Assembly (NCBI RefSeq): GCF_058153355.1
Contig: NZ_CM177019.1
Reading direction: 5' to 3' (one strand)
Length of the DNA stretch: 64,000 nucleotides
In this document: positions 1 through 64,000 of the stretch, piece after piece
Numbering within the stretch: position 1 is the stretch's first letter
How the letters are laid out: the number at the start of each line of letters is the position of its first letter
Notes under the pieces: model-generated
Database searches by the model: none
Told to the model about the DNA's origin: nothing
The model's input: the letters and a program-made list of their open reading frames with translations, nothing else
Made by a program: the position numbers and the translations under genes

Positions 1-790
1 TCAGGAACTGCACCGCTTCACGTACTTCAACCGCGTTACCGGCACTGGAGGCCAGCACCTGATTCATGTCGGTGAGTAGCGCGGTGGTGCGCACGCCAGC
101 GCCGTTAGCCACGCCAACAATCGCTTCGGCAAGGGCTTCAGAGAGTTCGTAGGTCGGCATAAATGCACCGCTACCGACTTTCACGTCCATCACCAGTGCA
201 TCCAGACCTTCCGCCAGTTTCTTCGCCAGGATCGAGGCAGTGATCAGCGGGATGGAATCCACGGTTGCGGTAATATCGCGGGTCGCATAGAAACGTTTAT
301 CCGCCGGAGCCAGTGAACTGGTCTGGCCAATAATCGCCACGCCGACGTCTTTAATAATTTCGCGGAAACGGTTGTCATCTGGGAAGATGTCGAAGCCAGG
401 GATGGATTCCAGTTTGTCGAGCGTACCACCAGTATGGCCGAGGCCGCGACCGGAGATCATCGGAATATAGCCGCCGCAGGCAGCGACCATTGGCCCCAAC
501 ATCAGCGAAGTCACATCGCCGACGCCGCCGGTCGAGTGTTTATCAACAATCGGGCCATTCAGATGCAGGCTTTTCCAGTCGAGAACGGTTCCTGAATCTC
601 GCATCGCCATCGTCAGCGAGACACGCTCCGGCATTGTCATATCGTGGAAGAAAATGGTCATCGCGAGGGCGGCAATCTGCCCTTCGGAGATAGTGTTGTC
701 GCGAATGCCGTTGATAAAGAAGCGAATTTCTTCATCGCTCAGCGCATGACCATCACGTTTTTTACGAATAATTTCTTGTGCGAGAAACAA
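1..790 (-). CDS. deoA: thymidine phosphorylase, N-terminal ~263 codons (3' end beyond window start)
   Basis: Minus-strand translation from TTG 790..788 (GGAGG 5 nt upstream) reads [23 protein letters not shown], the DeoA N-terminus. It follows deoC as in deoCABD. Absent from the ORF track because there is no stop inside the window. Confidence 0.9.
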
Positions 791-849
791 GGTAACCTCC
801 CGTGGAATAAGTTTGAAGGCGTTGTTGCCAGATGGCGGATGTTGTTATT

Positions 850-932
850 GCCTGATGCGATGCTGACGCATCTTACAAGGCCTACACGGCACTCGACCCG
901 TAGGCCGGATAAGGCGTTCGCGCCGCATCCGG
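850..932. repeat. REP/BIME pair between deoC and deoA
   Basis: Two inverted REP-type palindromes: GCCTGATGCGATGCTGACGCATCTTACAAGGCCTAC and GTAGGCCGGATAAGGCGTTCGCGCCGCATCCGG. Confidence 0.85.
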
Positions 933-957
933 AATCCACCCTCTGGCAAAAGGCAGC

Positions 958-1737
958 TTAGTAGCTGCTGGCGCTCTTACCGTCGCCGTGGCCCAGCGCT
1001 TTCAGCAGGCTTGCCAGCAGGCTGGAAGCACCAAAGCGGTAGTGACGCGCATCTGCCCAGTCAGCACCGAACAGTTCATCTGCAATCGCGAGATATTTCT
1101 GCGCATCTTCCGCAGTACGCACGCCGCCCGCCGGTTTGAAACCAACGGTTTTCTCTACGCCCATATCACGGATCACTTCCATCATGATGCGCGCGCTTTC
1201 CGGCGTCGCGTTCACTGCTACTTTACCGGTAGAGGTTTTGATGAAATCAGCACCCGCTTTGATGGAGATTTCAGACGCTTTGCGGATCAGCGCTTCGTCT
1301 TTCAGTTCGCCGGTTTCAATAATCACTTTCAGCAGTACGTTCGCTGCTGCGCAAGCCTCTTTACAGGCTTTCACCAGATCAAAACCAACCTGCTCGTTAC
1401 CCGCCATCAGCGCACGGTACGGGAACACCACATCAACTTCATCGGCACCGTAGGCGATTGCCGCGCGGGTTTCGGCCAGCGCGATTTCGATATCGTCGTT
1501 ACCGTGTGGGAAGTTGGTTACCGTAGCGATACGGATTTCCGGGGTACCCTGCTCTTTCAGCGTTTTGCGAGCAATCGGGATAAAGCGAGGATAGATACAG
1601 ATAGCGGCGGTATTACCTACCGGAGTTTTGGCCTGATGACACAGGGCGATCACTTTCTCGTCGGTATCGTCGTCATTCAGGGTGGTCAGGTCCATCAATT
1701 TCAGTGCACGCAGGCTGCTTGCTTTCAGATCAGTCAT
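958..1737 (-). CDS. deoC: deoxyribose-phosphate aldolase
   Basis: ORF track 958..1761. The 259-aa form from the internal ATG ([29 protein letters not shown]...) matches DeoC as I remember it. Confidence 0.95.
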
Positions 1738-1781
1738 TTCATTCTCCTGGCTTGTCGCCAATAAAATTCACCTTGCGAGTT

Positions 1782-1797
1782 TGTTAGTATTCTAACA
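1782..1797. promoter_or_regulatory. DeoR operator (deoP2-proximal)
   Basis: TGTTAGTATTCTAACA, a near-perfect copy of the 16-bp DeoR palindrome TGTTAGAATTCTAACA. It lies 45 bp upstream of the deoC ATG. Confidence 0.8.
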
Positions 1798-1995
1798 TCG
1801 ACTCCGCAACACACTTCGATATACATCACAATTAAGGAAATCTACTTACAAAATTGCATTACTGTAATGCGATCTGGTTCAAATAATTCACTTTCAAATG
1901 AATGCGTCAGTGGTGGCAAACGCATCAGGATCAAAGTGAACATCACGAAACTTCTTACAATGGCGCATCACCTTCGGCATAAAAAGGAACAGAAG

Positions 1996-3546
1996 ATGCC
2001 CACTTCTCATGAAAATGCACTGCAACAACGTTGCCAGCAAATTGTCACCAGTCCGGTACTTAGCCCGGAGCAGAAGCGCCATTTTCTGGCGCTGGAAGCA
2101 GAAAACAATCTGCCTTACCCACAGCTTCCTGCCGAAGCCCGCCGCGCGCTGGATGAAGGTGTAATCTGCGATATGTTTGAAGGTCATGCGCCGTATAAAC
2201 CGCGCTATGTCTTACCCGATTACGCCCGTTTTTTGGCCAACGGTTCCGAATGGCTGGAGCTGGAAGGCGCAAAAGATCTTGATGACGCACTCTCTCTGCT
2301 GACCATTCTTTACCACCACGTTCCTTCGGTCACATCGATGCCGGTCTACCTGGGGCAACTGGATGCGTTGTTGCAACCGTATGTTAGAATTCTAACACAA
2401 AACGAGATCGATATTCGAATAAAACGTTTCTGGCGTTACCTCGACAGAACCCTGCCAGACGCCTTTATGCACGCCAATATTGGCCCATCTGATTCACCCA
2501 TTACCCGTGCGATTTTACGCGCAGACGCAGAGCTGAAGCAGGTTTCACCGAACCTGACTTTTATCTACGATCCTGAAATCACCCCTGATGACCTGCTGCT
2601 GGAAGTGGCGAAAAACATCTGTGAATGTAGCAAACCGCACATCGCCAACGGTCCCGTGCATGATAAAATTTTCACAAAAGGGGGCTACGGGATTGTGAGC
2701 TGTTACAACTCACTGCCGTTAGCGGGTGGTGGCAGTACGCTGGTACGCCTTAACCTGAAAGCCATTGCCGAGCGCAGTGAATCGCTGGATGATTTCTTTA
2801 CGCGCACTCTACCGCACTACTGCCAGCAGCAAATCGCCATCATCGATGCGCGGTGTGAATTCCTCTATCAACAATCACACTTCTTTGAGAATAGCTTCCT
2901 GGTGAAAGAAGGGCTGATTAACCCTGAACGTTTTGTGCCAATGTTTGGCATGTACGGACTGGCAGAAGCGGTTAACTTGTTGTGTGAGAAAGAAGGAATT
3001 GCCGCACGTTACGGTAAAGAAGCCGCTGCGAATGAAGTGGGTTATCGCATTAGCGCGCAACTGGCGGAGTTTGTCGCCAATACCCCCGTGAAATATGGCT
3101 GGCAAAATCGCGCCATGCTACACGCACAGTCGGGGATAAGTTCCGATATCGGCACCACGCCGGGCGCGCGTTTGCCGTATGGCGATGAGCCAGATCCGAT
3201 CACCCATCTGCAAACTGTCGCCCCGCATCATGCTTATTATTATTCCGGCATCAGCGACATTTTGACGCTCGACGAAACCATCAAACGTAATCCGCAGGCG
3301 CTGGTACAGCTTTGCCTCGGTGCCTTTAAAGCCGGAATGCGTGAATTTACCGCCAATGTCAGCGGTAACGATCTGGTTCGCGTTACCGGTTATATGGTGC
3401 GTTTGTCGGATTTAGAAAAATATCGTGCCGAAGGTTCACGTACCAATACCACCTGGCTGGGAGAAGAAGCCGCACGCAACACTCGTATTCTGGAACGCCA
3501 GCCGCGCGTGATAAGCCATGAACAGCAGATGCGCTTTAGTCAGTAA
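1996..3546 (+). CDS. yjjI: glycyl-radical-enzyme-like protein YjjI (DUF3029), function unknown
   Basis: 516-aa form from ATG 1996 ([15 protein letters not shown]...). C-terminal RVTGY motif ([10 protein letters not shown]) of glycyl-radical type. Followed by an overlapping activase gene. Confidence 0.9.
2382..2397. promoter_or_regulatory. DeoR operator (deoP1 region) inside the yjjI coding sequence
   Basis: Perfect palindrome TGTTAGAATTCTAACA exactly 600 bp from the 1782..1797 copy. This matches the known ~600-bp spacing of the deo O1/O2 operators. Confidence 0.8.
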
Positions 3547-4381
3547 GATTATCCCCTTCTCCTGCGTTGACGGGCCAGGCAGTCGTCTGGCTCTGTTTTT
3601 ACAGGGCTGTAATCTGCGCTGCAAAAACTGTCACAATCCGTGGACAATGGGGCGCTGTAATGATTGCGGGGAGTGCGTGCCACAGTGTCCGCATCAGGCG
3701 TTGCAGATTGTTAACAGCAAAGTAGTGTGGAACGCAGCCGTCTGCGAGCAGTGTGATACCTGCCTGAAGATGTGTCCACAACACGCTACGCCGATGGCGC
3801 AATCCATGAACGTGGACGAGGTGCTTAGTCACGTCCGCAAAGCGGTGCTGTTTATTGAAGGGATAACGGTAAGCGGCGGTGAAGCCACGACCCAGTTGCC
3901 GTTTGTGGTGGCGCTGTTTACTGCTATCAAAAATGATCCACAACTGTGTCATCTCACCTGTCTGGTGGACAGTAACGGCATGTTGAGCGAAACCGGCTGG
4001 GAAAAATTACTCCCAGTGTGCGACGGCGCGATGCTCGACCTCAAAGCGTGGGGTGGCGCGTGTCATCAACAGCTAACCGGACGCGATAATCAGCAGATCA
4101 AGCGCAGCATTAGTCTGCTTGCCGAGCGCGGCAAACTGGCAGAACTGCGTTTGCTGGTAATCCCAGGCCACGTGGATTATTTGCAGCATATCGATGAGCT
4201 GGCGGCGTTTATCAAGGGACTTGGCGATGTTCCGGTACGCCTGAACGCGTTTCATGCCCACGGCGTGTATGGCGAGGCGCAAAGCTGGGCGAGCGCCACG
4301 CCGCAAGACGTTGAGCAATTGGCTGATGCGTTACGGGAGCGCGGGGTGAGCCGGTTGATATTTCCGGCGCTGTATTTGTGA
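3518..4381 (+). CDS. yjjW: radical-SAM glycyl-radical activating enzyme
   Basis: CNLRCKNC (CxxxCxxC) radical-SAM motif plus two ferredoxin-like Cys clusters. Overlaps the yjjI stop by 29 nt. Confidence 0.9.
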
Positions 4382-4384
4382 CAT

Positions 4385-4500
4385 GCCGGATGTGGCCTAC
4401 GGTTCGGCACAGACCTGTAGGCATGATAAGACGCGTCAGCGTCGCATCAGGCATTGTGCGCCAACTGCCGGATGCGGCGTGAACGCCTTATCCGGCCTAC
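4385..4500. repeat. REP/BIME cluster between yjjW and yjjV
   Basis: Three REP-like units, e.g. CTGTAGGCATGATAAGACGCGTCAGCGTCGCATCAGGC and TGCCGGATGCGGCGTGAACGCCTTATCCGGCCTAC. Confidence 0.85.
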
Positions 4501-4510
4501 GAAGGGCAGA

Positions 4511-5293
4511 CTACCCACGAACGTTAAACACCGCATACGTGTTATTAAGCAACACTTCGGCAATCTCATCCGCGGGTTCCGGGCGTAACTCGCACAGCAC
4601 GGCAAACACACGGGCGGCCTGTTCAGGGCGATTAGGCTGCCCCTGAAAACCATTGAGCGGCATATCTGGTGCGTCGGTCTCCAGCAACAACGATGCCAGC
4701 GGCAGCTTTGCGATGACATCGCGGGTTTTACTGGCGCGTGGATAGGTGATAGTACCGCCTACGCCAATTTTGTAGCCCAGCTGCACAAACCGTTCGGCCT
4801 GTTGCAGGCTGCCAGAAAAACCATGAACCACACCAGTGCGTGGCAAATTTTGGCGTTTAAGATGCATCGCCAGTTTGTCGTGCGTGCGCCGTGAATGAAG
4901 GATCACCGGCAGATCGTAGCGTTTCGCCAGTTTCAGTTGTTCATCAAGCAACCACTGCTGCCTCTCAAATTGCGGATCGTCACCAAAGAGATCCAGGCCG
5001 ATCTCCCCCACCGCCACCACCTTCGTCGGACGTCTTCCCAACGCCTGCTGTAACTGATCCAGCGATGCATCGTTATGTTTTTCCAACATCCCCGGATGCA
5101 ACCCTAAAGCGGCATACAGCGGTTGATAATTTTCCGCTAACGCCTGCACGCGGGCAAAATTTGCCGCCTCGGTGGCCGGAACAATGATCTTGCCTACGCC
5201 CGCTTGTGCCGCGCGTTGCAGGCTGGCCTCTTCATCGCCACTAAACGGCGGGAAATCAAAATGGCAGTGGGTGTCGATAAAACGGCAAATCAA
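4511..5293 (-). CDS. yjjV: TatD-family metal-dependent hydrolase/DNase
   Basis: N-terminal FIDTHCHFDF motif and TatD-like length. Overlaps the yjjU stop by 4 nt. Confidence 0.9.
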   Translation of the reverse strand: MICRFIDTHCHFDFPPFSGDEEASLQRAAQAGVGKIIVPATEAANFARVQALAENYQPLYAALGLHPGMLEKHNDASLDQLQQALGRRPTKVVAVGEIGLDLFGDDPQFERQQWLLDEQLKLAKRYDLPVILHSRRTHDKLAMHLKRQNLPRTGVVHGFSGSLQQAERFVQLGYKIGVGGTITYPRASKTRDVIAKLPLASLLLETDAPDMPLNGFQGQPNRPEQAARVFAVLCELRPEPADEIAEVLLNNTYAVFNVRG

Positions 5294-6363
5294 GCCAAAT
5301 CCTCATTGTTAAATGTCGGGTCGTTCGCCTGTGGAGCGTCTATCACCTCGGTAACCAGCGTATCGTTGGCGACGGGTGCAGGCGGAATAACGATCGACTC
5401 CGGCGTCACCACCGGCACCAGATGGCGGCTCAGCGGCGCTTTTTCAGTCAATAACTTACCGACCGTTGCCAGAAAATAACGCCCGCATAAACGCCCAAGT
5501 TTATAGTCTTCACGCAGCGCCGGAATCCGACTGCCGAGCGCGATACTATGTAATGGCTTCGGCGGATAAATTTCGAATATCCTCAACTGGCCCGGTGGTT
5601 TCTCAATAAATTGCTGAATCTCACGATAGCTGGTTTCATGATGCTGCACCAGATTGACCAGCGGCTGCAGGCTACTGTCACCCAGCCAGCGTTCCATGCG
5701 TTTGAACCACTGCGGCGTGTAGTACATTTGTGACGGCACAGTGCGGATGACGACTAACGTTTTTGCGCCCTGCCTTGCTGCCTCTTTAACCGGGATCGCA
5801 TCACTGATCCCGCCATCCAGGTAATTAATGCCTTCCAGCGACACTCCGCTACGATAAAAGCCCGGTATCGCACTGGAGGCGCGAATCACATCCAGCCAGT
5901 TCTGTTTGTTTGGCAAAAAGTAATTCGGCGCATAGTCATCCTGACGACAAGCGCACATATAAAACGATTTGCCGCTGTCAAATAGCCGCGCTGCGGTGTC
6001 CATTTGCAACGGCATCTGGCTTGCGGTGGCCTCCACCAGCCAGTCGAGATCGATAAGATTTCCTCCACGGACAAAGCGCAATGGATCGAAAAATTCGCGT
6101 TTTGTGGTATAGCGCATGATGACTTTGCGCGCGTAACCGGGCTGATTGCAGATATACGCCGAGAGGTTCTGCGCCCCGGCAGATGTGCCGAGATAAAGAT
6201 CGAAAGGATTAAACTGCGCGCGCATAAACTCATCCAGCACGCCAGCTGTGAAAATTCCACGCTGTCCGCCGCCTTCGCACACCAGAGCAATCCGTCCAGG
6301 CTGGAACGGCCTTAGCGACAACGGCGCAATATTACCAAGCGTTACAGGTATTCGCTGCCCCAC
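5290..6363 (-). CDS. yjjU: patatin-like phospholipase
   Basis: CEGGGQRG oxyanion motif and GTSAG nucleophile elbow. The 357-aa form from GTG 6363 (VGQRIPVTLGN) fits K-12 YjjU. The track ORF extends to 6399. Confidence 0.85.
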   Translation of the reverse strand: MGQRIPVTLGNIAPLSLRPFQPGRIALVCEGGGQRGIFTAGVLDEFMRAQFNPFDLYLGTSAGAQNLSAYICNQPGYARKVIMRYTTKREFFDPLRFVRGGNLIDLDWLVEATASQMPLQMDTAARLFDSGKSFYMCACRQDDYAPNYFLPNKQNWLDVIRASSAIPGFYRSGVSLEGINYLDGGISDAIPVKEAARQGAKTLVVIRTVPSQMYYTPQWFKRMERWLGDSSLQPLVNLVQHHETSYREIQQFIEKPPGQLRIFEIYPPKPLHSIALGSRIPALREDYKLGRLCGRYFLATVGKLLTEKAPLSRHLVPVVTPESIVIPPAPVANDTLVTEVIDAPQANDPTFNNEDLA

Positions 6364-6426
6364 CTCTGCCTTCCTGTTTTTGTTGTGAAAGAATGACAAA
6401 GTAACGCAATTTATTATTCGCTAAAA

Positions 6427-6455
6427 CCACAAAAGCCAGTCCGTTGGACTGGCTT
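6427..6455 (-). terminator. rho-independent terminator after ytjA
   Basis: Minus strand: AGCCAGTCC-AACG-GGACTGGCT followed by TTTTGTGG. Confidence 0.7.
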
Positions 6456-6484
6456 TGGATAAAATTTTCTTAATGGTCTGAAAT

Positions 6485-6646
6485 CTAGGGTCGTTTTCGG
6501 CCCATGAACAAACTCACCAGGAACAGAATAATCCCGACGACAAAGACAATTTTAGCTGCGCCTGCAGCAGTACCGGCCAGACCACCAAACCCAAGTGCGG
6601 CGGCAATTAACGCGATAACCAGAAATATGATGCCCCAACGAAACAT
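6485..6646 (-). CDS. ytjA: small membrane protein (53 aa)
   Basis: [53 protein letters not shown], two hydrophobic helices. Internal ATG of track ORF 6485..6676. Confidence 0.85.
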
Positions 6647-6772
6647 AAGCGTCTCCTTTACCATAGTTAATGTCACCGCTTGATATGAGCGTGAAAATCA
6701 CTCAATGCGATATTTTTAGTGTGGTGCACATCGCGCCTCCCGACAAAGTTCGGGAGGTCGAATTACGACGAA

Positions 6773-7378
6773 TTACTTAGTTTTCAGATCATTTTTAACG
6801 CTTTTCACACCATCTACCGCTTTGGCGATACTTTCAGCACGGTCGCTCTGTGCCTGAGAATCTACGGTACCGGAGAGCTGAACCACACCATCGGTGGTTT
6901 CAACTTTCACTTTACGTGAAGGGACGATATCGTCCGCCAGCAGCTTGGCTTTGATTTCACTGGTGGTGGCGGTGTCACCCGCGTAGCCCTTCACAGAGCC
7001 TTCTTTAGCGTCGCGAACGTGCAGTTTGTCGCTGACAGAGGTCACGCCTTCAACGCCTTTCGCCACTTTCACTGCCTCTTCGGCCTGGGCCTGGCTTTCA
7101 ACGAAACCGCTCAGGGTCACGACTTTTTGATCGGTTTTGACAGAGATATCGGTGCTCTTGATGTTGTCATGATCCACCAGGGCCGCCTTCACTTTCGCGG
7201 TGATAGCGCTGTCATCCATGAAATTACCGACTTTATTCATAGAGCTATCGACTTTTTGCCCTGCACTTTCATTGGTTGTCTGCGCGTTGTTTTCTGCGTA
7301 GGCAGAGCCGGTCGCGACGGCAGAGGTCAACATTACAGCCAGCAGAGTTTTCGAAATCTTCAGTCTTGTCATAGTCAT
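6773..7378 (-). CDS. osmY: periplasmic osmotically inducible protein (two BON domains)
   Basis: 201-aa form [28 protein letters not shown] (signal peptide) followed by a duplicated BON-like repeat (..[12 protein letters not shown].. / ..[12 protein letters not shown]..). Confidence 0.95.
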
Positions 7379-7770
7379 CGATTTATTCCTGTATGTTTGC
7401 TCGTAATTTGAGCCTGGCAACACGAGGTTGCATTGCTGAATAGGGAGAGGCTTCACCCTCTACAGAAGTCAATGGTCGCTATCACAAAAGCGATGGCTGA
7501 TGAATAACGACCATTACAGCCTCTGAATCAGTTATTAATATCGGTAGAATGACAATCGACGGCTTTAGATACTGATATCTACGCATTGAACGGTATTTAA
7601 CGCCGTCAGAAATGTCATTACTTTGTTAAATATAGATCACAATTTTGAAACCGCTCGGGATATCCCCTAAAACATAAGCAAAAGTGAATGTTTTAAGAAC
7701 ATTCCGTAAGCGGCTAATAAGGAAGGGAAATTGACAGGGCGCAGCGGCTACCGCGCCCTGGAGGCAAGAA

Positions 7771-9357
7771 TTAATGCTCGCGAGTCTGGTGGAACTGAAC
7801 GTCCGGATAACGTTCCTGCGCCAGGCGCAGGTTGACCATGCTGGTAGCGATGTAAGCGAGGTTATCGCCGCCATCAAGCGCCAGTTGGCTTTCGTTCTTA
7901 CGCTTGAACTCTTCGAATTTCTTCGCGTCCGCACATTCTACCCAGCGTGCAGTGGCAACGTTGACTGACTCATACACTGCTTCAACGTTGTATTCGCTCT
8001 TCAGGCGCGCTACCACCACATCAAACTGCAGCACACCAACCGCACCAACGATCAGGTCGTTGTTGGAGATCGGACGGAACACCTGCACCGCGCCCTCTTC
8101 GGAAAGCTGTACCAGCCCTTTGAGCAGCTGTTTTTGCTTCAGCGGATCTTTCAGGCGGATACGACGGAACAGTTCCGGCGCAAAGTTCGGAATACCGGTG
8201 AACTTCATCATCTCCCCCTGGGTAAAGGTGTCGCCGATCTGAATAGTGCCGTGGTTGTGCAGACCAAGGATGTCGCCCGGATACGCTTCCTCAACATGCG
8301 AACGGTCGCCCGCCATAAAGGTCAGCGCGTCGGAGATCACCACATCTTTCGCGGTGCGCACCTGGCGCAGCTTCATGCCTTTTTCATATTTACCGGATAC
8401 CACGCGCATAAACGCCACGCGGTCGCGGTGTTTCGGGTCCATGTTGGCCTGAATTTTAAATACGAAGCCGGTAAATTTATCTTCGCTCGCCTCTACGGTA
8501 CGGGTATCAGTCTGACGCGGCATCGGCGCAGGTGCCCACTCTACCAGGCCATCCAGCATATGATCGACGCCGAAGTTACCCAGCGCAGTACCAAAGAACA
8601 CTGGAGTAATTTCGCCCGCAAGGAACAATTCTTTGTCGAACTCGTTAGACGCGCCTTTCACCAGTTCCAGTTCGTCACGCAGCTGCTGTGCCAGATCTTC
8701 ACCAACCGCAGCATCGAGATCCGGGTTATTCAGCCCTTTAACAATACGGACTTCCTGAATGGTGTGACCTTTACCGCTCTGATAGAGATAGGTTTCGTCT
8801 TTATAAAGGTGGTAAACGCCTTTAAACAGCTTGCCGCAGCCAATCGGCCAGGTGATCGGCGCACAGCCGATTTTCAGCTCGTTCTCAACTTCATCGAGCA
8901 GCTCCATCGGGTCGCGGATATCACGGTCAAGTTTGTTCATAAAGGTGAGGATCGGCGTGTCGCGCAGACGGGTAACTTCCATCAGCTTGCGGGTACGATC
9001 TTCAACACCTTTTGCGGCGTCGATAACCATCAGGCAGCAGTCCACCGCCGTCAGAGTACGATAGGTATCTTCCGAGAAGTCTTCGTGCCCCGGGGTGTCG
9101 AGCAGGTTAACCAGGCAGTCGTGATACGGAAACTGCATCACAGACGTAGTAATGGAGATCCCACGCTGCTTTTCCATCTCCATCCAGTCCGACTTAGCGT
9201 GCTGGTTGGAACCACGGCCTTTTACTGTACCGGCAGTCTGAATGGCCTGTCCGAACAGCAGCACCTTCTCGGTGATGGTCGTTTTACCGGCGTCCGGGTG
9301 AGAAATAATTGCAAAGGTTCTTCTTTTCGCTACCTCTGCGGCCAAAAGGCTTGTCAT
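7771..9357 (-). CDS. prfC: peptide chain release factor 3; the first ~21 codons are prophage-derived
   Basis: GTPase motifs [12 protein letters not shown] and DTPGH. ATG at 9357..9355 gives [21 protein letters not shown]. The alternative native 5' end is at 48849..48913 (see findings). Confidence 0.95.
9296..9309. repeat. attL core
   Basis: GGGTGAGAAATAAT, identical to 48849..48862. Imperfect extension ([T/G]GCAAA[G/A]G). Lies in prfC codons for AIISHP. Confidence 0.8.
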
Positions 9358-9377
9358 AATTGTTGTCTCTTTGATTA

Positions 9378-9423
9378 TGTACAATCATATGTACAAAGAA
9401 AAATTCATGCCGCTGATTGTACA
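9378..9423. repeat. TGTACA arm-type repeats (P' arm candidate)
   Basis: TGTACA at 9378, 9390 and 9418, within (A/T)TGTACA(A/T) contexts. The same motif recurs four times next to int at 48628..48684. Confidence 0.6.
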
Positions 9424-9511
9424 TTTTGGAGGTATCAGAGCATAGCAGAACATGATCAGTAGGTGTATTTGTAGCCAAAGAACATTTGTATATGCAGCAA
9501 TCTTTGCTCTA

Positions 9512-9563
9512 TTGACACTGTTTATTCATACAGTTAAAAATAATACTGTATAAAAACGCAGTA
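9512..9563 (+). promoter_or_regulatory. SOS promoter with two LexA boxes
   Basis: TTGACA (9512..9517), 17-nt spacer, TAAAAA. Box 1 is CACTGTTTATTCATACAGTT (9516..9535) and box 2 is TACTGTATAAAAACGCAGTA (9544..9563). Both fit CTG-N10-CAG. Confidence 0.8.
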
Positions 9564-9577
9564 GAGAGGGGTTTTTT

Positions 9578-9826
9578 ATGCGTATTGAGATCTGCATAGC
9601 CAAAGAGAAAATGACTAAAATGCCAAACGGTGCTGTGGATGCGTTAAAGGAAGAATTAACTCGGCGCATCAGTAAGCGTTATGACGATGTAGAAGTGATC
9701 GTAAAAGCCACCAGCAATGATGGGCTTTCTGTTACACGCACCGCAGATAAGGATTCTGCAAAAACATTTGTTCAGGAGACTCTGAAAGATACCTGGGAGT
9801 CTGCTGACGAGTGGTTTGTTCACTAA
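9578..9826 (+). CDS. DinI-like DNA-damage-inducible protein
   Basis: 82 aa. MRIEICIAK...[16 protein letters not shown] parallels DinI (MRIEVTIAK...ILQETWESADDWFV). Preceded by LexA boxes. Confidence 0.85.
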
Positions 9827-9856
9827 TTAACACGTAAAATCTGTAACGGCTGGAAA

Positions 9857-10060
9857 TCATTCAATACTCGCACTATCGAAAGTTCGCCAGCCAACCGCAG
9901 CACGTTCTTGCATACGACGTGTCTGCGGTTTTATATAATCCCAGCCGGTCCAGTTTCCAGACAACCAGCGTGTCACCTGCCGATAATGTCCTGTCAACGC
10001 ATTACGTTGTAGATCGATTTTCTGGTCATTTGTTGATACGCAAACATAGCCAATAAGCAT
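9857..10060 (-). pseudogene. Pin/Gin/Hin-family serine invertase remnant
   Basis: MLIGYVCVSTNDQKIDLQRNAL matches the Pin N-terminus. The conserved AGDTLVVWKLDRLG block is then encoded out of frame and the whole C-terminal half (HTH) is missing. About 204 bp remain versus about 560 bp for intact homologues. Confidence 0.8.
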
Positions 10061-10114
10061 GGTAGCTCCCTCTGACAAAAGCAGGAATGATGCCATTTAC
10101 TCGTTATTTCTGCA

Positions 10115-10140
10115 TTTTCATAAACATTGGTTTACAGGAA
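10115..10140 (-). promoter_or_regulatory. Din-type inversion crossover site (left)
   Basis: The reverse complement TTCCTGTAAACCAATGTTTATGAAAA shares its first 14 nt and the central AA with the site at 13190..13215. Resembles gix/hix. Confidence 0.8.
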
Positions 10141-11085
10141 GCGGTAAATCAGGCTTCTGGCGCATTACAGAAAAACCAGAACGGTGCAGATATTCCAGGA
10201 AAAGATACCTTCACCAAAAATATTGGTGCCTGTCGCGCATATAGCGCATGGGTGGATATTGGTGGCGATAGTCAGGTCTGGACAACTGCGCAATTTATTT
10301 CGTGGCTGGAGAGTCAGGGAGCATTTAACCATCCTTACTGGATGTGCAAAGGCTCATGGGCTTATGCAAATAATAAGGTCATTACAGATACAGGTTGCGG
10401 AAATATTTGTCTTGCAGGTGCTGTGGTGGAAGTTATTGGCACCCGCGGCGCAATGACCATACGCGTTACCACGCCGGGCACGTCCAGCGGCGGCGGAATC
10501 ACTAACGCTCAATTCACTTATATTAATCATGGTGATGCTTACGCTCCTGGCTGGCGACGAGACTACAACACGAAAAACCAGCAGCCTGCATTTGCTTTAG
10601 GGCAAACAGGAAATACCGTCGGAAACGACAAAGCCGTTGGCTGGAACTGGAATAGCGGGGTCTATAACGCAAATATTGGTGGCGCAACAACATTAATCCT
10701 CCACTTCAATATGAATACGGGGAGTTGCCCTGCCGTACAGTTCCGTGTGAATTACAGGAACGGCGGTATTTTTTATCGTTCAGCGCGTGATGGTTATGGA
10801 TTTGAGGCTGGCTGGTCAGAGTTTTACACCACAACACGCAAGCCATCAGCGAGAGATGTTGGCGCATATACGCAGGCAGAATGTAACTCAAGGTTTATTA
10901 CAGGTATTCGCCTTGGTGGTCTGTCATCTGTTCAGACATGGAATGGTCCCGGCTGGTCTGACAGGTCAGGTTATGTTGTTACCGGTTCCGTTAACTCAAA
11001 CAGAGATGAACTAATTGATACAACTCAGGCAAGGCCAGTTCAGTATTGCATTAATGGGACGTGGTATAACGCGGGGAGTATTTAA
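10141..11085 (+). CDS. silent alternative tail-fibre C-terminal cassette (no own start in this orientation)
   Basis: The track ORF 10087..11085 reads ...IGLQEAVNQASGALQKNQNG..., parallel to [19 protein letters not shown] of the expressed fibre. The C-terminus ...YCINGTWYNAGSI compares with ...[12 protein letters not shown]. Confidence 0.75.
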   Translation, partial: AVNQASGALQKNQNGADIPGKDTFTKNIGACRAYSAWVDIGGDSQVWTTAQFISWLESQGAFNHPYWMCKGSWAYANNKVITDTGCGNICLAGAVVEVIGTRGAMTIRVTTPGTSSGGGITNAQFTYINHGDAYAPGWRRDYNTKNQQPAFALGQTGNTVGNDKAVGWNWNSGVYNANIGGATTLILHFNMNTGSCPAVQFRVNYRNGGIFYRSARDGYGFEAGWSEFYTTTRKPSARDVGAYTQAECNSRFITGIRLGGLSSVQTWNGPGWSDRSGYVVTGSVNSNRDELIDTTQARPVQYCINGTWYNAGSI

Positions 11086-11087
11086 CG

Positions 11088-11621
11088 ATGATGCACTTAA
11101 AAAACATTTCTGCTGGTAATCCTGAAACAAAAGAGCAATACCAGCTAACAAAGCAATTTAACATCAAATGGCTTTATACAGAGGATGGGAAAAACTGGTA
11201 TGAGGAACAAAAGAACTTTCAGCCTGATACGTTGAAAATGGTCTATGACCACAACGGCGTTATTATTTGTATTGAAAAGGATGTTTCAGCAATTAATCCG
11301 GAAGGCGCAAGCGTCGTTGAGGTTCCTGATATTACAGCAAATCGCCGGGCTGATATTTCAGGTAAATGGATGTTCAAAGATGGCGTAGTGATAAAGCGAA
11401 CTTATACCGGGGAAGAGCAGAGGCAACAAGCGGAAAATGAAAAGCAAAGCCTGCTACAGCTCGTCAGGGATAAAACCCAGCTGTGGGACTCACAGCTACG
11501 GCTGGGCATTATTTCCGACGAGAATAAACAAAAATTAACCGAGTGGATGCTCTATGCGCAGAAGGTCGAATCCACAGACACCTCCAGCCTGCCAGTAACG
11601 TTTCCCGAACAACCAGAATGA
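11088..11621 (+). CDS. tail fibre assembly protein (Tfa), silent orientation
   Basis: MMHLKNISAGNPETKEQYQLTK...[17 protein letters not shown]. Paralogous to 11650..12177 and typical of the Tfa/gpU family. Confidence 0.85.
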   Translation: MMHLKNISAGNPETKEQYQLTKQFNIKWLYTEDGKNWYEEQKNFQPDTLKMVYDHNGVIICIEKDVSAINPEGASVVEVPDITANRRADISGKWMFKDGVVIKRTYTGEEQRQQAENEKQSLLQLVRDKTQLWDSQLRLGIISDENKQKLTEWMLYAQKVESTDTSSLPVTFPEQPE

Positions 11622-11624
11622 GAG

Positions 11625-11651
11625 AAGGCCCGATATCGGGCCTTAATTTTT
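11625..11651. terminator. palindromic hairpin between convergent tfa genes
   Basis: AAGGCCCGATATCGGGCCTT, a perfect 20-nt palindrome, followed by AATTTTT on the plus strand. Confidence 0.65.
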
Positions 11652-12177
11652 ACTCAGGTTTTTGTGGCCATTCGGGCTTTGCCGTATCCACACGGCTGAT
11701 CAGAACACTGTAGCGTTCCCATGCTTCCAGTCGTGTGCGTTCCTCGTCTGTTGCCATATTCAGCCTGACAGCGCGTTCCAGCGGCTGGATGACTGATTCA
11801 GCTTCGGAAAGTAACTCGGCCTTTTGTGATTCGGCCTGTTGCTGCTGTTCGTCTGCTGTATAAGTCCTCCTGACCACCGCTCCGTCCTTAAACATCCACT
11901 TCCCTGAATCATCGGCACGACGGTTAGCTGTTATATCGGGGATTTCAACGACGCTAAAACCTTCAGGATTAAGCGTGGAGGCATCTTTAGTGACGGCGAC
12001 AATAATATTATTTTCGTCGTAAACAATCTTTATTGTATCCGGCTGAAAGTTCTTCACTTCCTCATACCAGTTTTTTCCGTCCTCAGAGTAAAGCCAGATA
12101 ACTCCGTGTTTCTTTGTTAACTCATACTGTTCTGGTGTTTTAGCATTACCCGCTTTTATGTTCTTTAAGTGCATCAT
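11650..12177 (-). CDS. tail fibre assembly protein (Tfa), expressed orientation
   Basis: Start at [11 protein letters not shown] (12177), 2 nt after the fibre stop. The track ORF extends to 12210. Confidence 0.85.
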
Positions 12178-12178
12178 A

Positions 12179-13492
12179 TTAAATACTCGCCACATTATAC
12201 CAGGTGCCATTTATATACTTTTGCACTGGCCTGTAATGAACGCCTGCAATATTATCGGCAGAGTTTTTTCCGGTATCCTGTACGTTAATCCCCGTCAGTA
12301 CATAGCCTGACGGGCACTGGAAATTCCATGTTTGCCAGTTATTCACACCATAATATTGCTGTGAGCCAAGCCGGACATCTTTCACATATCTGGAGTCAAA
12401 ATTGCCATAATTGCCGGGAATAACTTGCGCACCACAAAGCCAGTTACCGTTATTATCCATGTACGCCTGACCATCGGTGCCATTGGCTGTCCTTGAGTTA
12501 TTAATCATGTAGATGCCAAATTGCTTATTCCCCAGCCCACCAATTACGAATTTACGGTCGGTATGGTCCTGGCGAAGCAATGCCTGCGCACCATCGTTGG
12601 ATACCGCATTACGGCCCAGAATAACATTCTGGTCACGCATATGAATCCACATGCCGGTACTACTGTTAATTGCAAAACGGTTTGCAAATATATCCCCTGT
12701 AACATCAAGACCATGCCCCATGCTTATCCGGCCAGTTCTGAGATTAAGCGTAAAGGGGCGTAGTGGCCCTATATCACCATTTTCCCCCTCATTCTCTCGT
12801 GTAGGGATGATATGCAGGCATTCTTCAGAACGACGAAAAATGGCACCAAAAGATGAATTAAATATCCTCAGTGCATTGACTGTCGATATTTTCACTTCAC
12901 TGCTGAAAAGGGCTTTCACAAGAACATACAGAGCATCCCATTTAAGATTCATCAGGTCTTTAACCCGGCCGCCAGTGAGGTGGTGTCTCCATTTGAAATA
13001 TTCATTACCGTTATCCGCCGTTTCAAACCACATGTAGGAATCGGTGTCTGCATCCGAATCATTTTTAAATCCAATCTTCGCCCAGTCAGTATTCCGAATC
13101 CAGGCAAGGATTGAGTCGTTTTCAAAAGTAAGTCCACCGGACAAGGTATCGCCATTTTTTTGCACAGCGTTCCTGGCCCGGTTTACCGTTTCCTGTAAAC
13201 CAAGGTTTTCGAGAGCCGTTTTCACCGTGCCATCCAATTTGATATCGCCAAACGGATTCTTGCGGCTTAACAGCAGCGCGCGAAGTGCGGTAATCAACTG
13301 ATCGTGCTGCCCTTTCTCCAGGCTGGCACCGGATGCCTCCACCACGCTGCAGAGTTCTTCCTGCAACATATCAAAGTAGTCATCATCCAGATCGGTGGCA
13401 GGTGTGCCGGTCTGGGGGTTACCACGGGTAAAACCGTTCTTACCCGCGCCGAACTTATCCTTCTGCGCGGTTTTAGTGTCTATGCGATGCAT
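12179..13492 (-). CDS. tail fibre protein (constant N-terminus plus currently fused variable C-terminus)
   Basis: 437 aa. The crossover site lies about 93-100 codons in. Immediately downstream of the baseplate genes. Confidence 0.85.
13190..13215 (+). promoter_or_regulatory. Din-type inversion crossover site (right), inside the fibre gene
   Basis: TTCCTGTAAACCAAGGTTTTCGAGAG, close to my recollection of gix (TTCCTGTAAACCGAGGTTTTGGATAA). Encodes ALENLGLQE on the minus strand. Confidence 0.8.
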
Positions 13493-13495
13493 GGA

Positions 13496-14080
13496 TTACT
13501 CCGGATATTTAAAAATTACGTAGGTATGCGACGGGCAGAGTTTGTTAAGCACACACTCGACAACGGTGTCGCCCCATATACGCAGCGCGGAATCACAGGG
13601 ATCGCCACATGTCATCCAGGTGGTGTTGGTGGTGGCTGGCATGTTGACCTGCCAGTAATACCGCCATTCCAGCGCATTCACCGCGTCAGTACAGGCTGAT
13701 GAGCAGGTGAACGTGCTTTTGTCGTATCGCGTGATGGTGGCATCTGGTCTGCCCAGGGCAGCAAGCTGTGCAAGATAAAAATCCTCGTTGATGCCGCCCG
13801 CCAGGTTAACCTTCGCATCCAGCCGTTGCTGACGCTGGCGAAGGGTCTGCGTTCCCGCCGGAATACATTCATCCGGCAGACCGCACAGACGCTCCCAGCG
13901 GTTTATCAGTTCGGTGGTGGTGCGCGGATCCAGCTCCCGCATCAGGGCATCCGCACGCTGATGAACACGGGTTAATGACGGTGCCGCACCGGCAATCGCC
14001 GGATCGCTGGCTGACCACGCCGGACCGGGCGGCAACAGTGCCGATAACAGGCGGATGTAATCATCGTTTGTCACGTCCAT
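13496..14080 (-). CDS. baseplate/tail protein, Mu gp48 / e14 YmfQ-like (DUF2313)
   Basis: 194 aa. Position between the baseplate J-like gene and the fibre gene. Resembles e14 YmfQ in size and context (from memory). Confidence 0.65.
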
Positions 14081-15129
14081 GAAATCGTCCCCAGCACCGC
14101 CAGTTCATTTTTTGCAATGGAGATATTGTCCGCCGGTGCAAGCAATTGATGGCTGTATTCCCCGTTCGCACCGGAAATCGCTTCACTGATACGCGACACC
14201 TTCAGTTCTCCCTGCGGATAACCATCACGCAGCAGGAACGAACGCAACTCCGCAGTAATGGCGGTTCGTATTTCCGGTGTGTCCGGCGTCACGCGGATAT
14301 GAAAATCCACCGTATGTGCCACCGGCCTGAACACATACAAATCAGAGCCTGCCACCGGGGCCAGTGGCCCGATATGTTGTCTTGCCGCCGTTTCCGTTGA
14401 TTCTTCCGGAATGGGATTAATCAGGTCACTGCTGGCAATCATCACACCGACAGTTCCCGTTCCCATCCAGTGACGGTATGTCCATGCGCGGGTAATGCCG
14501 GGCACTTCTTTAGCCCAGACGACATAGTCCCCGTCAGCCCCGCCCTGCGGCGTCCAGTAATACCGCTCAATGACGCGGGCGCGCCACGTTTCCAGCTCTT
14601 CAGTATCAAATCCGCCTGTCAGGGTGTCAGCCACACCGGAAGACGGCAGACCATTCACCGGCGTGACCAGGATTAATGCCGTACCGTCGTCAGCGTTACC
14701 GACCGCGCCTGCATTTGAGCAGGCGATCGGCACGCGCAGGACACCACCGGAGCTGGTTGCATCGGCAGTTGCAGTATACTGAACCAGGTCATCGCGCTGA
14801 ATAACACTCCCGGCGGTCACCTTCAGGCCATCGCTGACACCTTCCCAGCGCATATACCCGCTGGCAGCCGTGGCCCCCTTGCGCGGACACCGTTTCATCG
14901 CAGCATGTCGCGCCAGCCAGGACTCATCGCACAGGTCAGGCAGCATGTTCATTGCCAGATAATCGATGTACCCGTAAACCGTATGCAGCGCCGCCGCATA
15001 CACCTTTGCCCGCACGTCTTCATCCATGCGCCGGAGCGTGTCGCTGACGTCCAGCCTGGCGAATAAATCGTTACGGAGCATACTGATATTTTCTGCCAGC
15101 GTCGGGCGCTGAAATTCACTGTCTGCCAT
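14071..15129 (-). CDS. baseplate J-like protein (Mu gp47 / JayE-like)
   Basis: 352 aa. Overlapping gene junctions within the Mu-order tail cluster. Confidence 0.7.
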
Positions 15130-15544
15130 GCGTTATCGCACTCCACAGATCATCAAAAGAAATCATTACCGGTCCGTCACGACGCCAGAGAGTGATACTG
15201 TTACCCAGTTCATTAATCCCGGTGCGGCGGATATCCAGATCAATACGGGACACCACGCCGTCATCAATCATCCATTGCAGGCATTCGCGGATATACCCCC
15301 TTACCGTCTGCACCAGCTGATTGGTCAGTTTGCTGCGCTGAAGCAGCCACAGTCGGGAGCCGTAACGGTCATTCTGTACCGCAGGCCAGGTATCCCCCCA
15401 CCATCCCATCGGGACGTCGGCGTTGTCATCAGGCTCCGCCCGCCGCCAGGTAAACAGGGAAATCACCACGGCGCGGGTCAGCGGATCCAGCGGTGCGCTG
15501 GCGCAGGTGCGTTTACCGTTCACCGTCAGCCACAGTTCCATCAT
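15116..15544 (-). CDS. baseplate protein, Mu gp46-like
   Basis: 142 aa. Synteny gp45-gp46-gp47. Confidence 0.6.
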   Translation of the reverse strand: MMELWLTVNGKRTCASAPLDPLTRAVVISLFTWRRAEPDDNADVPMGWWGDTWPAVQNDRYGSRLWLLQRSKLTNQLVQTVRGYIRECLQWMIDDGVVSRIDLDIRRTGINELGNSITLWRRDGPVMISFDDLWSAITHGRQ

Positions 15545-16089
15545 GCCTCCATCGCTTTATCAGGTTTGTCGGTGTTACTGCCCTGACCGTTCTCTCTGTG
15601 ACGATGCCCGTTATAGGCAAGCCGCATCGCTGACATGGTGGTGCCGCCGGAGTCGCACAGGTCTTTCACCTGTCCTGTCACTTCCAGATCCATTTCAAAA
15701 CGTGCTTTAGGTGAATTGCGAAACGTGATCGTTTTACCTGCACCGTCCACCACGATCCCCTCCCGGGTCAGCGTCACGGACTGCCCCTGATCGTCATAGA
15801 CAGCCACCTCACCCGTCTGCAGCCCTTTCAGGCGGTAACGCCGGTCCGACACCGTAACAACCACCGCATGAGAACGGTCACCATCCGGAAACAACACCAC
15901 CGCTTCCGCACCGCTGTTTGCCCTTGCGGTAAAACCGTAAGGTTCAAGATGTTCAACCCCGGCTTTGGGTTCACCGGCAATCAGGGACACATCCACGGTC
16001 TGACATTTCGTGGCGGCACTGATGCTTTTCACCACGGCCCGCCCAATCAGCCCGAGGAGTTGTCGCTGTATGGTTTCAATCGCCCTCAT
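15541..16089 (-). CDS. baseplate assembly/spike protein, Mu gp45-like
   Basis: 182 aa. Synteny. 4-nt overlaps with neighbouring genes. Confidence 0.6.
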   Translation of the reverse strand: MRAIETIQRQLLGLIGRAVVKSISAATKCQTVDVSLIAGEPKAGVEHLEPYGFTARANSGAEAVVLFPDGDRSHAVVVTVSDRRYRLKGLQTGEVAVYDDQGQSVTLTREGIVVDGAGKTITFRNSPKARFEMDLEVTGQVKDLCDSGGTTMSAMRLAYNGHRHRENGQGSNTDKPDKAMEA

Positions 16090-17168
16090 CAGAACGGGTC
16101 CTCCTGTACTCTGGCTTTTTTCTTTTTCCGCGCGCCGGGATCTTCGGGTTCAGGCAGATAAGCATCAGGCGGGCCGACACGGATTTCCGTCAGGGTGCCG
16201 TTCTGGTCCTGAGTAAACGTGACTTCCGAAACAAGCAGTTCGGTATTGTCGAAACCACAGACCGGATCAAAGACAATCACCCGCTGGTTGGGCTGCCACA
16301 GCGTACCGTTACCCTGTCGCCAGCCCTGCACCACATAGGTGGTTTCATCCGTCCGCGCCGCCCGTTGTCGGGCTTCAAAGTCAGCACGCGCAATACAGCC
16401 TGCCCCCGTGGCCTGCCCTGTCTGCCTGATATACATCGGACGGTAACGGGCAATAAATGCGTCCTCTGTGCGGGCCCGCAGCGCGGTGGTGGTGGCCTCA
16501 CCGAAATCATCGTCGTTTCCGGCACGCTGCCCCGCCACCTGGTAAACTGAAAACCGCTCCCGGATACTCTTCTCCGTATCACAGGAAAGGATGTTTTCCC
16601 CAAGTACCAGCGCGGTATGTGCCCGCGTTGAGCCAATACCGCCAATCACCAGCCTGCCGTGCGGGTCGTCGTAAGCCAGTGCCTGCTGCTGACCGAGTAT
16701 TTTGTTGATTACCTCAATCACCGTTTCACCGTGATCAGGCTGGACATCAGGAATAACACCCGACGGCGCACCGTTGTTCACCACCTCAATGCCGAAAGGC
16801 GCAGCAAGCGCCTGCGCAATCTGTACCAGCGATCGTCCGTTAAACTGTGTCGGTTCGGCTGCACAGTCAATCAGGTCAGCGGTCAGACTGCGTCCGGCAA
16901 TGCCGGTGCTGACCGAACGGGCATCGTAACGAACGGGCGTCGCCTCCACCCAGCCGGTGATCACCAGCTCATCACCAATCAGCACCTCCACTTTTGAACC
17001 GTTTTTAATGCGCGGCTGAAGCGTGGTAATACCCTCATCTCCCGGCCACTGGCGGGTGATCTCCACACTGAAATCCCGCGCCAGCCGTTCAATACCGGCA
17101 CCGATGCGCACCGATGTCCAGCCATTCCACTCCCGGCCATTTACCCGTAGCGTGACATTGTCGTTCAT
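16089..17168 (-). CDS. baseplate hub protein, Mu gp44 (P)-like
   Basis: 359 aa. Synteny downstream of the DNA-circulation-like gene. Confidence 0.6.
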   Translation of the reverse strand: MNDNVTLRVNGREWNGWTSVRIGAGIERLARDFSVEITRQWPGDEGITTLQPRIKNGSKVEVLIGDELVITGWVEATPVRYDARSVSTGIAGRSLTADLIDCAAEPTQFNGRSLVQIAQALAAPFGIEVVNNGAPSGVIPDVQPDHGETVIEVINKILGQQQALAYDDPHGRLVIGGIGSTRAHTALVLGENILSCDTEKSIRERFSVYQVAGQRAGNDDDFGEATTTALRARTEDAFIARYRPMYIRQTGQATGAGCIARADFEARQRAARTDETTYVVQGWRQGNGTLWQPNQRVIVFDPVCGFDNTELLVSEVTFTQDQNGTLTEIRVGPPDAYLPEPEDPGARKKKKARVQEDPF

Positions 17169-18541
17169 TGCACTGGCACCTTCAGAGGGATCACCGGCAC
17201 AAAGCCGGGATGCGTAATGGCATTACGCCGGATAATGTCCGCGTCACGCGCCGCGTTATCAAACCAGGTCGCCGCCAGCACCAGCGCGGGTAAAACCTCA
17301 TCCGGCGGGCGCTGAATGATCCGAGCAGACTGTTCAAGGCGCGTGTTGATATCCGCATTCAGATCTGCTTTCACCCGGCGCAGCGCCAGAAACAGCGCAT
17401 CACTGGTTGTACGGGACAACTCCTTATCAATTGCCGTATTCAGTGTGTCGCGAATGTCAGTCAGTTCTTCCCACGTCGGCAGGTCAACCGTGTTTTTCAC
17501 CGCCGGTGCATTGTTCAGTGCCGGATGCGTGACGGAAGGCCAGCCAGTGCTCTGCGCAGGTGTTGTTGCCTGCCCCACTGCGGAATTCTGCATCACCGAG
17601 GAAGTTGTTGGCGCAGGCAATCGGGTGACGGCATACGCCGCTTCGCTGATTGCGGTCGTACGAAGGGTGCTGGCAACCACATTACGCTGCTGCGTAGCCG
17701 CGGCGGTGGTTTTACTGTCCGTTTTCCAGACGCCGCGCGGTTGCAGATCGCTGCCGAGGCTGACACCGGAAAGCGTTTTGATCATGGTGACCAAGTCGCT
17801 GGCGTTACCACAAAGGCGTTTCCCGGTACGCCACATTTTCTGCACCTGCTCAACGAAATTTTTGCCTGACGATGGTGGCGGCAGAAGTACCGAGATATCC
17901 CCCTGCAACAGCCTGGCAGCATCCGATACGGCAGAATCCACCACTTTCATCGCATCAGAAACATACCCAAGCATTGTGCTGGCATTACCAACGACGTCGT
18001 TCTGCACAAAATCCGCCACGCCATCGATACTGAAACCGCTGAAGCTGTCACTGATGCAGTCATCCAGTGCAGAACAGGATGACATCAGCGTCTGCGCCGT
18101 CGCCGCACCTGATGTGGGGTAAGAGAGTTCTCCTGCTTCGACAAACTTCAGGTCAAAGCGGACAATACGCCCTTCACTTTTCGATGTGCTGACCCGAACT
18201 TCCCCGTCAACACAGACCTTCAGCTCACCGTATGTCGGATGGACAAGCATGCCGGGACCGGGTTTATTCAGCGCGTCAATCAGGCGATCGCGCTGGTCAA
18301 AGCAGTCATCGCCCACCACATAAGCCGTGATAGACGGGCGGAAAGTGACTTTTCCCAGATCTTCGGTATAGGGCTTATCGCGGTTCGGATATTCGTGTGT
18401 TTCCACACGGCGACCGGTTCCCGCACTTTCTTCTTCAACCTTAAACGGCACGCCGCGAAATGACGCGTCCTGAAGTCTGTCACGCCAGCCTGAAGACGAC
18501 GAAAGTAATGAAGGTCGGGAGGGAAATGAGGATAAATCCAT
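17165..18541 (-). CDS. Mu gp43 (N, DNA circulation)-like tail protein
   Basis: 458 aa. Directly follows the tape measure gene as in Mu-like tails. Confidence 0.6.
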   Translation of the reverse strand: MDLSSFPSRPSLLSSSSGWRDRLQDASFRGVPFKVEEESAGTGRRVETHEYPNRDKPYTEDLGKVTFRPSITAYVVGDDCFDQRDRLIDALNKPGPGMLVHPTYGELKVCVDGEVRVSTSKSEGRIVRFDLKFVEAGELSYPTSGAATAQTLMSSCSALDDCISDSFSGFSIDGVADFVQNDVVGNASTMLGYVSDAMKVVDSAVSDAARLLQGDISVLLPPPSSGKNFVEQVQKMWRTGKRLCGNASDLVTMIKTLSGVSLGSDLQPRGVWKTDSKTTAAATQQRNVVASTLRTTAISEAAYAVTRLPAPTTSSVMQNSAVGQATTPAQSTGWPSVTHPALNNAPAVKNTVDLPTWEELTDIRDTLNTAIDKELSRTTSDALFLALRRVKADLNADINTRLEQSARIIQRPPDEVLPALVLAATWFDNAARDADIIRRNAITHPGFVPVIPLKVPVQ

Positions 18542-18565
18542 AGACTGACCTCAAAAAGGACTGCG

Positions 18566-20473
18566 TTATCGTGGAAAACGAAAAGGGGAATACCCCACAT
18601 CGTGCGTGATTTTCATCAGGGGATCGGCTTTGCCCGGTACATCAATTATCTTCATACCTGGCGGAGCATTCTCGAACGTGACTTTCAGCTCGCTGTGCTG
18701 TGTCATGGAAGAAGATGGATTCAACAGCGGAACATTGGGTTTGTACTGACTCAGGCTGGCCTGATACTGCTCGTACTCTTTACGATCAAAAAAAGGCGTC
18801 CAGTCTGAAGCCAGAAACAGCCCTTTATTATCCAGCCAGTTAACCGTATCTTCAGGAACAACACTTTCCAGAGTATCTTTAACCGGCTCATACATCAGGG
18901 TTCCCCAAAAACCATATACCCCGGTCTTCCCGATAAAGCCGCGGCCTTTCCCCATCAATCCCGTTTCTGCCGATACCTTCCCCAGCGTACGCATCTCTCT
19001 GGTCACTGCGGTAATGGATTTGGTAACGTCAGCAACCCATTTGGTTGCCATAAACAGGGCAATCGCTTTCAGAACAGTTTCCCATCCCCCCATCACCTGC
19101 GCCGTTTCATCCACCACGTGCCAGACTTTTTTTATGACAGGACCTACGGTTTCCCAGTTATCAATAATGAGGTAAGCGCCACCAACCAGAAGAGCAATCA
19201 GCCCCTTAGCAGGCGTCATATTCATCACACCGCCGAGAACTTTCATGATTCTGGACAAAGAGCCTGCAGCGGCCCCCACTGTCAGTAAAGCCAGACCGAT
19301 TTTAGCAATGGTCTTAACGAGCTCCGGGTTTTCACGGACAAACGTTCTCACTTCCTCAAGGAGCGGTTTTACCGCTTCAAGACCATCATTAACCTCAGGA
19401 AGAAACGTTTCCCCCAGAGTGGAAGAAATGGCATCAAGTTGATTTTGCAGAAGTAAAAGCTGGTTTTCCGTCGTCGCTGCCCTCGAAGCATATTCCTTCT
19501 GCATCGAACTGCCATACTGCTGGGAATCCGCAACCCGCCTGAAGTTGGTACGCAACAAATCAAGGTTAGTCAGCAGAGGTGCTATCGCGCCCAGAGACTC
19601 TTTCCCGAACAGGGCATTCAGCACAGCTGCCTGTTTTTCTTTAGGCACTTTAGCCATCGCATCCAGTACAGACAGCATGGTTCCCCGGGCATCTTTCTGC
19701 ATATCAGCAGCTAATTTCTTCGGATTGATCCGCAGAAAACGTAATGCCTGTTTCTGCGATTTTGTCGCGGAATTTCCCGCGGTCAGGGAAAGCATGAAGT
19801 TCTTGATCCCTGTGGCGGCAATTTCTGACTCCACGCCCATCCCGGCAATGGTTGCCCCCATTGCCGCGATTTCGCCGGAAGCCACACCTGCAACACCACC
19901 TAAAGGACCAATACGCGTAACAATATCGGAGATTTTCTTCGCATTCGCCGGGCCGGTATTACCAAGGTAGTTGATTTTGTCAGCCAGCCCGGCCACTTCA
20001 TCCTGCGTCATATTAAACGCAGTACGCCACTGGGCCATCATCTGCCCGGACTCTTCAGCCGTGGTATCAAAGGCCACGCCCATCTTCACCGCATCAGTGG
20101 CAAACTGCATCAGTTCATCACGTGCAATCCCGGCCTGACCGCCAGCCGCCACAATTTCCGCGATCCCGTCTGCAGACATGGGAAGCTCAGTAGACAAAGC
20201 GCGTACCTGCTCCGTCATGGCCTTAAACGCATCCGGCGTATCCAGACCGTCCACCACTTTGCGGACATCAGCCATCTTCGATTCAAGGGTGATGGCTGAT
20301 TTTACAGGGAGTGCCAGTGCCCCCATTATTGCAGTACCCGCCCCGGCAGCGCCCAGAGCAAGGCTGGAGACTTCTTTCTGAAACCCCTTAAGCTGACGCT
20401 GCATACCTTTAAGCGGGCCGGACAGCCTGTCAACGGCGGTGATGATGGCTTTCAGCTGAAAATTATCAGCCAT
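18566..20473 (-). CDS. tail tape measure protein
   Basis: 635 aa. Ala/Gly-rich helical protein with hydrophobic stretches. Preceded by the frameshifted chaperone pair. Confidence 0.85.
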   Translation of the reverse strand: MADNFQLKAIITAVDRLSGPLKGMQRQLKGFQKEVSSLALGAAGAGTAIMGALALPVKSAITLESKMADVRKVVDGLDTPDAFKAMTEQVRALSTELPMSADGIAEIVAAGGQAGIARDELMQFATDAVKMGVAFDTTAEESGQMMAQWRTAFNMTQDEVAGLADKINYLGNTGPANAKKISDIVTRIGPLGGVAGVASGEIAAMGATIAGMGVESEIAATGIKNFMLSLTAGNSATKSQKQALRFLRINPKKLAADMQKDARGTMLSVLDAMAKVPKEKQAAVLNALFGKESLGAIAPLLTNLDLLRTNFRRVADSQQYGSSMQKEYASRAATTENQLLLLQNQLDAISSTLGETFLPEVNDGLEAVKPLLEEVRTFVRENPELVKTIAKIGLALLTVGAAAGSLSRIMKVLGGVMNMTPAKGLIALLVGGAYLIIDNWETVGPVIKKVWHVVDETAQVMGGWETVLKAIALFMATKWVADVTKSITAVTREMRTLGKVSAETGLMGKGRGFIGKTGVYGFWGTLMYEPVKDTLESVVPEDTVNWLDNKGLFLASDWTPFFDRKEYEQYQASLSQYKPNVPLLNPSSSMTQHSELKVTFENAPPGMKIIDVPGKADPLMKITHDVGYSPFRFPR

Positions 20474-20881
20474 GCTTCATCTCCTCATTTATACGGACGG
20501 CCTCTGCCTCCAGATCAGCAAAGTGGGAAATAGCCGTCCGGCGAAGTTCAAGGGGGTTTAATTTCCAGAACCACGCGACATTGTAGAATCGCTTCCGGAG
20601 GTCTCTTCCGTCTCCAAGCCGGTAAAAAAACGCATTACAATCATGCCTGCCTTGAAAATATCCAGCTTCGTCATCTGCGCTGCAGACGAGCGCGGGATCC
20701 CGGCCAGAAGCGGGATATATTTCAGCGCCACCTGACTGTCCATTTTCATACCACCATCAGGCGAAACAGAGAAAGGGAACCCCAGCGCCTCAATCTCGTC
20801 ATACGTAGGCTCACGTATTTCCAGCACATGCAGTGTTTCTTTGTGGGCGATGATCGGTTTTTTAAGTACAAGCTCAATCAC
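20466..20881 (-). CDS. tail assembly chaperone pair (107-aa frame-0 product ends at 20558; -1 frameshift product ends at 20466)
   Basis: T_TTT_TTT heptamer (plus-strand A7 at 20624..20630) lies in X_XXY_YYZ register in codons R-F-F. The -1 frame stays open for 56 more codons and stops at a TGA overlapping the tape-measure ATG. Confidence 0.75.
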
Positions 20882-21234
20882 TGGTAATCCCCTTCTTCAC
20901 CGTGGAACTCAAGATCAACCGTGCCTTCTTCGGCATTATGGTTCGCTTCACCGTGCAGCCAGGCGGACGACAATACATAGACCTGACCGTTCGCCAGCTC
21001 GGCAGTGATGGTCATCTCATCAGAAGAGGTGATTTTGCTCACCGGAAAATTCTTCGGCACCTTGAAGGTCCCTTTGACATAAGGTGCACGGTGAGTTTCC
21101 TTGCGGTCCACTGAACCGTCCAGGCCGATGATGTCATCATTAACCGTCCTGTTCATGGGCACCTCAATGCCGCCGGTCAGCGATAGCTGCTGACCGTCAA
21201 TTTTGAAATAACAGGTTCCCCCGATACGGGCCAT
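20878..21234 (-). CDS. tail tube protein
   Basis: 118 aa. Lies between the sheath and chaperone genes. Confidence 0.7.
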   Translation of the reverse strand: MARIGGTCYFKIDGQQLSLTGGIEVPMNRTVNDDIIGLDGSVDRKETHRAPYVKGTFKVPKNFPVSKITSSDEMTITAELANGQVYVLSSAWLHGEANHNAEEGTVDLEFHGEEGDYQ

Positions 21235-21254
21235 TATGCAGACTCCTCTGAATA

Positions 21255-22730
21255 CTAAAGACGGAACTGGTTAACCACGGCAAAGACACGCAACTGGTTA
21301 ACATAGTCAGGCGGGAACAGCGTGTTCAGGCGGTTCGGATCGCTGGCATCACGCTCCACAACCAGGTACTGCTTAAACAGTTCGTAGTTTTCCACGATCC
21401 CCGCACGCTCAAGCTGACGGTAGGTTGCCAGCAGTTCCCCTTTGATCACCGCCGGGGTGACAATCGCCTGACCGGGACCAAAGCGGGTACCGTCACTGGC
21501 AAGCTTGTGACGCCCGTACTTACTGGTAATGACGGATTTCAGTTTGCGCAGTACATACGCGCTGGTATGCAGCGTCTCACTGTCGAGGTAGCTGTTATCC
21601 GCAACCCCGTAAGCGTTTTTCCTGTACGTGGTGACATCACGCTGAATGCGCAGTACCCCACTTTCGACATACGCCGTTGCCACGCCATGAGACAGCAGGG
21701 TCTGTTGCTCGGTCATCGTGAACCGTTTCCCCTTCGGTGCAGGCAGCATACCCACCAGCTCACCGGTCTGCGTGGGACGTGCCGGATCGTTGCGAATAAA
21801 CACCGCTGCGCGGGCGGTACGGCTTGCCGCCAGCTCGTCGGCTGGCGTCTGAGTGTCTTTTTCGTATCCCGCCAGGGTAATGTGCTGCTGGTTAAACTGG
21901 TCACCTGCGGTCACCAGTTCTGACAGCGTGCCGATCTTTGCCGTATACACATGACCATACAGCTGACGCGCATAGCTCCAGCGACCGCTGGTATCGTTCA
22001 TCTCGGTCACCAGCGTGTTAACGGAGGCCGTGTCGTTGAACGGCAAGCCAATATAATCAAACGGCTCATCCGCCATTGCAGCCACCGCGCCGGTGAGAAC
22101 CGGAGCGCCCGTTCCGGCGCTCCCCGTCGCCACGGCAATCTGTACGCCCGCTGGCAGCACTTCGCCCCCACCAAAGCCGTAGTAATTGAGGCTGACAGGA
22201 ATTTCATTCCCGCAAAGCCCCTTATGACGCGCGGTCAGTGTGACCACGCCTGCCGAAGATGAGGCCGTAAACGGCAGGGCCGGAACGGCATTGATGGCAT
22301 CTTTGATACTGCTGGCAATCGTCGTGACGTTATCGCCGTTGGTCACCGGTGCCTGCACGCGGGTACGTCCCACATAAACATTCACCGTGCCGGTTTCGGT
22401 TGCTGCTCCGGTCACCGTCAGCGTAACCGTTGCCGCCGCGCCTGTGGCTTCCGGAACGGCAATCACATACAGCTCGCCAAACGGGTCGGTCTGGCGATAA
22501 GCCTCGACCATACGCGCCAGCTGACTTCCCACACCACAAATCTGGCGTGCATAGTCTGCCGACGGCATCAGCACCAGACTGTTGGCAACAATCTCTGCAC
22601 CGTTATTGGCGTGACCAATCAGCAACGATGCCCCGCTGTCCTGTGCAGTATTCGCCGCCGAGTTATCCATTTCCGCATAAAACAGCGGAACCAGCGTATT
22701 CGACGGAATGGTGTTAAAGCTTATCGTCAT
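21255..22730 (-). CDS. contractile tail sheath protein
   Basis: 491 aa. Size and position typical of Mu gpL / P2 FI-type sheath. Confidence 0.8.
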   Translation of the reverse strand: MTISFNTIPSNTLVPLFYAEMDNSAANTAQDSGASLLIGHANNGAEIVANSLVLMPSADYARQICGVGSQLARMVEAYRQTDPFGELYVIAVPEATGAAATVTLTVTGAATETGTVNVYVGRTRVQAPVTNGDNVTTIASSIKDAINAVPALPFTASSSAGVVTLTARHKGLCGNEIPVSLNYYGFGGGEVLPAGVQIAVATGSAGTGAPVLTGAVAAMADEPFDYIGLPFNDTASVNTLVTEMNDTSGRWSYARQLYGHVYTAKIGTLSELVTAGDQFNQQHITLAGYEKDTQTPADELAASRTARAAVFIRNDPARPTQTGELVGMLPAPKGKRFTMTEQQTLLSHGVATAYVESGVLRIQRDVTTYRKNAYGVADNSYLDSETLHTSAYVLRKLKSVITSKYGRHKLASDGTRFGPGQAIVTPAVIKGELLATYRQLERAGIVENYELFKQYLVVERDASDPNRLNTLFPPDYVNQLRVFAVVNQFRL

Positions 22731-22884
22731 CGGTGTTCACCTTTTTATTCACGCGCCGGATATCACCCGCTGCTTCACGGCGCAGCCAGTAGTTGTTCTC
22801 GTCAACATTTCGCCCTTCGGTGGGCAAAAGGTCACCGCGGGCAGGGTCAGGCACTGACCGCCCTTTAACAGGTTTCACAAACAT
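22714..22884 (-). CDS. small tail-module protein (56 aa, DUF2635-like)
   Basis: ATG 22884. MFVKPVKGRSVPDPARGDLLPTEGRNVDENNYWLRREAAGDIRRV... Overlaps the sheath start. Below the ORF-track length cutoff. Confidence 0.5.
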   Translation of the reverse strand: MFVKPVKGRSVPDPARGDLLPTEGRNVDENNYWLRREAAGDIRRVNKKVNTDDDKL

Positions 22885-22892
22885 GAAGATTC

Positions 22893-23453
22893 TCAGGAAG
22901 GAAGGGTTATTTCGGTGTGATGTTCGATATCGCCGTCAGGCCCGTTACCGGGATCGAGATAATCAACATCAATCGCCAGCGTTCGCAGTTCATCCAGACT
23001 GTTCAGCTCATCCTGCTGGCGGGTATCGTCTTCGGTCAGCTCGCTGATGACCGAAAAATCGAACTGATAAATCAGCTCATGACGATTCAGATCCAGCAGC
23101 GTGCCGCCGTCATAGGTAATCGGGTTACCGCACGCTTCCGGGTTCCAGCCCAGCAGGGCCTTAAAGAGCATCTGCCGGACATCGTCCACCACATCATACG
23201 AGGCAAACTGACCGCGCTCATCACGCCCGTTACTCAGTATGACAACCACGGAGAAGCCCTCTTTCAGCTCCTGCCAGTAGTCGGTCTGGCTTTTGTTTTC
23301 TCCCGGAGAATCATCCCCCGGTACCACATATGCCGCCGGGAGTTTCAGCTTTCCGACCTCCGGCAGATTTTTGAACTGGGCCGCGCCTGCCACCCGGTTT
23401 TCAAAATACGGGCAGCGGGCACGCAGCGCAGCAATAACAGGCGTCAGTTTCAT
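22893..23453 (-). CDS. tail completion/terminator-like protein (Mu gp37/DUF1834-like)
   Basis: 186 aa. Position between the head-tail joining genes and the sheath. Confidence 0.5.
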   Translation of the reverse strand: MKLTPVIAALRARCPYFENRVAGAAQFKNLPEVGKLKLPAAYVVPGDDSPGENKSQTDYWQELKEGFSVVVILSNGRDERGQFASYDVVDDVRQMLFKALLGWNPEACGNPITYDGGTLLDLNRHELIYQFDFSVISELTEDDTRQQDELNSLDELRTLAIDVDYLDPGNGPDGDIEHHTEITLPS

Positions 23454-24001
23454 GTTTTTTTCCTTCTTACAGGACGTAATGACCGCTGTAACTCACGGGA
23501 CAGTAACTTTTGTGTCCAGTAACGACGCTGGTCGATGACATCAGCCATAAAGTTATTACGTGGTGCCAGCCGCCAGCGGGATGAATGCTGCTTTTTCTGG
23601 CGCTTATCCTTTTTGCTCATCCCGTATGCGGCATGACGCACACCGTAATACAGAAACGCCGGATAATACGCAGAACCTTCAGGAAAACGCCGGTTACCCT
23701 GCCCGTTTTTCTGGTTAGGGGAAATCCTGACCATCAGGCCAGAACGACGGGAGCTTTTACGGGGGACGTAATAACCTATAGAACGCGCAAGTCGTCCGGT
23801 CTGATAGCCGGGGTTTTCACCTGGAGCAGACCGACCACGTCGCATCACCAGCCGCCGGGCATCACGCATATAGACACGCCCGATTTGAACAAATGCCCTT
23901 CGGAGCCTGGCACGATTAAACTCCATCTCCTCCGGTTGTTTGAAATCAACGTGTAAAAATGCTGTCTGCTCCACTGCGTCCTCCCATTTGTTCTTCGGCA
24001 C
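23450..24001 (-). CDS. HK97 gp10-family head-tail joining protein (start uncertain)
   Basis: 183 aa, basic. Overlaps the upstream gene by 56 nt, so the internal start M26 (23926) is possible. Confidence 0.55.
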   Translation of the reverse strand: MPKNKWEDAVEQTAFLHVDFKQPEEMEFNRARLRRAFVQIGRVYMRDARRLVMRRGRSAPGENPGYQTGRLARSIGYYVPRKSSRRSGLMVRISPNQKNGQGNRRFPEGSAYYPAFLYYGVRHAAYGMSKKDKRQKKQHSSRWRLAPRNNFMADVIDQRRYWTQKLLSRELQRSLRPVRRKKT

Positions 24002-24356
24002 CCAGTTCCGTACACTCCAGCAGCAGAAAGCGCCGCGCCCCGTTCAGATCACGCTGACGTTTCACCCGGTACACACTGTCATCACAGACCACCTCATAAT
24101 CAGCAGTGATCCCCCGGCGGTAGCGAATGGTGATGTAATGGGTGATGGCGTCTCCGATCTGCGCGGTTTCCTGCCAGGTGGTGGCACTGGTCTGGATAAC
24201 CTTCGCCCATGCCCGGAACGCAACCGGGTATTGAGGCTCCACGCCAAAGTTATCCGCGGGCATATCCACCCGCTGGCGGATCAGGACGCGTTTATTCAGC
24301 TCGCCTGGGTCAGGCAGAATGTAGGTTGCGCTGGTCTGCGCCTGACGAATTTTCAT
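23946..24356 (-). CDS. head closure / head-tail adaptor protein
   Basis: 136 aa. Position after the gp6-like connector. Confidence 0.6.
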   Translation of the reverse strand: MKIRQAQTSATYILPDPGELNKRVLIRQRVDMPADNFGVEPQYPVAFRAWAKVIQTSATTWQETAQIGDAITHYITIRYRRGITADYEVVCDDSVYRVKRQRDLNGARRFLLLECTELGAEEQMGGRSGADSIFTR

Positions 24357-24676
24357 AGTGGTATAAGGCGATAAGGAGCAACCAACCAGTTAAAGCTCAT
24401 TGGCAACTCCATTTTCTCAACGTCTGTAACCGTTGAGCGGTTTTCGTAGAAATGGCTGACAAGTAGCAGGAGCGCCAGCTTCACATCATCAGATATCACA
24501 AGCCCATCAGGATCATCCGCAGGCCTGTCATCTGCGGTTGCATACAACGTACGGTTAAGGAAGTTTTCCGTCCGACTCTGAGCGGCCTTCCCAAGTAGTT
24601 CAAGCAACTCATCTTCATCAGAGAAATCATCATCCAGACGAAGCTGAAGCTTAATCTCTTCCATTTTTAACAGCAT
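24353..24676 (-). CDS. head-tail connector (gp6-like) protein
   Basis: Start MLLKMEEIKLQLRLDDDF at 24676 with AGGAGG upstream. The track ORF extends to 24721. Confidence 0.65.
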   Translation of the reverse strand: MLLKMEEIKLQLRLDDDFSDEDELLELLGKAAQSRTENFLNRTLYATADDRPADDPDGLVISDDVKLALLLLVSHFYENRSTVTDVEKMELPMSFNWLVAPYRLIPL

Positions 24677-24754
24677 AAAACCTCCTGTGCCCGCCAGAAC
24701 GCGGGCACAAAAAAACCGCATTACGCGGCGTGCTGTATTACGTAAAAAGACTAA

Positions 24755-25984
24755 TCAACCACCAACGCTACCTTTCCCCACCAGCGCTTTAATGGCAGAG
24801 GTGTCTTCCAGGATACAGTCAAAACGATGGAAGGCCAGAAAACCGGTCTGATCATATTCCGCGTAACGCTCAACCAGACGTTTAAGAATCATGTATCGCA
24901 CACGACGGATAATGAAGCGATCAAAGTCACCACAGAACATGAATTTTTTACCCGCCCCGATATCATCAATTTCCTGATCAATGACATACGGTACATTCAA
25001 CACTGAAGCAGGTGCCACACCAACAATATCCGGCAACCATAAAGGGCGTCCCTGACCGTCTTCCATCTCACTGATCAGTTTCAGCGTATTATCGTTAAAC
25101 GCCAGGCGGAATTTCGGTCCGCGACGATATGCAGGATCAATGCTGTGTTTCAGAGCCAGAATTTCCTGCCACTTCACCGCATTTGCCGCGGCAGTCTGTG
25201 TTGTGCCGGTCACTGATGCTGCCAGCCCTTTGGGTTGTTTAGGCGTACCAGCACCAGTCCCCTGAATCAGATAACGGGCTTCACCACGACCAATACGTTC
25301 AGCAATGCGACGGGCAAGATAAGCTTCCATATCGATCGCGCTGTCCTGCAGCAACTCATTAGACACACGAATGATTTTCGATGTCATTTTGAGCGCCCCA
25401 AGGCTTCCCATACCGAAATCGGTGTCTTCTTCACCGGCTTCTTCATTTTCGCCCAGCAGAACACCAACTTCGGAAGTACCATCAGCTGTTGCCCACTCCA
25501 TAGTGCGACCGTCAGAAGTGGTAAGAATCTGCGCCACACTGGCGATGCCACCGTAGGATTTCATCTTCTCAACAACTTTCGCCAGGAATGTTTCTGGTAC
25601 GGTATATCCGCCCTTTTCATCCTGAGCTACGCCCTGGGCACGAAGTTCACGCAACGCCTTTCGTTCTTCTGATGTCAGCTCACTGGCACCGTGACGCATC
25701 CACTTATCAAAAACCTGAGCTCGTTTCTCATCCTGTTGCGGATTGTTTTCCGGCTCAAGATTCTGACGCTGCTCTTCCTCATTGCTTTCAATGTACGCCT
25801 GATCCTGACGACGCAGTTCTTCTTCGCGTGCAATTCGTTCATCAAGCGCTTCCAGTTCGGATTTTGCTTTGTTCCACTCAGTGCGCTGCTCTTCCGTCCA
25901 TGCGTTATCACCAATTTTTTCATTCAGGGCGCGCATGTCAGTTGCGATAGTATTACGTTTCTGTTTCAGTTCATGCAGTTTCAT
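24755..25984 (-). CDS. major capsid protein, HK97 family
   Basis: 409 aa with an N-terminal coiled-coil delta-domain-like region (MKLHELKQKRNTIATDMRALNEK...). Follows the prohead protease. Confidence 0.85.
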   Translation of the reverse strand: MKLHELKQKRNTIATDMRALNEKIGDNAWTEEQRTEWNKAKSELEALDERIAREEELRRQDQAYIESNEEEQRQNLEPENNPQQDEKRAQVFDKWMRHGASELTSEERKALRELRAQGVAQDEKGGYTVPETFLAKVVEKMKSYGGIASVAQILTTSDGRTMEWATADGTSEVGVLLGENEEAGEEDTDFGMGSLGALKMTSKIIRVSNELLQDSAIDMEAYLARRIAERIGRGEARYLIQGTGAGTPKQPKGLAASVTGTTQTAAANAVKWQEILALKHSIDPAYRRGPKFRLAFNDNTLKLISEMEDGQGRPLWLPDIVGVAPASVLNVPYVIDQEIDDIGAGKKFMFCGDFDRFIIRRVRYMILKRLVERYAEYDQTGFLAFHRFDCILEDTSAIKALVGKGSVGG

Positions 25985-25994
25985 GATGTTTCCT

Positions 25995-26597
25995 TTACGC
26001 GTTAAGAAGGGTCAGGACGCGTTCACGCGCCATACGTTGATTAATGGCTTTCTGTAGCGCGCCGCTGTTGCGCGCCTCCTGCCATGCTTTCATGGAGCGA
26101 ACAGCCGAGTCAGCCTCCTGATAGGCAGGATATGTCACAGGACTGACATCCAGCAGACGGGAAAAGCGGGTTATCTCGCGAATAACAACCCCGTCCTCAT
26201 CCTGATACCACTCCTCGCCGTCACGGGCGACACGGAAAGCAAAAGATGACTGGTTAATATCTCCACGTTGCATCGGGGCCAGCACCAGATCACGAATGGT
26301 CTGTGTCTCCGGAGCCTGGATGTCATAGCGTAATCCGCGCTCATCAACTGAAAGATTCAGCGTGCCTGCTGCACTACGCCCAAGAATAAAATTAGGATCG
26401 TGGTTAAACAGTGCGCGTACATCATCACCAAGCACATCGTCAAAAGCGCCGGGCCGGATGATTTCGCGGAATGAACCAAATATCAGCTCAGAACGACAGT
26501 CAAACACCGATCCATAACCGATAATGTGCGCAGGGTTATCGTCATGCCGCTCAGCACGCACCTCACCGCTGTAACAACGGATTTCACGGTCATTCAT
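25995..26597 (-). CDS. prohead protease, HK97 (S78) family
   Basis: Start MNDREIRCYSGEV at 26597 (GAGGGAAAAACC upstream), just after the portal stop. The track ORF extends to 26654. Confidence 0.8.
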   Translation of the reverse strand: MNDREIRCYSGEVRAERHDDNPAHIIGYGSVFDCRSELIFGSFREIIRPGAFDDVLGDDVRALFNHDPNFILGRSAAGTLNLSVDERGLRYDIQAPETQTIRDLVLAPMQRGDINQSSFAFRVARDGEEWYQDEDGVVIREITRFSRLLDVSPVTYPAYQEADSAVRSMKAWQEARNSGALQKAINQRMARERVLTLLNA

Positions 26598-27846
26598 TGG
26601 TTTTTCCCTCATCATTTTTTGGGGGCTTAAAATCTCCTGCCGGGTTAGCAGCATTCACGCTTACCAGCATCTCATCCAGCCCTTCAACCGGATTCATATC
26701 CTCGAATGCGCGGGCCTCATTACGGCTCATCCATCCATCGGTAATAGCGAAGTGATAGAATTGCGCGCGCTCCTGCGGAGTTCCGCGTAAAAGCCCCGTC
26801 AGATTGAACCTGACGTAATACCCGGCGGCTAACTCAGCGCGGGTAAACAAGCGACGGTTAAGCTCCTGCTCCCAGTTCGTCACCCACGGCATCATCGTGT
26901 AGCGGACAAACTGAATCGCCTGCGCAGAAATATTGGAGAAGGTGGCTTTTTCGAGGTCATTAATCATGTGCGCAGGAATATTGAAAATACCGGCAATCAT
27001 TGAACGGTTCAGTTTCATCATGTCAATGATCTGAGCGTCAACTGGCGACACAGTCAGTGCCTTGTAATCCAGATCGGCTGGCAACAGCATGGTTTTGTTT
27101 TCCTGGCTGCGTAACGCCTGCGATGCCTTCTGCCACTGATCTTTAAGCCAGCCCCAGCTGTCCTTATTGAGTCCGCTTTTAACGGATACTATCCCCGCCG
27201 GACGGGCATTACCGCTGAAGAAGCTTTCTGTGTATTTCTGACCGCTCATCCCCATGCCTATTGTTTCGGCATGTTGCATAATCGGACTCAGCCCCATCTT
27301 CTGATTATTACCCAGCGCACGAATGTGGATCATATCGTCGGGGCTGATCGCAAACGCCCCATATTCGTTGTACAAACCGTAGGTGTATCGGCCACCAGTA
27401 TTCATCAGCGTCGTTTCCCACGGCATACAGCAATCCAGGGATATGACTTCACCGCGACGATTACGTTTCACCCAGGTATACCCATTCCCCCAGCCAAGGA
27501 TGTGACGTTGCTTCAGTTCGCGCCATTTGTAACTGGTTTGCCAGGTATTGGGCTCATCATGAACCAGATAAAACGCCGGATGATCGCGTGCGGGCTCAAC
27601 CTTCCCATTGTGCCTGCGCATAACATGCAACGGCATCTGGGCAAGGCTGGAAGACAGGACATAGATACAGGAATACACCGCAGCCAGTTTCATCGCAGTT
27701 TCAGGACTGACATAAACGTCTGCCCGGAACAGCCCATCAGTATCAACGGCATCCCCGGTTATCGGGGTGGAAGGATTCTCCAGTGCTTTACTTCTGAACA
27801 GAGCATCAAGCAGCACGCGTCCCCCTTCTGGCCATAGCCAGTGCAC
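26590..27846 (-). CDS. portal protein, HK97 family (start uncertain)
   Basis: 418 aa. Lies between the large terminase and the protease. GTG start in the track. Confidence 0.8.
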   Translation of the reverse strand: MHWLWPEGGRVLLDALFRSKALENPSTPITGDAVDTDGLFRADVYVSPETAMKLAAVYSCIYVLSSSLAQMPLHVMRRHNGKVEPARDHPAFYLVHDEPNTWQTSYKWRELKQRHILGWGNGYTWVKRNRRGEVISLDCCMPWETTLMNTGGRYTYGLYNEYGAFAISPDDMIHIRALGNNQKMGLSPIMQHAETIGMGMSGQKYTESFFSGNARPAGIVSVKSGLNKDSWGWLKDQWQKASQALRSQENKTMLLPADLDYKALTVSPVDAQIIDMMKLNRSMIAGIFNIPAHMINDLEKATFSNISAQAIQFVRYTMMPWVTNWEQELNRRLFTRAELAAGYYVRFNLTGLLRGTPQERAQFYHFAITDGWMSRNEARAFEDMNPVEGLDEMLVSVNAANPAGDFKPPKNDEGKTNE

Positions 27847-27967
27847 CCACCAGCAGTAAACCGCCGGACAGCATCAGAGCCGGAGCCATACCAAACTGCA
27901 GGTAAAACCCGCACGCAAGCAGGCCAAAACCAGCCAGCCCGATAACATCAGCAATTAGTGATTTCAT
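27806..27967 (-). CDS. small hydrophobic protein (53 aa) between terminase and portal
   Basis: ATG 27967 overlaps the terminase TGA (ATGA). [49 protein letters not shown]. Two predicted TM helices. Confidence 0.45.
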
Positions 27968-29697
27968 AGAATTAAGAGAGCATCGTCCGGATCAAGAGAT
28001 GAGAGGAAATCGTCGGGTTCTTTGAGCATTGCCCGACCGATCGCCATAATCAGTGCAACCGCACCATCGATTTTGTTTTCCGCCTGCTCCTTGACAGGCT
28101 TCACCACATCATCGTTACCCGGAATAGTTTTGCCGACCACGTTGCCGATACACCAGGTCATGATGGGATTGCCGTCATGATGAAAGCGCCCCGATTCAAT
28201 CGCCGCTTCCAGCTCTTTCATCGGATCGGACATGTTGGTGTAGTTCTGAATGATGGTGATGGGGTTCAGGTCTTCATCAGCAAGGTCATGCGACAGCCCG
28301 GTCGCCCCGAAGGGGTCGATGGGTGACTCACTGACCGGGCTGATTTTGTTCGCCGCTTTGGCCTCCTCGAGGATGTAGCGATAATCCACCTCCGCACCAG
28401 CGGTAACAGTCAGAACGCCCATTTCCACCCATTTCTGAAAGCGTTCGGCTGTCCGGCGATCTTCATTTTTCTCGACGCTGTACACCGTGTCATACGGTAC
28501 CCAGAAACGCGGAGCCACACTGTAGTAATGCGTTTTACCGTCAATCTCGCGGGTATAAAGTCGCGCCATGCTGTTCATATCCAGCTTACGCGCCAGGTCA
28601 AAGGCCAGAATGCACGGCTGCCCCTCGAACTGCTCAAGGGACAGTGATTTATCCTCGCAGCTCTGCCAGCTCACCAGGTTGAAATACGCCGAACGCGCCG
28701 ACACCCAGATATTGAGGTGTTTTGTTTTAAAGACGTTTGCCAGACGGGCGTTATTTTTCGCACGCTGCTGCTGACTTAACAAAAATTCGCGATAAACCGA
28801 CACGCCAATATTCGGGTTAGCTTTTTCCAGCACCTGCGGGTCGGTCCAGTCATCGCCTTCGTCAACGGTATAGATGATCCCGAACAATTCATCGTTGGGT
28901 ACCGACCCGTTGAGCATCTCGATAACTTCCCGCCGCTTGTCGTAGCACGGCCCCTCAATGTTGTACCCGGCGGTGGTGATGGCCCACATCAGTGGCTGAC
29001 GTCGCGCCCCCATCCCGGTAAGCATCGTGGTATAAAGCGCATCGGTGGCGTGCTCGTGATATTCATCCACGACGGCACAGTGGGGTGATGAACCATCACC
29101 GGGGTTACCGATCAGCGGTTCAAACCGCGCGCCATCCTCCGGACGGTTCATGTTTGAGGCGTTAACCTCAATCCCGAACGCTTCCGTCAGCATGGGTGTG
29201 CGTTTACACATCAGTCGAGCCGGGCGAAAGACTTCCCACGCCTGTTTCTCTGTCGTGGCACCGGAATACACTTCCGCGCCAAACTCGTTATCACAGGCAA
29301 AACAATACAGGGCAACACCGGCAGAGATTGCCGATTTGCCGTTCTTACGGGGGATTTCGGTATACACCTCCCTGAAGCGGCGCAGCCGGGAGCCTTTATT
29401 GACCCAGCCAAACGCACAGCAGATCACAAAGAGCTGCCACGGTTCCAGCGTGATGGGCATCCTCTTGAATGCCCACTCCCCCTTGGTGTGTGGCAACAGC
29501 TGAATAAATTTCGCGGCCCGTTCAGCCAGGTCCTTGTCGAAGCGGTAACGAAACGACTTACTTTTTTCCGCCATCAGGTCATCAAGATGGCGCTGGCAGG
29601 CCTGAATCACAAACTGGCAGGCCACAATCTTTCCGCGCACGACATCACGGGCATACTGATTGGCAGCATTTACGTTGGGGTAAGATTTCCGGCTCAT
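27964..29697 (-). CDS. terminase large subunit
   Basis: 577 aa. Walker-A-like IPRKNGKS. Follows the small subunit with a 4-nt overlap. Confidence 0.9.
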
Positions 29698-30197
29698 GAT
29701 TCGATGATTTTCAGAAACGGGTTAGTGGCTTTCTTCTGCCCCGCCAGGCCAATCAGACGCTGGCGGCTGCTGGGGTCGAGTCCGAGCATTGCCCCCGTGC
29801 TGCTCATCTCGGACTCCTGTTCTTTTTTGGCTGTCAGCTCCGGATTTTTGACCCTGCCGCCCATTGCGCCGGTGATGGTGTTGCCCTGTATGGCAATATT
29901 TTTCACGGCACGTCGCCAGAACTCATAGGCCACGCACCACCGCTCAAGCACCGCGAGGTCAGTCACGCACAGCAGGCCCTGACCGCAGAGTTCTTTGGTT
30001 GTCAGTTGCCACATGATCGTGGCGAGAGTGAGATCTTCTTCAGCGAACCACTCCGGTGGCTCAACACCTTTGATGGGCGTAAAAACAGGTTCATCTTTGT
30101 TCAGGGCTCGCTTGCCGGGGTTTCCGGCCAGCGCCTTGCGCGCCGTTGGCTTGGGGCGACGCCCGGAACGCCCCGCCGTTCCAGCCATATGCGGCAC
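29694..30197 (-). CDS. terminase small subunit (P27 family)
   Basis: 167 aa. [34 protein letters not shown] is typical of P27-family TerS. Confidence 0.8.
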
Positions 30198-30238
30198 TCC
30201 TGGTTAAATTTCATTTTTCGCGGGTATAAAAAAACGAT

Positions 30239-30287
30239 GGGGCGGGCAGTCCGGAAGACGTCAGGTCACAGAGATTTGACCCGCCCC
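30239..30287. other. candidate cos/packaging-site region
   Basis: 8-bp inverted repeat GGGGCGGG (30239..30246) / CCCGCCCC (30280..30287) in the 116-bp gap between HNH and terS. Confidence 0.3.
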
Positions 30288-30313
30288 TCCCCTCAGACAG
30301 TTGAGAATTATTA

Positions 30314-30664
30314 TCACTTAAGTCGTTCACGGGCCGTCTTCGCCTTATGACACGGCCAGCACAGACTCTGCAGATTACAGTCGGCATCAGTGCCGCCATG
30401 CGCTTTAGGGATGATGTGGTCAACGGTTTTCGCCTCACGCACCACACCAGCACGCAGACATAACTGACACAGGCCTTTGTCACGCTTCAGGACACGCGCG
30501 CGGATACTGTCCCACTTCGAACCATAGCCGCGCTGATGACGGGACTGACCTGGCTTGTATTGCTTCCAGCCTTCACTTTTGTGGCTTTCGCAATAGCCTG
30601 ACGGGTCAGTGGTTGTAGAGCTGCAGCCGCGAATACGGCAGGCCTTTGGGATTCGTGGTGGCAT
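30314..30664 (-). CDS. HNH endonuclease (terminase-associated)
   Basis: 116 aa. VDHIIPKAHGGTDADCNLQSLCWPCHKAKT H-N-H motif with flanking Cys pairs. Immediately upstream of terS/terL in an HK97-type module. Confidence 0.85.
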   Translation of the reverse strand: MPPRIPKACRIRGCSSTTTDPSGYCESHKSEGWKQYKPGQSRHQRGYGSKWDSIRARVLKRDKGLCQLCLRAGVVREAKTVDHIIPKAHGGTDADCNLQSLCWPCHKAKTARERLK

Positions 30665-30689
30665 TTATCAATCTCCACTCAATTCCTTT

Positions 30690-31214
30690 CTACTTCGTCA
30701 TCATTTTACTAAGTTCCTGAGGAGTCAATTCCCATGTAATAAACCGAGAAGACTCCAAAACATCATCTTCTCCGAGCAAGTATTTACGTATATTCTTCAT
30801 GAAGACCCTATAATCTGGGGCATCATTCTTGTGCGACAGAATTTTAGACAATTCCGTTGCTAGATCAGCTGGTAACCATAAAAAAGCCTCATTTGTTAAT
30901 TGTCTTAATCTTTTTCTGTCATAGGGATTTGTCATCCATTCAGACATAAGCTCGGCAATTAATGCCGACTTCATTCTTATCTCATGTTGCCTTTTTTGCT
31001 TATCCAGAATAACAGTGTTTGCTGTTTTTATTGTTTCAAGCATAACATCGTATTCATGCTTGACTGCATTCTGCACAGTGCTTTGTAGCCAAGTTCTCCC
31101 AATAAAAAACATTAAAGGGAGTATTACAACCCAAGCGATTACATTTGCTATCCAACCAGCGTCCATATCTATCCTCATGAAAATAAAAATGATTAACACA
31201 CAAGCTGTTAGCAT
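30690..31214 (-). CDS. AT-rich moron: membrane-anchored protein of unknown function
   Basis: 174-aa ORF (start may be M13/M17). N-terminal hydrophobic helix AGWIANVIAWVVILPLMFFIG, then a helical soluble domain. 22 G/C in the 60 nt at 30901..30960 versus about 50% in neighbours. Confidence 0.6.
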   Translation of the reverse strand: MLTACVLIIFIFMRIDMDAGWIANVIAWVVILPLMFFIGRTWLQSTVQNAVKHEYDVMLETIKTANTVILDKQKRQHEIRMKSALIAELMSEWMTNPYDRKRLRQLTNEAFLWLPADLATELSKILSHKNDAPDYRVFMKNIRKYLLGEDDVLESSRFITWELTPQELSKMMTK

Positions 31215-31225
31215 ATAACATTATT

Positions 31226-31483
31226 TCAATGATTACTTCTTTTGCTTTCTATTTTGCGGATTGCAACTTTATCTTGATTACATTGATTTAATGCTGATAA
31301 CAAATTCACATTCAAATCAAGACTTGCACCATACGTCAGTGGGTTGGGTATAAACGGTACAGGAGTATCAGAAGTCAAGCTGACTGGTAGTGGTGTCTTC
31401 GGAATGCTCACGTAAACTGTTCGCGTACTTCCGCAACCTGTCAGCAGCGGCAGCAGGTACAGGACGGGCAGCACAATCATCAT
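31226..31483 (-). CDS. o-spanin (Rz1-like lipoprotein), overlapping Rz
   Basis: MMIVLPVLYLLPLLTGC lipobox, then a Pro-rich mature region. Starts inside Rz in another frame and extends beyond it. Part of track ORF 31226..31711. Confidence 0.7.
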   Translation of the reverse strand: MMIVLPVLYLLPLLTGCGSTRTVYVSIPKTPLPVSLTSDTPVPFIPNPLTYGASLDLNVNLLSALNQCNQDKVAIRKIESKRSNH

Positions 31484-31760
31484 CCGCAACAGCCACTTTA
31501 ATATCTTCCTGGGTTCTCTGTGACTCCAGTGCGATCTGCTGTTTTGCATGCTGGTTAGCCTCCAGAACTGTATTGACGATTTGCATTGATTGCAGGACGT
31601 TATTGGTAATGGCAGTTGCTGATTCAGCATTTTGTACAGCCTCATCAGCACGTTTCTTTTCGTACTGATATTTGCTGTAGTAGTAGTTGGCTGACCAGAT
31701 GAAAGAACCAATGGCAGTAACGAAAAAAGCAGCGATAATCAGCTTATAACTCAACTTCAT
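31368..31760 (-). CDS. i-spanin (Rz-like)
   Basis: 130 aa. N-terminal TM (LIIAAFFVTAIGSFIW) and a coiled-coil periplasmic part. Follows the endolysin. Confidence 0.8.
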   Translation of the reverse strand: MKLSYKLIIAAFFVTAIGSFIWSANYYYSKYQYEKKRADEAVQNAESATAITNNVLQSMQIVNTVLEANQHAKQQIALESQRTQEDIKVAVADDDCAARPVPAAAADRLRKYANSLREHSEDTTTSQLDF

Positions 31761-32220
31761 TTACCACCCCACCAGCCTCTTTAAATCGGGCAATCAGGTC
31801 ACCGATTTTATGTTCATACTGACCGTAACCTGCGCCCGGCAGTGAAGCCCAGATATTGCTGCAACGATCGATAGCCTGACGGATATCACCGCGATCAATC
31901 ATCGGTAAAGCGCCACGCTCTTTAATCTGCTGCAATGCCACTGCGTCCTGGCTTTTGGGGGAGAAGTCTTTCAGACCAAGCTGTTTACGGTAAGCATCCC
32001 ACCATCGGGAAAGAATCTGGTAGCGTCCAGCAGCCGTTGATTTAAGTTTTGGGTTTAGCGTGACAAGTTTGCGAGGGTGGTCGGAGTAATCAGTGAAGAG
32101 TTCACCACCGACAATAACGTCATAACCGTGGTTACATGTCGGTTGCCGTCCATTATCCGTTCCTTCTGACCATGCCACCATATCGAGGAAAGCTTTACGC
32201 TGGGAATTTAGTACCTGCAT
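31744..32220 (-). CDS. endolysin, lambda R-type lytic transglycosylase
   Basis: QRKAFLDMVAWSEGTDNGRQ...GYDVIVGGELFTDYSDHPRKLVTLNPKL is nearly identical to lambda R as I remember it. Confidence 0.9.
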   Translation of the reverse strand: MQVLNSQRKAFLDMVAWSEGTDNGRQPTCNHGYDVIVGGELFTDYSDHPRKLVTLNPKLKSTAAGRYQILSRWWDAYRKQLGLKDFSPKSQDAVALQQIKERGALPMIDRGDIRQAIDRCSNIWASLPGAGYGQYEHKIGDLIARFKEAGGVVNEVEL

Positions 32221-32223
32221 AAA

Positions 32224-32559
32224 TTACTCCTTAGAGCCACCAAACTTGTTACCGATTACTCTCATTGCAGCCCCACGAATTGCATCGACCCCAATCAGCC
32301 CCACCCCACCACCAATGGCAACAGAAAGCGATTTAGGCCATCCGACATACTCAAGCGCGGATGCAAAGGTCAGCGTCAGAGCGCCACAGAGCAAAATTTC
32401 GAGTGTTTTTCGTTTCCAGCCGCCACCACCACCAAAATAGGCAATACGCAAACCAGCCATAACAATCGACATAATCACTGCGCCCAGCGGCGTATCTCCA
32501 CGCCACCAGCTCTGGAACAACTCCAGCCAGTCCGGCCAGGTATTTGGGTTATGAGGCAT
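32224..32559 (-). CDS. holin
   Basis: 111 aa with 2-3 hydrophobic helices and a charged C-terminus. Immediately upstream of the endolysin. Confidence 0.75.
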   Translation of the reverse strand: MPHNPNTWPDWLELFQSWWRGDTPLGAVIMSIVMAGLRIAYFGGGGGWKRKTLEILLCGALTLTFASALEYVGWPKSLSVAIGGGVGLIGVDAIRGAAMRVIGNKFGGSKE

Positions 32560-32636
32560 TTAGTCATCTCTCACCTCGCGATTATTTGCGGGTGCTGTGT
32601 TGGAAATAAAAAGGCCAAGCAACGTGGCCACCAGAA

Positions 32637-33689
32637 TTATTTCCCCACCAGTTCACTTACCTCTTTCACCGTCTGGTTAAACCGATCTGACTCAAACTCA
32701 ACACCTAACGCCCGACGCCCCAGCGCCATTGCTGCTTTTATTGTGGAACCGGATCCCATAAAGAAATCAGCAACCAGATCGCCTGGTCGACTACTGGCAT
32801 TGATTATTTGCCGGAGCATATCCGCAGGCTTCTCACACGGATGTTTACCCGGGTAGAACTGAACGGGTTTATGCGTCCAGACGTCGGTATAAGGCACGGA
32901 AACTGATACGGAGAAATAGCGCCGGAGAGTTTTAAACTCATCCAGCAATTCAGAATATTTGCGATTCAGTGAATCATAAGATGCCACCAGCTGGTGGTGT
33001 GTGTGTTCCAGTTGTTGTTCCTGAAACTTCTCTGCCGCTATACGGGAAAACAGTGCCTGCAACTTTCGGTAGTCAGCCTCGTTCGGCAACTGCCACTGAC
33101 TGGCACCAAACCAGTGGGAAACCATATTTTTCTTACCAGTGGCTTCGGCAATCTGTTTTGCCGTTATCCCCAGTTCGGCACGAGCATCCCTGAAATACGA
33201 AATCAGCGGTGCCATTATGTGCTGTTTGAGTTCCCTTTCTTTTGCCGCATAGCCGTCACTTTTGCCGCGATATGGCCCCTGGTAATGTTCAGCAAACAGA
33301 ACGCGCTCTGTTGCGGGAAAATATGCGCGCAGACTTTCTTTATTACACCCGTTCCATCGTCCGGACGGCTTCGCCCAGATGATATGGTTAAGCACGTTGA
33401 AACGTTCACGCATCATGATCTCGATATCAGATGCGAGGCGATGTCCACAGAACAGGTAAAGGCTTCCGGCAGGTTTCAACACCCGCCAGAACTGGGCCAG
33501 ACAATGGTCCAGCCACTTAAGGTAATCTTCGTCCCCTTTCCACTGATTGTCCCAGCCGTTGGGTTTCACCTTGAAGTACGGCGGATCGGTAACAATCAGG
33601 TCAATGGAATCATCAGGCAGGGACTGAATAAAATACAGGCAATCAGCGTTGATTAAATCAGCACTGTTTATTTTTACAGTATTTTTCAT
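32637..33689 (-). CDS. orphan DNA methyltransferase (beta-class N6A/N4C; DPPY then FxGxG)
   Basis: IVTDPPYF near the N-terminus and DFFMGSGST near the C-terminus. No adjacent restriction gene. Confidence 0.8.
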   Translation of the reverse strand: MKNTVKINSADLINADCLYFIQSLPDDSIDLIVTDPPYFKVKPNGWDNQWKGDEDYLKWLDHCLAQFWRVLKPAGSLYLFCGHRLASDIEIMMRERFNVLNHIIWAKPSGRWNGCNKESLRAYFPATERVLFAEHYQGPYRGKSDGYAAKERELKQHIMAPLISYFRDARAELGITAKQIAEATGKKNMVSHWFGASQWQLPNEADYRKLQALFSRIAAEKFQEQQLEHTHHQLVASYDSLNRKYSELLDEFKTLRRYFSVSVSVPYTDVWTHKPVQFYPGKHPCEKPADMLRQIINASSRPGDLVADFFMGSGSTIKAAMALGRRALGVEFESDRFNQTVKEVSELVGK

Positions 33690-33838
33690 GGATCAGTAAG
33701 CGTAACTCTGGTAGGCTCACTCTGCTTTTGCGCTAAAGCAGTGGGCCGAGGTTCGCTTGTGACCAGTAAGCATGAGCGAATGGCTGGCAGGTGCTACCAA
33801 CACCCACCAGCCGCCCATTTTCACAAATTAAAAGCCCT

Positions 33839-34057
33839 TCATTGCTGAAGGCGTCTGTAACAGCCGAACTGGTAATCTGCCAGCCCCGCCATAACCAGCT
33901 GGGTCAGTATTAACTGACAGCGTTCGCGTGAAAGGTATGTGTTTTGTGCTATCTCCCCGACTGTTGCCGGTTCGACGCTTAATTCATTAAAAACAACTTT
34001 CGCCGTTTCTGTCATATCTAGCTGTTTTAGCATGTCTTTTTTCCTTCTGGTTAACAT
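33839..34057 (-). CDS. small hypothetical protein (72 aa)
   Basis: ORF directly downstream of the late terminator. Helical, possibly wHTH-like. No family recognised. Confidence 0.4.
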   Translation of the reverse strand: MLTRRKKDMLKQLDMTETAKVVFNELSVEPATVGEIAQNTYLSRERCQLILTQLVMAGLADYQFGCYRRLQQ

Positions 34058-34152
34058 GACATACCAATAACTCTTGTCTAAAAAGCCAGCAAGATAAAAA
34101 GTCAGTATTCACGACCACCAGCGTGTTTACCGTACTGCCAACATCAAGGCAC

Positions 34153-34177
34153 AAAAAAACCCGCTCAGCGGCGGGTT
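34153..34177 (-). terminator. late-operon terminator (tR'-like) downstream of the late promoter
   Basis: Minus strand: AACCCGC-CGCTGA-GCGGGTT followed by TTTTTTT, about 50 nt downstream of the predicted late promoter. Confidence 0.75.
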
Positions 34178-34223
34178 CTTAAATCTTATCAACGGTAGAC
34201 ATACAAAGCCCATCGTTGGGACA

Positions 34224-34252
34224 ATCTTATCCATATTTTTTGAAAAATGCAA
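34224..34252 (-). promoter_or_regulatory. late promoter (PR'-like) downstream of Q
   Basis: Minus strand: TTGCAT - 17 nt - TAAGAT, located 32 nt after the Q stop and ahead of the terminator. This is the lambda Q/PR'/tR' arrangement. Confidence 0.65.
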
Positions 34253-34283
34253 GAATTATGTCGTCATCTTCGGCGAAAATCAT

Positions 34284-35036
34284 TTATCTCGTCACTTTTC
34301 TTAATTGCGTCTCAGCATATGCTTCTTCCTGCCAGCACTTTGTCACCAGTTTATCAATGACATCTGCATATCCTTTGTACCACTGATAATCCGTCAAATC
34401 TGGTACCAGTTTCTGTACATGACACCGCGCCAGTGTCGTTGGTAAACGGCTAAACCGGTTTCCATTGCAACGTCCACAAATCTTATAAACAGGCCTGCCA
34501 TGAAGCCGGGTCCTTTTTTCATCCAGGACAATACCTTTACCCTTACACCCTCTGCACGCTGTGCTGACTTCTCCCTTACCATGGCAATGCTGACACAGTT
34601 CCTTTACCCACTCTTCCTTGATAACAGATTCCCCGCTTCTGGAGTGTTTCACCACTTCGCGCAATACATTATGAAATCCAGTACCAGCACAATGCTCACA
34701 GCAAGCCTTACTTGCCGCAGACCTGGAATAATCAGCAAAGGCAAAATTCACAAGGTAAGGAATGATCTGTAGCCGGGTTTCTTCACTCAATTTGTTCAAT
34801 GTCGGGTTATCCAGTGCCATCGCGTAATTGAGCAGACCTTCAATCGCAAACTGAGGATCCTGAATACCAAGTTTTGCCAGGAATAAGGCAAACCCAAGCG
34901 GTGCTTTCGACTGCACCATCCCCTGCGCAGCCATTACATCCGTAATTGTTAAACCACCAGAGCCTGTCGCCGGTGCGTCATCGCTCAATATTGGAGATTT
35001 TGGGGAGTAATATTTCGGTAAGGCTTCAAGGTTCAT
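34284..35036 (-). CDS. antitermination protein Q (QuuQ/YdfT-like, DnaJ-type zinc-finger repeats)
   Basis: 250 aa. CEHCAGTG, CQHCHGKG, CRGCKGKG and CGRCNGNR repeats, as in the Qin prophage Q homologue. Confidence 0.75.
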   Translation of the reverse strand: MNLEALPKYYSPKSPILSDDAPATGSGGLTITDVMAAQGMVQSKAPLGFALFLAKLGIQDPQFAIEGLLNYAMALDNPTLNKLSEETRLQIIPYLVNFAFADYSRSAASKACCEHCAGTGFHNVLREVVKHSRSGESVIKEEWVKELCQHCHGKGEVSTACRGCKGKGIVLDEKRTRLHGRPVYKICGRCNGNRFSRLPTTLARCHVQKLVPDLTDYQWYKGYADVIDKLVTKCWQEEAYAETQLRKVTR

Positions 35037-35049
35037 GCTCGTTCTCCAC

Positions 35050-36045
35050 TTACGCCAGTACGCCTATTGCCAGCGCACGATCGATAAAACGAAATATCAG
35101 CTCCAGCTGGGAGCCATACTTCTCTTCAAATGCCGCGGTATCCGCATGCAACTCGTCGTGATGCTTTCTGCACAAAGGCAACACAAAGAGGTCATGCGCT
35201 TTTGTACCCATTCCGCCCTGACCGTGGCCTATCAGGTGGTGGGGATCATCAGCAGGCTTTCCACAACATGCACACGGCTGTGTCTTAACCCAGCGCGTGT
35301 ACTTTTCGTTAACCCAGCGGCGACGTTTTGGGCGTAACATAAAAGACTCCGGCGACTCCGGATCCACTTTCAGCGCCAGCACCTTTTTCACTTTATCCTG
35401 GATGATGCTGGTGGCAGGAACCGAAGGAACAAGGTCACTTTCCCGGGTGACAGACGGCACAACAGGCTTCGGTAATCTCAGTGCCTTACGGGCTGCACTT
35501 TCCGGCAAGGCACCCGCCAGGTCATTACGAACCAGCCACCAGCACAGTTCCGGCATTGTCACAACGTGACTATCATCAAAACCGAGATCCCGACGCACGA
35601 CAGACAACACCCAGCGGGCACAGTTATCCGTTGCCATTGATTCCAGCCGTTCCGTGAACTGATCGCGCAGCTGGTTATCGCAGTGCCAGCACAGACGGAT
35701 TGCGCCCGGCGCGTGTCGCATTGTGGTCATGTTCTCGCTGTGCCAGTCGGAATGAGGCCACTGACAGCCATTTTCACGAAGTAACCAGCTTTCAAGACAT
35801 TCCACGCCACCAGCACGACGGATCACTGCCTCATTGCGGAACACGCCCCGAACGGCAGGATCATCCGCCAGCGGTTGTGATACCGCCGGAACGGCACCAC
35901 TGGCGAAAGATGAATAACGTTCCGGCTCAGGCTCCAGCAGGACACGCCCCTGCATAAACAGGGGCATCAGCTCTGAACCTGGTCTGAACAATACGATCCC
36001 CATACGCGGGGCAATTTCAGGGGTCAGTAATGCTCTCACGGTCAC
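35050..36045 (-). CDS. DUF968-family protein (YdfU/YfdN-like) with C-terminal HNH-like motif
   Basis: 331 aa. C-terminal CACCGKPADDPHHLIGHGQGGMGTKAHDLFVLPLCRKHHDELH. Confidence 0.6.
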   Translation of the reverse strand: MTVRALLTPEIAPRMGIVLFRPGSELMPLFMQGRVLLEPEPERYSSFASGAVPAVSQPLADDPAVRGVFRNEAVIRRAGGVECLESWLLRENGCQWPHSDWHSENMTTMRHAPGAIRLCWHCDNQLRDQFTERLESMATDNCARWVLSVVRRDLGFDDSHVVTMPELCWWLVRNDLAGALPESAARKALRLPKPVVPSVTRESDLVPSVPATSIIQDKVKKVLALKVDPESPESFMLRPKRRRWVNEKYTRWVKTQPCACCGKPADDPHHLIGHGQGGMGTKAHDLFVLPLCRKHHDELHADTAAFEEKYGSQLELIFRFIDRALAIGVLA

Positions 36046-36046
36046 C

Positions 36047-36862
36047 TCAATGAACGGTATCGAGCAGCTTTAACAGCTCAGGGAATCGGGATTCGAAGAA
36101 ATGCGGCTGCGTCTCGCGCGGATTTGCGGGACTGGTGATGTTCTTGCCGAACATGCAGCCTTTCGCTGTCAGCGACCAGAATTTTTTGATGTTGTTAATC
36201 GCGGTACGGCTGTATCGTTCGCGTTGTTCGACGATCCCCAGCTTCGCCATCTGGTGATATGCCTGATTAGCCGTCAGGCGGATACCATACTGTTTCAGCA
36301 GTGCACTCAGCGACAGCGTAGGGCGGCTTGAACCATCTGGCGCATCAGCAGGGGCATCAATGGCATAGATCGGCATAAGTTCAGGAAGACCAGCTACCTT
36401 TGATAATTTCTGGTATGCACCAAGTTTCGAGGAGTTTGACAGATTTAGAGTCTTTGCTGCTGATTCAAGCAGAATGACCCCGGATTTGATTTTGTCGGAT
36501 ATGGTTTCTTCTGGTGATGAATTATGAAGCGCATCAAAAGTACGTATCACTTTTAAGCTGAATGCCGGGCTGATCCACATTGCATATGCATAGACCAGCT
36601 CTTTACAGACATACGTCCCACCATTGCGCCCCTGAATGGTGATGACAGGAATACTACGGGAATCTCCCGTAGTTTCTTCTTCCAATAATTCCACAAGAGC
36701 CTTCGTTTCAGGACGACGCATAAACTCGTGAACTTCCAGCGAACGGGAGGAGCGATTCTCACCAGCAGCAAGAAGAGCAGCTTTCTGAAGGTCGTTAAGA
36801 CAGTAGTTAGATTCGAAGTACTGGCGCACAGAAACGCCATCAATTACAAGCAACTGATTCAT
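36047..36862 (-). CDS. KilA-N domain / antirepressor-like protein
   Basis: ATG 36862 with GGAGA 5 nt upstream (the track starts at GTG 36874). The N-terminal half resembles KilA-N (…IQGRNGGTYVCKELVYAYAMWISPAFSLKVI…). The C-terminal half is Ant-like. Confidence 0.65.
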   Translation of the reverse strand: MNQLLVIDGVSVRQYFESNYCLNDLQKAALLAAGENRSSRSLEVHEFMRRPETKALVELLEEETTGDSRSIPVITIQGRNGGTYVCKELVYAYAMWISPAFSLKVIRTFDALHNSSPEETISDKIKSGVILLESAAKTLNLSNSSKLGAYQKLSKVAGLPELMPIYAIDAPADAPDGSSRPTLSLSALLKQYGIRLTANQAYHQMAKLGIVEQRERYSRTAINNIKKFWSLTAKGCMFGKNITSPANPRETQPHFFESRFPELLKLLDTVH

Positions 36863-36959
36863 TGGTTTCTCCACAAATTTTTATCCACGAGCGGGACTGC
36901 ACTCCCTTTTCGTTGATGCAGGATGCACTTACTGCGATTTTTAATAGTTATCAAGGGCA

Positions 36960-36979
36960 TACTGTTCATAAATACAGTA
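36960..36979. promoter_or_regulatory. LexA box upstream of the KilA-N/Ant gene
   Basis: TACTGTTCATAAATACAGTA (CTGT-N8-ACAG), 98 nt upstream of the ATG in the 162-nt rusA-kilA gap. Confidence 0.8.
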
Positions 36980-37024
36980 TCTTTAACGAGGTAATACCCA
37001 AATTTAGGGTGTTGCTCAATTCCG

Positions 37025-37420
37025 TTACCGAGTTGCTAATTTGCAACTCGCTTTTTCGTACTTACTGATAGTGATCTCGACCTTCCCTTCCGGGATAACC
37101 GGTCCCCACTCCACCAGCATTCTTTTCACCTGACTGTCGTCTTCCCACACACCCGCGTGGGTCAGAGCGTCAAACAGCGCCTTGTTATAGTTGTCCAGAT
37201 CGCGGATCCGGTTATCCGGAGGAAACAACACGATCTCCACTGAAGCAGGTGCCGACGTTGGTTTCGGCAGACGACGTAACTGCTCAACTATTGCTGCGCA
37301 CGCCGCGCTCTGGAATTTGCGCCCCGCCGCGCTTATCAGGCTTTTACCAGCAAACGCCCCTTTGTTAGGGTGTCGCCAGTACGTATTCACGCTGGGCGGG
37401 AAAGGCAGGATCAGTTTCAT
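37025..37420 (-). CDS. rusA: RusA-family Holliday junction resolvase
   Basis: 131 aa. LPFPPSVNTYW...RDLDNYNKALFDALTHAGVWEDDSQV, typical of RusA. Confidence 0.85.
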   Translation of the reverse strand: MKLILPFPPSVNTYWRHPNKGAFAGKSLISAAGRKFQSAACAAIVEQLRRLPKPTSAPASVEIVLFPPDNRIRDLDNYNKALFDALTHAGVWEDDSQVKRMLVEWGPVIPEGKVEITISKYEKASCKLATR

Positions 37421-37743
37421 ACTTTCAGGCCTCTCTCATGTAACCAGTGGGTTGCACGCAGCCTTGCGTTTTCCTCACCGGCAAGCAGTGAGCGGATAAT
37501 CCCGACAGCCTCGCTGTCGTCGTCCTTCACCGCGGTATGAAGCGTTATCCCCCGGGCCACGCCACGCTTTATCGTGATGACGCCTTTTTTCTCCAGTGCG
37601 CGAAGATGCTCCACCGCTGCATTCACTGAACGGTATCCCAGCATGGTTGCCACCTCCTGATTGGTTGGCGGGAAGCCACGTTCTTTCTGGTAAGAAATCA
37701 GCATATCCAGCACCTGCTGCTGGCATTGAGTTAATGTCGTCAT
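37417..37743 (-). CDS. LexA N-terminal DNA-binding-domain protein lacking the S24 peptidase domain
   Basis: 108 aa. LTQCQQQVLDMLISYQKERGFPPTNQEVATMLGYRSVNAAVEHLRALEKKGVITIKRGVARGITL aligns with LexA residues ~4-69. The 40-aa tail is unrelated. Confidence 0.8.
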   Translation of the reverse strand: MTTLTQCQQQVLDMLISYQKERGFPPTNQEVATMLGYRSVNAAVEHLRALEKKGVITIKRGVARGITLHTAVKDDDSEAVGIIRSLLAGEENARLRATHWLHERGLKV

Positions 37744-38393
37744 GCCGCCATCTCCCTGACCAGTTTTTCCGCCTGCTGGCGAACCTGCGCCAGAAAGGCC
37801 TCACCACATGCCTCAAGTTCATCGCGCCCGATGTAGCTGATTGCCGGTCCCTTCCAGGTCTTGTCGAAAACAACAATAGCACCAGCGAAGAAAGCGCCTG
37901 TCGGCACCTGCTTCTCGTCCTTCGGTATAAACCAGGCAGGCAGTTCAAAACCAATACGCCCGCGAATAAAAGCAATATGATCTGCATCTTCCGGCCACCA
38001 CACTTCGCTGGTGGCAGCTTTGATCAGGAAAACATAGCGCCCGCCTTTATCACGCATGGCACTGGCATGTTTCATGATGTAACGCATGCCGGTGATGTAT
38101 TGCCCCTCATGCTGACTGGCGCGGCTGTATGGGGGATTACCAAAGGCAGCACCTTTAAGCTCCGCAAGACGTTCTGACCAGTCATGCGCCAGCGCGTTGT
38201 CTTCCGCCGTGTAATACGCGGCACATTTGGCGTTATCACCGTCAGTGAACAGATCCAGAACAAACGGACCAAACAAGGTGTTAATTCCCCAGAAAATGTT
38301 GTCCGGCGTGCGCCACTGATCGCCCACTTCCTTCAGTTCATGGGCTGGTTTGTTCCGCAGTTCTACCAGCGCCTGGCAATATTTATTACTCAT
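37740..38393 (-). CDS. phage Dam-type N6-adenine DNA methyltransferase
   Basis: 217 aa. FGNPPYS catalytic motif. Size and N-terminus (WRTPDNIF) typical of the phage N6A-MTase family. Confidence 0.75.
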   Translation of the reverse strand: MSNKYCQALVELRNKPAHELKEVGDQWRTPDNIFWGINTLFGPFVLDLFTDGDNAKCAAYYTAEDNALAHDWSERLAELKGAAFGNPPYSRASQHEGQYITGMRYIMKHASAMRDKGGRYVFLIKAATSEVWWPEDADHIAFIRGRIGFELPAWFIPKDEKQVPTGAFFAGAIVVFDKTWKGPAISYIGRDELEACGEAFLAQVRQQAEKLVREMAA

Positions 38394-38485
38394 TAAGCCC
38401 CCACGTAAAAAGCATCCGCAATGTCTCCGGAAGTACAGCCCGGATGGGCTTCAATGAATTTCTGAACGTCATTTAACAGACTCAT
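38393..38485 (-). CDS. 30-aa ORF translationally coupled between the O-like and Dam genes
   Basis: ATG 2 nt after the O-like TGA, and its TAA overlaps the Dam ATG (TAATG). MSLLNDVQKFIEAHPGCTSGDIADAFYVGA. Confidence 0.4.
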   Translation of the reverse strand: MSLLNDVQKFIEAHPGCTSGDIADAFYVGA

Positions 38486-38487
38486 GA

Positions 38488-39480
38488 TCACCCCCTGAAT
38501 CCTGCCGGGATCTGGCTGTAGTCCACGTTGTCGTAACTGGCTTTGAAGTACGGGTCTTCACGTTTTTCTGTGTGCGTGCTGACGGACGGCGATAAGCGCA
38601 GGGAAAGCTCATCCCATTTTTCCCGCAACTTCGACGGGCTGAGCACGTTACGGCACCAGAACGGATCGCGGCTGACGCGGCTGTACATCTCGCAGATTTG
38701 TTTGTGAGTACGACCATCCTGCACACACATCAGGCGAATTTCGTTTGCCCATGCTGTCCAGTTCGGTTCTTTGGGACGAACCACCTCGCCGTCACATTCG
38801 GCGGCCTGCTCGTACAGGGCGATGATTTTTTTCCAGAGCCACTGTGCGCAGGTCAAATCATCCTGCGTTCCCCACTGGCGCTTTTTAGGGCTGAATACAA
38901 CCGCATCAGGATGGCGAGTTAAAAACTCCTGTTCAGCCGTTTGCGTGTCCGGTTGCGAAGCGTCCGGACGAGAAGAGGTTTTATTCTCTGTAGTAATCTC
39001 TGTTGTATTCTCTGTAAGATCATTGGGCCATTTTGACCCGATGACAGCGTGTCGTTTTGAACCAATGGATCGTGTCATTTTGCGCCCATCCATCAGGTCA
39101 CTTTGACCCGATGGAGAAGTGCATTTTGACCTGATGGATTCGTTCACTTTGACCTCTTCTAAAAGCTCACTTTCATAGTTGATCGTGTAGAAGTTGGTCA
39201 TGTCACGCTTCGATTTATTGAGTTGCTCGCGACGCAAAACCCCAAGTGATTTCAAGCTTGCAAATGTGCGTTTCAGAGTGGACTCTGACCAGAACGGAAA
39301 CTGCTCCAGCCACTGTTCTGTCGTGTTATAAACCCAGCGAATTCCGCCATGCTCTGTGCCTGAATTCGTTTCATTCAGCCAGTAATGAAGCTGCTGCAAC
39401 ACAATTGCCTCATTCAGACCAATACGGCATGCAAGATCACGATTTATCACAATGGGCTGGGATGTCATTAACAGGCTCAT
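38488..39480 (-). CDS. replication initiation protein (O-like) containing the origin iterons
   Basis: 330 aa. N-terminal wHTH-like region, an internal repeat-encoded linker and a conserved C-terminal domain. Position after the CII-like genes. Confidence 0.75.
   Translation of the reverse strand: MSLLMTSQPIVINRDLACRIGLNEAIVLQQLHYWLNETNSGTEHGGIRWVYNTTEQWLEQFPFWSESTLKRTFASLKSLGVLRREQLNKSKRDMTNFYTINYESELLEEVKVNESIRSKCTSPSGQSDLMDGRKMTRSIGSKRHAVIGSKWPNDLTENTTEITTENKTSSRPDASQPDTQTAEQEFLTRHPDAVVFSPKKRQWGTQDDLTCAQWLWKKIIALYEQAAECDGEVVRPKEPNWTAWANEIRLMCVQDGRTHKQICEMYSRVSRDPFWCRNVLSPSKLREKWDELSLRLSPSVSTHTEKREDPYFKASYDNVDYSQIPAGFRG
39028..39160. repeat. origin iterons inside the O-like gene
   Basis: Five to six copies of CA(T/C)TTTGACC(C/T)GATGG-like units at about 23-bp spacing (39028, 39053, 39076, 39098, 39121, 39144), followed by an AT-rich stretch. 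Confidence 0.75.
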
Positions 39481-39649
39481 GACCGACCTCTATTTCCCTG
39501 AATTTACGACGAAACTGTTCGAGCGGACTGAAGCATTCATGTTCATAGCCTTCACGGAGGTAGATAACCCGTTGTGTTTCCGGCTCCCAACGAATGACTC
39601 TGACGGGCACTCCGTAGTGATCTTTGAACCAGCGGTTAACTTGTCGCAA
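39437..39649 (-). CDS. small protein (70 aa, DUF4222-like)
   Basis: [40 protein letters not shown]... Overlaps the 39490..39828 ORF in another frame. Confidence 0.5.
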
Positions 39650-39828
39650 AGGACTGTCTCCTTCTGCCGGTTGAAATCACCCACAGCCCACTCTGCAAAG
39701 CTGTGGGTTACAATTTCCCTGTCACCTGGTACATTCACTGCATAGCAATACTCCACCTTCGCTTTTCCACCCGGTACAGGAAGCGCAATCAGTTGCGAGC
39801 GACGGTAGTGTGTTGTTAAACTGTTCAT
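39490..39828 (-). CDS. YmfM-like hypothetical protein (112 aa; 3' part doubtful)
   Basis: Same size and position as e14 ymfM (after the ymfL-like gene). The 3' 160 nt overlap another plausible ORF. Confidence 0.45.
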
Positions 39829-40409
39829 GCGTTAGTTTCTCCACAGACACAAAACGCCACGACGCCCGGAGCTGCACACTCGCGGGCGTCACTCTTTTCT
39901 GGAGCGCAAAAGATTTTGTAGACCAGTGCTGCATGCTCCTGGAGCTTCGAAATTGACAGATACAACTCATCATTAATTACTGTCTGCTCGTGTGGCTCCA
40001 CTACCCCATCTTCGATTGCCGAACGAATCTGCTTTGAGTAACTCCCGATCTGTTCGATGACTTCCAGCAGACGCTGGTTTATATCGGCGTTCTCTACTTC
40101 CTCAATTTCAGGAAGCGATACAAACACCCCACCAGCAGACTGTGCGACAGCATCCGCAATGTAGTGAGTGCCAGCCGCGCGCTGTAAAATCATTGCCCAT
40201 CCCAGCGGGAAAATCTGATCGCCATCTGCACGAAGGCGGTTGAATAAAGCGTTCTCTGTTACATCCAGCCACTCAGCAGCTTCAGCGTAACCTCCCGGCA
40301 ACGCCGCGATAGTTTTTCTGACAGCTTTCACGTACCACTCAGGCTGTTTTTCTACTTTCCAGTGATGCTTACCCACGGCTATCTCCTTAAAACTGTGGTT
40401 ACTTTCCAT
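39825..40409 (-). CDS. CII-like / YmfL-family phage regulatory protein
   Basis: 194 aa. Second gene of the rightward early operon, after cro. Resembles e14 YmfL (from memory). Confidence 0.55.
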
Positions 40410-40647
40410 CAGATAAGTCTTTAATCTTTTGAAAAATATCTGGACGTAATTTTTCTTTTGATACGCCAGTGGTCATTTCAATGAATATCGAGAGCTTTGC
40501 AGGGGGACGCTTTTCTCTGTTCAACCAGTTCCAGACATGTTGTTGCTTTACTAAACGACCACTGCTGGCTGTGAGCTTCCGAGCCAATTCTGATTGACCA
40601 CCAGCCAGAGCGATTGCCTCTGATAAGGCTAATTGCTCAGGTGTCAT
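40399..40647 (-). CDS. Cro-like HTH repressor
   Basis: 82 aa. HTH ...GGQSELARKLTASSGRLVKQQHVWNW... Divergent from cI across the operator region. Confidence 0.75.
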   Translation of the reverse strand: MTPEQLALSEAIALAGGQSELARKLTASSGRLVKQQHVWNWLNREKRPPAKLSIFIEMTTGVSKEKLRPDIFQKIKDLSDGK

Positions 40648-40659
40648 AGCTTTCTCCTA

Positions 40660-40770
40660 TCTGTAAGTAGTAAAGTTGTTGATAACTTCGATTATACAAC
40701 TACAACAACTTTTATTACAACTTTTAGATGTTGGAAAGCTAAAACATAAAGTTGTAACCTCAATAAAAAC
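40660..40770. promoter_or_regulatory. OR-like operator/promoter region (PR toward cro, PRM toward cI)
   Basis: Repeated AAGTTGT/ACAACTT half-sites. Minus-strand TTGTAA-N18-TATAAT (TATAAT = revcomp of 40691..40696). Shares the blocks ACATAAAGTTGT and ATTACAACTT(T/A)(T/A)AGATGTTG with 41655..41710. Confidence 0.7.
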
Positions 40771-40784
40771 GAGGGGGATATGTT

Positions 40785-41471
40785 GTGAAAACATTGGCAG
40801 AAAGACTAAAAAGCGAAAGAGAAAAAGCAGGAATGAGTCAGGCGCAACTAGCTGAAAAAATTGGACTTTCACAACAATCCGTAGCGAAAATCGAGAATGG
40901 AGAAACTCAACAGCCTCGGAAAATTAAAGAGATTGCTAAAGTGTTAGGGGTTTCTCAAAAGTGGTTGCAATTGGGCATTGAGGATAACGCGTCTTTCCCA
41001 AACCTTGTTGTAAAGGAGGCTGAAAGTACAACATTAGATCCTGACATTTTTGCAAACATTCCTGTCCTAGATGTCGAATTATCAGCGGGTAATGGATGTT
41101 TGGCTGAAATAGTTGAATCAACTGTAGACTGGTTCCCGCTAAGAAGGATTGATTTAAGGAAAGCTGGTGTATGTGTCTCCAATGCAAAGATCGTAAAAAT
41201 TTGGGGTAATAGTTTACTACCTGTACTTAACAATGGAGATTTTGTTGCTGTTGATGTTTCCCAAACAGTTCCTATTCGTGATGGGGATCTTTATGCTATA
41301 CGTGATGGCGTATTACTTAGAGTTAAAATATTGATCAATTTACCTGACGGTGGTCTGATTCTAAGAAGTTTCAATAAAGATGAGTATCCAGATGAAATAC
41401 TCACCTTCGAAGATAGGCGTTCCAGAATTCACGTTATAGGTAGAGTATTCTGGTCATCGCGCACTTGGTAA
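40785..41471 (+). CDS. CI-type repressor (XRE HTH plus S24 LexA-like peptidase domain)
   Basis: GTG start with GAGGGGG upstream. HTH MSQAQLAEKIGLSQQSVAKIENG. C-terminal GNSLLPVL and LRVKIL (Ser/Lys dyad context). Confidence 0.85.
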   Translation: MKTLAERLKSEREKAGMSQAQLAEKIGLSQQSVAKIENGETQQPRKIKEIAKVLGVSQKWLQLGIEDNASFPNLVVKEAESTTLDPDIFANIPVLDVELSAGNGCLAEIVESTVDWFPLRRIDLRKAGVCVSNAKIVKIWGNSLLPVLNNGDFVAVDVSQTVPIRDGDLYAIRDGVLLRVKILINLPDGGLILRSFNKDEYPDEILTFEDRRSRIHVIGRVFWSSRTW

Positions 41472-41654
41472 TGCATCAAAAACATTCCTTCAGAAATTTA
41501 GTTACCATTATTACCCGCCTTTTCAATCTTCCTCCCGTGATTTGAGAGTTTCCAATCACGGAAGGAAAGTGTCCATTGTGTAATTAAAAGCGCATCGTCC
41601 ATACAACCTCCTTTTTTGATAACCCTAGCCCCCATTTAACATCCGTCAAAACCA

Positions 41655-41712
41655 CATAAAGTTGTTGACAACAACCAAAACAACAACTAGATTACAACTT
41701 AAAGATGTTGCA
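41655..41712 (+). promoter_or_regulatory. OL/PL-like operator-promoter
   Basis: TTGACA (41665..41670) - 17 nt - TAGATT (41688..41693). Perfect 15-bp palindrome GTTGTTGACAACAAC (41661..41675) over the -35. Operator blocks shared with OR. Confidence 0.7.
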
Positions 41713-41803
41713 GTAACGAACAGGCAGGACGCCCACGAAGTAGCCGCCGGTGGCGTATGAATGACCGGATGATTCGTTAAATACTATGTGTAAGAGAGCG
41801 CAA

Positions 41804-42006
41804 ATGAACCGTTATTTCACATGCTCGTTTTGTGGCGCAAACGAGCTGCAGGCAAAAAAATCATCGCCAAAGGCGGAAAAGATGAAGTTGCTATCTGCTC
41901 TGAGTGCGTAGTCTTGTGTGTTGGGGCATTAATCAATATCAGCACAACTATTCAGTTCACACCAAATGAGAATGCGCCTTTAGATGCGCGGAAATCTGGA
42001 GGTTAA
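41804..42006 (+). CDS. ClpX-type zinc-ribbon protein split over two frames at an A7 run (67 aa if -1 shifted)
   Basis: Frame 0 from ATG 41804 reads MNRYFTCSFCGANELQAKK then stops after 35 aa. The -1 frame (track ORF 41821..42006) continues IIAKGGKDEVAICSECVVLC. Together they give CSFCG...ICSECV, as in the ClpX N-terminal domain. Confidence 0.55.
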
Positions 42007-42095
42007 AGAACAAAATGAAAGTCCAGATTTTAAACAATAACTGTGAAGTCGTTTGGGCGTAAAACATGACCGCGCGTAGACCAAGGGAGGAAAAA

Positions 42096-42272
42096 GTGGG
42101 AATAGTTAGAAATCAAGCAGATATATTGAAAATCAGCTCTGAATTGCTTGGAGTTTTGAAAAGTGAGCTCACCGCACATGGCATCGAGCCCACTGACGAA
42201 AATTTAAGTTGGGTTTTGTCGATTATTCAACAATCACTCAAGCCCAGCCTCAGCAAACTTTTTATCGAGTAG
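42096..42272 (+). CDS. small hypothetical protein (58 aa)
   Basis: GTG 42096 with GGGAGG 5 nt upstream. In frame with track ORF 42066..42272. Confidence 0.45.
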   Translation: MGIVRNQADILKISSELLGVLKSELTAHGIEPTDENLSWVLSIIQQSLKPSLSKLFIE

Positions 42273-42424
42273 TGCTTCGAACTTATCGTAAAGCTTGCTT
42301 ATGTCGTCTATCGGGTTTTCTGACGTACTGTAATTTTTATCTGATGTCATGGCAGCAGTCTGATATGCAGTGTGAGTCTTAACCGATAGTTGGAATAAAT
42401 AAAGAATTTTTTCTTCTTTGGTCA
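42234..42424 (-). CDS. small acidic hypothetical protein (63 aa), antisense to the early-left operon
   Basis: ATG 42424 with GAAGGAAA 7 nt upstream. MTKEEKILYLFQLSVKTHTAYQ... Its 3' end overlaps the 42096..42272 ORF by 39 nt. Confidence 0.5.
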
Positions 42425-42680
42425 TAACTATTTCCTTCTTGGCTATATGAAAACACCAAGATACCACCGAGCCTGAAGTGGTGAAAAGACAGGCACATAA
42501 CAGCTAAGTATTTTCAACCAGAGAGAATCCTTAGCGTTGTGGTGAATGCGGCTCAGCGCACGCGGGTTAAGGTTGAGGTTGACAGTCGACCTTCTGTGGA
42601 TACCCACCCGCCTGGTGTGCAACCTTCGCCAGGCACCGGGAGGCACCCGGCACCACAACTTTATGCTGTGTGTAGTCCTC

Positions 42681-42727
42681 GCGGTACCAGTTTGTACACT
42701 TGCTTCCGGCTGGTACCGCTCTTTTTA
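42681..42727 (+). terminator. intrinsic terminator within the early-left operon
   Basis: GCGGTACCAG (42681..42690) / CTGGTACCGC (42710..42719), a perfect 10-bp stem with a 19-nt loop, followed by TCTTTTTAC. Confidence 0.7.
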
Positions 42728-42815
42728 CAAAACAGAGAAGGGCATCACCGGACGACGGGCTCATAACCCAATCCATCCGGGCGGCTGCCACCGCAGGTGT
42801 TCTTCTCTGTTTTGT
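42727..42815 (+). ncRNA. candidate structured RNA element (14-bp long-range stem enclosing sub-hairpins)
   Basis: ACAAAACAGAGAAG (42727..42740) is the exact reverse complement of CTTCTCTGTTTTGT (42802..42815). Internal CCGGA/TCCGG and GCGG/CCGC stems. No credible ORF. Confidence 0.35.
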
Positions 42816-42863
42816 GGAGAAACCAACCGACCTTGCAGGGTCGATATGATGAGGAGCAGCAAA

Positions 42864-43226
42864 ATGGCTAGCGAACGCAGTACTGATGTGCAGGCATTTA
42901 TCGGGGAGCTGGACGGCGGCGTATTTGAAACCAAAATCGGCGCAGTTCTCAGTGAAGTCGCTTCCGGTGTGATGAACACGAAAACCAAAGGTAAGGTCTC
43001 GCTCAACCTGGAAATCGAACCATTTGATGAGAACCGTGTGAAAATCAAACACAAACTCTCATATGTTCGCCCGACTAACCGCGGGAAAATTTCCGAAGAA
43101 GACACCACCGAAACACCGATGTATGTCAATCGCGGTGGTCGCCTGACTATTCTGCAGGAAGACCAGGGACAATTACTGACTCTTGCCGGTGAACCTGACG
43201 GAAAACTACGCGCAGCAGGTCATTAA
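42864..43226 (+). CDS. YfdP-like hypothetical protein (120 aa)
   Basis: ATG 42864 with GAGGAG 7 nt upstream. The track ORF 42546..43226 is an implausible N-terminal extension through the structured region. Confidence 0.65.
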   Translation: MASERSTDVQAFIGELDGGVFETKIGAVLSEVASGVMNTKTKGKVSLNLEIEPFDENRVKIKHKLSYVRPTNRGKISEEDTTETPMYVNRGGRLTILQEDQGQLLTLAGEPDGKLRAAGH

Positions 43227-43291
43227 TATCGTTCTTAATTAACTGATTATTTATCTCATCACTGAATATCTTTATATAGTGAGGACTTATT

Positions 43292-44116
43292 ATGTCTCAG
43301 AACTTAGACGCAACCGCAATTAATCAAATCCATGCCCTTATTTCTGCTCAGGGTGTTAATGAAATTATTAGTAAGATTGGTGCCGATGCTGTGGCATTGC
43401 CTGAGAATTTCCGCATTCATGATCTGGAAAAATTTAATTTAAATCGCTTCCGTTTCCGTGGTGCGCTTTCCACTGCCAGCATCGATGACTTTACCCGTTA
43501 TTCTAAAGATCTTGCAGATGAAGGCACCCGCTGCTTTATCGATGCCGATAATATGCGTGCCGTCAGTGTGCTTAACCTGGGTACTATTGATGAACCAGGT
43601 CACGCAGATAACACCGCCACTCTCAAACTGAAAAAGACAGCACCGTTCTCTGCTCTGTTGTCTGTTAATGGCGAGCGTAACTCCCAAAAGTCACTGGCAG
43701 AATGGATTGAAGACTGGGCCGACTACCTTGTGGGCTTTGATGCTAATGGTGACGCCATTCAGGCAACCAAAGCGGCTGCGGCGATCCGTAAAATCACAAT
43801 TGAAGCGAACCAGACCGCTGATTTTGAAGACAATGACTTCAGCGGCAAACGCTCCCTGATGGAGTCTGTCGAAGCGAAGACCAAAGACATTATGCCAGTG
43901 GCATTTGAATTTAAATGCGTTCCGTTTGAAGGCCTGAAAGAACGTCCGTTTAAATTACGCCTCAGCATTATCACTGGCGATCGTCCTGTACTGGTTCTGC
44001 GCATTATTCAGCTGGAAGCGGTGCAGGAAGAAATGGCTAACGAATTTCGTGATCTGCTTGTTGAGAAATTTAAAGACAGCAAAGTAGAAACCTTTATTGG
44101 TACTTTCACCGCCTGA
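43292..44116 (+). CDS. DUF2303 / YfdQ-like protein
   Basis: 274 aa. Gene order P-Q-R-S as in the CPS-53 yfdPQRS cluster (from memory). Confidence 0.65.
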
Positions 44117-44128
44117 TTTCATTACTGC

Positions 44129-44152
44129 AAATGCCCCTGCGGGGGCATTTAT
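44129..44152 (+). terminator. hairpin after the yfdQ-like gene
   Basis: AATGCCCC-TGCG-GGGGCATT followed by TATGG. The U-tract is weak. Confidence 0.4.
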
Positions 44153-44243
44153 GGAAACATAATTTACTCAATAATCGCCGGATGGTGAGGGCTTCCTTTT
44201 ACCAGAATTCAGCGCGGTGCAGCGCATATACGTGGAGAACAAA

Positions 44244-44780
44244 ATGTCATTTATTAAAACTTTTTCCGGGAAGCATTTTTATTATGACAAGATAAATAAA
44301 GACGACATCGTTATTAACGATATCGCGGTTTCCCTTTCAAATATCTGTCGCTTTGCAGGGCATCTTTCACACTTCTACAGCGTCGCCCAACATGCGGTGC
44401 TTTGCAGCCAGCTGGTACCGCAGGAATTTGCTTTTGAAGCGTTAATGCATGATGCAACAGAAGCATATTGCCAGGACATCCCCGCACCACTGAAACGACT
44501 TCTTCCTGACTATAAACGGATGGAAGAAAAAATAGACGCCGCAATCCGTGAGAAATACGGGTTACCCCCAGTTGTGAGTACGCCCGTGAAATATGCCGAT
44601 CTCATCATGCTGGCAACCGAACGCCGCGATCTCGGGCTTGATGATGGCTCTTTCTGGCCTGTACTGGAAGGCATCCCGGCAACAGAGATGTTCAACGTGA
44701 TTCCACTGGCACCGGGTCATGCCTACGGGATGTTTATGGAACGTTTTAACGATTTATCGGAGTTACGCAAATGCGCATGA
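44244..44780 (+). CDS. HD-domain 5'-deoxynucleotidase (YfdR-like)
   Basis: Start MSFIKTFSGKHFYY. HD motif residues (...VAQHAV..., ...ALMHDATEAY...). The track ORF starts at 44217. Confidence 0.7.
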   Translation: MSFIKTFSGKHFYYDKINKDDIVINDIAVSLSNICRFAGHLSHFYSVAQHAVLCSQLVPQEFAFEALMHDATEAYCQDIPAPLKRLLPDYKRMEEKIDAAIREKYGLPPVVSTPVKYADLIMLATERRDLGLDDGSFWPVLEGIPATEMFNVIPLAPGHAYGMFMERFNDLSELRKCA

Positions 44781-45133
44781 ATGTTTTCGAAATGGAAGGG
44801 TTTCTTCGCGGGAAATGTGTACCGCGAGATCTGAAAGTGAACGAAACAAATGCTGAGTACCTGGTACGTAAATTCGACGCGCTTGAAGCTAAATGTGCGG
44901 CACTGGAAAACAAAATAATACCAGTGTCAGCTGAACTGCCACCAGCAAATGAAAGTGTTCTGTTATTTGATGCTAATGGAGAAGGCTGGCTGATTGGCTG
45001 GCGTTCTCTCTGGTACACCTGGGGACAAAAAGAAACCGGAGAATGGCAGTGGACATTTCAGGTCGGGGACCTTGAAAACGTCAATATCACTCACTGGGCA
45101 GTAATGCCAAAAGCACCGGAGGCTGGAGCATAA
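44771..45133 (+). CDS. YfdS-like protein with DUF551-like C-terminus
   Basis: 120 aa. The C-terminal ...ITHWAVMPKAP resembles DUF551 endings. Confidence 0.55.
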   Translation: MRMNVFEMEGFLRGKCVPRDLKVNETNAEYLVRKFDALEAKCAALENKIIPVSAELPPANESVLLFDANGEGWLIGWRSLWYTWGQKETGEWQWTFQVGDLENVNITHWAVMPKAPEAGA

Positions 45134-45912
45134 TGACCACATTTACCAATAAAGAACTGATTAAAGAAATCAAAGAACGAATCAGCAGCCTAGAGGTTCG
45201 AGACGATATTGAGCGCCGTGCTTATGAAATTGCTCTGGCATCGCTAGAAGAGGAGCCGGTGGCATGGCTGCATTCAGAAAATGGCTTAGGTATTCCGGCA
45301 ATAACGAGGTGTAAAAACATTGCTGACAGTTGGTTATCAAAGGGCTGGTATGTTCAGCCGCTATATATAGCCAAGCCAGTGCCGGTAGTGCCAGATGCTC
45401 GTCCGTCTTTAAATAATGGCATAGTCGGTTTTGATGAAGGCTGGAACGCCTGCCGCGCCGCCATGCTTCATGGTGCCGAACCTGTAAACCAAACTTACAA
45501 GTCACCACACACGCAGTTTGAACAAGTTGCTGACCTCTACGAAATGCAATTTGATGACGGTCGCACTTGTGCCTTTCACACTGATGCGCAAAAGGCTGCG
45601 CAATGGCTTCAGGTGTGCGACGGAAACAGGGTTCAGGAATACGTTAAGCTGGAACGGCTGCAGAACGCGCTGTCTGGCAACTCTCCGGTAAGTCCGGGTG
45701 GTTGGATAAGCTGTAGTGAGCGAATGCCGAATGATAAACAGTATGTTTGGTGTTGGGGGAAGTCTTACGGCTGGACTGAGTGCGATACCTTCGAAGGGTA
45801 TTATGATTGGTCGAGAAACAAATGGTGGGCAGTTACTGACAATGAGGAAGAACAGGCATCGAAAGTAACCCACTGGATGCCACTACCGGAGCCGCCGCAG
45901 GAGGTGAAGTAA
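45133..45912 (+). CDS. hypothetical protein with C-terminal DUF551 domain
   Basis: 259 aa. GGWISCSERMPNDKQYVWCW...VTHWMPLPEPP. Confidence 0.6.
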   Translation: MTTFTNKELIKEIKERISSLEVRDDIERRAYEIALASLEEEPVAWLHSENGLGIPAITRCKNIADSWLSKGWYVQPLYIAKPVPVVPDARPSLNNGIVGFDEGWNACRAAMLHGAEPVNQTYKSPHTQFEQVADLYEMQFDDGRTCAFHTDAQKAAQWLQVCDGNRVQEYVKLERLQNALSGNSPVSPGGWISCSERMPNDKQYVWCWGKSYGWTECDTFEGYYDWSRNKWWAVTDNEEEQASKVTHWMPLPEPPQEVK

Positions 45913-46106
45913 TGAACAACTTAATGACAACTAAACAAGTCGCCGATTTCTGTGGTGTTTCAGTATCGACAGTTCTTCGCTGGAACAGCGTAAACAGGAG
46001 AACTGGTCAGAAATATAGGCCTGACTTTCCAGATCCTGATATTAAATCCTGCCCAAATAAATGGGCATCACACAAGATTTACAGATTTGCGGGAGTGATT
46101 GAGTAA
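45912..46106 (+). CDS. AlpA/excisionase-type HTH protein
   Basis: 64 aa. MTTKQVADFCGVSVSTVLRWN, typical of AlpA/Xis (HTH_17). Last gene of the early-left operon. Confidence 0.75.
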   Translation: MNNLMTTKQVADFCGVSVSTVLRWNSVNRRTGQKYRPDFPDPDIKSCPNKWASHKIYRFAGVIE

Positions 46107-46388
46107 TATGTATTAGCTTAGATGTGAGCTGACACATCTATGCTTAGATGCCAAACCTAATCTGAGCGTCCACTCTTTACCAAGAGCGGACGTTACCAAT
46201 GACCATATGACATGAATCGATAAGATCAAAACATTATCACCAAGAAATGTCATACCATTGATACAAATAAAATTGATTACCCCCTTACTCTTGTTGAAAA
46301 GTTAGTCGTAGAGTACCTATCGCAATGTAATCAGCTTTAATCATCTTAAAATTACTCCTTAAAAATTAGCTTTTATATACTGAACAAA

Positions 46389-47108
46389 TTAAATCTCTGT
46401 TTCTTTTCCTGCTCGGCTCAACCAATACTCCATTGTTTGAGTATGAATCTTTTCAGCGTATATTTTATCAATTAATTTATCTTGTTTTTCTTTAATGACT
46501 TCACGCAGTGAATCATATAACATAAAAAAACGTTCATCATCTTCCTCATTATTACCGTAATTTATTTGATTGAGCTCTGAAAAAATATGATAGTACCTTT
46601 TCTTCTTGGTCCCCGGCAATATTAAAACCAAGCCACATTGATCATATTCGAATTCACCTTTATGGGCAGCAAAGTTATGTCTAACATTCATAATAGAATC
46701 ATGTAAATCTCTGTATTTTTCTGGCACATGCTTTCTCTGCAATGTGAATCGACGCCCTTTCGCCTCTGTAAAACACTTACCGTAAGTAACAACTTTTGAT
46801 ATAAATAAAGACTTTAATATTAGATTCTTTTCTAAATCCGGATAAATAAAGTGTTGTTCTTTATTAATGTTATTACAAATGTTTTTTATTATATTCTCCC
46901 AACCAATAACATTCCGAAGATCTTTATCAAGCAACTGTAAGGCCACATATTGTTCTACAAAGCGGCCTTTTAAAGGTATTCGTGGTAATATTACACCTTT
47001 CTGCTTATAAATTCTTTCTATCGTATTATCTGGATATTGGATCTTCCTTATTTCTATTCCGTCTTCTTCTGATACCCTTACTAATGGTTCATTTTTTAAC
47101 TTTGACAT
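46389..47108 (-). CDS. AT-rich orphan gene, 239-aa protein with RHNFAAH (Rx5H) motif; candidate HEPN-like defence/Abi protein
   Basis: Single ORF with AAGAGGG 6 nt upstream. 14 G/C in the 60 nt at 46861..46920, versus 32/60 at 45601..45660. Motif at residues 143-149 (46682..46662). Confidence 0.6.
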   Translation of the reverse strand: MSKLKNEPLVRVSEEDGIEIRKIQYPDNTIERIYKQKGVILPRIPLKGRFVEQYVALQLLDKDLRNVIGWENIIKNICNNINKEQHFIYPDLEKNLILKSLFISKVVTYGKCFTEAKGRRFTLQRKHVPEKYRDLHDSIMNVRHNFAAHKGEFEYDQCGLVLILPGTKKKRYYHIFSELNQINYGNNEEDDERFFMLYDSLREVIKEKQDKLIDKIYAEKIHTQTMEYWLSRAGKETEI

Positions 47109-47394
47109 GTTAACCCTCTTAAATAAAAAACTAACTTTATCCAGATAGTGTCCGTTAAGAAGTTTTCGTTACAACTAAGTTTCTAGGTAAATCATGAATC
47201 GACCTATAGTATCAAAAACATTTGGTGGTAAACATCTGCATTTATCAAATGGCAGGAGCGATTTAGGGGCATAGGGATAGTGATGATATCGATACTCGCC
47301 CCCCTCTTATGTCAACACAATGGCGTAAACTTAACGCTCACATCTCGCTCAAAGTGTGCTAGGAGATTTGGTTATGTTCAGGTGATACAAACCG

Positions 47395-48618
47395 TCAGTT
47401 TGAATCAGAGATAGTACAATTAACAATCGATTCAACCCTCTTCCACCATGCCAGGTAAGCTTTACGCTGTTCTTCTAGATAATCGCTCTTATCATAAACT
47501 TGCCATACCCCTGGCAGCTTATGACCAAGCATAATTTCTGCGATATGAGGCGCAGTAAGATCAGAAAAATTTGTTCGAGCTGTACGTCTCAAGTCATGAA
47601 GAGACCAATGAGGGAATTGATATCCTAAACACCGCCATGCGTACTGCATTAAATTGTAAGGCAGCGACTGCAATGATGTCCGACCAACGGGTTCCCTGCT
47701 TCCTTCCTTAGTAAAAAGCATATCGGAACCATTGTTCATAGAGATAGCGTACTTTATAAGCTCTTCAACCGGTTCAATAATGGGCCGCTTTAGCGGTTCG
47801 CCTGTTATCTCCCCTGTCTTATGTCGTTCTGGTGGTACAGTCCATACTTTATTAATGAAATCAAAATCGTCCACCCGGGCGGTAATTAGCTCTGAACTAC
47901 GGCAACCAAAATGCAGCAATAGTTTAATGAAGGCCCGGTATTTAGGAACCATTCGAGAACCATCGATCGCAGCATAAAGGATTTTAATTTCATCATGTGT
48001 CAGAAACCGTTTCTTCTGACCTTTACGGATATCCATATCTTTACCCGTGATATCCGACAGCGGGCGAGTTTCAATGAGCTTTCTCTTATACGCCCAGACA
48101 TGGGCCTGCTTTGCGTTAATTAGCAATCGGTCTGCTATTGCTGGAGTCTTAGTGCTAAGAGGCTCCAGGACTTCTAACCAATCATGCAATGTAGCTGCAT
48201 CGTGAGGGATATTCCCGATTTTAGAGAACAGGTGCAGCTCAAACGAGCGAAGTATCTGTTCAGAACCTTTTTTATTTTTTACACAATATGCTTCATACCA
48301 AGCACGGATCACAGACTCTACCGTCATGGCTTCAGTAGCTTTTCGTTTTTCAGCCTGCTTGACCAATCGTGGATTACGGTTTGACTCGAGTTCACCACGA
48401 AGACGGATAACTTCTTCTCTGGCCTCTTTTAATCCAGTTGCCGGGTAAGTTCCGATATCAAGACGCTCACCTTTCCCTGCCCATTGATAACGATATTGGA
48501 ACACTACGCGACCTTTCGGTGATACTCTGACAGACAGACCATCACGATCGGATTTAACCAAAACCTTATCACGTTCCTTTCCAACGACTGAACGCAACCA
48601 CGCATCAGACAGCGCCAT
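47395..48618 (-). CDS. tyrosine integrase, P4/IntS-type
   Basis: 407 aa. N-terminal DUF4102-like region (LSDAWLRSVVGKERDK..LSVRVSPKG). C-terminal HDLRRTARTN, LGH and Y (VYDKSDY) catalytic residues. Confidence 0.9.
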   Translation of the reverse strand: MALSDAWLRSVVGKERDKVLVKSDRDGLSVRVSPKGRVVFQYRYQWAGKGERLDIGTYPATGLKEAREEVIRLRGELESNRNPRLVKQAEKRKATEAMTVESVIRAWYEAYCVKNKKGSEQILRSFELHLFSKIGNIPHDAATLHDWLEVLEPLSTKTPAIADRLLINAKQAHVWAYKRKLIETRPLSDITGKDMDIRKGQKKRFLTHDEIKILYAAIDGSRMVPKYRAFIKLLLHFGCRSSELITARVDDFDFINKVWTVPPERHKTGEITGEPLKRPIIEPVEELIKYAISMNNGSDMLFTKEGSREPVGRTSLQSLPYNLMQYAWRCLGYQFPHWSLHDLRRTARTNFSDLTAPHIAEIMLGHKLPGVWQVYDKSDYLEEQRKAYLAWWKRVESIVNCTISDSN

Positions 48619-48627
48619 TACTCACCT

Positions 48628-48684
48628 TGTACAAATCGCAAAACACCTCTGCTGTTTTGTACATTATGTACAAGCATATGTACA
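48628..48684. repeat. TGTACA arm-type repeats (P arm candidate)
   Basis: TGTACA at 48628, 48658, 48667 and 48679, immediately upstream of the int start. Confidence 0.6.
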
Positions 48685-48848
48685 GATTTTTGATGAAAGC
48701 AAGCTGATCGATTTAAAGTTACATGAAAGAGTTTTCAATTAAAGAAGCTACATAAGCAAATGTATTTAAATGAGTTATATAGCTCAACTTCAATTAACTG
48801 AAAGGATTTTGAAAGAGTAAAAGAGCTTTAATTTGGACTTAATTATTG

Positions 48849-48862
48849 GGGTGAGAAATAAT
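48849..48862. repeat. attR core
   Basis: GGGTGAGAAATAAT, identical to 9296..9309. Confidence 0.8.
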
Positions 48863-48913
48863 GGCAAAAGTGCGGCGCTTCGCCACCTCTTGCAAATAAG
48901 GAGACAACGTCAT
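48849..48913 (-). pseudogene. prfC: orphaned native 5' end of prfC (22 codons)
   Basis: The minus strand from ATG 48913 reads [22 protein letters not shown], then NN-stop in phage DNA. Confidence 0.85.
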
Positions 48914-49003
48914 AATTCTTTCTTCTTGAGTAAGCGGCATCGCGCCGCGCTTGTTGAAAACGAAAAATTGCGGCTATTTTACCCATCAACGGGGGGGAGG
49001 CAA

Positions 49004-49681
49004 TCAGTGTTTACACAGGAGCTGCTCCAGTTCGTGCAACGAAGAAACGGTCCAGGTAGGCGCGATGCCTTCTGGTTGCTCGCGATTGTGCGCATTCAGC
49101 CAGCAGGTCGCAAGCCCGGCGTTGATGCCACCGAGAATATCGGACTCGGCAGTGTCGCCAACCATCAGCACGCGTGAACGGTCAGGATTGCCCGCCTGTT
49201 CCAGCGCATAATCGAAAATTTTCTTATTCGGTTTGGCTACGCCAACTTCTTCGGAAATCACCAACAAATCGAAATAATCACGCAGGCCCGTGCGTTCCAG
49301 ACGCACTTGCTGCAAGGCGCTAAAGCCGTTGGTGATGATGCCGATTTTGGCGTTGCCGCGAATGGCATTAAGCAGGGAAACCGCGCCCGGCAGCGGTGTG
49401 CAAATTTCCGCCATCGCATTAATGAAGGCCTCGTTGAGTTTACCTGGCTCGACGTTCAGCCGTTCGGCCCAGCTCTCAAAACGCCCGTGCTGAAGCTGTA
49501 ATGAAGTGATCGCACCGTTTTGATAATCTACCCACAGGGGCTTGTTAACGGCCTGATAGTCCTGAAAATCTTCAGCGGTAAAAGTGACGCTGTAATCAAG
49601 AAACATCCGCTGCAGGCCGGTGAATGAGTCAAAGGTAAACAGCGTTTCATCGGCATCAAAGAAAATCCAGTCCCACTTCAT
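49004..49681 (-). CDS. yjjG: HAD-family pyrimidine 5'-nucleotidase
   Basis: 225 aa. HAD motif [10 protein letters not shown]. Confidence 0.9.
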
Positions 49682-49695
49682 TATTCCACCTTGTC

Positions 49696-50142
49696 TTACA
49701 TACTGATTGGCAACGCCATGATGATGGCGTCTTCGCGACCGTCCTTGGTGGGGTAGTAATTGCGGCGAATCGTCGCCTCGTTAAAGCCTAAACTTTCGTA
49801 CAGGGCAATGGCGGCAGCGTTTGAGGCACGGACTTCCAGCCATAGCGTCGCCACGCCGCGTTTTTCCAGTTCGTCGATCAGATGTTCCAGCAGCGCCCTT
49901 CCCAGTCCCTGACGCTGATAGTCAGGATCGACCGCAATATTGAACAATGTAGCTTCATCCAGCACCACTTGCGTAATCGCAAACGCCGCCATTTTGCCGT
50001 TTTGCGTTAACTGAAAGTTGAGATAACGCTCGCCCTGATTACTGGCAAAGGTTTTTTCACTCCACGGAAAGGCGTGGGCGCGTTGTTCAATGTGGAAAGC
50101 CGTTGGTAAATCAGTCGTTTCGAGGGAAGAAATCGTGTTCAT
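49696..50142 (-). CDS. rimI: ribosomal protein S18 alanine N-acetyltransferase
   Basis: 148 aa. GNAT motif [10 protein letters not shown]. Confidence 0.9.
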
Positions 50143-50524
50143 ATGTGCAAATTTGTTGCCATAACGCGGCGCGTGCCGTTGGGTTTGCCCGTAATTCGGT
50201 GAGCGCCGGTGATGCCACCTGAGCGCCTTCCAGTGATAGCGGTTCGTCAGTACCCAACCGCCAGCTGTTGCAGCGACTGCCTTGCGGCAGCATCGCGATT
50301 TTTTCTGGCGTCAGTTGCAGCACTTGATCGGGGCTGACGGTTAATGCACGCAGAACATCGCTCACCAGAGGATCGGTCAGGGCGGGAAGATCGTTTGCCA
50401 CCATCACCAGACGGACGTGTGCCGGGATCGCAATGGCAATCTCCCCCTGCAACGCGCCAGGGCGACGCAGCGACCACTGGGTAATGCCCAGTTGCTGTAA
50501 CTGCCAGTCTCGTCGGGATGTCAT
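50111..50524 (-). CDS. holD: DNA polymerase III psi subunit
   Basis: 137 aa. MTSRRDWQLQQLGITQWSLRRP. Overlaps the rimI start as in E. coli. Confidence 0.9.
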   Translation of the reverse strand: MTSRRDWQLQQLGITQWSLRRPGALQGEIAIAIPAHVRLVMVANDLPALTDPLVSDVLRALTVSPDQVLQLTPEKIAMLPQGSRCNSWRLGTDEPLSLEGAQVASPALTELRANPTARAALWQQICTYEHDFFPRND

Positions 50525-50626
50525 AGCGAATCGCTCCTGTTGTCAGGGGCGCAAATATAGCAAATTCGTCGATACCGCGCCAACATATGGCTATAATCGC
50601 CGCCAGTATCAATTGAGGAGCATTCC

Positions 50627-51658
50627 ATGTCTGCATTTACCCCGGCAAGTGAAGTCTTGCTGCGTCACAGTGATGATTTCGAACAAAGCCGTATTCTTTT
50701 TGCCGGAGACTTACAGGATGACCTGCCCGCGCGTTTAGATACCGCGGCCAGCCGTGCTCATACCCAGCAGTTCCACCACTGGCAGGTATTAAGCCGCCAA
50801 ATGGGTGATAACGCCCGTTTTAGTCTGGTCGCCACGGCGGATGACGTCGCAGATTGCGATACGCTGATTTACTACTGGCCGAAGAACAAACCGGAAGCCC
50901 AGTTTCAGTTGATGAATTTACTTTCTCTGCTGCCGGTGGGAACGGATATTTTTGTCGTTGGCGAGAACCGAAGCGGCGTGCGCAGCGCCGAGCAGATGCT
51001 GGCAGATTATGCACCGTTGAATAAGGTGGACAGCGCCCGTCGCTGTGGCCTCTATTTTGGTCGTCTGGAAAAACAGCCGGTATTTGATGCCGATAAATTC
51101 TGGGGCGAATACAGCGTCGATGGCCTGACGGTCAAAACGTTGCCGGGCGTGTTTAGCCGCGACGGTCTGGATGTCGGTAGCCAGTTGCTGCTTTCGACGT
51201 TAACCCCGCACACGAAAGGTAAAGTGCTGGATGTCGGCTGCGGTGCAGGCGTTCTTTCAGTTGCCTTTGCACGCCACTCACCGAAGATTCGTCTCACGTT
51301 GTGCGATGTTTCTGCGCCAGCAGTTGAAGCCAGCCGTGCAACACTTGCGGCCAACGGTATTGAAGGTGAAGTCTTTGCCAGCAACGTCTTTTCTGAGGTG
51401 AAAGGTCGTTTTGATATGATCATCTCCAATCCGCCGTTCCACGATGGGATGCAAACCAGTCTGGATGCAGCACAAACGCTGATTCGCGGCGCGGTGCGTC
51501 ATCTTAACAGCGGCGGCGAGCTGCGAATTGTAGCGAACGCCTTCCTGCCTTACCCGGACGTGCTGGATGAGACATTTGGCTTCCACGAAGTGATCGCGCA
51601 AACCGGGCGCTTCAAGGTGTATCGCGCCATTATGACCCGCCAGGCGAAGAAAGGTTAA
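50627..51658 (+). CDS. rsmC: 16S rRNA m2G1207 methyltransferase
   Basis: 343 aa. SAM motif [11 protein letters not shown] and NPPFH. Confidence 0.9.
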
Positions 51659-51677
51659 GTATCCCGCCGCAAGCCTT

Positions 51678-51711
51678 GCCGGATGCGGCGTGCTTGCCTT
51701 ATACAACCTAC
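51678..51711. repeat. REP element flanking the intron 3' side
   Basis: GCCGGATGCGGCGTGCTTGCCTTATACAACCTAC. A diverged copy with the same downstream AAAACCTGCA(A/C)GTTAG lies at 54148..54196. Confidence 0.75.
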
Positions 51712-51772
51712 AAAACCTGCAAGTTAGCCCTGTCGGGTAGCAGCGATTCATTACTGTCTCGCCGCCCCCTAA

Positions 51773-51806
51773 GAACGGTACGTGCGAGTTTCCCCGCATA
51801 CCGCTC
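51773..51806 (-). ncRNA. group II intron domain V
   Basis: GAGCGGTATGCGGGGAAACTCGCACGTACCGTTC: AGC triad, GAAA tetraloop and a compensatory C>G/G>C swap relative to the canonical GAGCCGUAUGCG...CGCACGUACGGUUC. Confidence 0.85.
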
Positions 51807-51812
51807 AAGCCT

Positions 51813-53492
51813 TTATAAGCCTCCACCTTGTGGGAGACCAGCGTCATTACTATGTAGTTGTCGATGGCAGTTGGGATGGAGTAGGACTAAATTGCTCACA
51901 TCATCGCTACCGCCAAGAGATTTCTTGAGCAAATGATGAACATTCCATCCTGTATCGCGATTAATCGGTTGCTCACATAAAGGGCAGCGCGATCCTTGCC
52001 TTTTCCATATAGCGAGAATCCTTTTCTGCCCCTGTTGGGATTTCTTCCATGAGTAGTCCAGCCTTCTTTCGAAGTATGTTTCCCACTCGGGATCATATGG
52101 ATTTGCCGTTCCCTTTATTTTTATATAGCGATTAATATGGATGTCGCTGGCCCGGGACAGAACATATTTCCTACCCTCCGGATCGACTCCATAAAATCGA
52201 CCATGACACATTTTTATTGTCGTGTGGTACTTTCGGAAGATCCATCTCCGGCCTTTGCCGGGATGTCTCCTTCTGCACCACTGCCAGATTTTGCGCCAGA
52301 TTTGGTTGTCGACATAGTTAAATGTCTCTGCCGATGCTACATGTTGGTGATAGTTTGCCCACCCGGTGATGATTGGATTAAGCAGATTTATTAGCACCCA
52401 TGCAGGAACCGTTCGGTTACCTTCAATAGTCTCTCTGATCTTGCTAAGAAATTGTTTAACGTTTTTCTTGGCTGGTCTGATTATGAGTTTTCTACCGAAG
52501 CGTCGGACGTGCTGCCCAAGGAAATCAAATCCGTCAGTAATGTGAGTGATGACCGTTTTCTCTTCGGATAACGTCAGCCCTCTTTCTGCAAGAAATGATT
52601 TCACCAACGGAAGAACATTCTCCTCCAGAAGTTCTTTCGACTTTCCGGAAATGATGAAATCATCAGCATACCGGACGAAGTGAACCTGATGTTTCCTGAA
52701 TGTTTTTGAGCGTTTCGGACCAAAGCGATTTTGCAGCAGTCTTTCCAGTCCATCCAGGGCCATGTTTGCCAGAACTGGAGATATGATTCCTCCCTGGGGT
52801 GTACCCGAGAGAGTTTTGCTGAATATGCTTTTTTCGATGATCCCGGCTTTCAACCAATTACGGAGTATTTGCTTGTCCATAGGAATATTTTCAAGCAGCC
52901 ACTCGTGGCTAATGTGTTCAAAGCATCCTTTAATATCGCCTTCCAGAACCCATTTCGAGGCGTTCCGGGAACTATACATATTACATACCTGTTGAATGGC
53001 GTCAGCCGTACATCGCGCTGGTCTGAAACCATAACTGTTGTGATCTGCATTAGTTTCCGATACAGGCTCCAATCCCAGCAGATGCAGGGCCTGCATTGCC
53101 CTGTCAAGCATGACGGGGATTCCTAATGGTCTTTTCTTGCCATTAGATTTGGGTATAAAAACTCTTTTTAGCGGTAGGGGCTTGTACCCTTTTCGCCTGA
53201 GTTTGAATATCGCTTCCCATTTTGATTCTGGAGTACTCCAGATTTGACCATCAACTCCGGGGGTTTTACGCCCGCTATTTTCCGTAACTCGTTTCACCGC
53301 CAGTGCTCTGGCGCTGAATGAGCGAACCAGCAATCGTTGCAATCTACCGACTGTACGCCATTGCTGGTTACATGCCGCCTTTGCGATTCTTGTCTGTATG
53401 GTTTTAACGTGTTGATGGCATTTCTTCCAGTTAATGGAATGCCAACCTTTTCCGTTGATGACCGCAGTTACATTGTTAGATGTAATTTTCAT
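51813..53492 (-). CDS. group II intron-encoded protein (RT, maturase X, DNA-binding and HNH endonuclease domains)
   Basis: RT motifs incl. FVRYADDFII. C-terminal HHLLKKSLGGSDDVSNLVLLHPNCHRQLH. Probable start MKITSNNV at 53492 (the track ORF extends to 53555). Confidence 0.9.
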   Translation of the reverse strand: MKITSNNVTAVINGKGWHSINWKKCHQHVKTIQTRIAKAACNQQWRTVGRLQRLLVRSFSARALAVKRVTENSGRKTPGVDGQIWSTPESKWEAIFKLRRKGYKPLPLKRVFIPKSNGKKRPLGIPVMLDRAMQALHLLGLEPVSETNADHNSYGFRPARCTADAIQQVCNMYSSRNASKWVLEGDIKGCFEHISHEWLLENIPMDKQILRNWLKAGIIEKSIFSKTLSGTPQGGIISPVLANMALDGLERLLQNRFGPKRSKTFRKHQVHFVRYADDFIISGKSKELLEENVLPLVKSFLAERGLTLSEEKTVITHITDGFDFLGQHVRRFGRKLIIRPAKKNVKQFLSKIRETIEGNRTVPAWVLINLLNPIITGWANYHQHVASAETFNYVDNQIWRKIWQWCRRRHPGKGRRWIFRKYHTTIKMCHGRFYGVDPEGRKYVLSRASDIHINRYIKIKGTANPYDPEWETYFERRLDYSWKKSQQGQKRILAIWKRQGSRCPLCEQPINRDTGWNVHHLLKKSLGGSDDVSNLVLLHPNCHRQLHSNDAGLPQGGGL

Positions 53493-54092
53493 ACATGTCA
53501 TCCAAAGAAACCTTCGCAGATGTTTCGCAATTAAAGACCAGATGGAAGTCAGCACGGTTTCCCGTTAAGGCAAATATTGAACCTCTATCCGCACGATTAC
53601 AGTCCGGCTTTCGCTTTTTCCATCCTCCTTTACCCGCATTCTCATCAGTTTGCCTTACGGTGCCCCTGCCACTAGGGCGAGAATTCGGGCTTACCAAGTT
53701 CCGACCAACATACAAAGAACGGGTTAGGTTCTGTCTATCCGCCGGGGGAGTTATTGTCCATGTATTCCCACTACGAACAGGAATAGCCTTACCCCTTACC
53801 TTTTGGTGCAAGCCTATCAGCATCTTTGGCTCGTTCTCTGTTACGACGTTTAACGACAGTTCACTATGTTAACCATACCGCCCAGCCTAGCGCTCTCGCC
53901 GCATGATGCTTGTAGCGATCAGGTTTTCTCACGATTAACTGAAGCAATATTTGCTAAGCTACATTGTCCCAAGGGCTTCAGACAGAGCCGTTACCAGCTT
54001 TGCCTGCCTCAGTAGGCTACAACTAATGGAATAGTTGGTTTTATATAAATAATTTATCAAAACAATATGTTGGACGACTTCTTGTCGCACTC

Positions 54093-54180
54093 GTAGGCCA
54101 GATAAGACGCGCCCGCGTCGCATCTGGCATCTGCACCCAAATACCGTGTCGGATGCGGCATGAACGCCTTATCCGACCTA
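54093..54180. repeat. two REP elements flanking the intron 5' side
   Basis: GTAGGCCAGATAAGACGCGCCCGCGTCGCATCTGGC (54093..54128) and GTCGGATGCGGCATGAACGCCTTATCCGACCTA (54148..54180). Confidence 0.8.
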
Positions 54181-54248
54181 TAAAACCTGCACGTTAGTTT
54201 CCTGATGGACATTTTTCCAGCAATTACACCTCCGTCGATAATTAACTA

Positions 54249-54276
54249 TTGACGAAAAGCTGAAAACCACTAGAAT
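54249..54276 (+). promoter_or_regulatory. leuQPV tRNA operon promoter
   Basis: TTGACG - 16 nt - TAGAAT followed by the GC-rich discriminator GCGCCTCC, about 40 nt upstream of the first tRNA. Confidence 0.8.
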
Positions 54277-54317
54277 GCGCCTCCGTGGTAGCAATTCTTT
54301 TTAAGAATTGATGGTAT

Positions 54318-54404
54318 GCGAAGGTGGCGGAATTGGTAGACGCGCTAGCTTCAGGTGTTAGTGTCCTTACGGACGTGGGGGTTCAAGTCCCCCCCCTCGC
54401 ACCA
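54318..54404 (+). tRNA. leuQ: tRNA-Leu (CAG)
   Basis: 87 nt, GCGAAGGTGGCGGAATTGGTAGACGCG...GGTTCAAGTCCCCCCCTCGCACCA. Long variable arm, anticodon loop CTTCAGGTG, encoded CCA. Confidence 0.95.
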
Positions 54405-54432
54405 AAAACCACGTTGATATTGCTCGCACTGG

Positions 54433-54519
54433 GCGAAGGTGGCGGAATTGGTAGACGCGCTAGCTTCAGGTGTTAGTGTTCTTACGGACGTGGGGGTTCA
54501 AGTCCCCCCCCTCGCACCA
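54433..54519 (+). tRNA. leuP: tRNA-Leu (CAG)
   Basis: Same 87-nt sequence with one variable-arm difference (GTGTTC vs GTGTCC), which keeps pairing as G-U. Confidence 0.95.
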
Positions 54520-54552
54520 AACGAGGCGATATCAAAAAAGTAAGATGACTGT

Positions 54553-54639
54553 GCGAAGGTGGCGGAATTGGTAGACGCGCTAGCTTCAGGTGTTAGTGTC
54601 CTTACGGACGTGGGGGTTCAAGTCCCCCCCCTCGCACCA
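54553..54639 (+). tRNA. leuV: tRNA-Leu (CAG)
   Basis: Identical to the first copy. Third gene of the tandem array. Confidence 0.95.
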
Positions 54640-54677
54640 ATTATCTTTACTTCCTTTCTTGTTTCTTCCCTGTTTTG

Positions 54678-54914
54678 TCATCCCTGATTCAAATTCATTA
54701 TCATCAGCATGATGCCAGCAATAAGCGCCAGGCATGATGGTAGCAAAATGTAATGCCGTAACTGTTTGTGATACAACATCACTGGCGTCATCACCAATCC
54801 CATCAGAATGACAATCCGCCACTGATCCGGCGATAAATCCGCATACATCAGCCCTGCAATCAGCAATCCCGGCAGCAACACTCCCCAACCACTGCCCAGC
54901 ATACGTTGCAACAT
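54678..54914 (-). CDS. yjjZ: small inner-membrane protein
   Basis: 78-aa form MLQRMLGSGWGVLLPGLLIAGLMY... from ATG 54914. The track ORF extends to 55025. Confidence 0.8.
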   Translation of the reverse strand: MLQRMLGSGWGVLLPGLLIAGLMYADLSPDQWRIVILMGLVMTPVMLYHKQLRHYILLPSCLALIAGIMLMIMNLNQG

Positions 54915-54932
54915 GGTTTCATCTCTTTTATT

Positions 54933-54951
54933 GATAATGATAACTAATATC
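54933..54951. promoter_or_regulatory. Fur box in the yjjZ-fhuF divergent region
   Basis: GATAATGATAACTAATATC versus consensus GATAATGATAATCATTATC. A second partial box, GCAATCATTATCATT, is at 55032..55046. Confidence 0.75.
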
Positions 54952-55054
54952 ATATGATAATTTTTATCATTTGCAAGCCAGAGAAATCCCTTGCTATCGG
55001 GTAAACCTATCGTTAGGATTAGCAATCATTATCATTTAGATTACTATCACGATT

Positions 55055-55843
55055 ATGGCCTATCGTTCCGCACCGCTCTATGAAGATGTTATCTGGCGAA
55101 CGCATCTCCAGCCGCAGGATCCTGGACTTGCAGAAGCAGTACGGTCGACGATCGCAGAAAATCGTGAACATTTGCTGGAGTTTATCCGCCTGGATGAACC
55201 CGCCCCATTTAGTGCCCTGACGCTGGCGCAATGGTCATCACCGAATGCGTTAAGTTCTCTGTTAGCTGTTTATTCCGATCATATCTACCGCAATCAACCA
55301 ACGATGATCCGCGAGAATAAGCCGCTGATCTCCCTGTGGGCGCAATGGTACATCGGCCTGATGGTGCCGCCATTAATGCTGGCCCTGTTAACGCAGGAAA
55401 AAGCATTAGATGTGTCGCCGGAACATTTCCACGTTGAGTTTCACGAAACCGGACGCGCCGCCTGTTTCTGGGTCGATGTGTATGAAGATAAAAACGCAAC
55501 ACCACATTCACCGCAGCAGCGAATGGAAACGTTAATTAGCAAGGCGCTTGTTCCGGTTGTGCAAGCATTAGAAGCGACTGGAGAAATTAACGGTAAACTT
55601 ATCTGGAGTAATACCGGTTATTTGATCAACTGGTATCTGACTGAGATGAAACAGTTGCTCGGCGAGGCGACAGTTGAATCGCTGCGCCATGCCCTCTTTT
55701 TTGAGAAAACGCTCACTACCGGTGAAGATAATCCACTCTGGCGTACCGTGGTGCTGCGCGACGGCCTGCTGGTGCGCCGCACTTGCTGCCAGCGTTATCG
55801 CTTGCCGGATGTGCAGCAATGTGGTGACTGTACGCTGAAATAG
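55055..55843 (+). CDS. fhuF: ferric-siderophore reductase (2Fe-2S)
   Basis: 262 aa. C-terminal CCQRYRLPDVQQCGDC cluster motif. Confidence 0.9.
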   Translation: MAYRSAPLYEDVIWRTHLQPQDPGLAEAVRSTIAENREHLLEFIRLDEPAPFSALTLAQWSSPNALSSLLAVYSDHIYRNQPTMIRENKPLISLWAQWYIGLMVPPLMLALLTQEKALDVSPEHFHVEFHETGRAACFWVDVYEDKNATPHSPQQRMETLISKALVPVVQALEATGEINGKLIWSNTGYLINWYLTEMKQLLGEATVESLRHALFFEKTLTTGEDNPLWRTVVLRDGLLVRRTCCQRYRLPDVQQCGDCTLK

Positions 55844-55881
55844 AAAAATTTGCCGGGGAAGTAAACCCGGCATTAAGCGTA

Positions 55882-56559
55882 TTAATAGGGGTGCAACACG
55901 TTACTTGCTTCGCAATGACGCATACATAACAGAATGTCTGCGGCCTCCAACAACCCTGCATCAGAACTGACGCCCAGTTTCGACATTACATTAAATTTAT
56001 GCGCGCGGATCGTTTTGATATTGCGTTTAAGCTGCTCGGCAATTTGTGTCATTGAGTAGCCACGCGACATAAAGCGCAATATTTCTCTCTCCGTCGGGCT
56101 TAGCGTCCGGCTTTGGTTAATGTACCACTGATTGTTCAATCGGTCGGTCGCCTGACGCACACCATTTAATGACAAAAAGAGTTCCTGATGAAAAATCTCC
56201 AGCGTCGACGCTTTACTTAATACACCGTCCAGCGGTGATGGCGACAATGAACCAATCAGCCGAGCTTCAATATCATCATCCGCAATAACTAAACGGCGAG
56301 TACGCGGAAACTTAATCGCCAGTTCAGTCAGGCAAGATAATCCCTCTCTGCGTTTACTTCTCATGGCAGAAAAAGAAAAAATGACCGCCGCAAATGAGAT
56401 CCGCGACATGGCATCCTGAAATGACTCCTGACTGGTATAGATATGGAGCTTATAAGGGTTACCTGCAAACCTTCTGAATAAACTCTCAATACCGATACTG
56501 CTCATGACGCATTTTTCTATGAGTGCGACATTTCTCTTCTTAATTCGGCTGTGTTCCAT
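55882..56559 (-). CDS. bglJ: LuxR/FixJ-type transcriptional activator
   Basis: 225 aa. C-terminal Lux[40 protein letters not shown]. Confidence 0.9.
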
Positions 56560-57242
56560 TCTGCGGCATCTCCATAAACAGAAGGCAAGTTAAGTTCTCT
56601 TGCACCCTGCGCGCTATTTATCCATGCATACATTTCAGCGTTGCTGTGAATTGCCAGTCGACGCATCGCACTGTTTTTTTGGGCGCTGATAGTTTTATTA
56701 CTTTTCTTAAGCAATGAAGCTATCTGGTTGATGCCCCATCCTTTACCTAATAGCCGCAGCACTTTGCGCTCTGAAAGAGTGAGAATGACGGAGCGATAGC
56801 TAAAATCATGCGTTTCAGTCATTGCCGGAGAGGTCAGCATGGCGCTGATACGCTCTGCGTGCGTATTGCCAGAACGCACGGTCTTAACCAGATTCTCAAT
56901 GGGTTCAACATCAGACAATAATGTCGCCGTAGGGCACATGAGAAGTTCTACCGCCTGGGAATACCAGGAGCGTGACACCATGAAAACCCAGTGAATTTCC
57001 CGATATTGTGAGATTAAAGAATAATAATGTTCACAAACAAAACGTGGATCTTCACTTTCACCGGCTAAATCAGCAATGACTAATCCGGAACGACGTAATT
57101 GTAATAAAGTAAGGTCCTCCGCAGAGGCGCTGGATATTATTTTATATTCAGGGAAGTGAGTCCTCATGACCTCTTTTAACCCTGCTTGCATAACAGGTAT
57201 TTTACTGATAACAATTCCATTTTTGCAGCATCCTGGCAACAT
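56517..57242 (-). CDS. yjjQ: LuxR-type transcriptional regulator
   Basis: 241 aa. [34 protein letters not shown]. Overlaps the bglJ start. Confidence 0.9.
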
Positions 57243-57860
57243 ATTTCCTCCACATCCACTGTCTAAAAATCATGATGGTCTATTCAGGATATTCATTCCT
57301 TAAATGTTTCCAGCAAATTAATAGATTAAGCGAATAAATTATCCTTTGCATTCACTTTCATATCAGCATACTCCTGCTGCACAATAACTCCACTGCATGT
57401 GTCAGAAGGTTAGCATCAAATGATAACCTGGTGAAATAGCCTGGAGACATTTAAAATATCTACATTAAGTTGTTAGAAATACTTAATGAAAAACAGAATC
57501 TTCATTCATTTAATTTATAATTAACTGATATCCCTTCCCGCAGGATGCAAAATCACACAATCAATATTTATTCAATAAAATCTGATAGTTTTAACTTGTT
57601 AAAATTAAAAAACGCGCCCAGTTATCTTTTATCCTGATTCGTAAGGGCTAAACAATAAATTCATTATAGTGATAATATTCATGCGATAATTTGTTTGCGG
57701 CGAGAGATAATTCGCTTTTTAACACCGAGCTTCTCCCGATAACCAGGATTAATCAGCGCAATTTTGATCTTAACCTGCCGCAAAACAACCGCGCTTCATG
57801 ATACAAATGGATTCTCATTATCTGAACAATACGCAGCACGTCTATGACAAAGGGCGAATT

Positions 57861-59095
<1,235 letters not shown>

Positions 59096-59202
59096 AATTG
59101 CCTCACTTAAAGCACGCGGATGAGAGACAGCCTCCTCTCCTCCGTGTGTTACTATAAAAGTTATCTCCCTTCTCGTTCATCGTTCCATATTTGAGAAACA
59201 GT

Positions 59203-59742
59203 ATGTCTTCCAGAGTTTTGACCCCGGACGTCGTTGGTATTGACGCCCTGGTACACGATCACCAAACCGTTCTGGCAAAAGCTGAAGGCGGTGTGGTTGC
59301 CGTATTTGCTAACAATGCCCCGGCGTTTTATGCCGTCACGCCTGCGCGCCTGGCTGAACTGCTGGCGCTGGAAGAAAAGCTGGCGCGTCCAGGAAGCGAT
59401 GTCGCTCTGGACGATCAACTCTATCAGGAACCGCAAGCCGCTCCCGTTGCTGTACCCATGGGGAAATTCGCCATGTATCCGGACTGGCAACCCGATGCCG
59501 ACTTTATCCGCCTGGCGGCGCTATGGGGCGTGGCGCTAAAAGAGCCGGTGACCACCGAAGAACTGGCCTCATTCATTGCCTACTGGCAGGCGGAAGGTAA
59601 AGTCTTTCACCATGTACAGTGGCAACAAAAACTGGCGCGCAGCCTGCAAATCGGCCGTGCCAGCAACGGCGGACTGCCGAAACGAGATGTGAATACGGTC
59701 AGCGAACCTGACAGCCAAATTCCACCAGGATTCAGAGGGTAA
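59203..59742 (+). CDS. dnaT: primosomal protein DnaT
   Basis: 179-aa form [17 protein letters not shown]. Followed 2 nt later by dnaC. Confidence 0.9.
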
Positions 59743-59744
59743 CG

Positions 59745-60482
59745 ATGAAAAACGTTGGCGACCTGATGCAACGCCTGCAAAAAATGATGCCTGCCCATAT
59801 CAAACCCGCATTCAAAACGGGCGAAGAACTGCTGGCCTGGCAGAAAGAACAAGGGGCAATCCGCTCCGCCGCTCTCGAACGTGAAAACCGGGCGATGAAA
59901 ATGCAGCGCACCTTTAACCGCTCCGGTATTCGTCCACTGCATCAGAACTGCTCCTTTGAGAACTATCGCGTTGAGTGTGAAGGGCAGATGAATGCGTTAA
60001 GCAAAGCGCGCCAGTATGTCGAAGAGTTTGACGGCAACATCGCCAGCTTCATCTTTTCTGGCAAGCCAGGAACCGGCAAAAACCATCTGGCGGCGGCAAT
60101 CTGCAACGAGCTACTGCTACGCGGTAAATCCGTATTGATCATCACCGTGGCCGATATTATGTCGGCGATGAAAGATACCTTCAGGAATAGCGGTACCAGC
60201 GAAGAACAACTGCTTAACGATCTGAGCAACGTTGATCTGCTGGTGATCGATGAGATCGGTGTGCAGACCGAATCGAAATACGAAAAAGTGATCATCAACC
60301 AGATCGTCGATCGCCGCTCTTCTTCCAAACGCCCAACCGGAATGCTGACCAACAGTAATATGGAAGAGATGACCAAGTTGCTGGGCGAACGCGTGATGGA
60401 TCGTATGCGCCTGGGTAACAGTTTGTGGGTGATCTTCAACTGGGATAGCTACCGTAGCCGGGTAACGGGTAAAGAGTATTAA
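59745..60482 (+). CDS. dnaC: helicase loader DnaC
   Basis: 245 aa. Walker A GKPGTGKNHL and Walker B LLVIDEIG. Confidence 0.95.
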   Translation: MKNVGDLMQRLQKMMPAHIKPAFKTGEELLAWQKEQGAIRSAALERENRAMKMQRTFNRSGIRPLHQNCSFENYRVECEGQMNALSKARQYVEEFDGNIASFIFSGKPGTGKNHLAAAICNELLLRGKSVLIITVADIMSAMKDTFRNSGTSEEQLLNDLSNVDLLVIDEIGVQTESKYEKVIINQIVDRRSSSKRPTGMLTNSNMEEMTKLLGERVMDRMRLGNSLWVIFNWDSYRSRVTGKEY

Positions 60483-60520
60483 TCCCCGTTTCTGGCGGTA
60501 TACTGCGACACAATTCCACA

Positions 60521-61024
60521 TTGAGTAATAATGATAAAACTGTTAAACACCTTCTGTGCTGTGCCCTTGCCGCCAGCGCATTAATTTCCACCGGGGTGCA
60601 TGCTGCATCCTGGAAAGATGCGCTCTCCAGCGCCGCCAGCGAACTTGGCAACCAAAACAGCACGACACAAGAAGGCGGTTGGTCGCTCGCTTCATTAACT
60701 AGCTTGCTTAGCAGCGGGAACCAGGCCTTAAGCGCAGATAACATGAACAATGCCGCAGGCATACTGCAATACTGCGCCAAGCAAAAGCTAGCTTCGGTAA
60801 CCGATGCCGAAAACATCAAGAACCAGGTGCTGGAAAAGCTGGGCCTGAACAGTGAAGAGCAAAAAGAAGACACCAACTATCTGGATGGCATTCAGGGTTT
60901 GCTGAAAACCAAAGATGGTCAGCAACTCAATCTGGATAACATCGGAACGACTCCGCTGGCAGAAAAGGTGAAAACCAAAGCCTGCGATCTGGTGTTAAAG
61001 CAGGGGCTAAACTTCATTTCCTGA
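60521..61024 (+). CDS. yjjA: DUF2501 periplasmic protein (start uncertain)
   Basis: Signal-peptide-like LLCCALAASALISTGVHA. TTG start in the track. Confidence 0.75.
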   Translation: MSNNDKTVKHLLCCALAASALISTGVHAASWKDALSSAASELGNQNSTTQEGGWSLASLTSLLSSGNQALSADNMNNAAGILQYCAKQKLASVTDAENIKNQVLEKLGLNSEEQKEDTNYLDGIQGLLKTKDGQQLNLDNIGTTPLAEKVKTKACDLVLKQGLNFIS

Positions 61025-61277
61025 TCCGCGAAACGCCGCGTTTTAGCTGTTACCCGGCTGACGCGGCTCTCTCCTGCCCTTTTCCCTGCTCCTGGACGGT
61101 TTTCCCCCTGTTACACGGGAAGCGACCGTAATCAAAAAAGTCTGTTTATAAACTAATTCCTAACAACATCGCATTTTTTTGACACTAGAATTGCAGCAAT
61201 ATGGCGACGCCATTACATTGTGCTTCTCAAAAAGCTTAAACGTTGGCTAAACGGCCCGGTTTAGTGAGGATCGCCCG

Positions 61278-63569
61278 TTGTCAGAACTACTCTCTTTCGC
61301 CCTTTTTCTCGCCTCTGTGCTGATTTACGCATGGAAAGCGGGACGTAACACCTGGTGGTTTGCAGCCACGTTAACGGTGCTGGGGCTATTTGTCGTTTTA
61401 AATATCACCCTGTTTGCCAGCGACTATTTTACTGGTGATGGTATTAACGACGCGGTTCTCTATACCTTAACCAACAGCCTGACCGGTGCTGGCGTCAGCA
61501 AATACATCCTGCCGGGTATCGGCATTGTGCTGGGGCTGACGGCGGTGTTCGGTGCGCTGGGCTGGATCCTGCGCCGTCGTCGTCATCATCCGCACCATTT
61601 TGGTTACAGCCTGCTGGCGCTCTTACTGGCGCTGGGTTCGGTGGACGCCAGCCCGGCATTTCGTCAGATAACAGAACTGGTGAAATCCCAGTCACGCGAC
61701 GGCGACCCGGACTTCGCGGCTTATTATAAAGAGCCGTCGAAAACTATCCCTGACCCGAAACTCAACCTGGTTTATATCTACGGCGAAAGCCTCGAGCGGA
61801 CCTATTTTGATAACGAGGCTTTCCCGGATCTCACACCTGAACTGGGCGCGTTGAAAAATGAAGGACTGGATTTCAGCCATACGCAGCAGCTGCCGGGAAC
61901 GGATTACACGATTGCTGGCATGGTGGCTTCTCAGTGCGGCATTCCGCTGTTTGCTCCCTTTGAAGGCAACGCCTCCGCTTCTGTTTCCAGCTTCTTCCCA
62001 CAGAACATCTGTCTGGGCGATATCCTGAAAAACTCGGGTTATCAGAACTATTTCGTGCAGGGCGCGAATCTGCGTTTTGCCGGTAAAGATGTGTTCCTGA
62101 AGTCGCACGGCTTCGACCATTTATATGGCTCAGAAGAGCTGAAAAGCGTGGTGGCAGACCCACACTATCGCAACGACTGGGGATTCTACGACGATACCGT
62201 GCTGGATGAAGCGTGGAAAAAGTTTGAAGAGCTTTCCCGCTCTGGCCAGCGATTCTCACTGTTTACCCTGACGGTCGATACCCATCACCCGGATGGTTTT
62301 ATCTCGCGCACCTGTAACCGCAAAAAATATGATTTTGACGGTAAGCCAAATCAGTCATTCAGTGCGGTAAGTTGCAGCCAGGAGAACATCGCAACGTTTA
62401 TCAACAAAATCAAAGCGTCACCGTGGTTTAAAGATACCGTTATCGTCGTCTCGTCTGACCATTTAGCGATGAACAACACGGCGTGGAAATACCTCAATAA
62501 GCAAGATCGCAATAATCTGTTTTTCGTCATTCGTGGCGACAAGCCGCAGCAAGAAACGCTGGCGGTGAAGCGTAATACGATGGATAACGGCGCGACGGTG
62601 CTGGACATTCTCGGTGGCGATAACTATCTCGGACTTGGTCGTAGCAGTTTATCCGGGCAGTCAATGTCGGAAATCTTCCTCAATATCAAAGAGAAAACGT
62701 TGGCGTGGAAGCCGGATATCATCCGCCTGTGGAAATTCCCTAAAGAGATGAAAGAGTTCACCATCGACCAGCAGAAAAACATGATTGCCTTCTCAGGTAG
62801 CCATTTCCGTTTGCCGCTGCTGTTGCGGGTTTCAGACAAACGCGTGGAACCGCTGCCGGAAAGTGAATACTCAGCACCGCTGCGTTTCCAGTTGGCCGAT
62901 TTTGCTCCACGCGACAATTTCGTCTGGGTTGACCGTTGCTATAAGATGGCACAACTCTGGGCTCCGGAACTGGCACTTTCCACCGACTGGTGTGTCTCGC
63001 AAGGGCAGCTTGGCGGTCAGCAAATTGTCCAGCATGTTGATAAAACAACATGGAAGGGCAAAACGGCATTTAAAGATACGGTCATCGACATGGCGCGTTA
63101 CAAAGGCAATGTCGATACGCTGAAGATTATTGATAACGATATTCGCTACAAAGCCGACAGTTTCATCTTTAACGTCGCCGGTGCGCCAGAAGAGGTGAAA
63201 CAGTTTAGCGGGATTTCTCGTCCGGAGTCGTGGGGCCGCTGGTCCAACGCACAGCTGGGCGACGAAGTAAAAATCGAGTACAAGCATCCGCTGCCGAAGA
63301 AATTTGACCTGGTGATTACCGCCAAAGCATACGGCAATAACGCCAGCCGTCCTATTCCGGTACGCGTAGGCAATGAAGAACAAACCCTTGTGCTGGGCAA
63401 TGAAGTAACCACCACCACGCTGCATTTCGATAACCCAACCGATGCCAACACGCTGGTGATTGTGCCACCTGAACCCGTCTCAACCAACGAAGGGAATATC
63501 CTCGGACACTCGCCGCGTAAGCTTGGTATCGGCATGGTGGAAATTAAAGTGGTGGAACGTGAAGGGTAA
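61278..63569 (+). CDS. opgB: phosphoglycerol transferase I (OPG biosynthesis)
   Basis: 763 aa. N-terminal TM helices plus a sulfatase-type domain. TTG start. Confidence 0.9.
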
Positions 63570-63644
63570 TTCCTGACTGATTTGTAGGTCGCATAAGGTG
63601 CGACCTACACACCTTCTCCGGCTCACAACACATTATTAAGAAAC

Positions 63645-63679
63645 AAAAAAAACAGCGCCCAACACTTCCCCGGACGCTG
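63645..63679 (-). terminator. rho-independent terminator after lgoD
   Basis: Minus strand: CAGCGTCC-loop-GGGCGCTG (8 bp including one G-U) followed by TTTTTTTT. Confidence 0.8.
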
Positions 63680-63703
63680 CATGGCAACTTTAATAATCTC
63701 GCC

Positions 63704-64000
63704 TTATAAGAAAGTAATTACACCCTTAATCAACTCACGATTGTTAATCACATCGCGCTCATAGGTTTCTGCCAGCGTGGCGAACGGATAGCGATGGGTT
63801 AACATCATGTAGGCAGTGATTTTTCCTTCCGCCATCAGTCGACCGACTTTAGCGAAATCTTCCGGCGTGGCGTTGCGGCTGCCCATCATCGTCGTTTCTT
63901 TTTTATGGAATTCCGGATCGGAGAACTGCAACTCACCTTTAAACAGACCGACAAATACCACCGTGCCGCCGTGACGAATCAGATTCACGGTGTTATTCAT
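63704..64000 (-). CDS. lgoD: L-galactonate-5-dehydrogenase, C-terminal 98 codons (5' end beyond window)
   Basis: The Zn-dependent alcohol-dehydrogenase-family C-terminus ...GGTVVFVGLF...KGVITFL matches YjjN/LgoD in context. Confidence 0.8.
   Translation of the reverse strand: MNNTVNLIRHGGTVVFVGLFKGELQFSDPEFHKKETTMMGSRNATPEDFAKVGRLMAEGKITAYMMLTHRYPFATLAETYERDVINNRELIKGVITFL

Follow-up and report, generated by a model that had tools for sequence, protein, structure and literature searches.

Programmed -1 frameshifting, as known from dnaX and from IS elements, takes place at an A-rich heptamer in X_XXY_YYZ register (A_AAA_AAG or A_AAA_AAA) that is combined with stimulators, and the dnaX-type heptamer A_AAA_AAG is highly shift-prone. 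The use of A-rich heptamers by IS elements has been documented, and without a stimulator frameshift motifs in E. coli reach only 2-10x the no-motif background of about 0.07% (PMC4066793). At the level of transcription, E. coli RNA polymerase adds an extra base at an A7 tract in 0.39% of transcripts, and the rescue of a reporter is undetectable below eight A's (PMC6260861). Baranov et al. (2005, Genome Biol 6:R25; PMC1088944) describe genes that are disrupted at A/T runs and have single-ORF homologues. Such genes are mostly taken for pseudogenes, and slippage may partly rescue them; the cases collected are runs of nine A or T with substantial slippage. SspB, RssB, trigger factor and lambda O all dock on the N-terminal zinc-binding domain (ZBD) of ClpX (PF06689; 1OVX, 2DS5-2DS8), a CxxC...CxxC ribbon with CSFCG and ICxECV motifs. 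The degradation of lambda O requires this domain, and docking is through a hydrophobic patch including F16, the lambda O/adaptor patch (PMC7804408).

Here, we show that a prophage gene encoding a ClpX-type zinc ribbon is split between two frames at a run of seven A's, at 41804-42006 of the window (the whole 64,000-nucleotide stretch of contig NZ_CM177019.1, assembly GCF_058153355.1, that was analysed). Like the dnaX and IS sites, the locus has an A-rich X_XXY_YYZ heptamer in register; unlike them, it lacks a conserved two-ORF layout and a detectable downstream stem-loop or pseudoknot, its motif A_AAA_AAA is weaker in E. coli than A_AAA_AAG, and the shifted product is the ancestral protein. It shares with the cases of Baranov et al. 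a split at a mononucleotide run, intact homologues, and the prospect that RNA-polymerase slippage could restore the protein, but the run here has seven bases, for which slippage would concern about 0.4% of transcripts. Compared with the ClpX ZBD, the phage protein carries the same ribbon and motifs, with 36-40% identity over the structural alignment and a predicted fold that superposes at 1.6 A. It differs in being a stand-alone protein of 67 aa without an AAA+ module, in a 3-residue insertion between the zinc knuckles (KGGKDE against G-PS in ClpX) and in an Ala at the position of ClpX Tyr34, while ClpX Phe16 is kept as F9.

A zinc-ribbon gene in two frames at the head of a prophage early operon

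The gene neighbourhood is a lambdoid-type immunity region, and the features to which we refer throughout are as follows.

40399-40647, minus strand: YdaS-like cro gene
40785-41471, plus strand: XRE/S24-type repressor gene, 228 aa
41665-41693, plus strand: PL-like sigma-70 promoter, TTGACA-17-TAGATT (10 of 12 in the promoter scan)
41712-41781, plus strand: structured leader RNA of the PL transcript, about 65 nt (covariation across 39 distinct copies)
41790-41796, plus strand: Shine-Dalgarno-like AAGAGAG, 7 nt ahead of the ATG at 41804 (by reading of the sequence)
41804-41911, plus strand: frame-0 ORF of 35 aa, ATG at 41804-41806 and stop at 41909-41911
41854-41860, plus strand: A7 tract, GCAGGC-A7-TCATCG, lacking one base of the A8 that is in frame in intact homologues
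41860-42006, plus strand: -1 frame segment, residues 20-67 of the intact protein (IIAKGG...CSECVVLC...SGG) plus stop

Operator-like repeats overlap the promoter at 41665-41693, and their families D1, D2, D3 and D6 are common to the divergent promoter region at 40660-40760. The split gene had been called the first PL gene in the first-pass annotation, which agrees with its position as the first ORF after this promoter, the promoter itself lying just downstream of the repressor gene. About 60 nt past the repressor stop lies an inverted repeat (41529-41567; 17 nt, 88% complementary, 5-nt loop) without a T-run, which may serve in processing, in protein binding or as an atypical terminator. The nearest relative is found in E. 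coli UPEC_U013 (99.6% identity over 461 nt), where the element is a dusA-integrated prophage of about 40 kb that is largely intact, with an HK97-type head and a contractile tail. In many related prophages, we noticed an annotated pseudogene (PGAP 'hypothetical protein, frameshifted') just upstream of yfdP, downstream of the zinc-finger gene and in the same operon (at about 2263-2582 in L004-L010 and at 4557-4876 in L002), indicating that other early-left genes also carry frameshifts.

Every statement that the first-pass annotation had made about the letters of the split at 41804-42006 was borne out on re-reading. From the ATG at 41804, frame 0 encodes MNRYFTCSFCGANELQAKK and then SSPKAEKMKLLSALSA up to the stop, 16 codons on; residues 1-19 of the 35-aa ORF are the true N-terminus with the first CxxC, after which the ribosome would read residues 20-35 out of frame. 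The -1 frame is open from ahead of the tract, reads ...KKIIAKGGKDEVAICSECVVLCVGALI... and stops at 42004-42006, and KKIIAKGGKDEVAICSECVVLCVGALINISTTIQFTPNENAPLDARKSGG is the reading of the zinc-finger gene in this frame as far as that stop. Codon 17 is GCA (41852-41854), so that the run is read A|AAA|AAA, exactly in the X_XXY_YYZ register that had been claimed for it. A -1 shift, or one A added in the mRNA, would yield a 67-aa product. The -1 segment of the window is identical to that of intact single-ORF proteins in public data, and the start assigned by PGAP to the intact 67-aa homologue is the same ATG.

The proposal that only the fusion gives a complete ribbon of the ClpX type holds. Against Pfam PF06689 (zf-C4_ClpX, cutoff 27), the 67-aa fusion scores 41.4 bits, whereas the 35-aa and 61-aa pieces, each with one CxxC, fail at 16.2 and 21.7 bits, respectively. 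The four cysteines of the fused product (C7, C10, C32 and C35; CxxC ... CxxC) are invariant in all eight aligned homologues. A phmmer search of the PDB sequences returned the E. coli ClpX ZBD (2ds5, E = 2.5e-4; 1ovx, E = 3.8e-4) with the alignment CSFCG.......K.IA......ICxECV.LC. The AlphaFold (AF2) model of the 67-aa protein has a moderate mean pLDDT of 65, with 72-83 over residues 1-40 and less than 50 over the last 16 residues. When this model was compared with the PDB by Foldseek, the top six matches were all ClpX, namely five ZBD chains and one full-length ClpX model; the ZBD matches, led by 2ds6, 2ds5 and 2ds8, have target TM scores of 0.77-0.82 and an rmsd of 1.4-1.7 A. Pfam score, phmmer and superposition therefore agree on the ClpX-type identity that had been read from the motifs.

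The ClpX unfoldase itself was ruled out as an identity, as the protein ends at residue 67 and has no AAA+ ATPase module. The NCBIfam ClpX equivalogs cover positions 6-48 only and stay far below threshold (25.8 against a cutoff of 359), which indicates a stand-alone ZBD-like protein rather than ClpX. The gene is the same as that of the NCBI 'ClpX C4-type zinc finger protein' WP_033545897.1: the A8 allele, carried by K-15KW01 and many other strains, encodes this same 67-aa protein, and the window copy is one A shorter. On A7 copies, PGAP gives either no annotation or a 61-aa remnant only. PHROG 5259 matches the 67-aa protein over its full length (E = 2e-31) and is a family without an assigned function. 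A PADLOC search of the 67-aa protein gave no defence-system match, and a literature search for 'ClpX C4-type zinc finger' and phage retrieved a context-unrelated mention only and no paper on such proteins. Searching contigs for relatives with narrow patterns, we found only two distant Clostridia loci with 28-31% identity, which do not bear on the tract.

Tract length and reading frame across homologues

Tract length was inferred from match length, and it was confirmed by sequence at all 11 loci that were fetched (A7, A8 or A9). The zinc-finger gene is present in 99 records among 5426 complete E. coli genomes. Among the 89 rows read, about 60 have 204 nt (A8) and are annotated as a CDS, 'ClpX C4-type zinc finger protein'; 23 (26%) have 203 nt (A7), five have 205 nt (A9; strains CX04, CX05, CX07, CX15 and CX21), and one is a divergent plasmid copy. 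In IMG/VR, 44 of 49 copies are A8 and 5 (10%) are A7. In a collection of 15 billion proteins drawn from ENA, JGI and Logan assemblies among other sources, at least 1000 contigs encode the exact 67-aa fusion in a single ordinary ORF with A8, under the names ClpX C4-type zinc finger or ClpX-type ZB domain protein, and 17 contigs have the 61-aa remnant ORF of A7 alleles. The in-frame A8 is the norm for this gene. The first-pass annotation had held that homologues uniformly in frame, with this copy as the only A7, would point to a simple mutation or sequencing error; in-frame A8 homologues were found overwhelmingly, but the window copy is not the sole A7, and A9 occurs as well.

Two decayed or rearranged forms of the gene were noticed along the way. 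On a 37.7-kb plasmid of strain CX04 (NZ_CP081716.1, 1447-1652), a second gene copy that is 87% identical encodes a protein (P0008) with an internally frame-scrambled stretch, CPLLVAKTSRRQKIHVKGG, which destroys the first zinc knuckle and marks it as another decayed copy. In three 78-aa proteins (P0003-P0005, of which P0004 is on 38 contigs), the last 7 codons of the zinc-finger gene are replaced by another peptide, an alternative-frame read of the yfdQ region (cf. the window ORF at 43458-43631), implying that some prophages have lost about 1.5 kb by deletion.

Six haplotype backgrounds carry A7, and for four of them there is an otherwise identical A8 sibling (UPEC_U013 vs K-15KW01; L011 vs L032/34/39/41; L004; the L005 group vs L050). 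The flanks of the window are found with A7 (in the window and in UPEC_U013, the two being distinguished by a pair of adjacent SNPs), with A8 (K-15KW01) and with A9 (CX21). Such length polymorphism between otherwise identical sequences is what a phase-variable tract would show, although some of these records may be assembly errors. Indeed, the A7 of the window itself could be a homopolymer under-call in sequencing or assembly, the strain really carrying the in-frame A8. Consistent with this reading, A7 is commoner in the complete genomes, which are mostly long-read (23/89), than in the isolate-derived contigs of IMG/VR (5/49) or in the protein collection (17 contigs against at least 1000). Moreover, several A7 records are singletons on haplotypes with A8 siblings, and the haplotype of the window, which has a private synonymous SNP at 41922, is without a second representative. 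However, one A7 haplotype group is consistently inherited in more than 20 assemblies from various laboratories and hosts. It comprises 4.85-Mb-sized chromosomes from dog, cat and human (among them the Ec-050 series and a strain named ST167), an ST131 strain and others, and the older isolate drafts L058-L061 also carry the A7 of this group. Together with the presence of A7 in the public protein collection, this inheritance shows that real A7 alleles exist. We regard an error at the window as the main alternative, unlikely but well short of negligible. The recurrence of A7 on several haplotypes, along with A9, further indicates that the tract is a mutational hot spot and not the site of a single accident.

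Three more distant subfamilies of the gene were recovered. All are in frame, and two are without an A8 run:

Salmonella type: GCA AAA AAA ATT, A8, in frame
L063 type: GCA AAA AAG CTC, in frame
L075 type: GCG ATA/ATG AAG ATC, no run, in frame

Over the first 45 codons, the subfamilies differ by 0.42-0.95 synonymous and 0.14-0.23 non-synonymous changes per site, and dN/dS is 0.10-0.25 in the three computable comparisons. Such low ratios show that the protein is read in one frame and is under purifying selection. The split, out-of-frame arrangement is conserved in no lineage among the compared subfamilies. As a separate observation, codons 17-19 of L063-L067 and L074 (GCA AAA AAG) form an A_AAA_AAG heptamer in X_XXY_YYZ register inside an intact gene, where a -1 shift would yield a 23-aa truncated peptide.

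These comparisons weigh on two of the options listed in the first-pass annotation, a programmed -1 frameshift and transcriptional slippage, under which the A7 would be a functional design that sets a ratio of 35-aa to 67-aa product. The A_AAA_AAA heptamer at 41854-41860 is in the correct register and of the A-rich kind used by IS elements (PMC4066793), and either a -1 shift or the insertion of one A restores the exact wild-type protein. Yet the out-of-frame layout is not conserved, as most homologues and all of the diverged ones are in frame. A downstream stimulator was rejected, since the 70 nt after the tract (41861-41930) fold no better than shuffled sequence (MFE -16.7 against a shuffled mean of -16.6 kcal/mol, z = -0.03), and reading the 10-14 nt upstream of the tract revealed no GGAGG-like, Shine-Dalgarno-like stimulator. 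Unassisted rates at an A7 are below 1% (PMC4066793, PMC6260861), and the A9 alleles would need the opposite shift. Programmed transcriptional slippage typically goes with runs of at least 9 and with conserved overlapping ORFs, as opposed to the run of 7 and the non-conserved arrangement seen here. Programmed recoding, whether translational or transcriptional, is thus contradicted by the comparative data and barely credible at this locus. The annotation had also listed a fresh pseudogene, simple mutation or sequencing error, and it is this option that the A8 majority and the in-frame subfamilies support: relative to intact, selected single-ORF homologues, the window copy differs by a single-base indel, as does a frameshift pseudogene or null allele.

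We therefore favor, with a probability of roughly 60%, a real loss of one base from a mutable A8 tract, which would have left a null allele, with a leak of less than 1%, in a gene that is silent in lysogens. Under this reading, the locus would be a conventional 67-codon prophage gene of the early PL operon, encoding a stand-alone protein of the ClpX-type C4 zinc-binding domain, whose GCA-AAA-AAA-ATC stretch, an A8 homopolymer, would have lost one A in the window. Tracts of eight A's are expected to gain and lose bases readily, and because the gene is under PL and repressed in lysogens, frameshifted alleles would escape purging for as long as the host carries the prophage. From the A7 allele, the cell would make mainly the 35-aa truncated peptide, and full-length protein would amount to at most a fraction of a percent, arising from A-insertion by RNA polymerase or from unassisted -1 slippage. 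That the contraction is a real mutation in the source strain is our inference, as is a leak below 1%, for which the published rates set the expectation. Any low level of full-length product from A7 might nevertheless be enough for function.

Some observations sit less easily with a neutral accident. A7 is not rare, at 26% of the complete-genome copies read and on several haplotypes, which neutrality need not predict. In addition, the A8 is kept in two subfamilies despite near-saturated synonymous divergence; this retention might be a sign that mutability of the tract is selected, but codon usage by itself would give it with a chance of about 0.1. Such selection is the substance of a further reading, in which the A8 is a contingency (phase-variable) switch that turns by slipped-strand mispairing between ON (A8) and OFF (A7, A9) in lysogens, its variability being selected, possibly because the product is costly or affects induction. 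In its favor, A7, A8 and A9 occur on the same flanks of near-identical sequences, contractions were repeated and independent, no other type of null mutation was seen among the single-frame copies examined, and the A8 is kept in both the E. coli and the Salmonella subfamilies. Nevertheless, an A8 is short compared with a classical phase-variable tract, the run is entirely absent from two of the four subfamilies, and the indel events, set against the SNPs, are as numerous as expected if a silent gene contains a neutral A8 hot spot. A selected switch is accordingly improbable in our estimation, and the simple contraction remains our preferred account of the window.

As a recoding candidate, the locus is minor, being a null or leaky allele of an already annotated gene; what the split gene shows is that an in-register A_AAA_AAA run can pass for a frameshift signal.

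A structured leader RNA ahead of the zinc-finger gene

The segment at 41712-41781, after the promoter and ahead of the zinc-finger gene, shows 83-98% conservation across 53 records of very diverse phages. Among them are ST64B, SfII, SfIV, SfV, mEp237, mEp460, SPN3UB, ZF40, phiNP and YeP1-3, phages of Klebsiella and Aeromonas, and Providencia phage vB_PreS_PR1, in its terminal repeat; in IMG/VR, the element occurs in at least 120 contigs. Most of these records leave it unannotated, and the calls that overlap it in a few are all hypothetical proteins. Where the annotation was read, in four phage records, the element lies just downstream of a cI-like repressor gene. We also noticed its core in large (109-119 kb) Providencia phages (PSTCR5 at 55457-55518 and vB_PreS_PR1 at 5191-5252, the latter carrying it at two places in the record, inside an annotated repeat_region), which indicates that the element is not confined to temperate lambdoid phages. 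The alignment of the leader RNA contains three paired regions.

Columns 4-9 with 62-67: P1 (outer) helix, AACGAA/UUCGUU, AGCGAA/UUCGCU, CCACC/GGUGG, GUCAUC/GAUGAC
Columns 12-14 with 32-34: hairpin closed by GGC/GCC, nearly invariant and so uninformative
Columns 36-40 with 53-57: P2 helix, CCGGU/ACCGG, CUGGG/UCCAG, CUACC/GGUAG, CCGAC/GUCGG, CCAGC/GCUGG and others

Across 39 distinct copies, 94.5% of the cells are paired, compared with 17-45% when the partners are slid, and compensatory changes on both sides were found in 10 of the 14 pairs; the covariation score was reached by none of 500 shuffles. A single-sequence MFE fold of the leader is misleading here (z = 0.39), as it missed the helix supported by covariation. 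The covariance model (R1) scores 94 bits at 41712-41781, its single copy in the window, so that no second copy analogous to putR was found there. Scans against Rfam 15 gave no match in 41400-42300 (E <= 1) or in 41695-41800 (E <= 10), and a literature search did not find the words of the leader sequence. Homology to the put element of HK022 was considered and is not supported, as the best score of model R1 in the HK022 immunity/early region (L219) is 8.7 bits, which is no match; the two may still be analogous in function.

The zinc-finger gene lies downstream at only 8 of 114 unbiased loci, which shows that the leader RNA is independent of that gene; it is the context of the zinc-finger gene and no part of the frameshift. 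In the commonest context other than the zinc-finger gene (L103, L108, L121, L162, L215 and similar loci), we observed a hairpin, AAGCGCCCUACAGGACGCUU, and then GCUCUUUAACAAUCUGG, the hairpin following within about 8 nt 3' of the leader RNA. The sequence that follows the leader RNA, GCUCUUUAACAA or GCUCUUUAACAAUCUGG, is what we take to be a perfect boxA-type sequence (rrn/lambdoid consensus). In rrn leaders, a hairpin and then boxA occur in the same order. No boxA was found in the PL region of the window. The placement of hairpin and boxA suggests that the leader RNA acts on early transcripts through elongation control or antitermination, which we put forward as a lead, not a finding, from sequence. 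Unannotated and absent from Rfam, this RNA holds more interest as a lead than does the split ORF.

Possible function of the intact protein

The intact protein could plausibly act as a free ZBD and thereby as a ClpX decoy, judging from its likeness to the ClpX domain. A free ZBD would compete or pair with the N-domain of ClpX, either for adaptors (SspB, RssB) or for substrates that depend on the ZBD, an O-like replication protein being one example. [quoted passage not shown] Combining this with the mutable tract, one might picture the A8 as a selected hypermutable switch of a free ClpX ZBD decoy, the OFF alleles, slightly leaky through slippage of RNA polymerase or ribosome, tuning the interference with the recognition of adaptors and substrates by ClpXP at induction; we regard this combination as highly improbable.

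In one family of enterobacterial temperate phages, the first gene under PL encodes a stand-alone ClpX-ZBD protein. Purifying selection on the ZBD-like N-terminal region of these proteins is clear, but they are without an assigned function. A free ZBD would be a natural candidate for an inhibitor or decoy of adaptor and substrate docking on ClpXP.

Follow-up and report, generated by a model that had tools for sequence, protein, structure and literature searches.

The leader between the PL-like promoter and yfdP

A cI-like repressor gene (40785-41468), matching phrog_4, is located in the 64-kb stretch of DNA analysed here (64,000 nt, referred to below as the window). Downstream of it, a consensus scan has found a PL-like sigma-70 promoter TTGACA-17-TAGATT (41665..41693, + strand, 10/12 matches), from which the + strand transcripts that cross the region probably originate. 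The leader is followed first by a yfdP-like gene, which codes for a 120 aa protein (42864..43226, + strand; phrog_204, E = 1e-49) and is annotated as yfdP in E. coli genomes. Its ATG at 42864 is preceded by the SD sequence GAGGAG (42852-57, + strand).

The stretch in front of yfdP (42470-42863) folds better than could be expected by chance. The minimum free energy of its + strand is -169.7 kcal/mol, compared to -131.9 +/- 6.5 kcal/mol for dinucleotide shuffles (z = -5.8), and none of the 100 shuffles folds as well; the - strand gives z = -4.1. Every stem listed in an earlier, sequence-only reading of this stretch is present at its position. That reading treated the stretch as one single element, whereas we found two adjacent modules and, with them, a tRNA likeness and an Rfam family that it had overlooked.

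In E. coli genomes, PGAP calls a hypothetical or frameshifted protein at this position. A run of 106 open codons is joined in frame to yfdP in the window, which gives a 226-aa ORF (42546-43226). That this ORF or the hypothetical protein ORFs of PGAP are the real products of the region is next to impossible. The 106-codon extension is open in E. coli and Shigella only; in the 17 tested loci from other genera a stop closes it after 1-67 codons, while indels between related loci are not multiples of three. All YfdP homologues begin at an equivalent M-x-x-(E/D)-(R/K), the YfdP profile match begins at residue 1 of the 120-aa form, and the region has an RNA family match in Rfam as well as an intrinsic terminator. 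The upstream frame not being conserved and the homologues starting equivalently, the sequence-only reading was right to see no credible ORF here and to place the real yfdP start at 42864. The region is carried by 2780 of 5426 complete E. coli genomes, so for about half of these genomes the RNA reading corrects the annotation. E. coli K-12 CPS-53 has kept yfdP and lost the whole region, homology beginning only at TATGATGAGGAG; K-12 is therefore unsuitable as a source of transcript data.

Module 1 and its terminator

Module 1 (42506..42728, + strand), identified with cmscan, is an STnc100-family match (RF02076) in which a multi-branch scaffold is followed by a single-stranded trailer and then a terminator. 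The match spans model positions 1-206 (full length) and scores 49.8 bits, the gathering score being 47, with E = 9.8e-8 for the window. This margin is small: near-identical copies in two loci (L004, L128) score below the gathering score, and so do the more diverged RNAs that occupy the same slot in related loci. STnc100 is a prophage sRNA family with expressed and Hfq-bound members (PMC5331693, PMC12711010, bioRxiv 10.64898/2026.05.13.724894), among them STnc100_4, shown by Northern blot in EDL933 (PMC5331693), and the Hfq-bound EcOnc27 (PMC12711010). Like the STnc100/PasD RNAs, module 1 is located in a prophage, has the UGGUGAAU...CACCGGGAGGCACCCGGCACCA frame and a long-range stem closing a multi-branch core, and carries a terminator hairpin and U-tract on its 3' side. 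Its UGGUG/CACCA long-range stem is perfect over 9 bp, and the CACCGGGAGGCACCCGGCACCA block is aligned with high posterior probability. On the other hand, its score is marginal and its internal hairpins are unlike the consensus. Module 1 is also located in the early-left leader, in contrast to the described copies, which belong to the late region, e.g., 75 nt downstream of stx2B or adjoining Q (PMC12370729; bioRxiv 10.64898/2026.05.13.724894). A further difference is that a consensus scan just upstream of module 1 has found no promoter of its own, so it may be a mere segment of the PL transcript. Module 1 is best regarded as a divergent representative of the STnc100/PasD family of prophage sRNAs. 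The proposal that the stretch is a processed sRNA ending at the terminator holds for its first two thirds, as 42506-42728 passes the STnc100 gathering score and has the terminator at its 3' end.

The scaffold (42536..42659, + strand) is formed by the closing stem GUUGUGGUG/CACCACAAC around hairpins, including the GCCTGG/CCAGGC stem at 42610-42634. The perfect 9-bp long-range stem GTTGTGGTG/CACCACAAC (42536-42544 / 42651-42659) was absent from the earlier list of stems. Across loci, the closing stem covaries at positions 7-10. Its 3' strand is abutted by the hairpin CCGGG-AGGCA-CCCGG (42636-42650), just as the T arm abuts the acceptor stem of a tRNA. In three loci (L104, L087 and L098) the same slot is occupied by an RNA that has both D and T arms, scoring 43.9, 40 and 29.5 bits, respectively, with the Rfam tRNA model. 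The module 1 scaffold thus resembles a tRNA in shape, with an acceptor-like closing stem, a T-arm-like hairpin and a variable insert inside, and this shape would provide a structural rationale for the STnc100/PasD prophage sRNAs. No mention of a tRNA-like frame in this family was found in the literature that could be searched.

The single-stranded trailer GCUGUGUGUAGUC (42665..42677, + strand) leads from the scaffold to the terminator. It has exact matches in 51 of the 159 fetched loci and is kept even in loci with different scaffold inserts, making it a candidate seed of the sRNA; the search for its antisense target in the window has found none beyond chance. Pairing of the trailer with the 5' strand of P1, the outer helix of module 2, was considered as a possible antiterminator. 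Some loci show such complementarity (ACACAC/GUGUGU), the window does not, and the idea was dropped.

The intrinsic terminator (42681..42726, + strand), recognised as an inverted repeat and by folding, corresponds to the 3' hairpin of the STnc100 model. Its stem of 10 bp (42681-90 / 42710-19) is perfect and includes seven G-C pairs, its loop of 19 nt is atypically long, and the U-tract UCUUUUU (TCTTTTT in DNA) occupies 42720-42726. A simple terminator scan missed this hairpin only because the loop exceeds the 8-nt limit of the scan. A GC-rich hairpin directly before a U-tract is what defines an intrinsic terminator, and this one is predicted to stop at least part of the transcripts.

Module 2 and its resemblance to the initiator tRNA

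Module 2 (42727..42815, + strand) is a three-way-junction RNA of 89 nt, defined by covariation in three alignments (A1, A8 and A3) and by a covariance model, R1. Its outer helix P1 (42727-46 / 42796-815, + strand, 20 bp) extends the 14-bp inverted repeat 42727-42740 / 42802-42815. One inner arm consists of P2a (42748-54 / 42774-80, + strand) and P2b, GGG/CCC (42757-59 / 42767-69, + strand), and carries a 7-nt loop CUCAUAA at 42760-66. The other is P3, GCGG/CCGC (42781-84 / 42791-94, + strand), a variable third hairpin. Directly 3' of P1 there is an unpaired segment GGAGAAAC(C/U)AAC (42816..42827, + strand), conserved in alignments A4 and A9. It is not coding, since a 1-nt deletion in it is tolerated in L151, L143, L150 and L152. 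The next hairpin, P4, CGACC-UUGCAG-GGUCG (42828..42843, + strand), is also supported by covariation.

The sequence-only reading had suggested looking for covariation in related loci, and it is indeed present in the stems of module 2 and in P4, as well as in the closing stem of module 1. For module 2, 94.3% of the cells in alignment A1 are paired, compared to 40-54% in slid controls, and nine pairs are changed on both sides. An alignment of 16 loci gathered through YfdP homology alone (A8) gives 93.0% against 33-55%, with 14 pairs changed on both sides and none of 500 shuffles as good. The P2 arm reaches 93.5% against 29-56% in A3, which includes all classes and was used for this arm only, as MAFFT mis-registered the 3' strands when joining class A and class B. 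P4 is paired in 95.7% of cells (31-68% in slid controls), four of its five pairs being changed on both sides. The alignment of all model matches (A7) was left out of the pair counts, as it contains reverse-strand matches of the near-palindromic P1. The R1 model scores module 2 at 102.8 bits on the + strand versus 37.8 bits on the - strand. In all, four helices are maintained by compensatory changes across at least nine genera, and the same core is enclosed by three different outer stems.

Scanning of 42000-43300 with Rfam models (E <= 10), also suggested earlier, was productive for module 1, where it found STnc100, and gave nothing for module 2: there was no match for 42727-42863 on either strand, and only chance-level hits were seen elsewhere. 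Module 2 is a widespread conserved structured RNA motif covered by no Rfam family and apparently undescribed; it is the second conserved RNA motif of the stretch, beside STnc100. The literature searched, on yfdP and on elements of lambdoid prophages that resemble a tRNA or mimic an anticodon, yielded no description of it.

The junction between the modules is nearly invariant. P1 starts right after the T-tract in 77 of the 79 distinct copies of class A, irrespective of differences between their terminator stems. In one locus (L030), cI is followed by operators with a promoter, a hairpin with a U-tract, module 2, P4 and yfdP, in this order. A separate promoter for module 2 inside the terminator was looked for by eye and rejected, only weak and non-conserved hexamers being present.

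This pattern of conservation makes it improbable that we are looking at functionless remnants of phage tRNA genes in decay or at hairpins that arose by chance. Lambdoid phages do commonly carry tRNA-like remnants, K-12 has lost the region while keeping yfdP, and module 2 is absent from the YfdP loci of Providencia, Moraxella and Buttiauxella. However, decay or chance would hardly preserve four helices through compensatory changes in at least nine genera, the same core within three different outer stems and a nearly invariant junction with the terminator, or give a + strand fold far better than that of shuffles.

The tip of the P2 arm, GGGCUCAUAACCC, is identical to the anticodon stem-loop of the E. 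coli initiator tRNA. Alignment with metZ of NC_000913 shows 14 identical nucleotides, CGGGCUCAUAACCC (42756..42769, + strand), and the anticodon hairpin is the sole local R1 match in metZWV. The loop CUCAUAA sits on three G-C pairs (GGG/CCC) as in tRNA-fMet. The two outer stem pairs are mismatched (A.A and C.A), and the arm runs on as a longer helix, reaching about 12 layers with an internal loop, which differs from a tRNA. Module 2 also lacks the D arm and the T loop, and in the window its 20-bp P1 is followed by GGAGAAAC with no CCA. ARAGORN found only three tRNA-Leu genes in the window and did not call module 2; neither in standard nor in metazoan-mitochondrial mode did it call module 2 a tRNA in 14 loci, whatever their class. 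The Rfam tRNA model RF00005 has no match at E <= 10 in 42000-43300.

A variant of module 2, class B, shares further features with tRNAs. It is located in Klebsiella-phage tRNA arrays, 6 nt after real tRNA genes, and with its 71 nt is tRNA-sized. Its outer stem is an acceptor-like one of 6 bp, followed by (A/G)CCA (RCCA), a combination found in class B only.

The anticodon-like loop stays constant while P1, P2a and P3 are replaced through compensatory changes. This constancy and the 14-nt identity to metZ, which includes the three G-C pairs, speak for the idea that the three-way junction, once freed, imitates the anticodon arm of the initiator tRNA and serves as a decoy or mimic. Its target might be found among VapC-type tRNases, for which it would be a competitive substrate or inhibitor, or be MetRS or the 30S P site. 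The Shigella flexneri phages SfV, SfII and SfIV are among the carriers of module 2. Enterobacterial VapC-type tRNases are known to cleave the initiator tRNA, tRNA-fMet (PMC5175351), and phage tRNAs that counteract the tRNases of the host are a well-established theme (PMC10264068). In some genera, however, the loop is changed: CUCAUUC, with A37-A38 changed, is present in four loci, one G is lost in another four, and CAU is lost in Scandinavium. The flanking AAUCC is equally conserved, yet it is not tRNA-fMet sequence. We find a mimic of this kind quite improbable. If a cellular or defence factor did read the initiator-tRNA hairpin, module 2 would be a phage-encoded tRNA mimic of a new kind.

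A wider speculation, to which we give little credence, is that enterobacterial lambdoid phages make an excised tRNA-like RNA early after induction, with a copy of the initiator-tRNA anticodon arm as its sole invariant part. Such a decoy or mimic might shield tRNA-fMet from VapC-type anticodon nucleases or fill a tRNA-fMet-specific site of MetRS or 30S, for example, and the STnc100/PasD sRNAs together with module 2 would then constitute one unrecognised class of natural tRNA-scaffolded RNAs.

Possible functions of the two modules

A put-like antitermination RNA had been proposed for this stretch. If so, module 2 or the whole stretch would act in cis, binding the transcribing RNA polymerase, causing read-through and replacing the N protein. 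The similarity to HK022 is that a structured RNA occupies the early-operon leader of a lambdoid phage with no evident N protein: none was recognised anywhere between PL and yfdP. In L030, the element is also within ~110 nt of the promoter. HK022 put, however, consists of two adjacent stem-loops of ~70 nt in total located just after the promoter and acts on terminators downstream of it; each early operon has its own copy, putL or putR (PMC9378689). Module 2 is an 89-nt three-way junction ~1030 nt after the PL-like promoter. It lies directly 3' of the terminator in the 77 of 79 copies mentioned above and cannot act on that terminator because it is located downstream of it. There is one copy in the window (a single R1 match) and one in each related locus, with no putR-like partner on the PR side. 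R1 has no match (E <= 10) in HK022 24000-33500 (L124, L125), a range within which putL and putR were not individually placed, and the same core is found inside tRNA arrays with a CCA tail. A put-like role is thus not supported and seems very unlikely.

The sequence-only reading also named translational control of the yfdPQRS-like genes as a candidate. There is some, albeit small, chance that module 2 and P4 constitute a 5'-UTR element setting yfdP translation or mRNA stability, whether through an SD-like GGAG, through P4 beside the real SD or through a short upstream reading frame. The distance from module 2 to the yfdP start is constant, staying at 39-46 nt across the 17 loci inspected, which come from other genera and from E. 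coli. P4 covaries, and in two loci (L051, L042) its 3' half itself acts as the SD for the gene that follows. The window contains a short frame beginning with GUG (42814-42849), the end of which overlaps, as ATGA, an in-frame ATG at 42846. This frame is not conserved: with the 1-nt deletion of the four loci named above it runs for just 3 codons before a stop, and its end is not at a fixed position. Such frame-breaking indels rule out a conserved reading frame upstream of yfdP, following P1. Control over yfdP is also difficult to reconcile with the presence of module 2 in front of unrelated genes and in tRNA arrays where no gene starts next to it, and it leaves the initiator-tRNA hairpin and the terminator junction unexplained.

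The explanation that we prefer, and which in our estimate has about an even chance of being correct as a whole, is that the stretch belongs, as a non-coding segment, to the leader of the early-left (PL) operon in an SfV/mEp460-type lambdoid prophage and is made up of two adjacent tRNA-like RNA modules: an STnc100-type sRNA extending to the terminator, and then a three-way junction with a copy of the initiator-tRNA anticodon stem-loop. What the analysis shows is the structures and their conservation, the match to the STnc100 family, the likeness to tRNA and the absence of coding. As to function, we infer a terminated sRNA and a tRNA-like leader element that either is cut out or works as a mimic; how efficiently transcription terminates, the processing, the binding of Hfq and a partner of the anticodon-like arm are putative parts of this model.

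Transcripts stopping at 42726 would yield a discrete sRNA of ~200 nt, with a hairpin and an oligo-U 3' end presumably suited to Hfq, judging by the family members. Module 2 with P4 (42727-42843) would be present on read-through transcripts only, beginning at the first base after the U-tract. Its long P1 helix may serve as a processing signal, the place of which would be taken by the 6-bp acceptor-like stem with RCCA in the Klebsiella-phage variant. The enzyme could be RNase P, acting on the 5' edge of P1, or RNase III, acting inside this helix; either cut would part the sRNA from the yfdP mRNA and free a tRNA-sized RNA. The invariant anticodon-like arm of this RNA might then be read by a factor recognising the initiator tRNA. 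Neither half of this model accounts for all the observations: processing has no need of an invariant anticodon-like loop, while mimicry leaves the obligatory terminator junction unexplained. Even if module 2 were a processing signal only, it would show a phage coupling sRNA production and mRNA expression from one promoter.

Two known systems are comparable to this arrangement. metY, coding for tRNA-fMet2, heads the E. coli metY-rimP-nusA-infB operon and is released by RNase III. In both cases an initiator-tRNA-type structure is co-transcribed at the operon start, close to partial terminators and to a long duplex whose cleavage, which for RNase III and P1 we only presume, would part a small RNA from the mRNA. 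The difference is that metY is a real chargeable tRNA and module 2 is not. In the sib/tI retroregulation of phage lambda, a long duplex open to cutting by an endonuclease is completed on the read-through transcript only. The same logic applies here, terminated and read-through transcripts having different 3' structures, but the lambda duplex includes the terminator hairpin and is located after int, whereas P1 is a separate helix past the U-tract in a 5' leader.

The non-coding stretch between the PL-like promoter and yfdP

Two thirds of the stretch at 42470-42863 belongs, by a narrow margin, to a known sRNA family. Its last third is, as read from sequence and covariation, a widespread tRNA-like motif, which was found neither in Rfam 15 nor in the searchable literature. 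The stretch lies in a phage early-left operon, near the genes of a cI-type repressor (40785-41468, +) and a Cro-type protein (40402-40647, -). The PL-like promoter (41665-41693, +) is followed by small phage ORFs, one of them on the minus strand, and homologues of yfdP, yfdQ, yfdR and yfdS are located downstream. The sequence-only reading had seen neither an N-like protein after PL nor a credible ORF in the stretch; no N-like protein was recognised in this context. The stretch is non-coding, as the 106-codon in-frame extension of yfdP is open in E. coli and Shigella only. It is carried by 2780 of 5426 complete E. coli genomes and goes under the label of hypothetical protein there.

Every stem reported earlier was recovered at its coordinates from the sequence of 41800-43400 and an inverted-repeat search, which also revealed an unlisted perfect 9-bp long-range pair GTTGTGGTG/CACCACAAC (42536-44 / 42651-59). 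The 14-bp inverted repeat is present but is just the outer portion of a 20-bp helix (42727-46 / 42796-815). The folding energy of the plus strand of 42470-42863 is -169.7 kcal/mol vs -131.9 +/- 6.5 for shuffled sequences (z = -5.8; minus strand, z = -4.1). Therefore, the structured stretch is real and not an artefact of composition.

Several other features of the window were registered. A phrog_5259 gene (41786-42006, +) lies in two reading frames that meet at an A7 run near 41853-41860, its N-terminal 29 residues matching one frame and the remainder the +2 frame; a sequencing error, a frameshift mutation or programmed slippage could explain the split. Its product has CxxC...CxxC motifs that by eye resemble the ClpX zinc finger. 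A 63-aa ORF with a good SD (42237-42425, -; phrog_2605, E = 1e-33) sits immediately upstream of the STnc100-like RNA, on the opposite strand within the early-left operon, and PL transcripts would cross it antisense. Rfam matches to Intron_gpII (51732-51808) and group-II-D1D4-7 (53891-54038) point to a complete group II intron, about 2.3 kb long (span 51732-54038, -). Three tRNA-Leu(CAG) genes are located in tandem at 54318-54639 (+). There are two naRNA4/REP-type elements, at 4420-4497 (-) and 54096-54178 (-), the latter between the intron and the tRNA-Leu genes.

An STnc100-like RNA in a tRNA-shaped frame

Scanning of the whole window with Rfam cmscan, as the sequence-only reading had suggested, has found RF02076 (STnc100) at 42506-42728 (+), with 49.8 bits vs the gathering score of 47. 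The match (module 1) spans the whole model, terminator hairpin included. The margin is narrow: near-identical copies in two fetched loci (L004 and L128) fall below the gathering score, as do more diverged RNAs occupying the STnc100 slot in other phages. The STnc100 family of prophage sRNAs is multicopy: EDL933 has eleven copies, which are expressed, one being verified by Northern blotting (PMC5331693). A copy 75 nt 3' of stx2B overlaps the Hfq-bound EcOnc27 (PMC12370729, PMC12711010), and a 2026 preprint (10.64898/2026.05.13.724894) connects STnc100 with PasD.

The observations of the sequence-only reading (stems and folding) stand, and its interpretation stands in part. Its candidate of a processed sRNA ending at the terminator suits the first two thirds. 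The put-like alternative finds no support, as the last third occurs in a single copy in the window, follows the terminator, has another architecture and gives no match in HK022 24000-33500.

Related loci share a common frame: GUUGUGGUGAAU is followed by a variable multi-hairpin insert, a hairpin, CACCACAAC, the trailer GCUGUGUGUAGUC and the terminator. The closing stem of module 1 covaries at positions 7-10, e.g., GUUGUGAC/GUCACAAC and GUUGUGGUU/AACCACAAC. In three loci, L104 (1077-1203, -), L087 (1800-1925, +) and L098 (4364-4488, -), the frame encloses an RNA of about 125 nt that has the acceptor stem, D arm and T arm of a canonical tRNA; a 4-nt loop stands where the anticodon loop would be, and an extra arm measures about 55 nt. 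These RNAs score 43.9, 40 and 29.5 bits, respectively, with the Rfam tRNA model and are rejected as tRNA by ARAGORN. Since the same frame holds tRNA-like RNAs, the STnc100 closing stem and its CCGGG-AGGCA-CCCGG hairpin correspond to tRNA acceptor and T-arm positions; the searchable literature makes no mention of such a frame in STnc100. The trailer stays exact in 51 of 159 fetched loci with differing inserts, and such conservation fits a seed region.

The long extra arm is tipped by a 7-nt CAU loop in L098 (AUCAUAA) and L104 (UUCAUAA). Loci L008, L044, L087 and L014 have more modules 5' of the STnc100-slot RNA, with canonical T arms GGTTCGATTCC and, by eye, long stems GCAACGACGAGAGCA/TGCTCTCTTCGTTG like the outer stem of the element described below; some phages may carry arrays of at least three tRNA-like modules in the PL leader.

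The tRNA-like element in front of yfdP

In a BLAST search of 42400-42900 against phages, many of them (mEp460, Stx2c phages, SfV, SfII, SfIV) share just the terminator, 42727-42863 and yfdP; a 51-nt core of the element at 42727-42815 (+; module 2) also recurs in Klebsiella phages beside annotated tRNAs. Scanning of viral contigs for GGGCTCATAAYCCAATCC gave at least 120 stretches and, with the phage loci already fetched, at least 87 distinct sequences. Among the matches listed, all copies share one junction of an outer stem (P1), an arm (P2) and a hairpin of variable length (P3). P2 consists of a helix (P2a), an internal loop, P2b (GGG/CCC) and the loop CUCAUAA.

Pair counts revealed the covariation in homologues by which the stems were to be judged. 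In 22 representatives of class A, the long-stem form found in the window, 94.3% of cells are paired vs 40-54% in slid controls, and 9 pairs changed on both sides. The values are 93.5% vs 29-56% and 4 pairs for the P2 arm of all classes (39 sequences), and 95.7% vs 31-68% and 4 of 5 pairs for the following hairpin P4 (42828-42843; 20 sequences). Because the viral-contig loci had been chosen via the loop sequence, the test was repeated on loci found via YfdP protein homology alone in one-genome-per-species contigs. Here (15 of 17 inspected loci plus the window, 16 sequences) 93.0% of cells are paired vs 33-55%, with 14 pairs changed on both sides. In each of the four alignments, 0 of 500 shuffles were as good.

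A covariance model of module 2 (R1) located the element on the plus strand, shortly 5' of the yfdP start, in 19 of 30 YfdP loci searched, from Escherichia/Shigella, Leclercia, Kosakonia, Enterobacter, Mangrovibacter, Phytobacter, Atlantibacter, Superficieibacter, Scandinavium and Pseudocitrobacter. In the 17 inspected loci, 39-46 nt separate the end of the element from the yfdP start. In the window R1 scores 102.8 bits on the plus strand vs 37.8 on the minus strand, which settles the orientation. Most loci of this unbiased set have the loop CUCAUAA and four have CUCAUUC; one stem G is missing in four loci, and CAU in Scandinavium only. In the yfdO-yfdP intergenic region of K-12 CPS-53 (L126 2748-3104) both RNA modules are lost and similarity starts 18 nt 5' of the yfdP ATG, so K-12 datasets are uninformative on this locus.

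Module 2 is tRNA-like or tRNA-derived. Its CGGGCUCAUAACCC (42756-42769) matches, base for base, the anticodon stem-loop of the E. coli initiator tRNA metZ, and R1 matches only the anticodon hairpin in metZWV. In the Klebsiella-phage variant (class B, 71 nt) a 6-bp stem, GGCCUG/CAGGCC, encloses P2 and P3 and (A/G)CCA comes after it; the element begins 6 nt 3' of a genuine tRNA-Asn, tRNA-Arg(UCU) or tRNA-Thr, downstream of Q. A tRNA proper is ruled out, as neither ARAGORN nor the Rfam tRNA model accepts module 2 and both D arm and T loop are absent. One Klebsiella-type phage contig has a weak second R1 match (L066 1311-1396, -; 20.9 bits, E about 1e-3) about 70 nt 3' of its class B element, which may be a diverged second copy.

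The terminator junction and possible processing

P1 starts 0-2 nt after a hairpin-preceded T-tract in 77 of 79 distinct class A copies among the matches listed, and the hairpins vary in sequence (GGUACCGC, GAUGCCGC, CGCCAGCC, GGUGGGCAC). The minimal order is seen in L030: cI with its terminator, operators with a TTGACC-17-TACATT promoter, a leader of about 55 nt, a hairpin with a U-tract, module 2, P4, and SD with yfdP.

RNA polymerase initiated at PL would transcribe module 1, and a stop at 42726 would yield an sRNA whose 5' domain is tRNA-like, followed by the conserved single-stranded trailer and a 3' hairpin with oligo-U. Such a layout is usual for Hfq-dependent sRNAs and documented for other STnc100/PasD copies. 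Read-through transcripts would complete P1, whose first base directly follows the U-tract. For an RNase P-type cut at the 5' edge of an acceptor-like stem, a helix would have to start at exactly this point, as P1 does, and the 20-bp duplex is a plausible RNase III target too. Either cut would give the sRNA the same 3' end as termination, create a defined 5' end on the yfdP mRNA and free a tRNA-sized RNA. In class B, the same product would arise via ordinary tRNA processing. The closest precedents for this processing logic are the E. coli metY leader and lambda sib.

Since the anticodon-like arm is invariant while all surrounding helices are replaced, the pattern argues for a putative reader of the released RNA that recognises initiator tRNA. 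A VapC-type tRNase is a candidate partner of this arm: an enterobacterial VapC cuts tRNA-fMet (PMC5175351), and phage tRNAs counter tRNases (PMC10264068).

A conserved upstream reading frame after P1 was ruled out by frame-breaking indels within GGAGAAAC. In the window, an 11-codon GUG frame (42814-42849) begins at the end of P1 and crosses P4, and its TGA stop overlaps an ATG (ATGA) at 42846, in frame with yfdP; this arrangement is not conserved in other genera. YfdP could start there (42846-42851; MMRSSKMASER...).

Follow-up and report, generated by a model that had tools for sequence, protein, structure and literature searches.

A swappable single-gene cargo beside the integrase of a lambdoid prophage encodes a candidate HEPN-type protein from a large family without library models

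The cargo gene and its slot beside int

The window, which is the whole stretch of 64,000 nucleotides analyzed in this study, contains a 39.6-kb lambdoid prophage. It is integrated in prfC, beside yjjG-rimI-holD. Escherichia phage 2H10 (Glaedevirus) is a close relative of this prophage and shares 98.1% identity with it across an AT-rich island, bounded on the left by the rightward operon's last gene and on the right by the integrase gene int (Table 1). The GC content in sliding windows was 0.29-0.35 over 46200..47250, 0.45-0.52 in the left flank, and approximately 0.44 in int. The 60-nt counts given in the initial annotation, 14 G/C in 46861..46920 versus 32 in 45601..45660, were exact. The gene on the left had been labeled AlpA/Xis. 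The sole basis of this name is a match to a helix-turn-helix model with a score below the cut-off of that model, so the protein is called putative Xis/AlpA-like here.

The island holds a single ORF for a 239-aa protein. Its coordinates, its ATG and the Shine-Dalgarno sequence AAGAGGG were all verified, as was its orientation, which is the same as that of int and convergent with the Xis-like gene. The flanks had been described as free of ORFs of 60 aa or more, and the largest other ORF in 46107..47394 has 47 aa or less. The exact protein is deposited as UniProt A0A0B1N468_ECOLX and was found on 885 contigs; the 239-aa version occurs in 70 of the 5426 complete E. coli genomes. Compared with orthologues at 77-97% identity, the ORF has a dN/dS of 0.09-0.24. 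This indicates that it is a real gene under purifying selection. Locus L033 was considered as a diverged allele and rejected as a frameshifted copy.

The island was compared by blastn with sister prophages, defined as those at the same prfC/yjjG site whose int is approximately 95-97% identical in DNA. Backbone homology ends at ~46176-46200 and restarts at ~47344-47413. The insert is AT-rich, as had been proposed, but it does not extend over the whole of 46107-47394, and its variable part is narrower (Table 1). Between the same Xis-like gene and int, the sister prophages carry four to five alternative AT-rich cargos with a GC content of 0.32-0.37. Four of them are listed in Table 1, and one of these encodes a member of the AIPR family. 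The earlier view that the ORF is a single-gene cargo, acquired horizontally and housed in a variable slot adjacent to int, was thus borne out, since the sister prophages swap other AT-rich genes, including the AIPR gene, at this place. The xis-int interval is a true variable cargo slot, and one of its occupants comes from a named abortive-infection family. In P2-like phages, minor defense hotspots have been reported at the int-att and int-primase intervals (PMC13586616). Our data mark the int-adjacent interval of prfC-site lambdoid prophages as a swappable slot, in which three further cargos, WP_000653746.1, WP_249823524.1 and WP_015364392.1, are unannotated.

Table 1. Features of the cargo slot in the window and cargos found in the same slot of sister prophages
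Feature	Position	Strand	Details
64-aa HTH protein, putative Xis/AlpA-like	45912..46106	+	Last gene of the rightward (early) operon; HTH_17 22.5 bits, cut-off 27
Two hairpins between the converging units	46115..46144 and 46168..46193		Conserved backbone; -13.7 to -18.7 kcal/mol, z -3.4 to -5.6
Variable cargo module	~46201..47387		GC 0.33 vs. ~0.45 in flanks; blastn break points vs. sister loci L041-L044
239-aa ORF, sole gene of the cargo insert	46389..47108	-	ATG start; PHROG 8440 member
Rx5H codons, R143-H-N-F-A-A-H149, candidate catalytic site	46662..46682	-	From translation
Shine-Dalgarno AAGAGGG	47114..47120	-	5 nt before ATG; kept as AAGAGG in relative locus L029
Candidate promoter: TTTACC, 15-nt spacer, TG-n-TACTAT (extended -10)	47206..47232	-	Consensus match only
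P4-type tyrosine integrase (int)	47395..48618	-	Pfam Phage_integrase, Arm-DNA-bind_3, Phage_int_M; immediately upstream of the cargo, same strand
Slot cargo in AR434: 566-aa AIPR family protein			PF10592, E 5e-43; GC 0.37
Slot cargo in ECE170: unannotated 331-aa protein			GC 0.32
Slot cargo in SMN152SH1: unannotated 460-aa protein			GC 0.33
Slot cargo in ES8: unannotated 413-aa protein			GC 0.34

An imperfect 11-bp hairpin had been noted between the converging units and listed among the features of the island. The hairpin (46168..46193) is real, with folding energies of -16.4 kcal/mol on the plus strand and -18.7 kcal/mol on the minus strand (z about -5). It lacks a T tract, and the terminator scan did not pick it up. 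Because homology with the sister prophages ends only at ~46176-46200, this hairpin and a second one beside it belong to the phage backbone. The hairpin was therefore rejected as a component of the cargo.

The candidate promoter upstream of the ORF came from a relaxed scan and was missed by the standard scan. In a relative that lies in an umuDC context, the 157 nt upstream of the ATG are kept at 81% identity and the promoter hexamers are partly kept. No terminator was called between int and the ORF in the scan, so read-through from int is as possible as expression from the gene's own upstream region. A small partner ORF or a repeat-RNA antitoxin in the flanks was also considered and rejected, as there is no ORF larger than 47 aa and no tandem-repeat RNA there. 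The flanks gave no meaningful match to a known RNA family in Rfam.

Conservation and predicted fold of the protein family

The gene had been called an orphan, and this did not stand. The exhaustive profile search yielded at least 925 clusters at 50% identity (E ≤ 1e-3), of which 398 were found at E ≤ 1e-10. A word-indexed search gave 25 close clusters from Enterobacteriaceae and Yersinia, and a narrow-alignment search of species-representative genomes gave one locus. The members are nearly all about 220-250 aa long and are matched over almost their whole length. PHROG 8440, to which no function is assigned, matched the window protein at full length (E 1.4e-142). All database records of the family read 'hypothetical'. 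The initial annotation recognized no family for the protein and took it to be possibly undescribed, which agrees with the library searches: neither the window protein, nor 90 diverse members, nor the clade consensus sequences had a significant model in Pfam, NCBIfam or PADLOC. In PADLOC-DB 2.0, the window protein had no match at E ≤ 10, and the other 89 members gave only scattered single matches.

Residues 143-149 of the window protein had been read as R-H-N-F-A-A-H and taken to fit the HEPN signature. The letters were verified by translation. A second Rx4-6H match begins at R120 of the same protein, and 74% of the shuffled versions of the protein contain at least one. Therefore, a bare Rx4-6H in one sequence is uninformative, and the signal of the motif is its conservation across the family. 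R143 is present in all 90 diverse members and H149 in 89, with a spacing of 5, and 178 of the 181 full-length relatives have Rx5H in the motif region. No other feature of the family is better conserved than this motif. The residue after R143 is H (50 members), N (39) or D (1). The published definition of the HEPN superfamily gives N, D or H as the usual residue here (Anantharaman et al. 2013, PMC3710099), so the window family shares with the superfamily a conserved Rx4-6H with a polar residue after the arginine. The alignment of 90 sequences contains five invariant residues (D63, Y109, R119, H136, and R143), and eight more are kept in at least 90% of members (L64, W70, K111, F113, A148, H149, G151, and L197).

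The AlphaFold model of the window protein (pLDDT 87, pTM 0.76) has four helices at residues 49-79, 92-111, 130-148 and 188-221. Helices 2 and 3 are joined by a long loop (112-129) that is conserved in part, and residues 143-149 form the last turns of helix 3 and run into the next loop. The model of a 32%-identical member from Photobacterium (pLDDT 91, pTM 0.83) has the same four-helix layout, with the motif at the end of the helix 123-141. [quoted passage not shown] In both models, the predicted bundle, the insert and the position of the motif are the same as in this description. Elements particular to the family are three strands at the N-terminus (9-36) and, inserted between helices 3 and 4, a beta-hairpin (157-180). 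One difference concerns the second conserved acidic residue (E-x3-[KR]), which the HEPN review places in helix 2, near the motif (PMC3710099). In the window family, E/D61-x3-R65 is common and D63 is invariant, but these residues are part of the first long helix.

The searches for a direct link to known HEPN proteins gave a different picture from conservation and structural position. The initial annotation had proposed a Foldseek search of an AlphaFold model against HEPN folds; the search with the predicted model against PDB and BFVD returned no match. Profile searches with the window family recovered no HEPN protein of any type from the PDB sequences, and an hhalign comparison with an AbiV-type HEPN neighbor from Psychromonas showed no relation (probability 0.1%). 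When the homology search was rerun at E 10 for borderline proteins annotated as HEPN, the same 66 matches were obtained. In Pfam, HEPN_AbiU2 was the only family matched by more than two of the 90 members. It was matched by four (E 0.036-0.21) and by none at E ≤ 0.01. The two matches with readable coordinates fall on helix 3 and the motif. The scores that were read, 12.9 bits for P0055 and 11.5 bits for a clade consensus, compare with a Pfam threshold of 26.8 bits. The proposal that Rx5H fits HEPN is thus upheld by the family-wide conservation and the structural position of the motif, but not by a significant link to any HEPN family. From the alignment and the two predicted models, we consider it likely, but not demonstrated, that the window family belongs to the HEPN superfamily.

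The same data were weighed against a defense or toxin cargo that is not a HEPN RNase. Such a protein would use another active site, formed by D63, Y109, K111, R119, H136, R143 and H149, on a substrate such as DNA, nucleotides or NAD, or it would act without catalysis. Seven invariant or near-invariant polar residues exceed the canonical HEPN pair, four-helix bundles give non-specific fold matches, and the lack of significant similarity to any HEPN family in these searches fits a non-HEPN protein. The evidence from mobile elements and from the slot is equally compatible with it. However, the only recurrent weak Pfam match is to a HEPN family. We regard a non-HEPN cargo as rather unlikely.

Genomic contexts of the relatives and the proposed role

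The gene lies directly after int in P2/186-like prophages of Enterobacter, Citrobacter and Yersinia, where it is on the repressor-int strand at the prophage edge, and in two of three such cases the ORF overlaps the stop codon of int. Family members thus immediately follow two unrelated integrases, each on the strand of the integrase gene: the P4-type in the window and the P2-type in these prophages. This frequent position just downstream of int would be explained if the protein were an accessory factor of site-specific recombination that controls integration and excision or processes the int transcript. However, the gene is absent from sister prophages that have the same int, and relatives stand as single genes in integron cassettes without a phage integrase. 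In other enterobacterial phages, the gene comes after umuDC at the end of the prophage; another family member is found in a filamentous Vibrio phage; a phage-like plasmid of E. coli holds a 27%-identical paralogue, flanked by the lysis genes and the terminase; and a Pseudomonas copy stands alone in the chromosome. This range of contexts argues against an integrase-tied role, and a role tied to int was rejected in view of the many contexts without int. A recombination accessory is very improbable. By the same contexts, the gene is not bound to the xis-int interval in which it was first noted.

The integron contexts were clear in two genera. The Photobacterium homologue is the only gene of its cassette, between two attC-type repeats of about 120 nt in an array that contains about 20 of them. 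In Vibrio alginolyticus, the homologue is likewise the only gene of a cassette, between two repeats of a smaller array. The spacing is 798 nt in the Photobacterium cassette and 869 nt in that of V. alginolyticus. Proteins from V. alginolyticus, V. vulnificus, V. parahaemolyticus, V. metschnikovii and V. diabolicus fall in the same 90%-identity cluster, and no Vibrio cholerae protein was among the named relatives of the family. The gene is found in both prophage slots and integron cassettes, which makes it a convenient case for the spread of minimal defense genes.

The neighbors of some relatives are known from defense. In a P2-like prophage of Psychromonas, the gene is found between int and the repressor, together with HEPN_AbiV, TIR_2 and ion-channel genes in the same run, and the neighbors of other relatives include CBASS-type SMODS/SAVED genes and toxin-antitoxin pairs. 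The protein of this family works alone, moves as cargo between mobile elements, and often stands among defense genes. A moron unrelated to phage defense, such as a factor for lysogenic conversion or host fitness or an RNase that adjusts the expression of host or prophage genes, was weighed on these contexts. It would fit the database records, which are all 'hypothetical', and the Pseudomonas copy and one metagenomic copy, which have no defense genes or otherwise informative neighbors; prophage ends and integron cassettes also carry non-defense genes. Against it stand the defense genes beside the other relatives, the AIPR abortive-infection gene in the same slot of a sister prophage, and the AT-richness and patchy spread (70 of 5426 complete E. 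coli genomes) that are typical of defense cargo. We consider a non-defense moron unlikely.

In this study, the best reading is that the protein is a stand-alone HEPN-type RNase, carried as prophage cargo and acting in abortive infection. On the alignment, the predicted models, the slot and genomic contexts, and the analogy with known systems, we give this reading a probability of about 0.55. Lysogens would express the protein, with transcription starting in the gene's own upstream region or reading through from int. The protein would dimerize or form a larger oligomer in which two R143-x5-H149 motifs meet, and Y109, K111, R119 and H136 probably help to build the site. It would be kept inactive until it senses some component of an infecting phage, and the small beta-sheet made of residues 9-36 and 157-180 may be the sensor. 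Once activated, it would cut tRNA or mRNA, growth would stop, and the infection would be aborted.

The same parts could also be assembled differently. The protein may be a self-contained sensor-effector with a composite site of D63, Y109, K111, R119, H136, R143 and H149, a chemistry or substrate other than that of HEPN, and a five-stranded beta unit that senses the phage. This would explain how one small gene can work on its own in prophages, in integron cassettes and in a filamentous phage. We hold it to be decidedly unlikely. If the HEPN-type RNase reading is confirmed, a family that comprises at least 925 clusters and has no Pfam, NCBIfam or PADLOC model would gain a name and a function.

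Comparison with known HEPN defense systems

The HEPN proteins of known structure that were compared are distant in sequence. A HEPN protein from an integron cassette (PDB 3jrt) and the HepT/MNT toxins (PDB 7ae2 and 1ylm) are 8-9% identical to the window protein, with no sequence-level match. HepT also differs in that it pairs with the MNT antitoxin, whereas the window gene has no partner ORF.

HEPN_AbiU2 (PF18734; AbiU2 of Lactococcus) resembles the window family in its occurrence in integron cassettes and in the recurrent weak Pfam matches. It differs in that the window-family scores that were read reach at most about 13 bits, far under 26.8. In Vibrio mimicus, the AbiU2-HEPN cassette HNPBCG_15845 was present in 94% of the survivors of a phage challenge. 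Resistance to T4 and T7 has been reported for it, and it could not be cloned alone. Esos, a cassette of the Vibrio cholerae chromosomal integron, has only a HEPN-like domain (bioRxiv 10.1101/2024.07.02.601686). It is an integron-borne HEPN-like precedent, which is set beside the window family by description only.

Among prophage-borne systems, Tha of Staphylococcus aureus prophages is a HEPN RNase defense that is triggered by a phage structural (tail) protein (PMC11087260). Likened by description, it resembles what is proposed for the window protein, a prophage-borne HEPN defense. It differs in its Gram-positive hosts and its reported non-specific RNase activity.

HepS, encoded by Gifsy-1 of Salmonella, is a constitutively made single HEPN protein that forms an inactive tetramer (Sargen et al., Nature 2026, PMC13043305). 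It is opened by the tail-tip protein of a phage and then cuts tRNA anticodon loops, so that one protein both senses and acts (PMC13043305). Like the window protein, HepS is a single prophage-encoded protein of fewer than 250 aa, has an Rx4-6H motif, and lies in an accessory slot of a lambdoid prophage. Its motif is R100-x4-H105, and no N-terminal beta strands have been reported for it; the likeness to the window protein is one of description. In the LT2 Gifsy-1 record, no ORF with R100/H105 was found, and the candidate STM2620 had no PDB match. By analogy, HepS is the best model for how the window protein may work.

Solo HEPN abortive-infection proteins borne by prophages and integrons are thus already known, and the window family, a candidate of this kind, has no model in the libraries searched. 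If confirmed, it would add to the few single-protein HEPN defenses that both sense and kill, such as HepS. Compared with these systems, of which Esos and the V. mimicus cassette were compared by description only, the window family is large and has features of its own in its beta elements, the x5 spacing of its motif, and five further conserved polar residues.

Prophage ends and the prfC gene

The prophage is bounded by a 14-bp direct repeat, which falls within the 5' end of prfC in the window sequence. Translation of the prfC remnant adjoining int gave a 22-residue stretch followed by NN and a stop codon, and this stretch is presumably the usual E. coli PrfC start. The intact prfC opens with a 21-residue stretch, so integration of the phage seems to exchange about the first 21 codons of this gene for release factor 3. 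The DUF551-type gene (45133-45912) encodes 259 aa in the window and 206 aa in Escherichia phage 2H10 and other relatives. About 160 nt (45503..45662) of the window gene were missing from phage 2H10 and the other relatives in the comparison with L001 and the viral contig L033.

Features of the prophage ends, the cargo slot and loci with family members
Feature	Location	Strand	Context
14-bp direct repeat GGGTGAGAAATAAT	window 9296-9309 and 48849-48862		bounds prophage (about 39.6 kb)
Intact prfC	window 7771..~9357	-	
prfC remnant	window 48839..48940	-	adjoins int; from translation
WP_000653746.1, 331 aa	L042:2689-3684	+	AT-rich single gene, slot next to int, sister prophage
WP_249823524.1, 460 aa	L043:2924-4306	+	AT-rich single gene, slot next to int, sister prophage
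WP_015364392.1, 413 aa	L044:1998-3239	-	AT-rich single gene, slot next to int, sister prophage
WP_001407090.1, 252-aa paralogue, 27% identical	L053:6905-7663		plasmid NZ_CP104632.1
Family member	L052:5902-6639		Vibrio phage 10N.286.54.E4_PE002, PQ189351.1
Six-gene cargo run	L045:2151-5906		Psychromonas P2-like prophage, between int and repressor
Chromosomal integron array, about 20 attC-type repeats	L013:1-16702		Photobacterium sp. J15

Alternative cargo and decay of the island

Three sister prophages carry other cargo genes in the slot. These three proteins were without a Pfam family at E values up to 0.01, and they qualify equally well as candidate defence genes of unknown kind. Mobile-element insertion or decay in the island was found in L050 (NZ_CP116067.1), L051 (NZ_CP151000.1), NZ_CP182374.1 and L033. 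In one genome, IS1 interrupts the 3' end of the ORF, so that the C-terminus is altered and the ORF is now 253 aa; in a second, IS1 lies immediately downstream of the 239-aa ORF. A further genome has an annotated IS3 element in the island and retains only the part from window position ~46592 onward, which suggests that the 239-aa ORF is split there. The family gene on the viral contig L033 is frameshifted.

Family members and their neighbours on other elements

The paralogue WP_001407090.1 is flanked by a lysis cassette and HNH/terminase genes in a lambdoid phage region of a 101-kb E. coli 'plasmid', and with this interval the family occupies a second classic cargo site. The Vibrio phage is filamentous (Tubulavirales, 10.9 kb); its family member is placed after the assembly gene and labelled 'endonuclease' in the depositor's note. 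The Psychromonas cargo run, just upstream of a family member, contains HEPN_AbiV, a TIR_2 protein and an ion-channel-domain protein. The cassettes of the Photobacterium array encode DUF2971, DUF2726, FRG, OGG, SRA-HNH and methyltransferase proteins, and a number of these are similar to domains linked to defence.

Follow-up and report, generated by a model that had tools for sequence, protein, structure and literature searches.

A group IIB1 intron of plasmid hok/srnB toxin genes in a chromosomal REP sequence: probable ectopic insertion through target mimicry

Introduction

EcI5 (E.c.I5), carried by plasmid pO157 of E. coli, has been termed a subgroup IIB1 intron, and DNA targeting has been described for introns of this subgroup, with a pair between EBS2a and exon position -14 being essential in the case of EcI5 (PMC8643678). 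T.el4h (Th.e.I3) of Thermosynechococcus, known from structures of a group IIB RNP (PDB 6ME0 and 6MEC), is a cyanobacterial chromosomal intron. Ll.LtrB of Lactococcus belongs to another subgroup (IIA/ML); it is plasmid-borne and has its home in a plasmid gene. Class C (IIC) introns insert after the stem-loops of terminators or attC sites. REP sequences, in turn, are targeted by insertion sequences such as IS1397 and ISPa11, the latter being mentioned as a REP-targeting IS in a preprint (bioRxiv 10.1101/527788).

Here we describe a group II intron found in a 64,000-nt stretch of contig NZ_CM177019.1 (assembly GCF_058153355.1), hereinafter the window. This copy resides in a cluster of REP sequences between rsmC and leuQ, and the normal home of its relatives is in hok/srnB-like toxin genes of plasmids. 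In the searchable literature on group II introns, we found no description of either the hok/srnB lineage or an insertion into a REP; PMC6052338 and the Enterobacteriales census (PMC3522654) treat different introns.

Results

The element is a complete group II intron of 2359 nt on the minus strand (51732..54090), as follows from its end motifs, Rfam matches at both ends and empty sites. Its boundaries are fixed by the uninterrupted alleles of E. coli LR-58-1 and K-12 and, additionally, by the restored hok/srnB reading frames in plasmid copies. The 5' end at 54090 reads GTGCGACAAG..., starting with GUGCG in agreement with the consensus GUGYG, and the 3' end at 51732 reads ...CTACCCGAC (CCCGAC), in agreement with the consensus AY. 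Domains I–III and the proximal part of domain IV occupy the 598 nt preceding the ORF (53493..54090, minus strand). Within this segment, positions 53891-54038 match RF02012 (group-II-D1D4-7) with 112.5 bits against a gathering score of 34. This model spans just 148 nt of domain I; domains II and III are backed by colinearity with EcI5 and by conservation, the mean column identity of the pre-ORF ribozyme stretch being 93% over nine family members. At the other end, positions 51732-51808 match RF00029 (Intron_gpII, domains V and VI) with 65.5 bits against a gathering score of 40, so that Rfam models recognise both parts of the ribozyme above their gathering scores. The RF00029 alignment places the 34-nt domain V with its AGC triad at 51773..51806 (minus strand), where RF04356 (D5) also matches; it reads GAGCGGUAUGCGGGGAAACUCGCACGUACCGUUC, and its fifth pair is G-C where the Rfam consensus has C-G. 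The same alignment places domain VI at 51732..51771 (minus strand), in which the branch-point A bulges out at 51738, at a distance of 7 nt from the intron 3' end.

The ORF (51813..53492, minus strand) encodes a 559-aa protein with reverse transcriptase, maturase/X, D and HNH domains, as seen from Pfam (RVT_N, RVT_1, GIIM, HNH) and NCBIfam (TIGR04416, 369.5 bits against a cutoff of 300). The YADD motif at residue 275 is intact, and the ORF has no defects. All of these features agree with the initial annotation, which had listed the GTGCG end, about 600 nt of pre-ORF RNA, a 559-aa ORF with YADD and a C-terminal HNH free of stops and frameshifts, a compensatory swap in domain V and a bulged A in domain VI. 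The element is therefore an intact group II intron with an RT-X-D-HNH ORF, and its organisation suggests that it is probably mobility-competent. The dN/dS values of the ORF against its relatives, 0.06-0.15, show that the protein is under purifying selection.

By its sequence, the intron is of the subgroup IIB1/chloroplast-like 1 (CL1) type. The closest solved structure to its protein is the T.el4h RT (PDB 6ME0; E = 2.4e-187 over residues 15-551), in which the order of domains appears to be the same, although the target of that intron is unrelated; the match to LtrA of Ll.LtrB reaches just E = 2.5e-39. The likeness to EcI5 is manifold. Both introns match the same Rfam models, D1D4-7 and Intron_gpII (EcI5 scores 133 bits on RF02012), start with GUGCGAC, encode proteins of RT-X-D-En architecture and belong to F-like plasmids, if the lineage of the window intron is considered. 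Moreover, EBS2 lies at a homologous position in the ID "EBS2 loop", CGUCGU..ACCAG in EcI5 and CGUCGU..CAGAG in the window intron. However, the proteins are only 53% identical, DNA similarity is below the megablast level, and the targets differ: the codon ..AYE of hok/srnB genes in one case and ..CCAAACTGGTGCTCGAAT| of pO157 in the other. Strains with E.c.I5 (pO157) and E.c.I9 (ATCC 8739) are present in the complete-genome set and gave no megablast match, so the window intron is neither of these two. When 185,579 GTDB species representatives were searched with the protein, only distant relatives came up (at most 61% identity), and no further close insertion site.

On the plus strand, rsmC (50627..51658; ORF, synteny with LR-58-1 and K-12) is convergent on the intron 3' end, while three tRNA-Leu(CAG) genes found with ARAGORN, leuQ, leuP and leuV (54318..54639), are transcribed away from the intron 5' end. 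A promoter-like site for leuQPV (54249-54276, plus strand; TTGACG-16-TAGAAT, 10/12 matches) has the intron about 160 bp upstream of it. The copy is thus downstream of the rsmC stop codon and antisense to both neighbours, just as first annotated. The 5' exon is a BIME-like REP pair (54096..54178, minus strand; Rfam naRNA4/REP model, 66.5 bits), which bears out the early reading that the exon ends in a REP. The 3' exon is a third, degenerate REP (51662..51731, minus strand), recognised by sequence reading and folding. It directly follows the rsmC stop codon, and in empty sites it adjoins the REP pair without interruption. Folded as DNA, the last 40 nt of the 5' exon form a strong REP hairpin (-11 kcal/mol), and the insertion point is 5 nt past it. 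The predicted ligated-exon junction on the minus strand is GGCCTACGA-AGGGCTAAC.

The uninterrupted site in LR-58-1 and K-12 reads ...TCTGGCCTACGA|AGGGC, or, in full, ...gtcttatctggcctacga|agggctaac.... Compared with these empty alleles, the occupied one is longer by exactly the 2359-nt intron, inserted between ...CCTACGA and AGGGC... with neither a target-site duplication nor extra DNA. A search of 5426 complete E. coli genomes found the uninterrupted junction 60-mer in 3320, which sets the number of empty sites at no fewer than this, and megablast found a chromosomal intron copy in none of the 5426. The K-12 rsmC–leuQ spacer, given as short and intron-free in the initial annotation, is indeed intron-free, but it measures 267 bp and already holds the same REP cluster and an identical 30-nt target core. 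The insertion is probably neutral for the host genome.

The relatives of the intron, 77-99.6% identical to it where full length, reveal a different kind of home. A readable 5' junction is available at 16 sites, which comprise 13 hok-family genes, one island remnant and two occurrences of the same rsmC–leuQ REP. In all of the 13 toxin genes, located on eight enterobacterial IncF plasmids and five metagenome contigs, the intron lies on the sense strand in the same codon (..AYE|..): it separates the second and third bases of the Glu codon in the C-terminal ..AYE motif, a few codons before the stop of the interrupted hok/srnB gene. Twenty full-length plasmid relatives were found in Escherichia, Salmonella, Citrobacter and Enterobacter, and Hok-family features underlie most of them. 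The normal home of the lineage is thus hok/srnB-like type I toxin genes of IncF-type plasmids in Enterobacteriaceae. The closest relative (L004), 99.6% identical with 10 substitutions, occupies an srnB-like gene at CTCTGGCCTACGA|AG. A second ectopic copy (L030) sits at a site that is neither REP nor hok, GATGGCTTACGA|A, adjoining IS3 and fimG; this site is empty in ATCC 8739. Other samples yielded copies with a difference of 1 nt, some of them as contigs consisting of the intron only, as is typical of a multi-copy repeat. Such near-identical copies at different sites and in different samples, together with the purifying selection on the protein, may be taken as indirect evidence of splicing and retromobility. 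In PLSDB, an empty srnB-type target is carried by at least 2668 plasmids, and a copy at the srnB site by only four.

Target recognition was examined in nine copies. EBS2 (CAGAG, intron nt 251-255, 53836..53840, minus strand) is homologous to EBS2 of EcI5 and pairs with exon positions -13..-9. EBS1 (UCGUAG, intron nt 315-320, 53771..53776, minus strand) forms the terminal loop of a hairpin at 53762-53786. Both elements pair and covary with the 5' exons. EBS1–IBS1 is 100% paired in 9/9 copies, and its pair at -6 covaries, being C-G in four copies, U-A in three and U-G in two. For EBS2–IBS2, 91% of cells are paired, and three of the five pairs show compensatory changes. This makes four compensatory EBS–IBS pairs in total, three in EBS2–IBS2 and one in EBS1–IBS1; an A-U to G-C change in the EBS1 hairpin stem is the fifth. 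The covariation score was matched by none of 500 shuffles, and pairing dropped to 31-48% in slid controls. Position +1 is A wherever the 3' exon is readable and, for L030, according to the empty site of ATCC 8739; with no variation at this position, covariation gives no clue to the location of EBS3. A candidate EBS2a (53842), proposed by analogy with EcI5 to pair with position -14, found no support, this pair being inconsistently formed at the natural sites of the lineage (66.7% of copies). It may be, then, that the rules known for EcI5 do not hold exactly for this family.

The tail of the occupied REP (54091..54103, minus strand) contains IBS1 (CTACGA, 54091-54096), forming 6/6 pairs with EBS1, and IBS2 (ATCTG, 54099-54103), of which 4/5 positions pair with EBS2 and -13 is mismatched; the 3' exon begins with AG (51730..51731, minus strand), its +1 A being the presumed IBS3. 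The REP tail TCTGGCCTACGA|AG shares 12+2 bases with the srnB-type site of L004, which reads taaCTCTGGCCTACGA|AGcac where the window REP reads ttaTCTGGCCTACGA|AGggc. This identity covers IBS1 and, except for one position, IBS2, together with +1/+2. In addition, an intron differing by 1 nt occupies the same REP in another contig (L010), in which the rsmC flank differs from that of the window at 33 of 662 positions (5%), +10 included. The presence of a near-identical intron in a 5%-diverged flank suggests that the rsmC–leuQ REP was hit independently twice.

Discussion

Overall, we consider that this is a IIB1 plasmid intron of hok/srnB genes ectopically inserted in a REP via sequence mimicry, a reading to which we would assign a probability of about 0.8. 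The toxin-gene relatives, the 12+2 match and the EBS covariation all indicate that the REP is a look-alike of the plasmid target and not the object of a REP-specific homing: the intron would have landed in the chromosome because one REP spells almost the toxin-gene target. In such a scenario, the window copy would be an srnB-adapted variant (EBS2 CAGAG, EBS1 UCGUAG). An RNP produced by a plasmid copy would have inserted the intron into the rsmC–leuQ REP of the chromosome by reverse splicing, the intron RT would then have copied the inserted RNA into DNA, presumably by the TPRT pathway, and the whole event might be termed ectopic retrohoming or retrotransposition by sequence mimicry. As the window contains no donor plasmid, we infer the direction from plasmid to chromosome from the distribution of copies alone. 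The mismatch at -13 and the inconsistent EBS2a/-14 pair also weigh somewhat against the mimicry reading. By analogy, the lineage may resemble Ll.LtrB, whose occasional chromosomal insertions likewise match mainly IBS1, IBS2 and +1. In the window copy, the sense strand has the polarity of the leading strand and is thus located in the lagging-strand template, an orientation that is favoured for Ll.LtrB retrotransposition in L. lactis.

The resulting copy is probably a young and largely silent passenger. It is antisense to all local transcription, and a crude consensus scan found no recognisable promoter of its own, with no minus-strand sigma-70-like site upstream of the intron. Could it be expressed nevertheless, for instance by read-through from yjjZ across antisense leuVPQ, then splice and serve as a source of RNPs re-invading srnB on IncF plasmids? 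Several observations would fit: the ribozyme and the ORF are intact, IBS/EBS pairing at the REP site appears good enough for splicing, a crude scan found no intrinsic-terminator-like site from yjjZ to the intron, and empty srnB-type targets are abundant on plasmids. However, such transcription would lack an upstream promoter in the scan just mentioned and would run head-on into the strong leuQPV promoter and three tRNA genes that are themselves highly transcribed. Moreover, the intactness is explained by youth, given that only 1-10 nt separate the copy from others; the ribozyme and the ORF may have been kept simply because the insertion is recent. We thus regard an active chromosomal copy as rather doubtful, though conceivable.

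It is less probable still that REPs or their hairpins are a genuine preferred homing target and that the rsmC–leuQ REP is a repeatedly hit secondary site. Such REP-associated homing, as suggested in the initial annotation, would accord with the insertion 5 nt after a strong hairpin and with the same REP being occupied in the contig with 33/662 flank differences, which hints at two independent hits. The position a few nucleotides past a palindrome also recalls class C introns. However, the defining features of class C are not found here: the intron has a normal EBS2, an HNH (En) domain and a 5' ribozyme segment of about 600 nt, and its other sites are hairpin-free. When eight target sites were folded, an upstream hairpin appeared at one only, the REP site; hairpin-dependent targeting of the class C kind is ruled out by the fact that the others do not fold. 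The relatives also speak against REP homing: 13 copies are in hok/srnB genes and the other ectopic copy is outside any REP, with no upstream hairpin at those of these sites that were folded, and EBS1 and EBS2 covary with toxin exons. Within the window itself, a second REP pair carrying TCCGGCCTACGAAG (position 4491), one mismatch from the core, is unoccupied, and among the complete E. coli genomes none has a chromosomal copy in spite of the at least 3320 empty sites. Finally, the hairpin sequesters IBS2 and should hinder pairing. The view of a REP-specific mobile element was dropped as well, since only 2/16 readable sites are in a REP, both being the rsmC–leuQ one. REP-targeting IS share the REP/BIME target with the window copy; they are, however, DNA transposases addressing REPs as a class, whereas the intron is directed to a single REP variant by RNA base pairing.

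Arrival by homologous recombination, or within a larger IS- or island-borne insertion that brought flanking REP DNA along, is very improbable: REP clusters are recombination-prone and lateral transfer of an allele could explain its occurrence in two lineages, but the alleles differ by the intron alone, the intron-free alleles of LR-58-1 and K-12 already comprise all three REPs, the window copy has neither an IS nor any other foreign DNA next to it, and the L010 flank differs at +10, leaving less than 10 nt for a crossover. The empty-site comparison rules out the IS- or island-borne variant, and with it the earlier idea that the intron may have come together with its flanking REPs.

Returning to insertion through mimicry, we see in this locus a natural example of how, by RNA-guided targeting, a group II intron otherwise restricted to plasmids can reach the chromosome, a coincidence of 14 nt between the REP tail and the C-terminal codons of srnB/hok being sufficient for the escape. 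The analysis also brings out a IIB1 intron lineage whose targets are hok-family toxin genes carried by IncF plasmids; this lineage may be of interest for toxin–antitoxin regulation and for targetron development. Since the rsmC–leuQ REP is also occupied in a lineage whose flank has diverged by 5%, this site may be more than a one-off accident. It is tempting, if only tentatively, to go further and suppose either that the rsmC–leuQ REP, and maybe other REPs with a ATCTGGCCTACGAAG tail, is a recurrent secondary homing site or refuge, or that the lineage is specialised on type I toxin genes. In the former case, a toxin-gene-specific plasmid intron could re-invade incoming IncF plasmids from the chromosome. 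In the latter, authentic toxin production would depend on splicing, and post-segregational killing might be modulated by the intron, perhaps in a manner comparable with the influence of Ll.LtrB on relaxase expression.

Identity and class of the intron

The element on the minus strand of the window (54090..51732, 2359 nt) is an intact group II intron, as the initial annotation had it, and all of the features listed there were recovered with Rfam, Pfam/TIGR04416 and ORF reading. It begins with GTGCGACAAG and finishes with CTACCCGAC. Both Rfam covariance models match, as the annotation had proposed checking: group-II-D1D4-7 at 53891-54038 (112.5 bits, gathering score 34) and Intron_gpII, covering domains V and VI, at the 3' end (51732-51808, 65.5 bits, gathering score 40). 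Domain V (51806..51773) differs from consensus by one C-G to G-C swap, and the bulged A of domain VI is 51738. The ORF (53492..51813, minus strand) is unbroken over 559 aa, has YADD at residue 275, and contains RVT_N, RVT_1, GIIM and HNH domains (TIGR04416, 369.5 bits). Compared with relatives, the protein evolves under purifying selection (dN/dS 0.06-0.15).

The intron protein matches the T.el4h maturase/RT (PDB 6ME0) over its full length with E = 2.4e-187, and LtrA with E = 2.5e-39 only. It shares 53% identity with the pO157 reverse transcriptase, which the IIB1 intron EcI5 encodes (PMC8643678). EcI5 matches the same two Rfam models, and its DI is colinear with that of the window intron around the EBS2 loop. 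Judged from these sequence comparisons, the window element is a IIB1 / chloroplast-like-1 intron. No named E. coli intron in the complete-genome set, EcI5 included, gave a megablast match to it; thus, it is distinct from EcI5 and those others.

The natural home in hok/srnB genes

An intron of this family (97.2% identity) is present in only two of the 5426 complete E. coli genomes, in both cases on F-like plasmids within hok. PLSDB contained 20 full-length relatives, 77-99.6% identical to the window intron, from Escherichia coli, E. albertii, Salmonella, Citrobacter and Enterobacter. All eight plasmid copies that we fetched were on IncF replicons, each within a Hok-family ORF on the sense strand, with the insertion point directly after the second base of a Glu codon in an ..AYE motif. 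Removal of the intron from these copies restores an ORF ending in EVAAFMAYESGK (hok) or NTVVQVTLAYEARK, followed by a stop codon. The latter we take to be the C-terminus of SrnB of plasmid F; on F, this sequence belongs to a protein annotated as Hok/Gef family and encoded directly upstream of repA. The same ..AYE arrangement recurs in five of six metagenome contigs bearing the intron 5' end. An uninterrupted srnB-type target 70-mer is present in at least 2668 PLSDB plasmids, F among them, while four plasmids among the matches listed (H16-H19) have this site occupied, with junctions checked in two; occupancy of the homing site is thus far below 1%.

Some plasmid copies deserve separate comment. 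In pRHB33-C08_2 (fetched sequence L004, about 2900-2920), the srnB-like host toxin gene is frameshifted, with four T instead of five, and the toxin is probably dead, to judge from its reading frame. The Enterobacter plasmid pJBIWA005_1 (L009, 1501-3857) has a 77%-identical hok copy with a broken ORF (longest piece 426 aa, ltrA unannotated), which appears to be decaying. In the leading region of plasmid pCRST030_1 (L001, 1-1197), upstream of ssb, lies the gene for another group II intron protein, WP_058914895, which differs from that of the present family.

Target recognition and the REP look-alike

Comparison of intron copies placed EBS1 in a hairpin loop at 53771-53776 (UCGUAG in the window copy) and EBS2 at 53836-53840 (CAGAG). 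EBS1 and its exon partner occur as UCGUAA/UUACGA, UCGUAG/CUACGA and, via a G-U pair, UCGUAG/UUACGA; those of EBS2 are CAGAG/CUCUG (srnB), CAUGA/UCAUG (hok) and CAUAA/UUAUG. Across the nine-sequence alignment, IBS1/EBS1 pair at 100% and IBS2/EBS2 at 91%, with two-sided changes in four EBS-IBS pairs; the stem of the EBS1 hairpin adds a fifth compensatory pair. None of 500 shuffles attained the observed covariation score, and sliding the partner lowered pairing to 31-48%. The comparison of EBS1 and EBS2 with the 5' exon suggested in the initial annotation therefore yields both elements, with covarying pairing over nine copies.

The window copy is of the srnB type, and 10 substitutions over 2359 nt separate it from its nearest relative, the pRHB33-C08_2 intron. 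The latter is inserted between taaCTCTGGCCTACGA and AGcac, and the window copy between ttaTCTGGCCTACGA and AGggc; the two sites have 12 identical 5' bases and two 3' bases. The REP site has one mismatch to EBS2, at -13, and reads GCGTCTT at -20..-14, versus GCGGCTT in hok sites. This 12+2 base identity, together with the EBS/IBS pairing, marks the REP as a look-alike of the plasmid target. The better-supported reading is therefore that a IIB1 intron of IncF plasmids, which normally homes to hok/srnB, is here ectopic in a target-mimicking REP. For other group II introns, such integration where a site resembles the IBS is an established mechanism. Once the intron is taken out, the window holds no further exact copy of the 14-mer target. 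Its sole one-mismatch 14-mer, TCCGGCCTACGAAG at 4491 (plus strand), lies in another REP and is unoccupied. That second REP pair (4420-4497) matches the naRNA4 model with 79.1 bits, and TCCGGCCTACGAAG forms its tail.

The earlier suggestion that the homing site itself may be REP-associated is not supported, as all eight fetched plasmid copies and five of six metagenome contigs have the intron in hok/srnB-type genes. Neither REP identity nor a hairpin seems needed. The sixth metagenome contig (L030, 1998-2041) has a hok-type copy ectopic between GTTGATGGCTTACGA and AAAG; the DNA around it is non-coding, has IS3 and fimG as neighbors, and belongs to a decayed integrative element or island remnant near a tRNA-Leu gene. 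This site, neither hok nor REP, matches the hok target at 11+1 bases, and E. coli ATCC 8739 has it without the intron (L035, 2657-2670). The sequence upstream of the junction was found in 32 complete E. coli genomes, and all 32 lack the intron. When the 40 nt preceding the insertion point were folded as DNA for eight distinct 5' exons, the REP reached -11 kcal/mol and the others only -1 to -3.4. A hairpin in one of eight exons argues against class-C-like, structure-guided targeting, and the predicted REP stem would sequester IBS2.

Precise insertion between rsmC and leuQPV

The intron is antisense to both neighbors: rsmC (50627-51658, plus) converges on it, and the three tRNA-Leu(CAG) genes (54318-54639, plus) are transcribed away from it. 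Its 5' exon is a REP pair matching the naRNA4/REP model (54096-54178). In the closest complete genome, E. coli LR-58-1 (~99% identity across 8.8 kb in common), the empty site reads gcgcgtcttatctggcctacga joined to agggctaacttgcagg, with no bases between. K-12 has the identical 30-nt core inside its 267-bp rsmC-leuQ spacer, with all three REPs already there. Among 5426 complete E. coli genomes, 3320 contain the empty-junction 60-mer and none has the intron in its chromosome. The uninterrupted clusters of LR-58-1 and K-12 indicate that the intron did not arrive with flanking REP DNA, as had been proposed; they likewise exclude arrival inside a larger mobile element.

A crude consensus scan of the locus detected neither terminators nor, on the minus strand ahead of the intron, any sigma-70-like promoter. 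Read-through from yjjZ into the intron is conceivable. By window GC skew and the K-12 map, the intron sense strand is in the lagging-strand template, an orientation favoured in some retrotransposition pathways; for a single insertion event, it carries little weight. The insertion lies past the rsmC stop codon and precedes the leuQPV -35-like hexamer (54249) by ~160 bp, and from this position it would not obviously disturb any host function.

Elsewhere in the window, a prophage of ~39.5 kb (9338-48848) is integrated in the prfC 5' end relative to LR-58-1, with a 42-bp prfC stretch repeated at each end (att, about 9296-9337 and 48849-48890). It encodes a tyrosine integrase (47395-48618, minus), a CI-like repressor (HTH_3 and Peptidase_S24; 40785-41471, plus), and DUF551 and DUF2303 proteins. 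From 40 to 48 kb the DNA is GC-poor (0.42-0.44), and an STnc100 sRNA match lies within the prophage at 42506-42728, plus strand (49.8 bits, gathering score 47).

Possible recurrence at the same REP

The exact intron protein is also encoded by three short Logan contigs. One, L010, carries the intron at the same REP with 1 nt difference from the window copy; its 662-nt rsmC flank has 33 differences from the window, the first at +10, and 30 from K-12. The simplest reading of these flanks would be two independent insertions; alternatively, an occupied allele may have spread by recombination, with a crossover in the immediate vicinity of the intron. The other two contigs (L011 and a similar one) contain the intron without flanks, as expected for a repeat in more than one context. 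Overall, only two points are mildly novel: that this intron lineage is specialised on toxin genes, and that one REP may have been used more than once.
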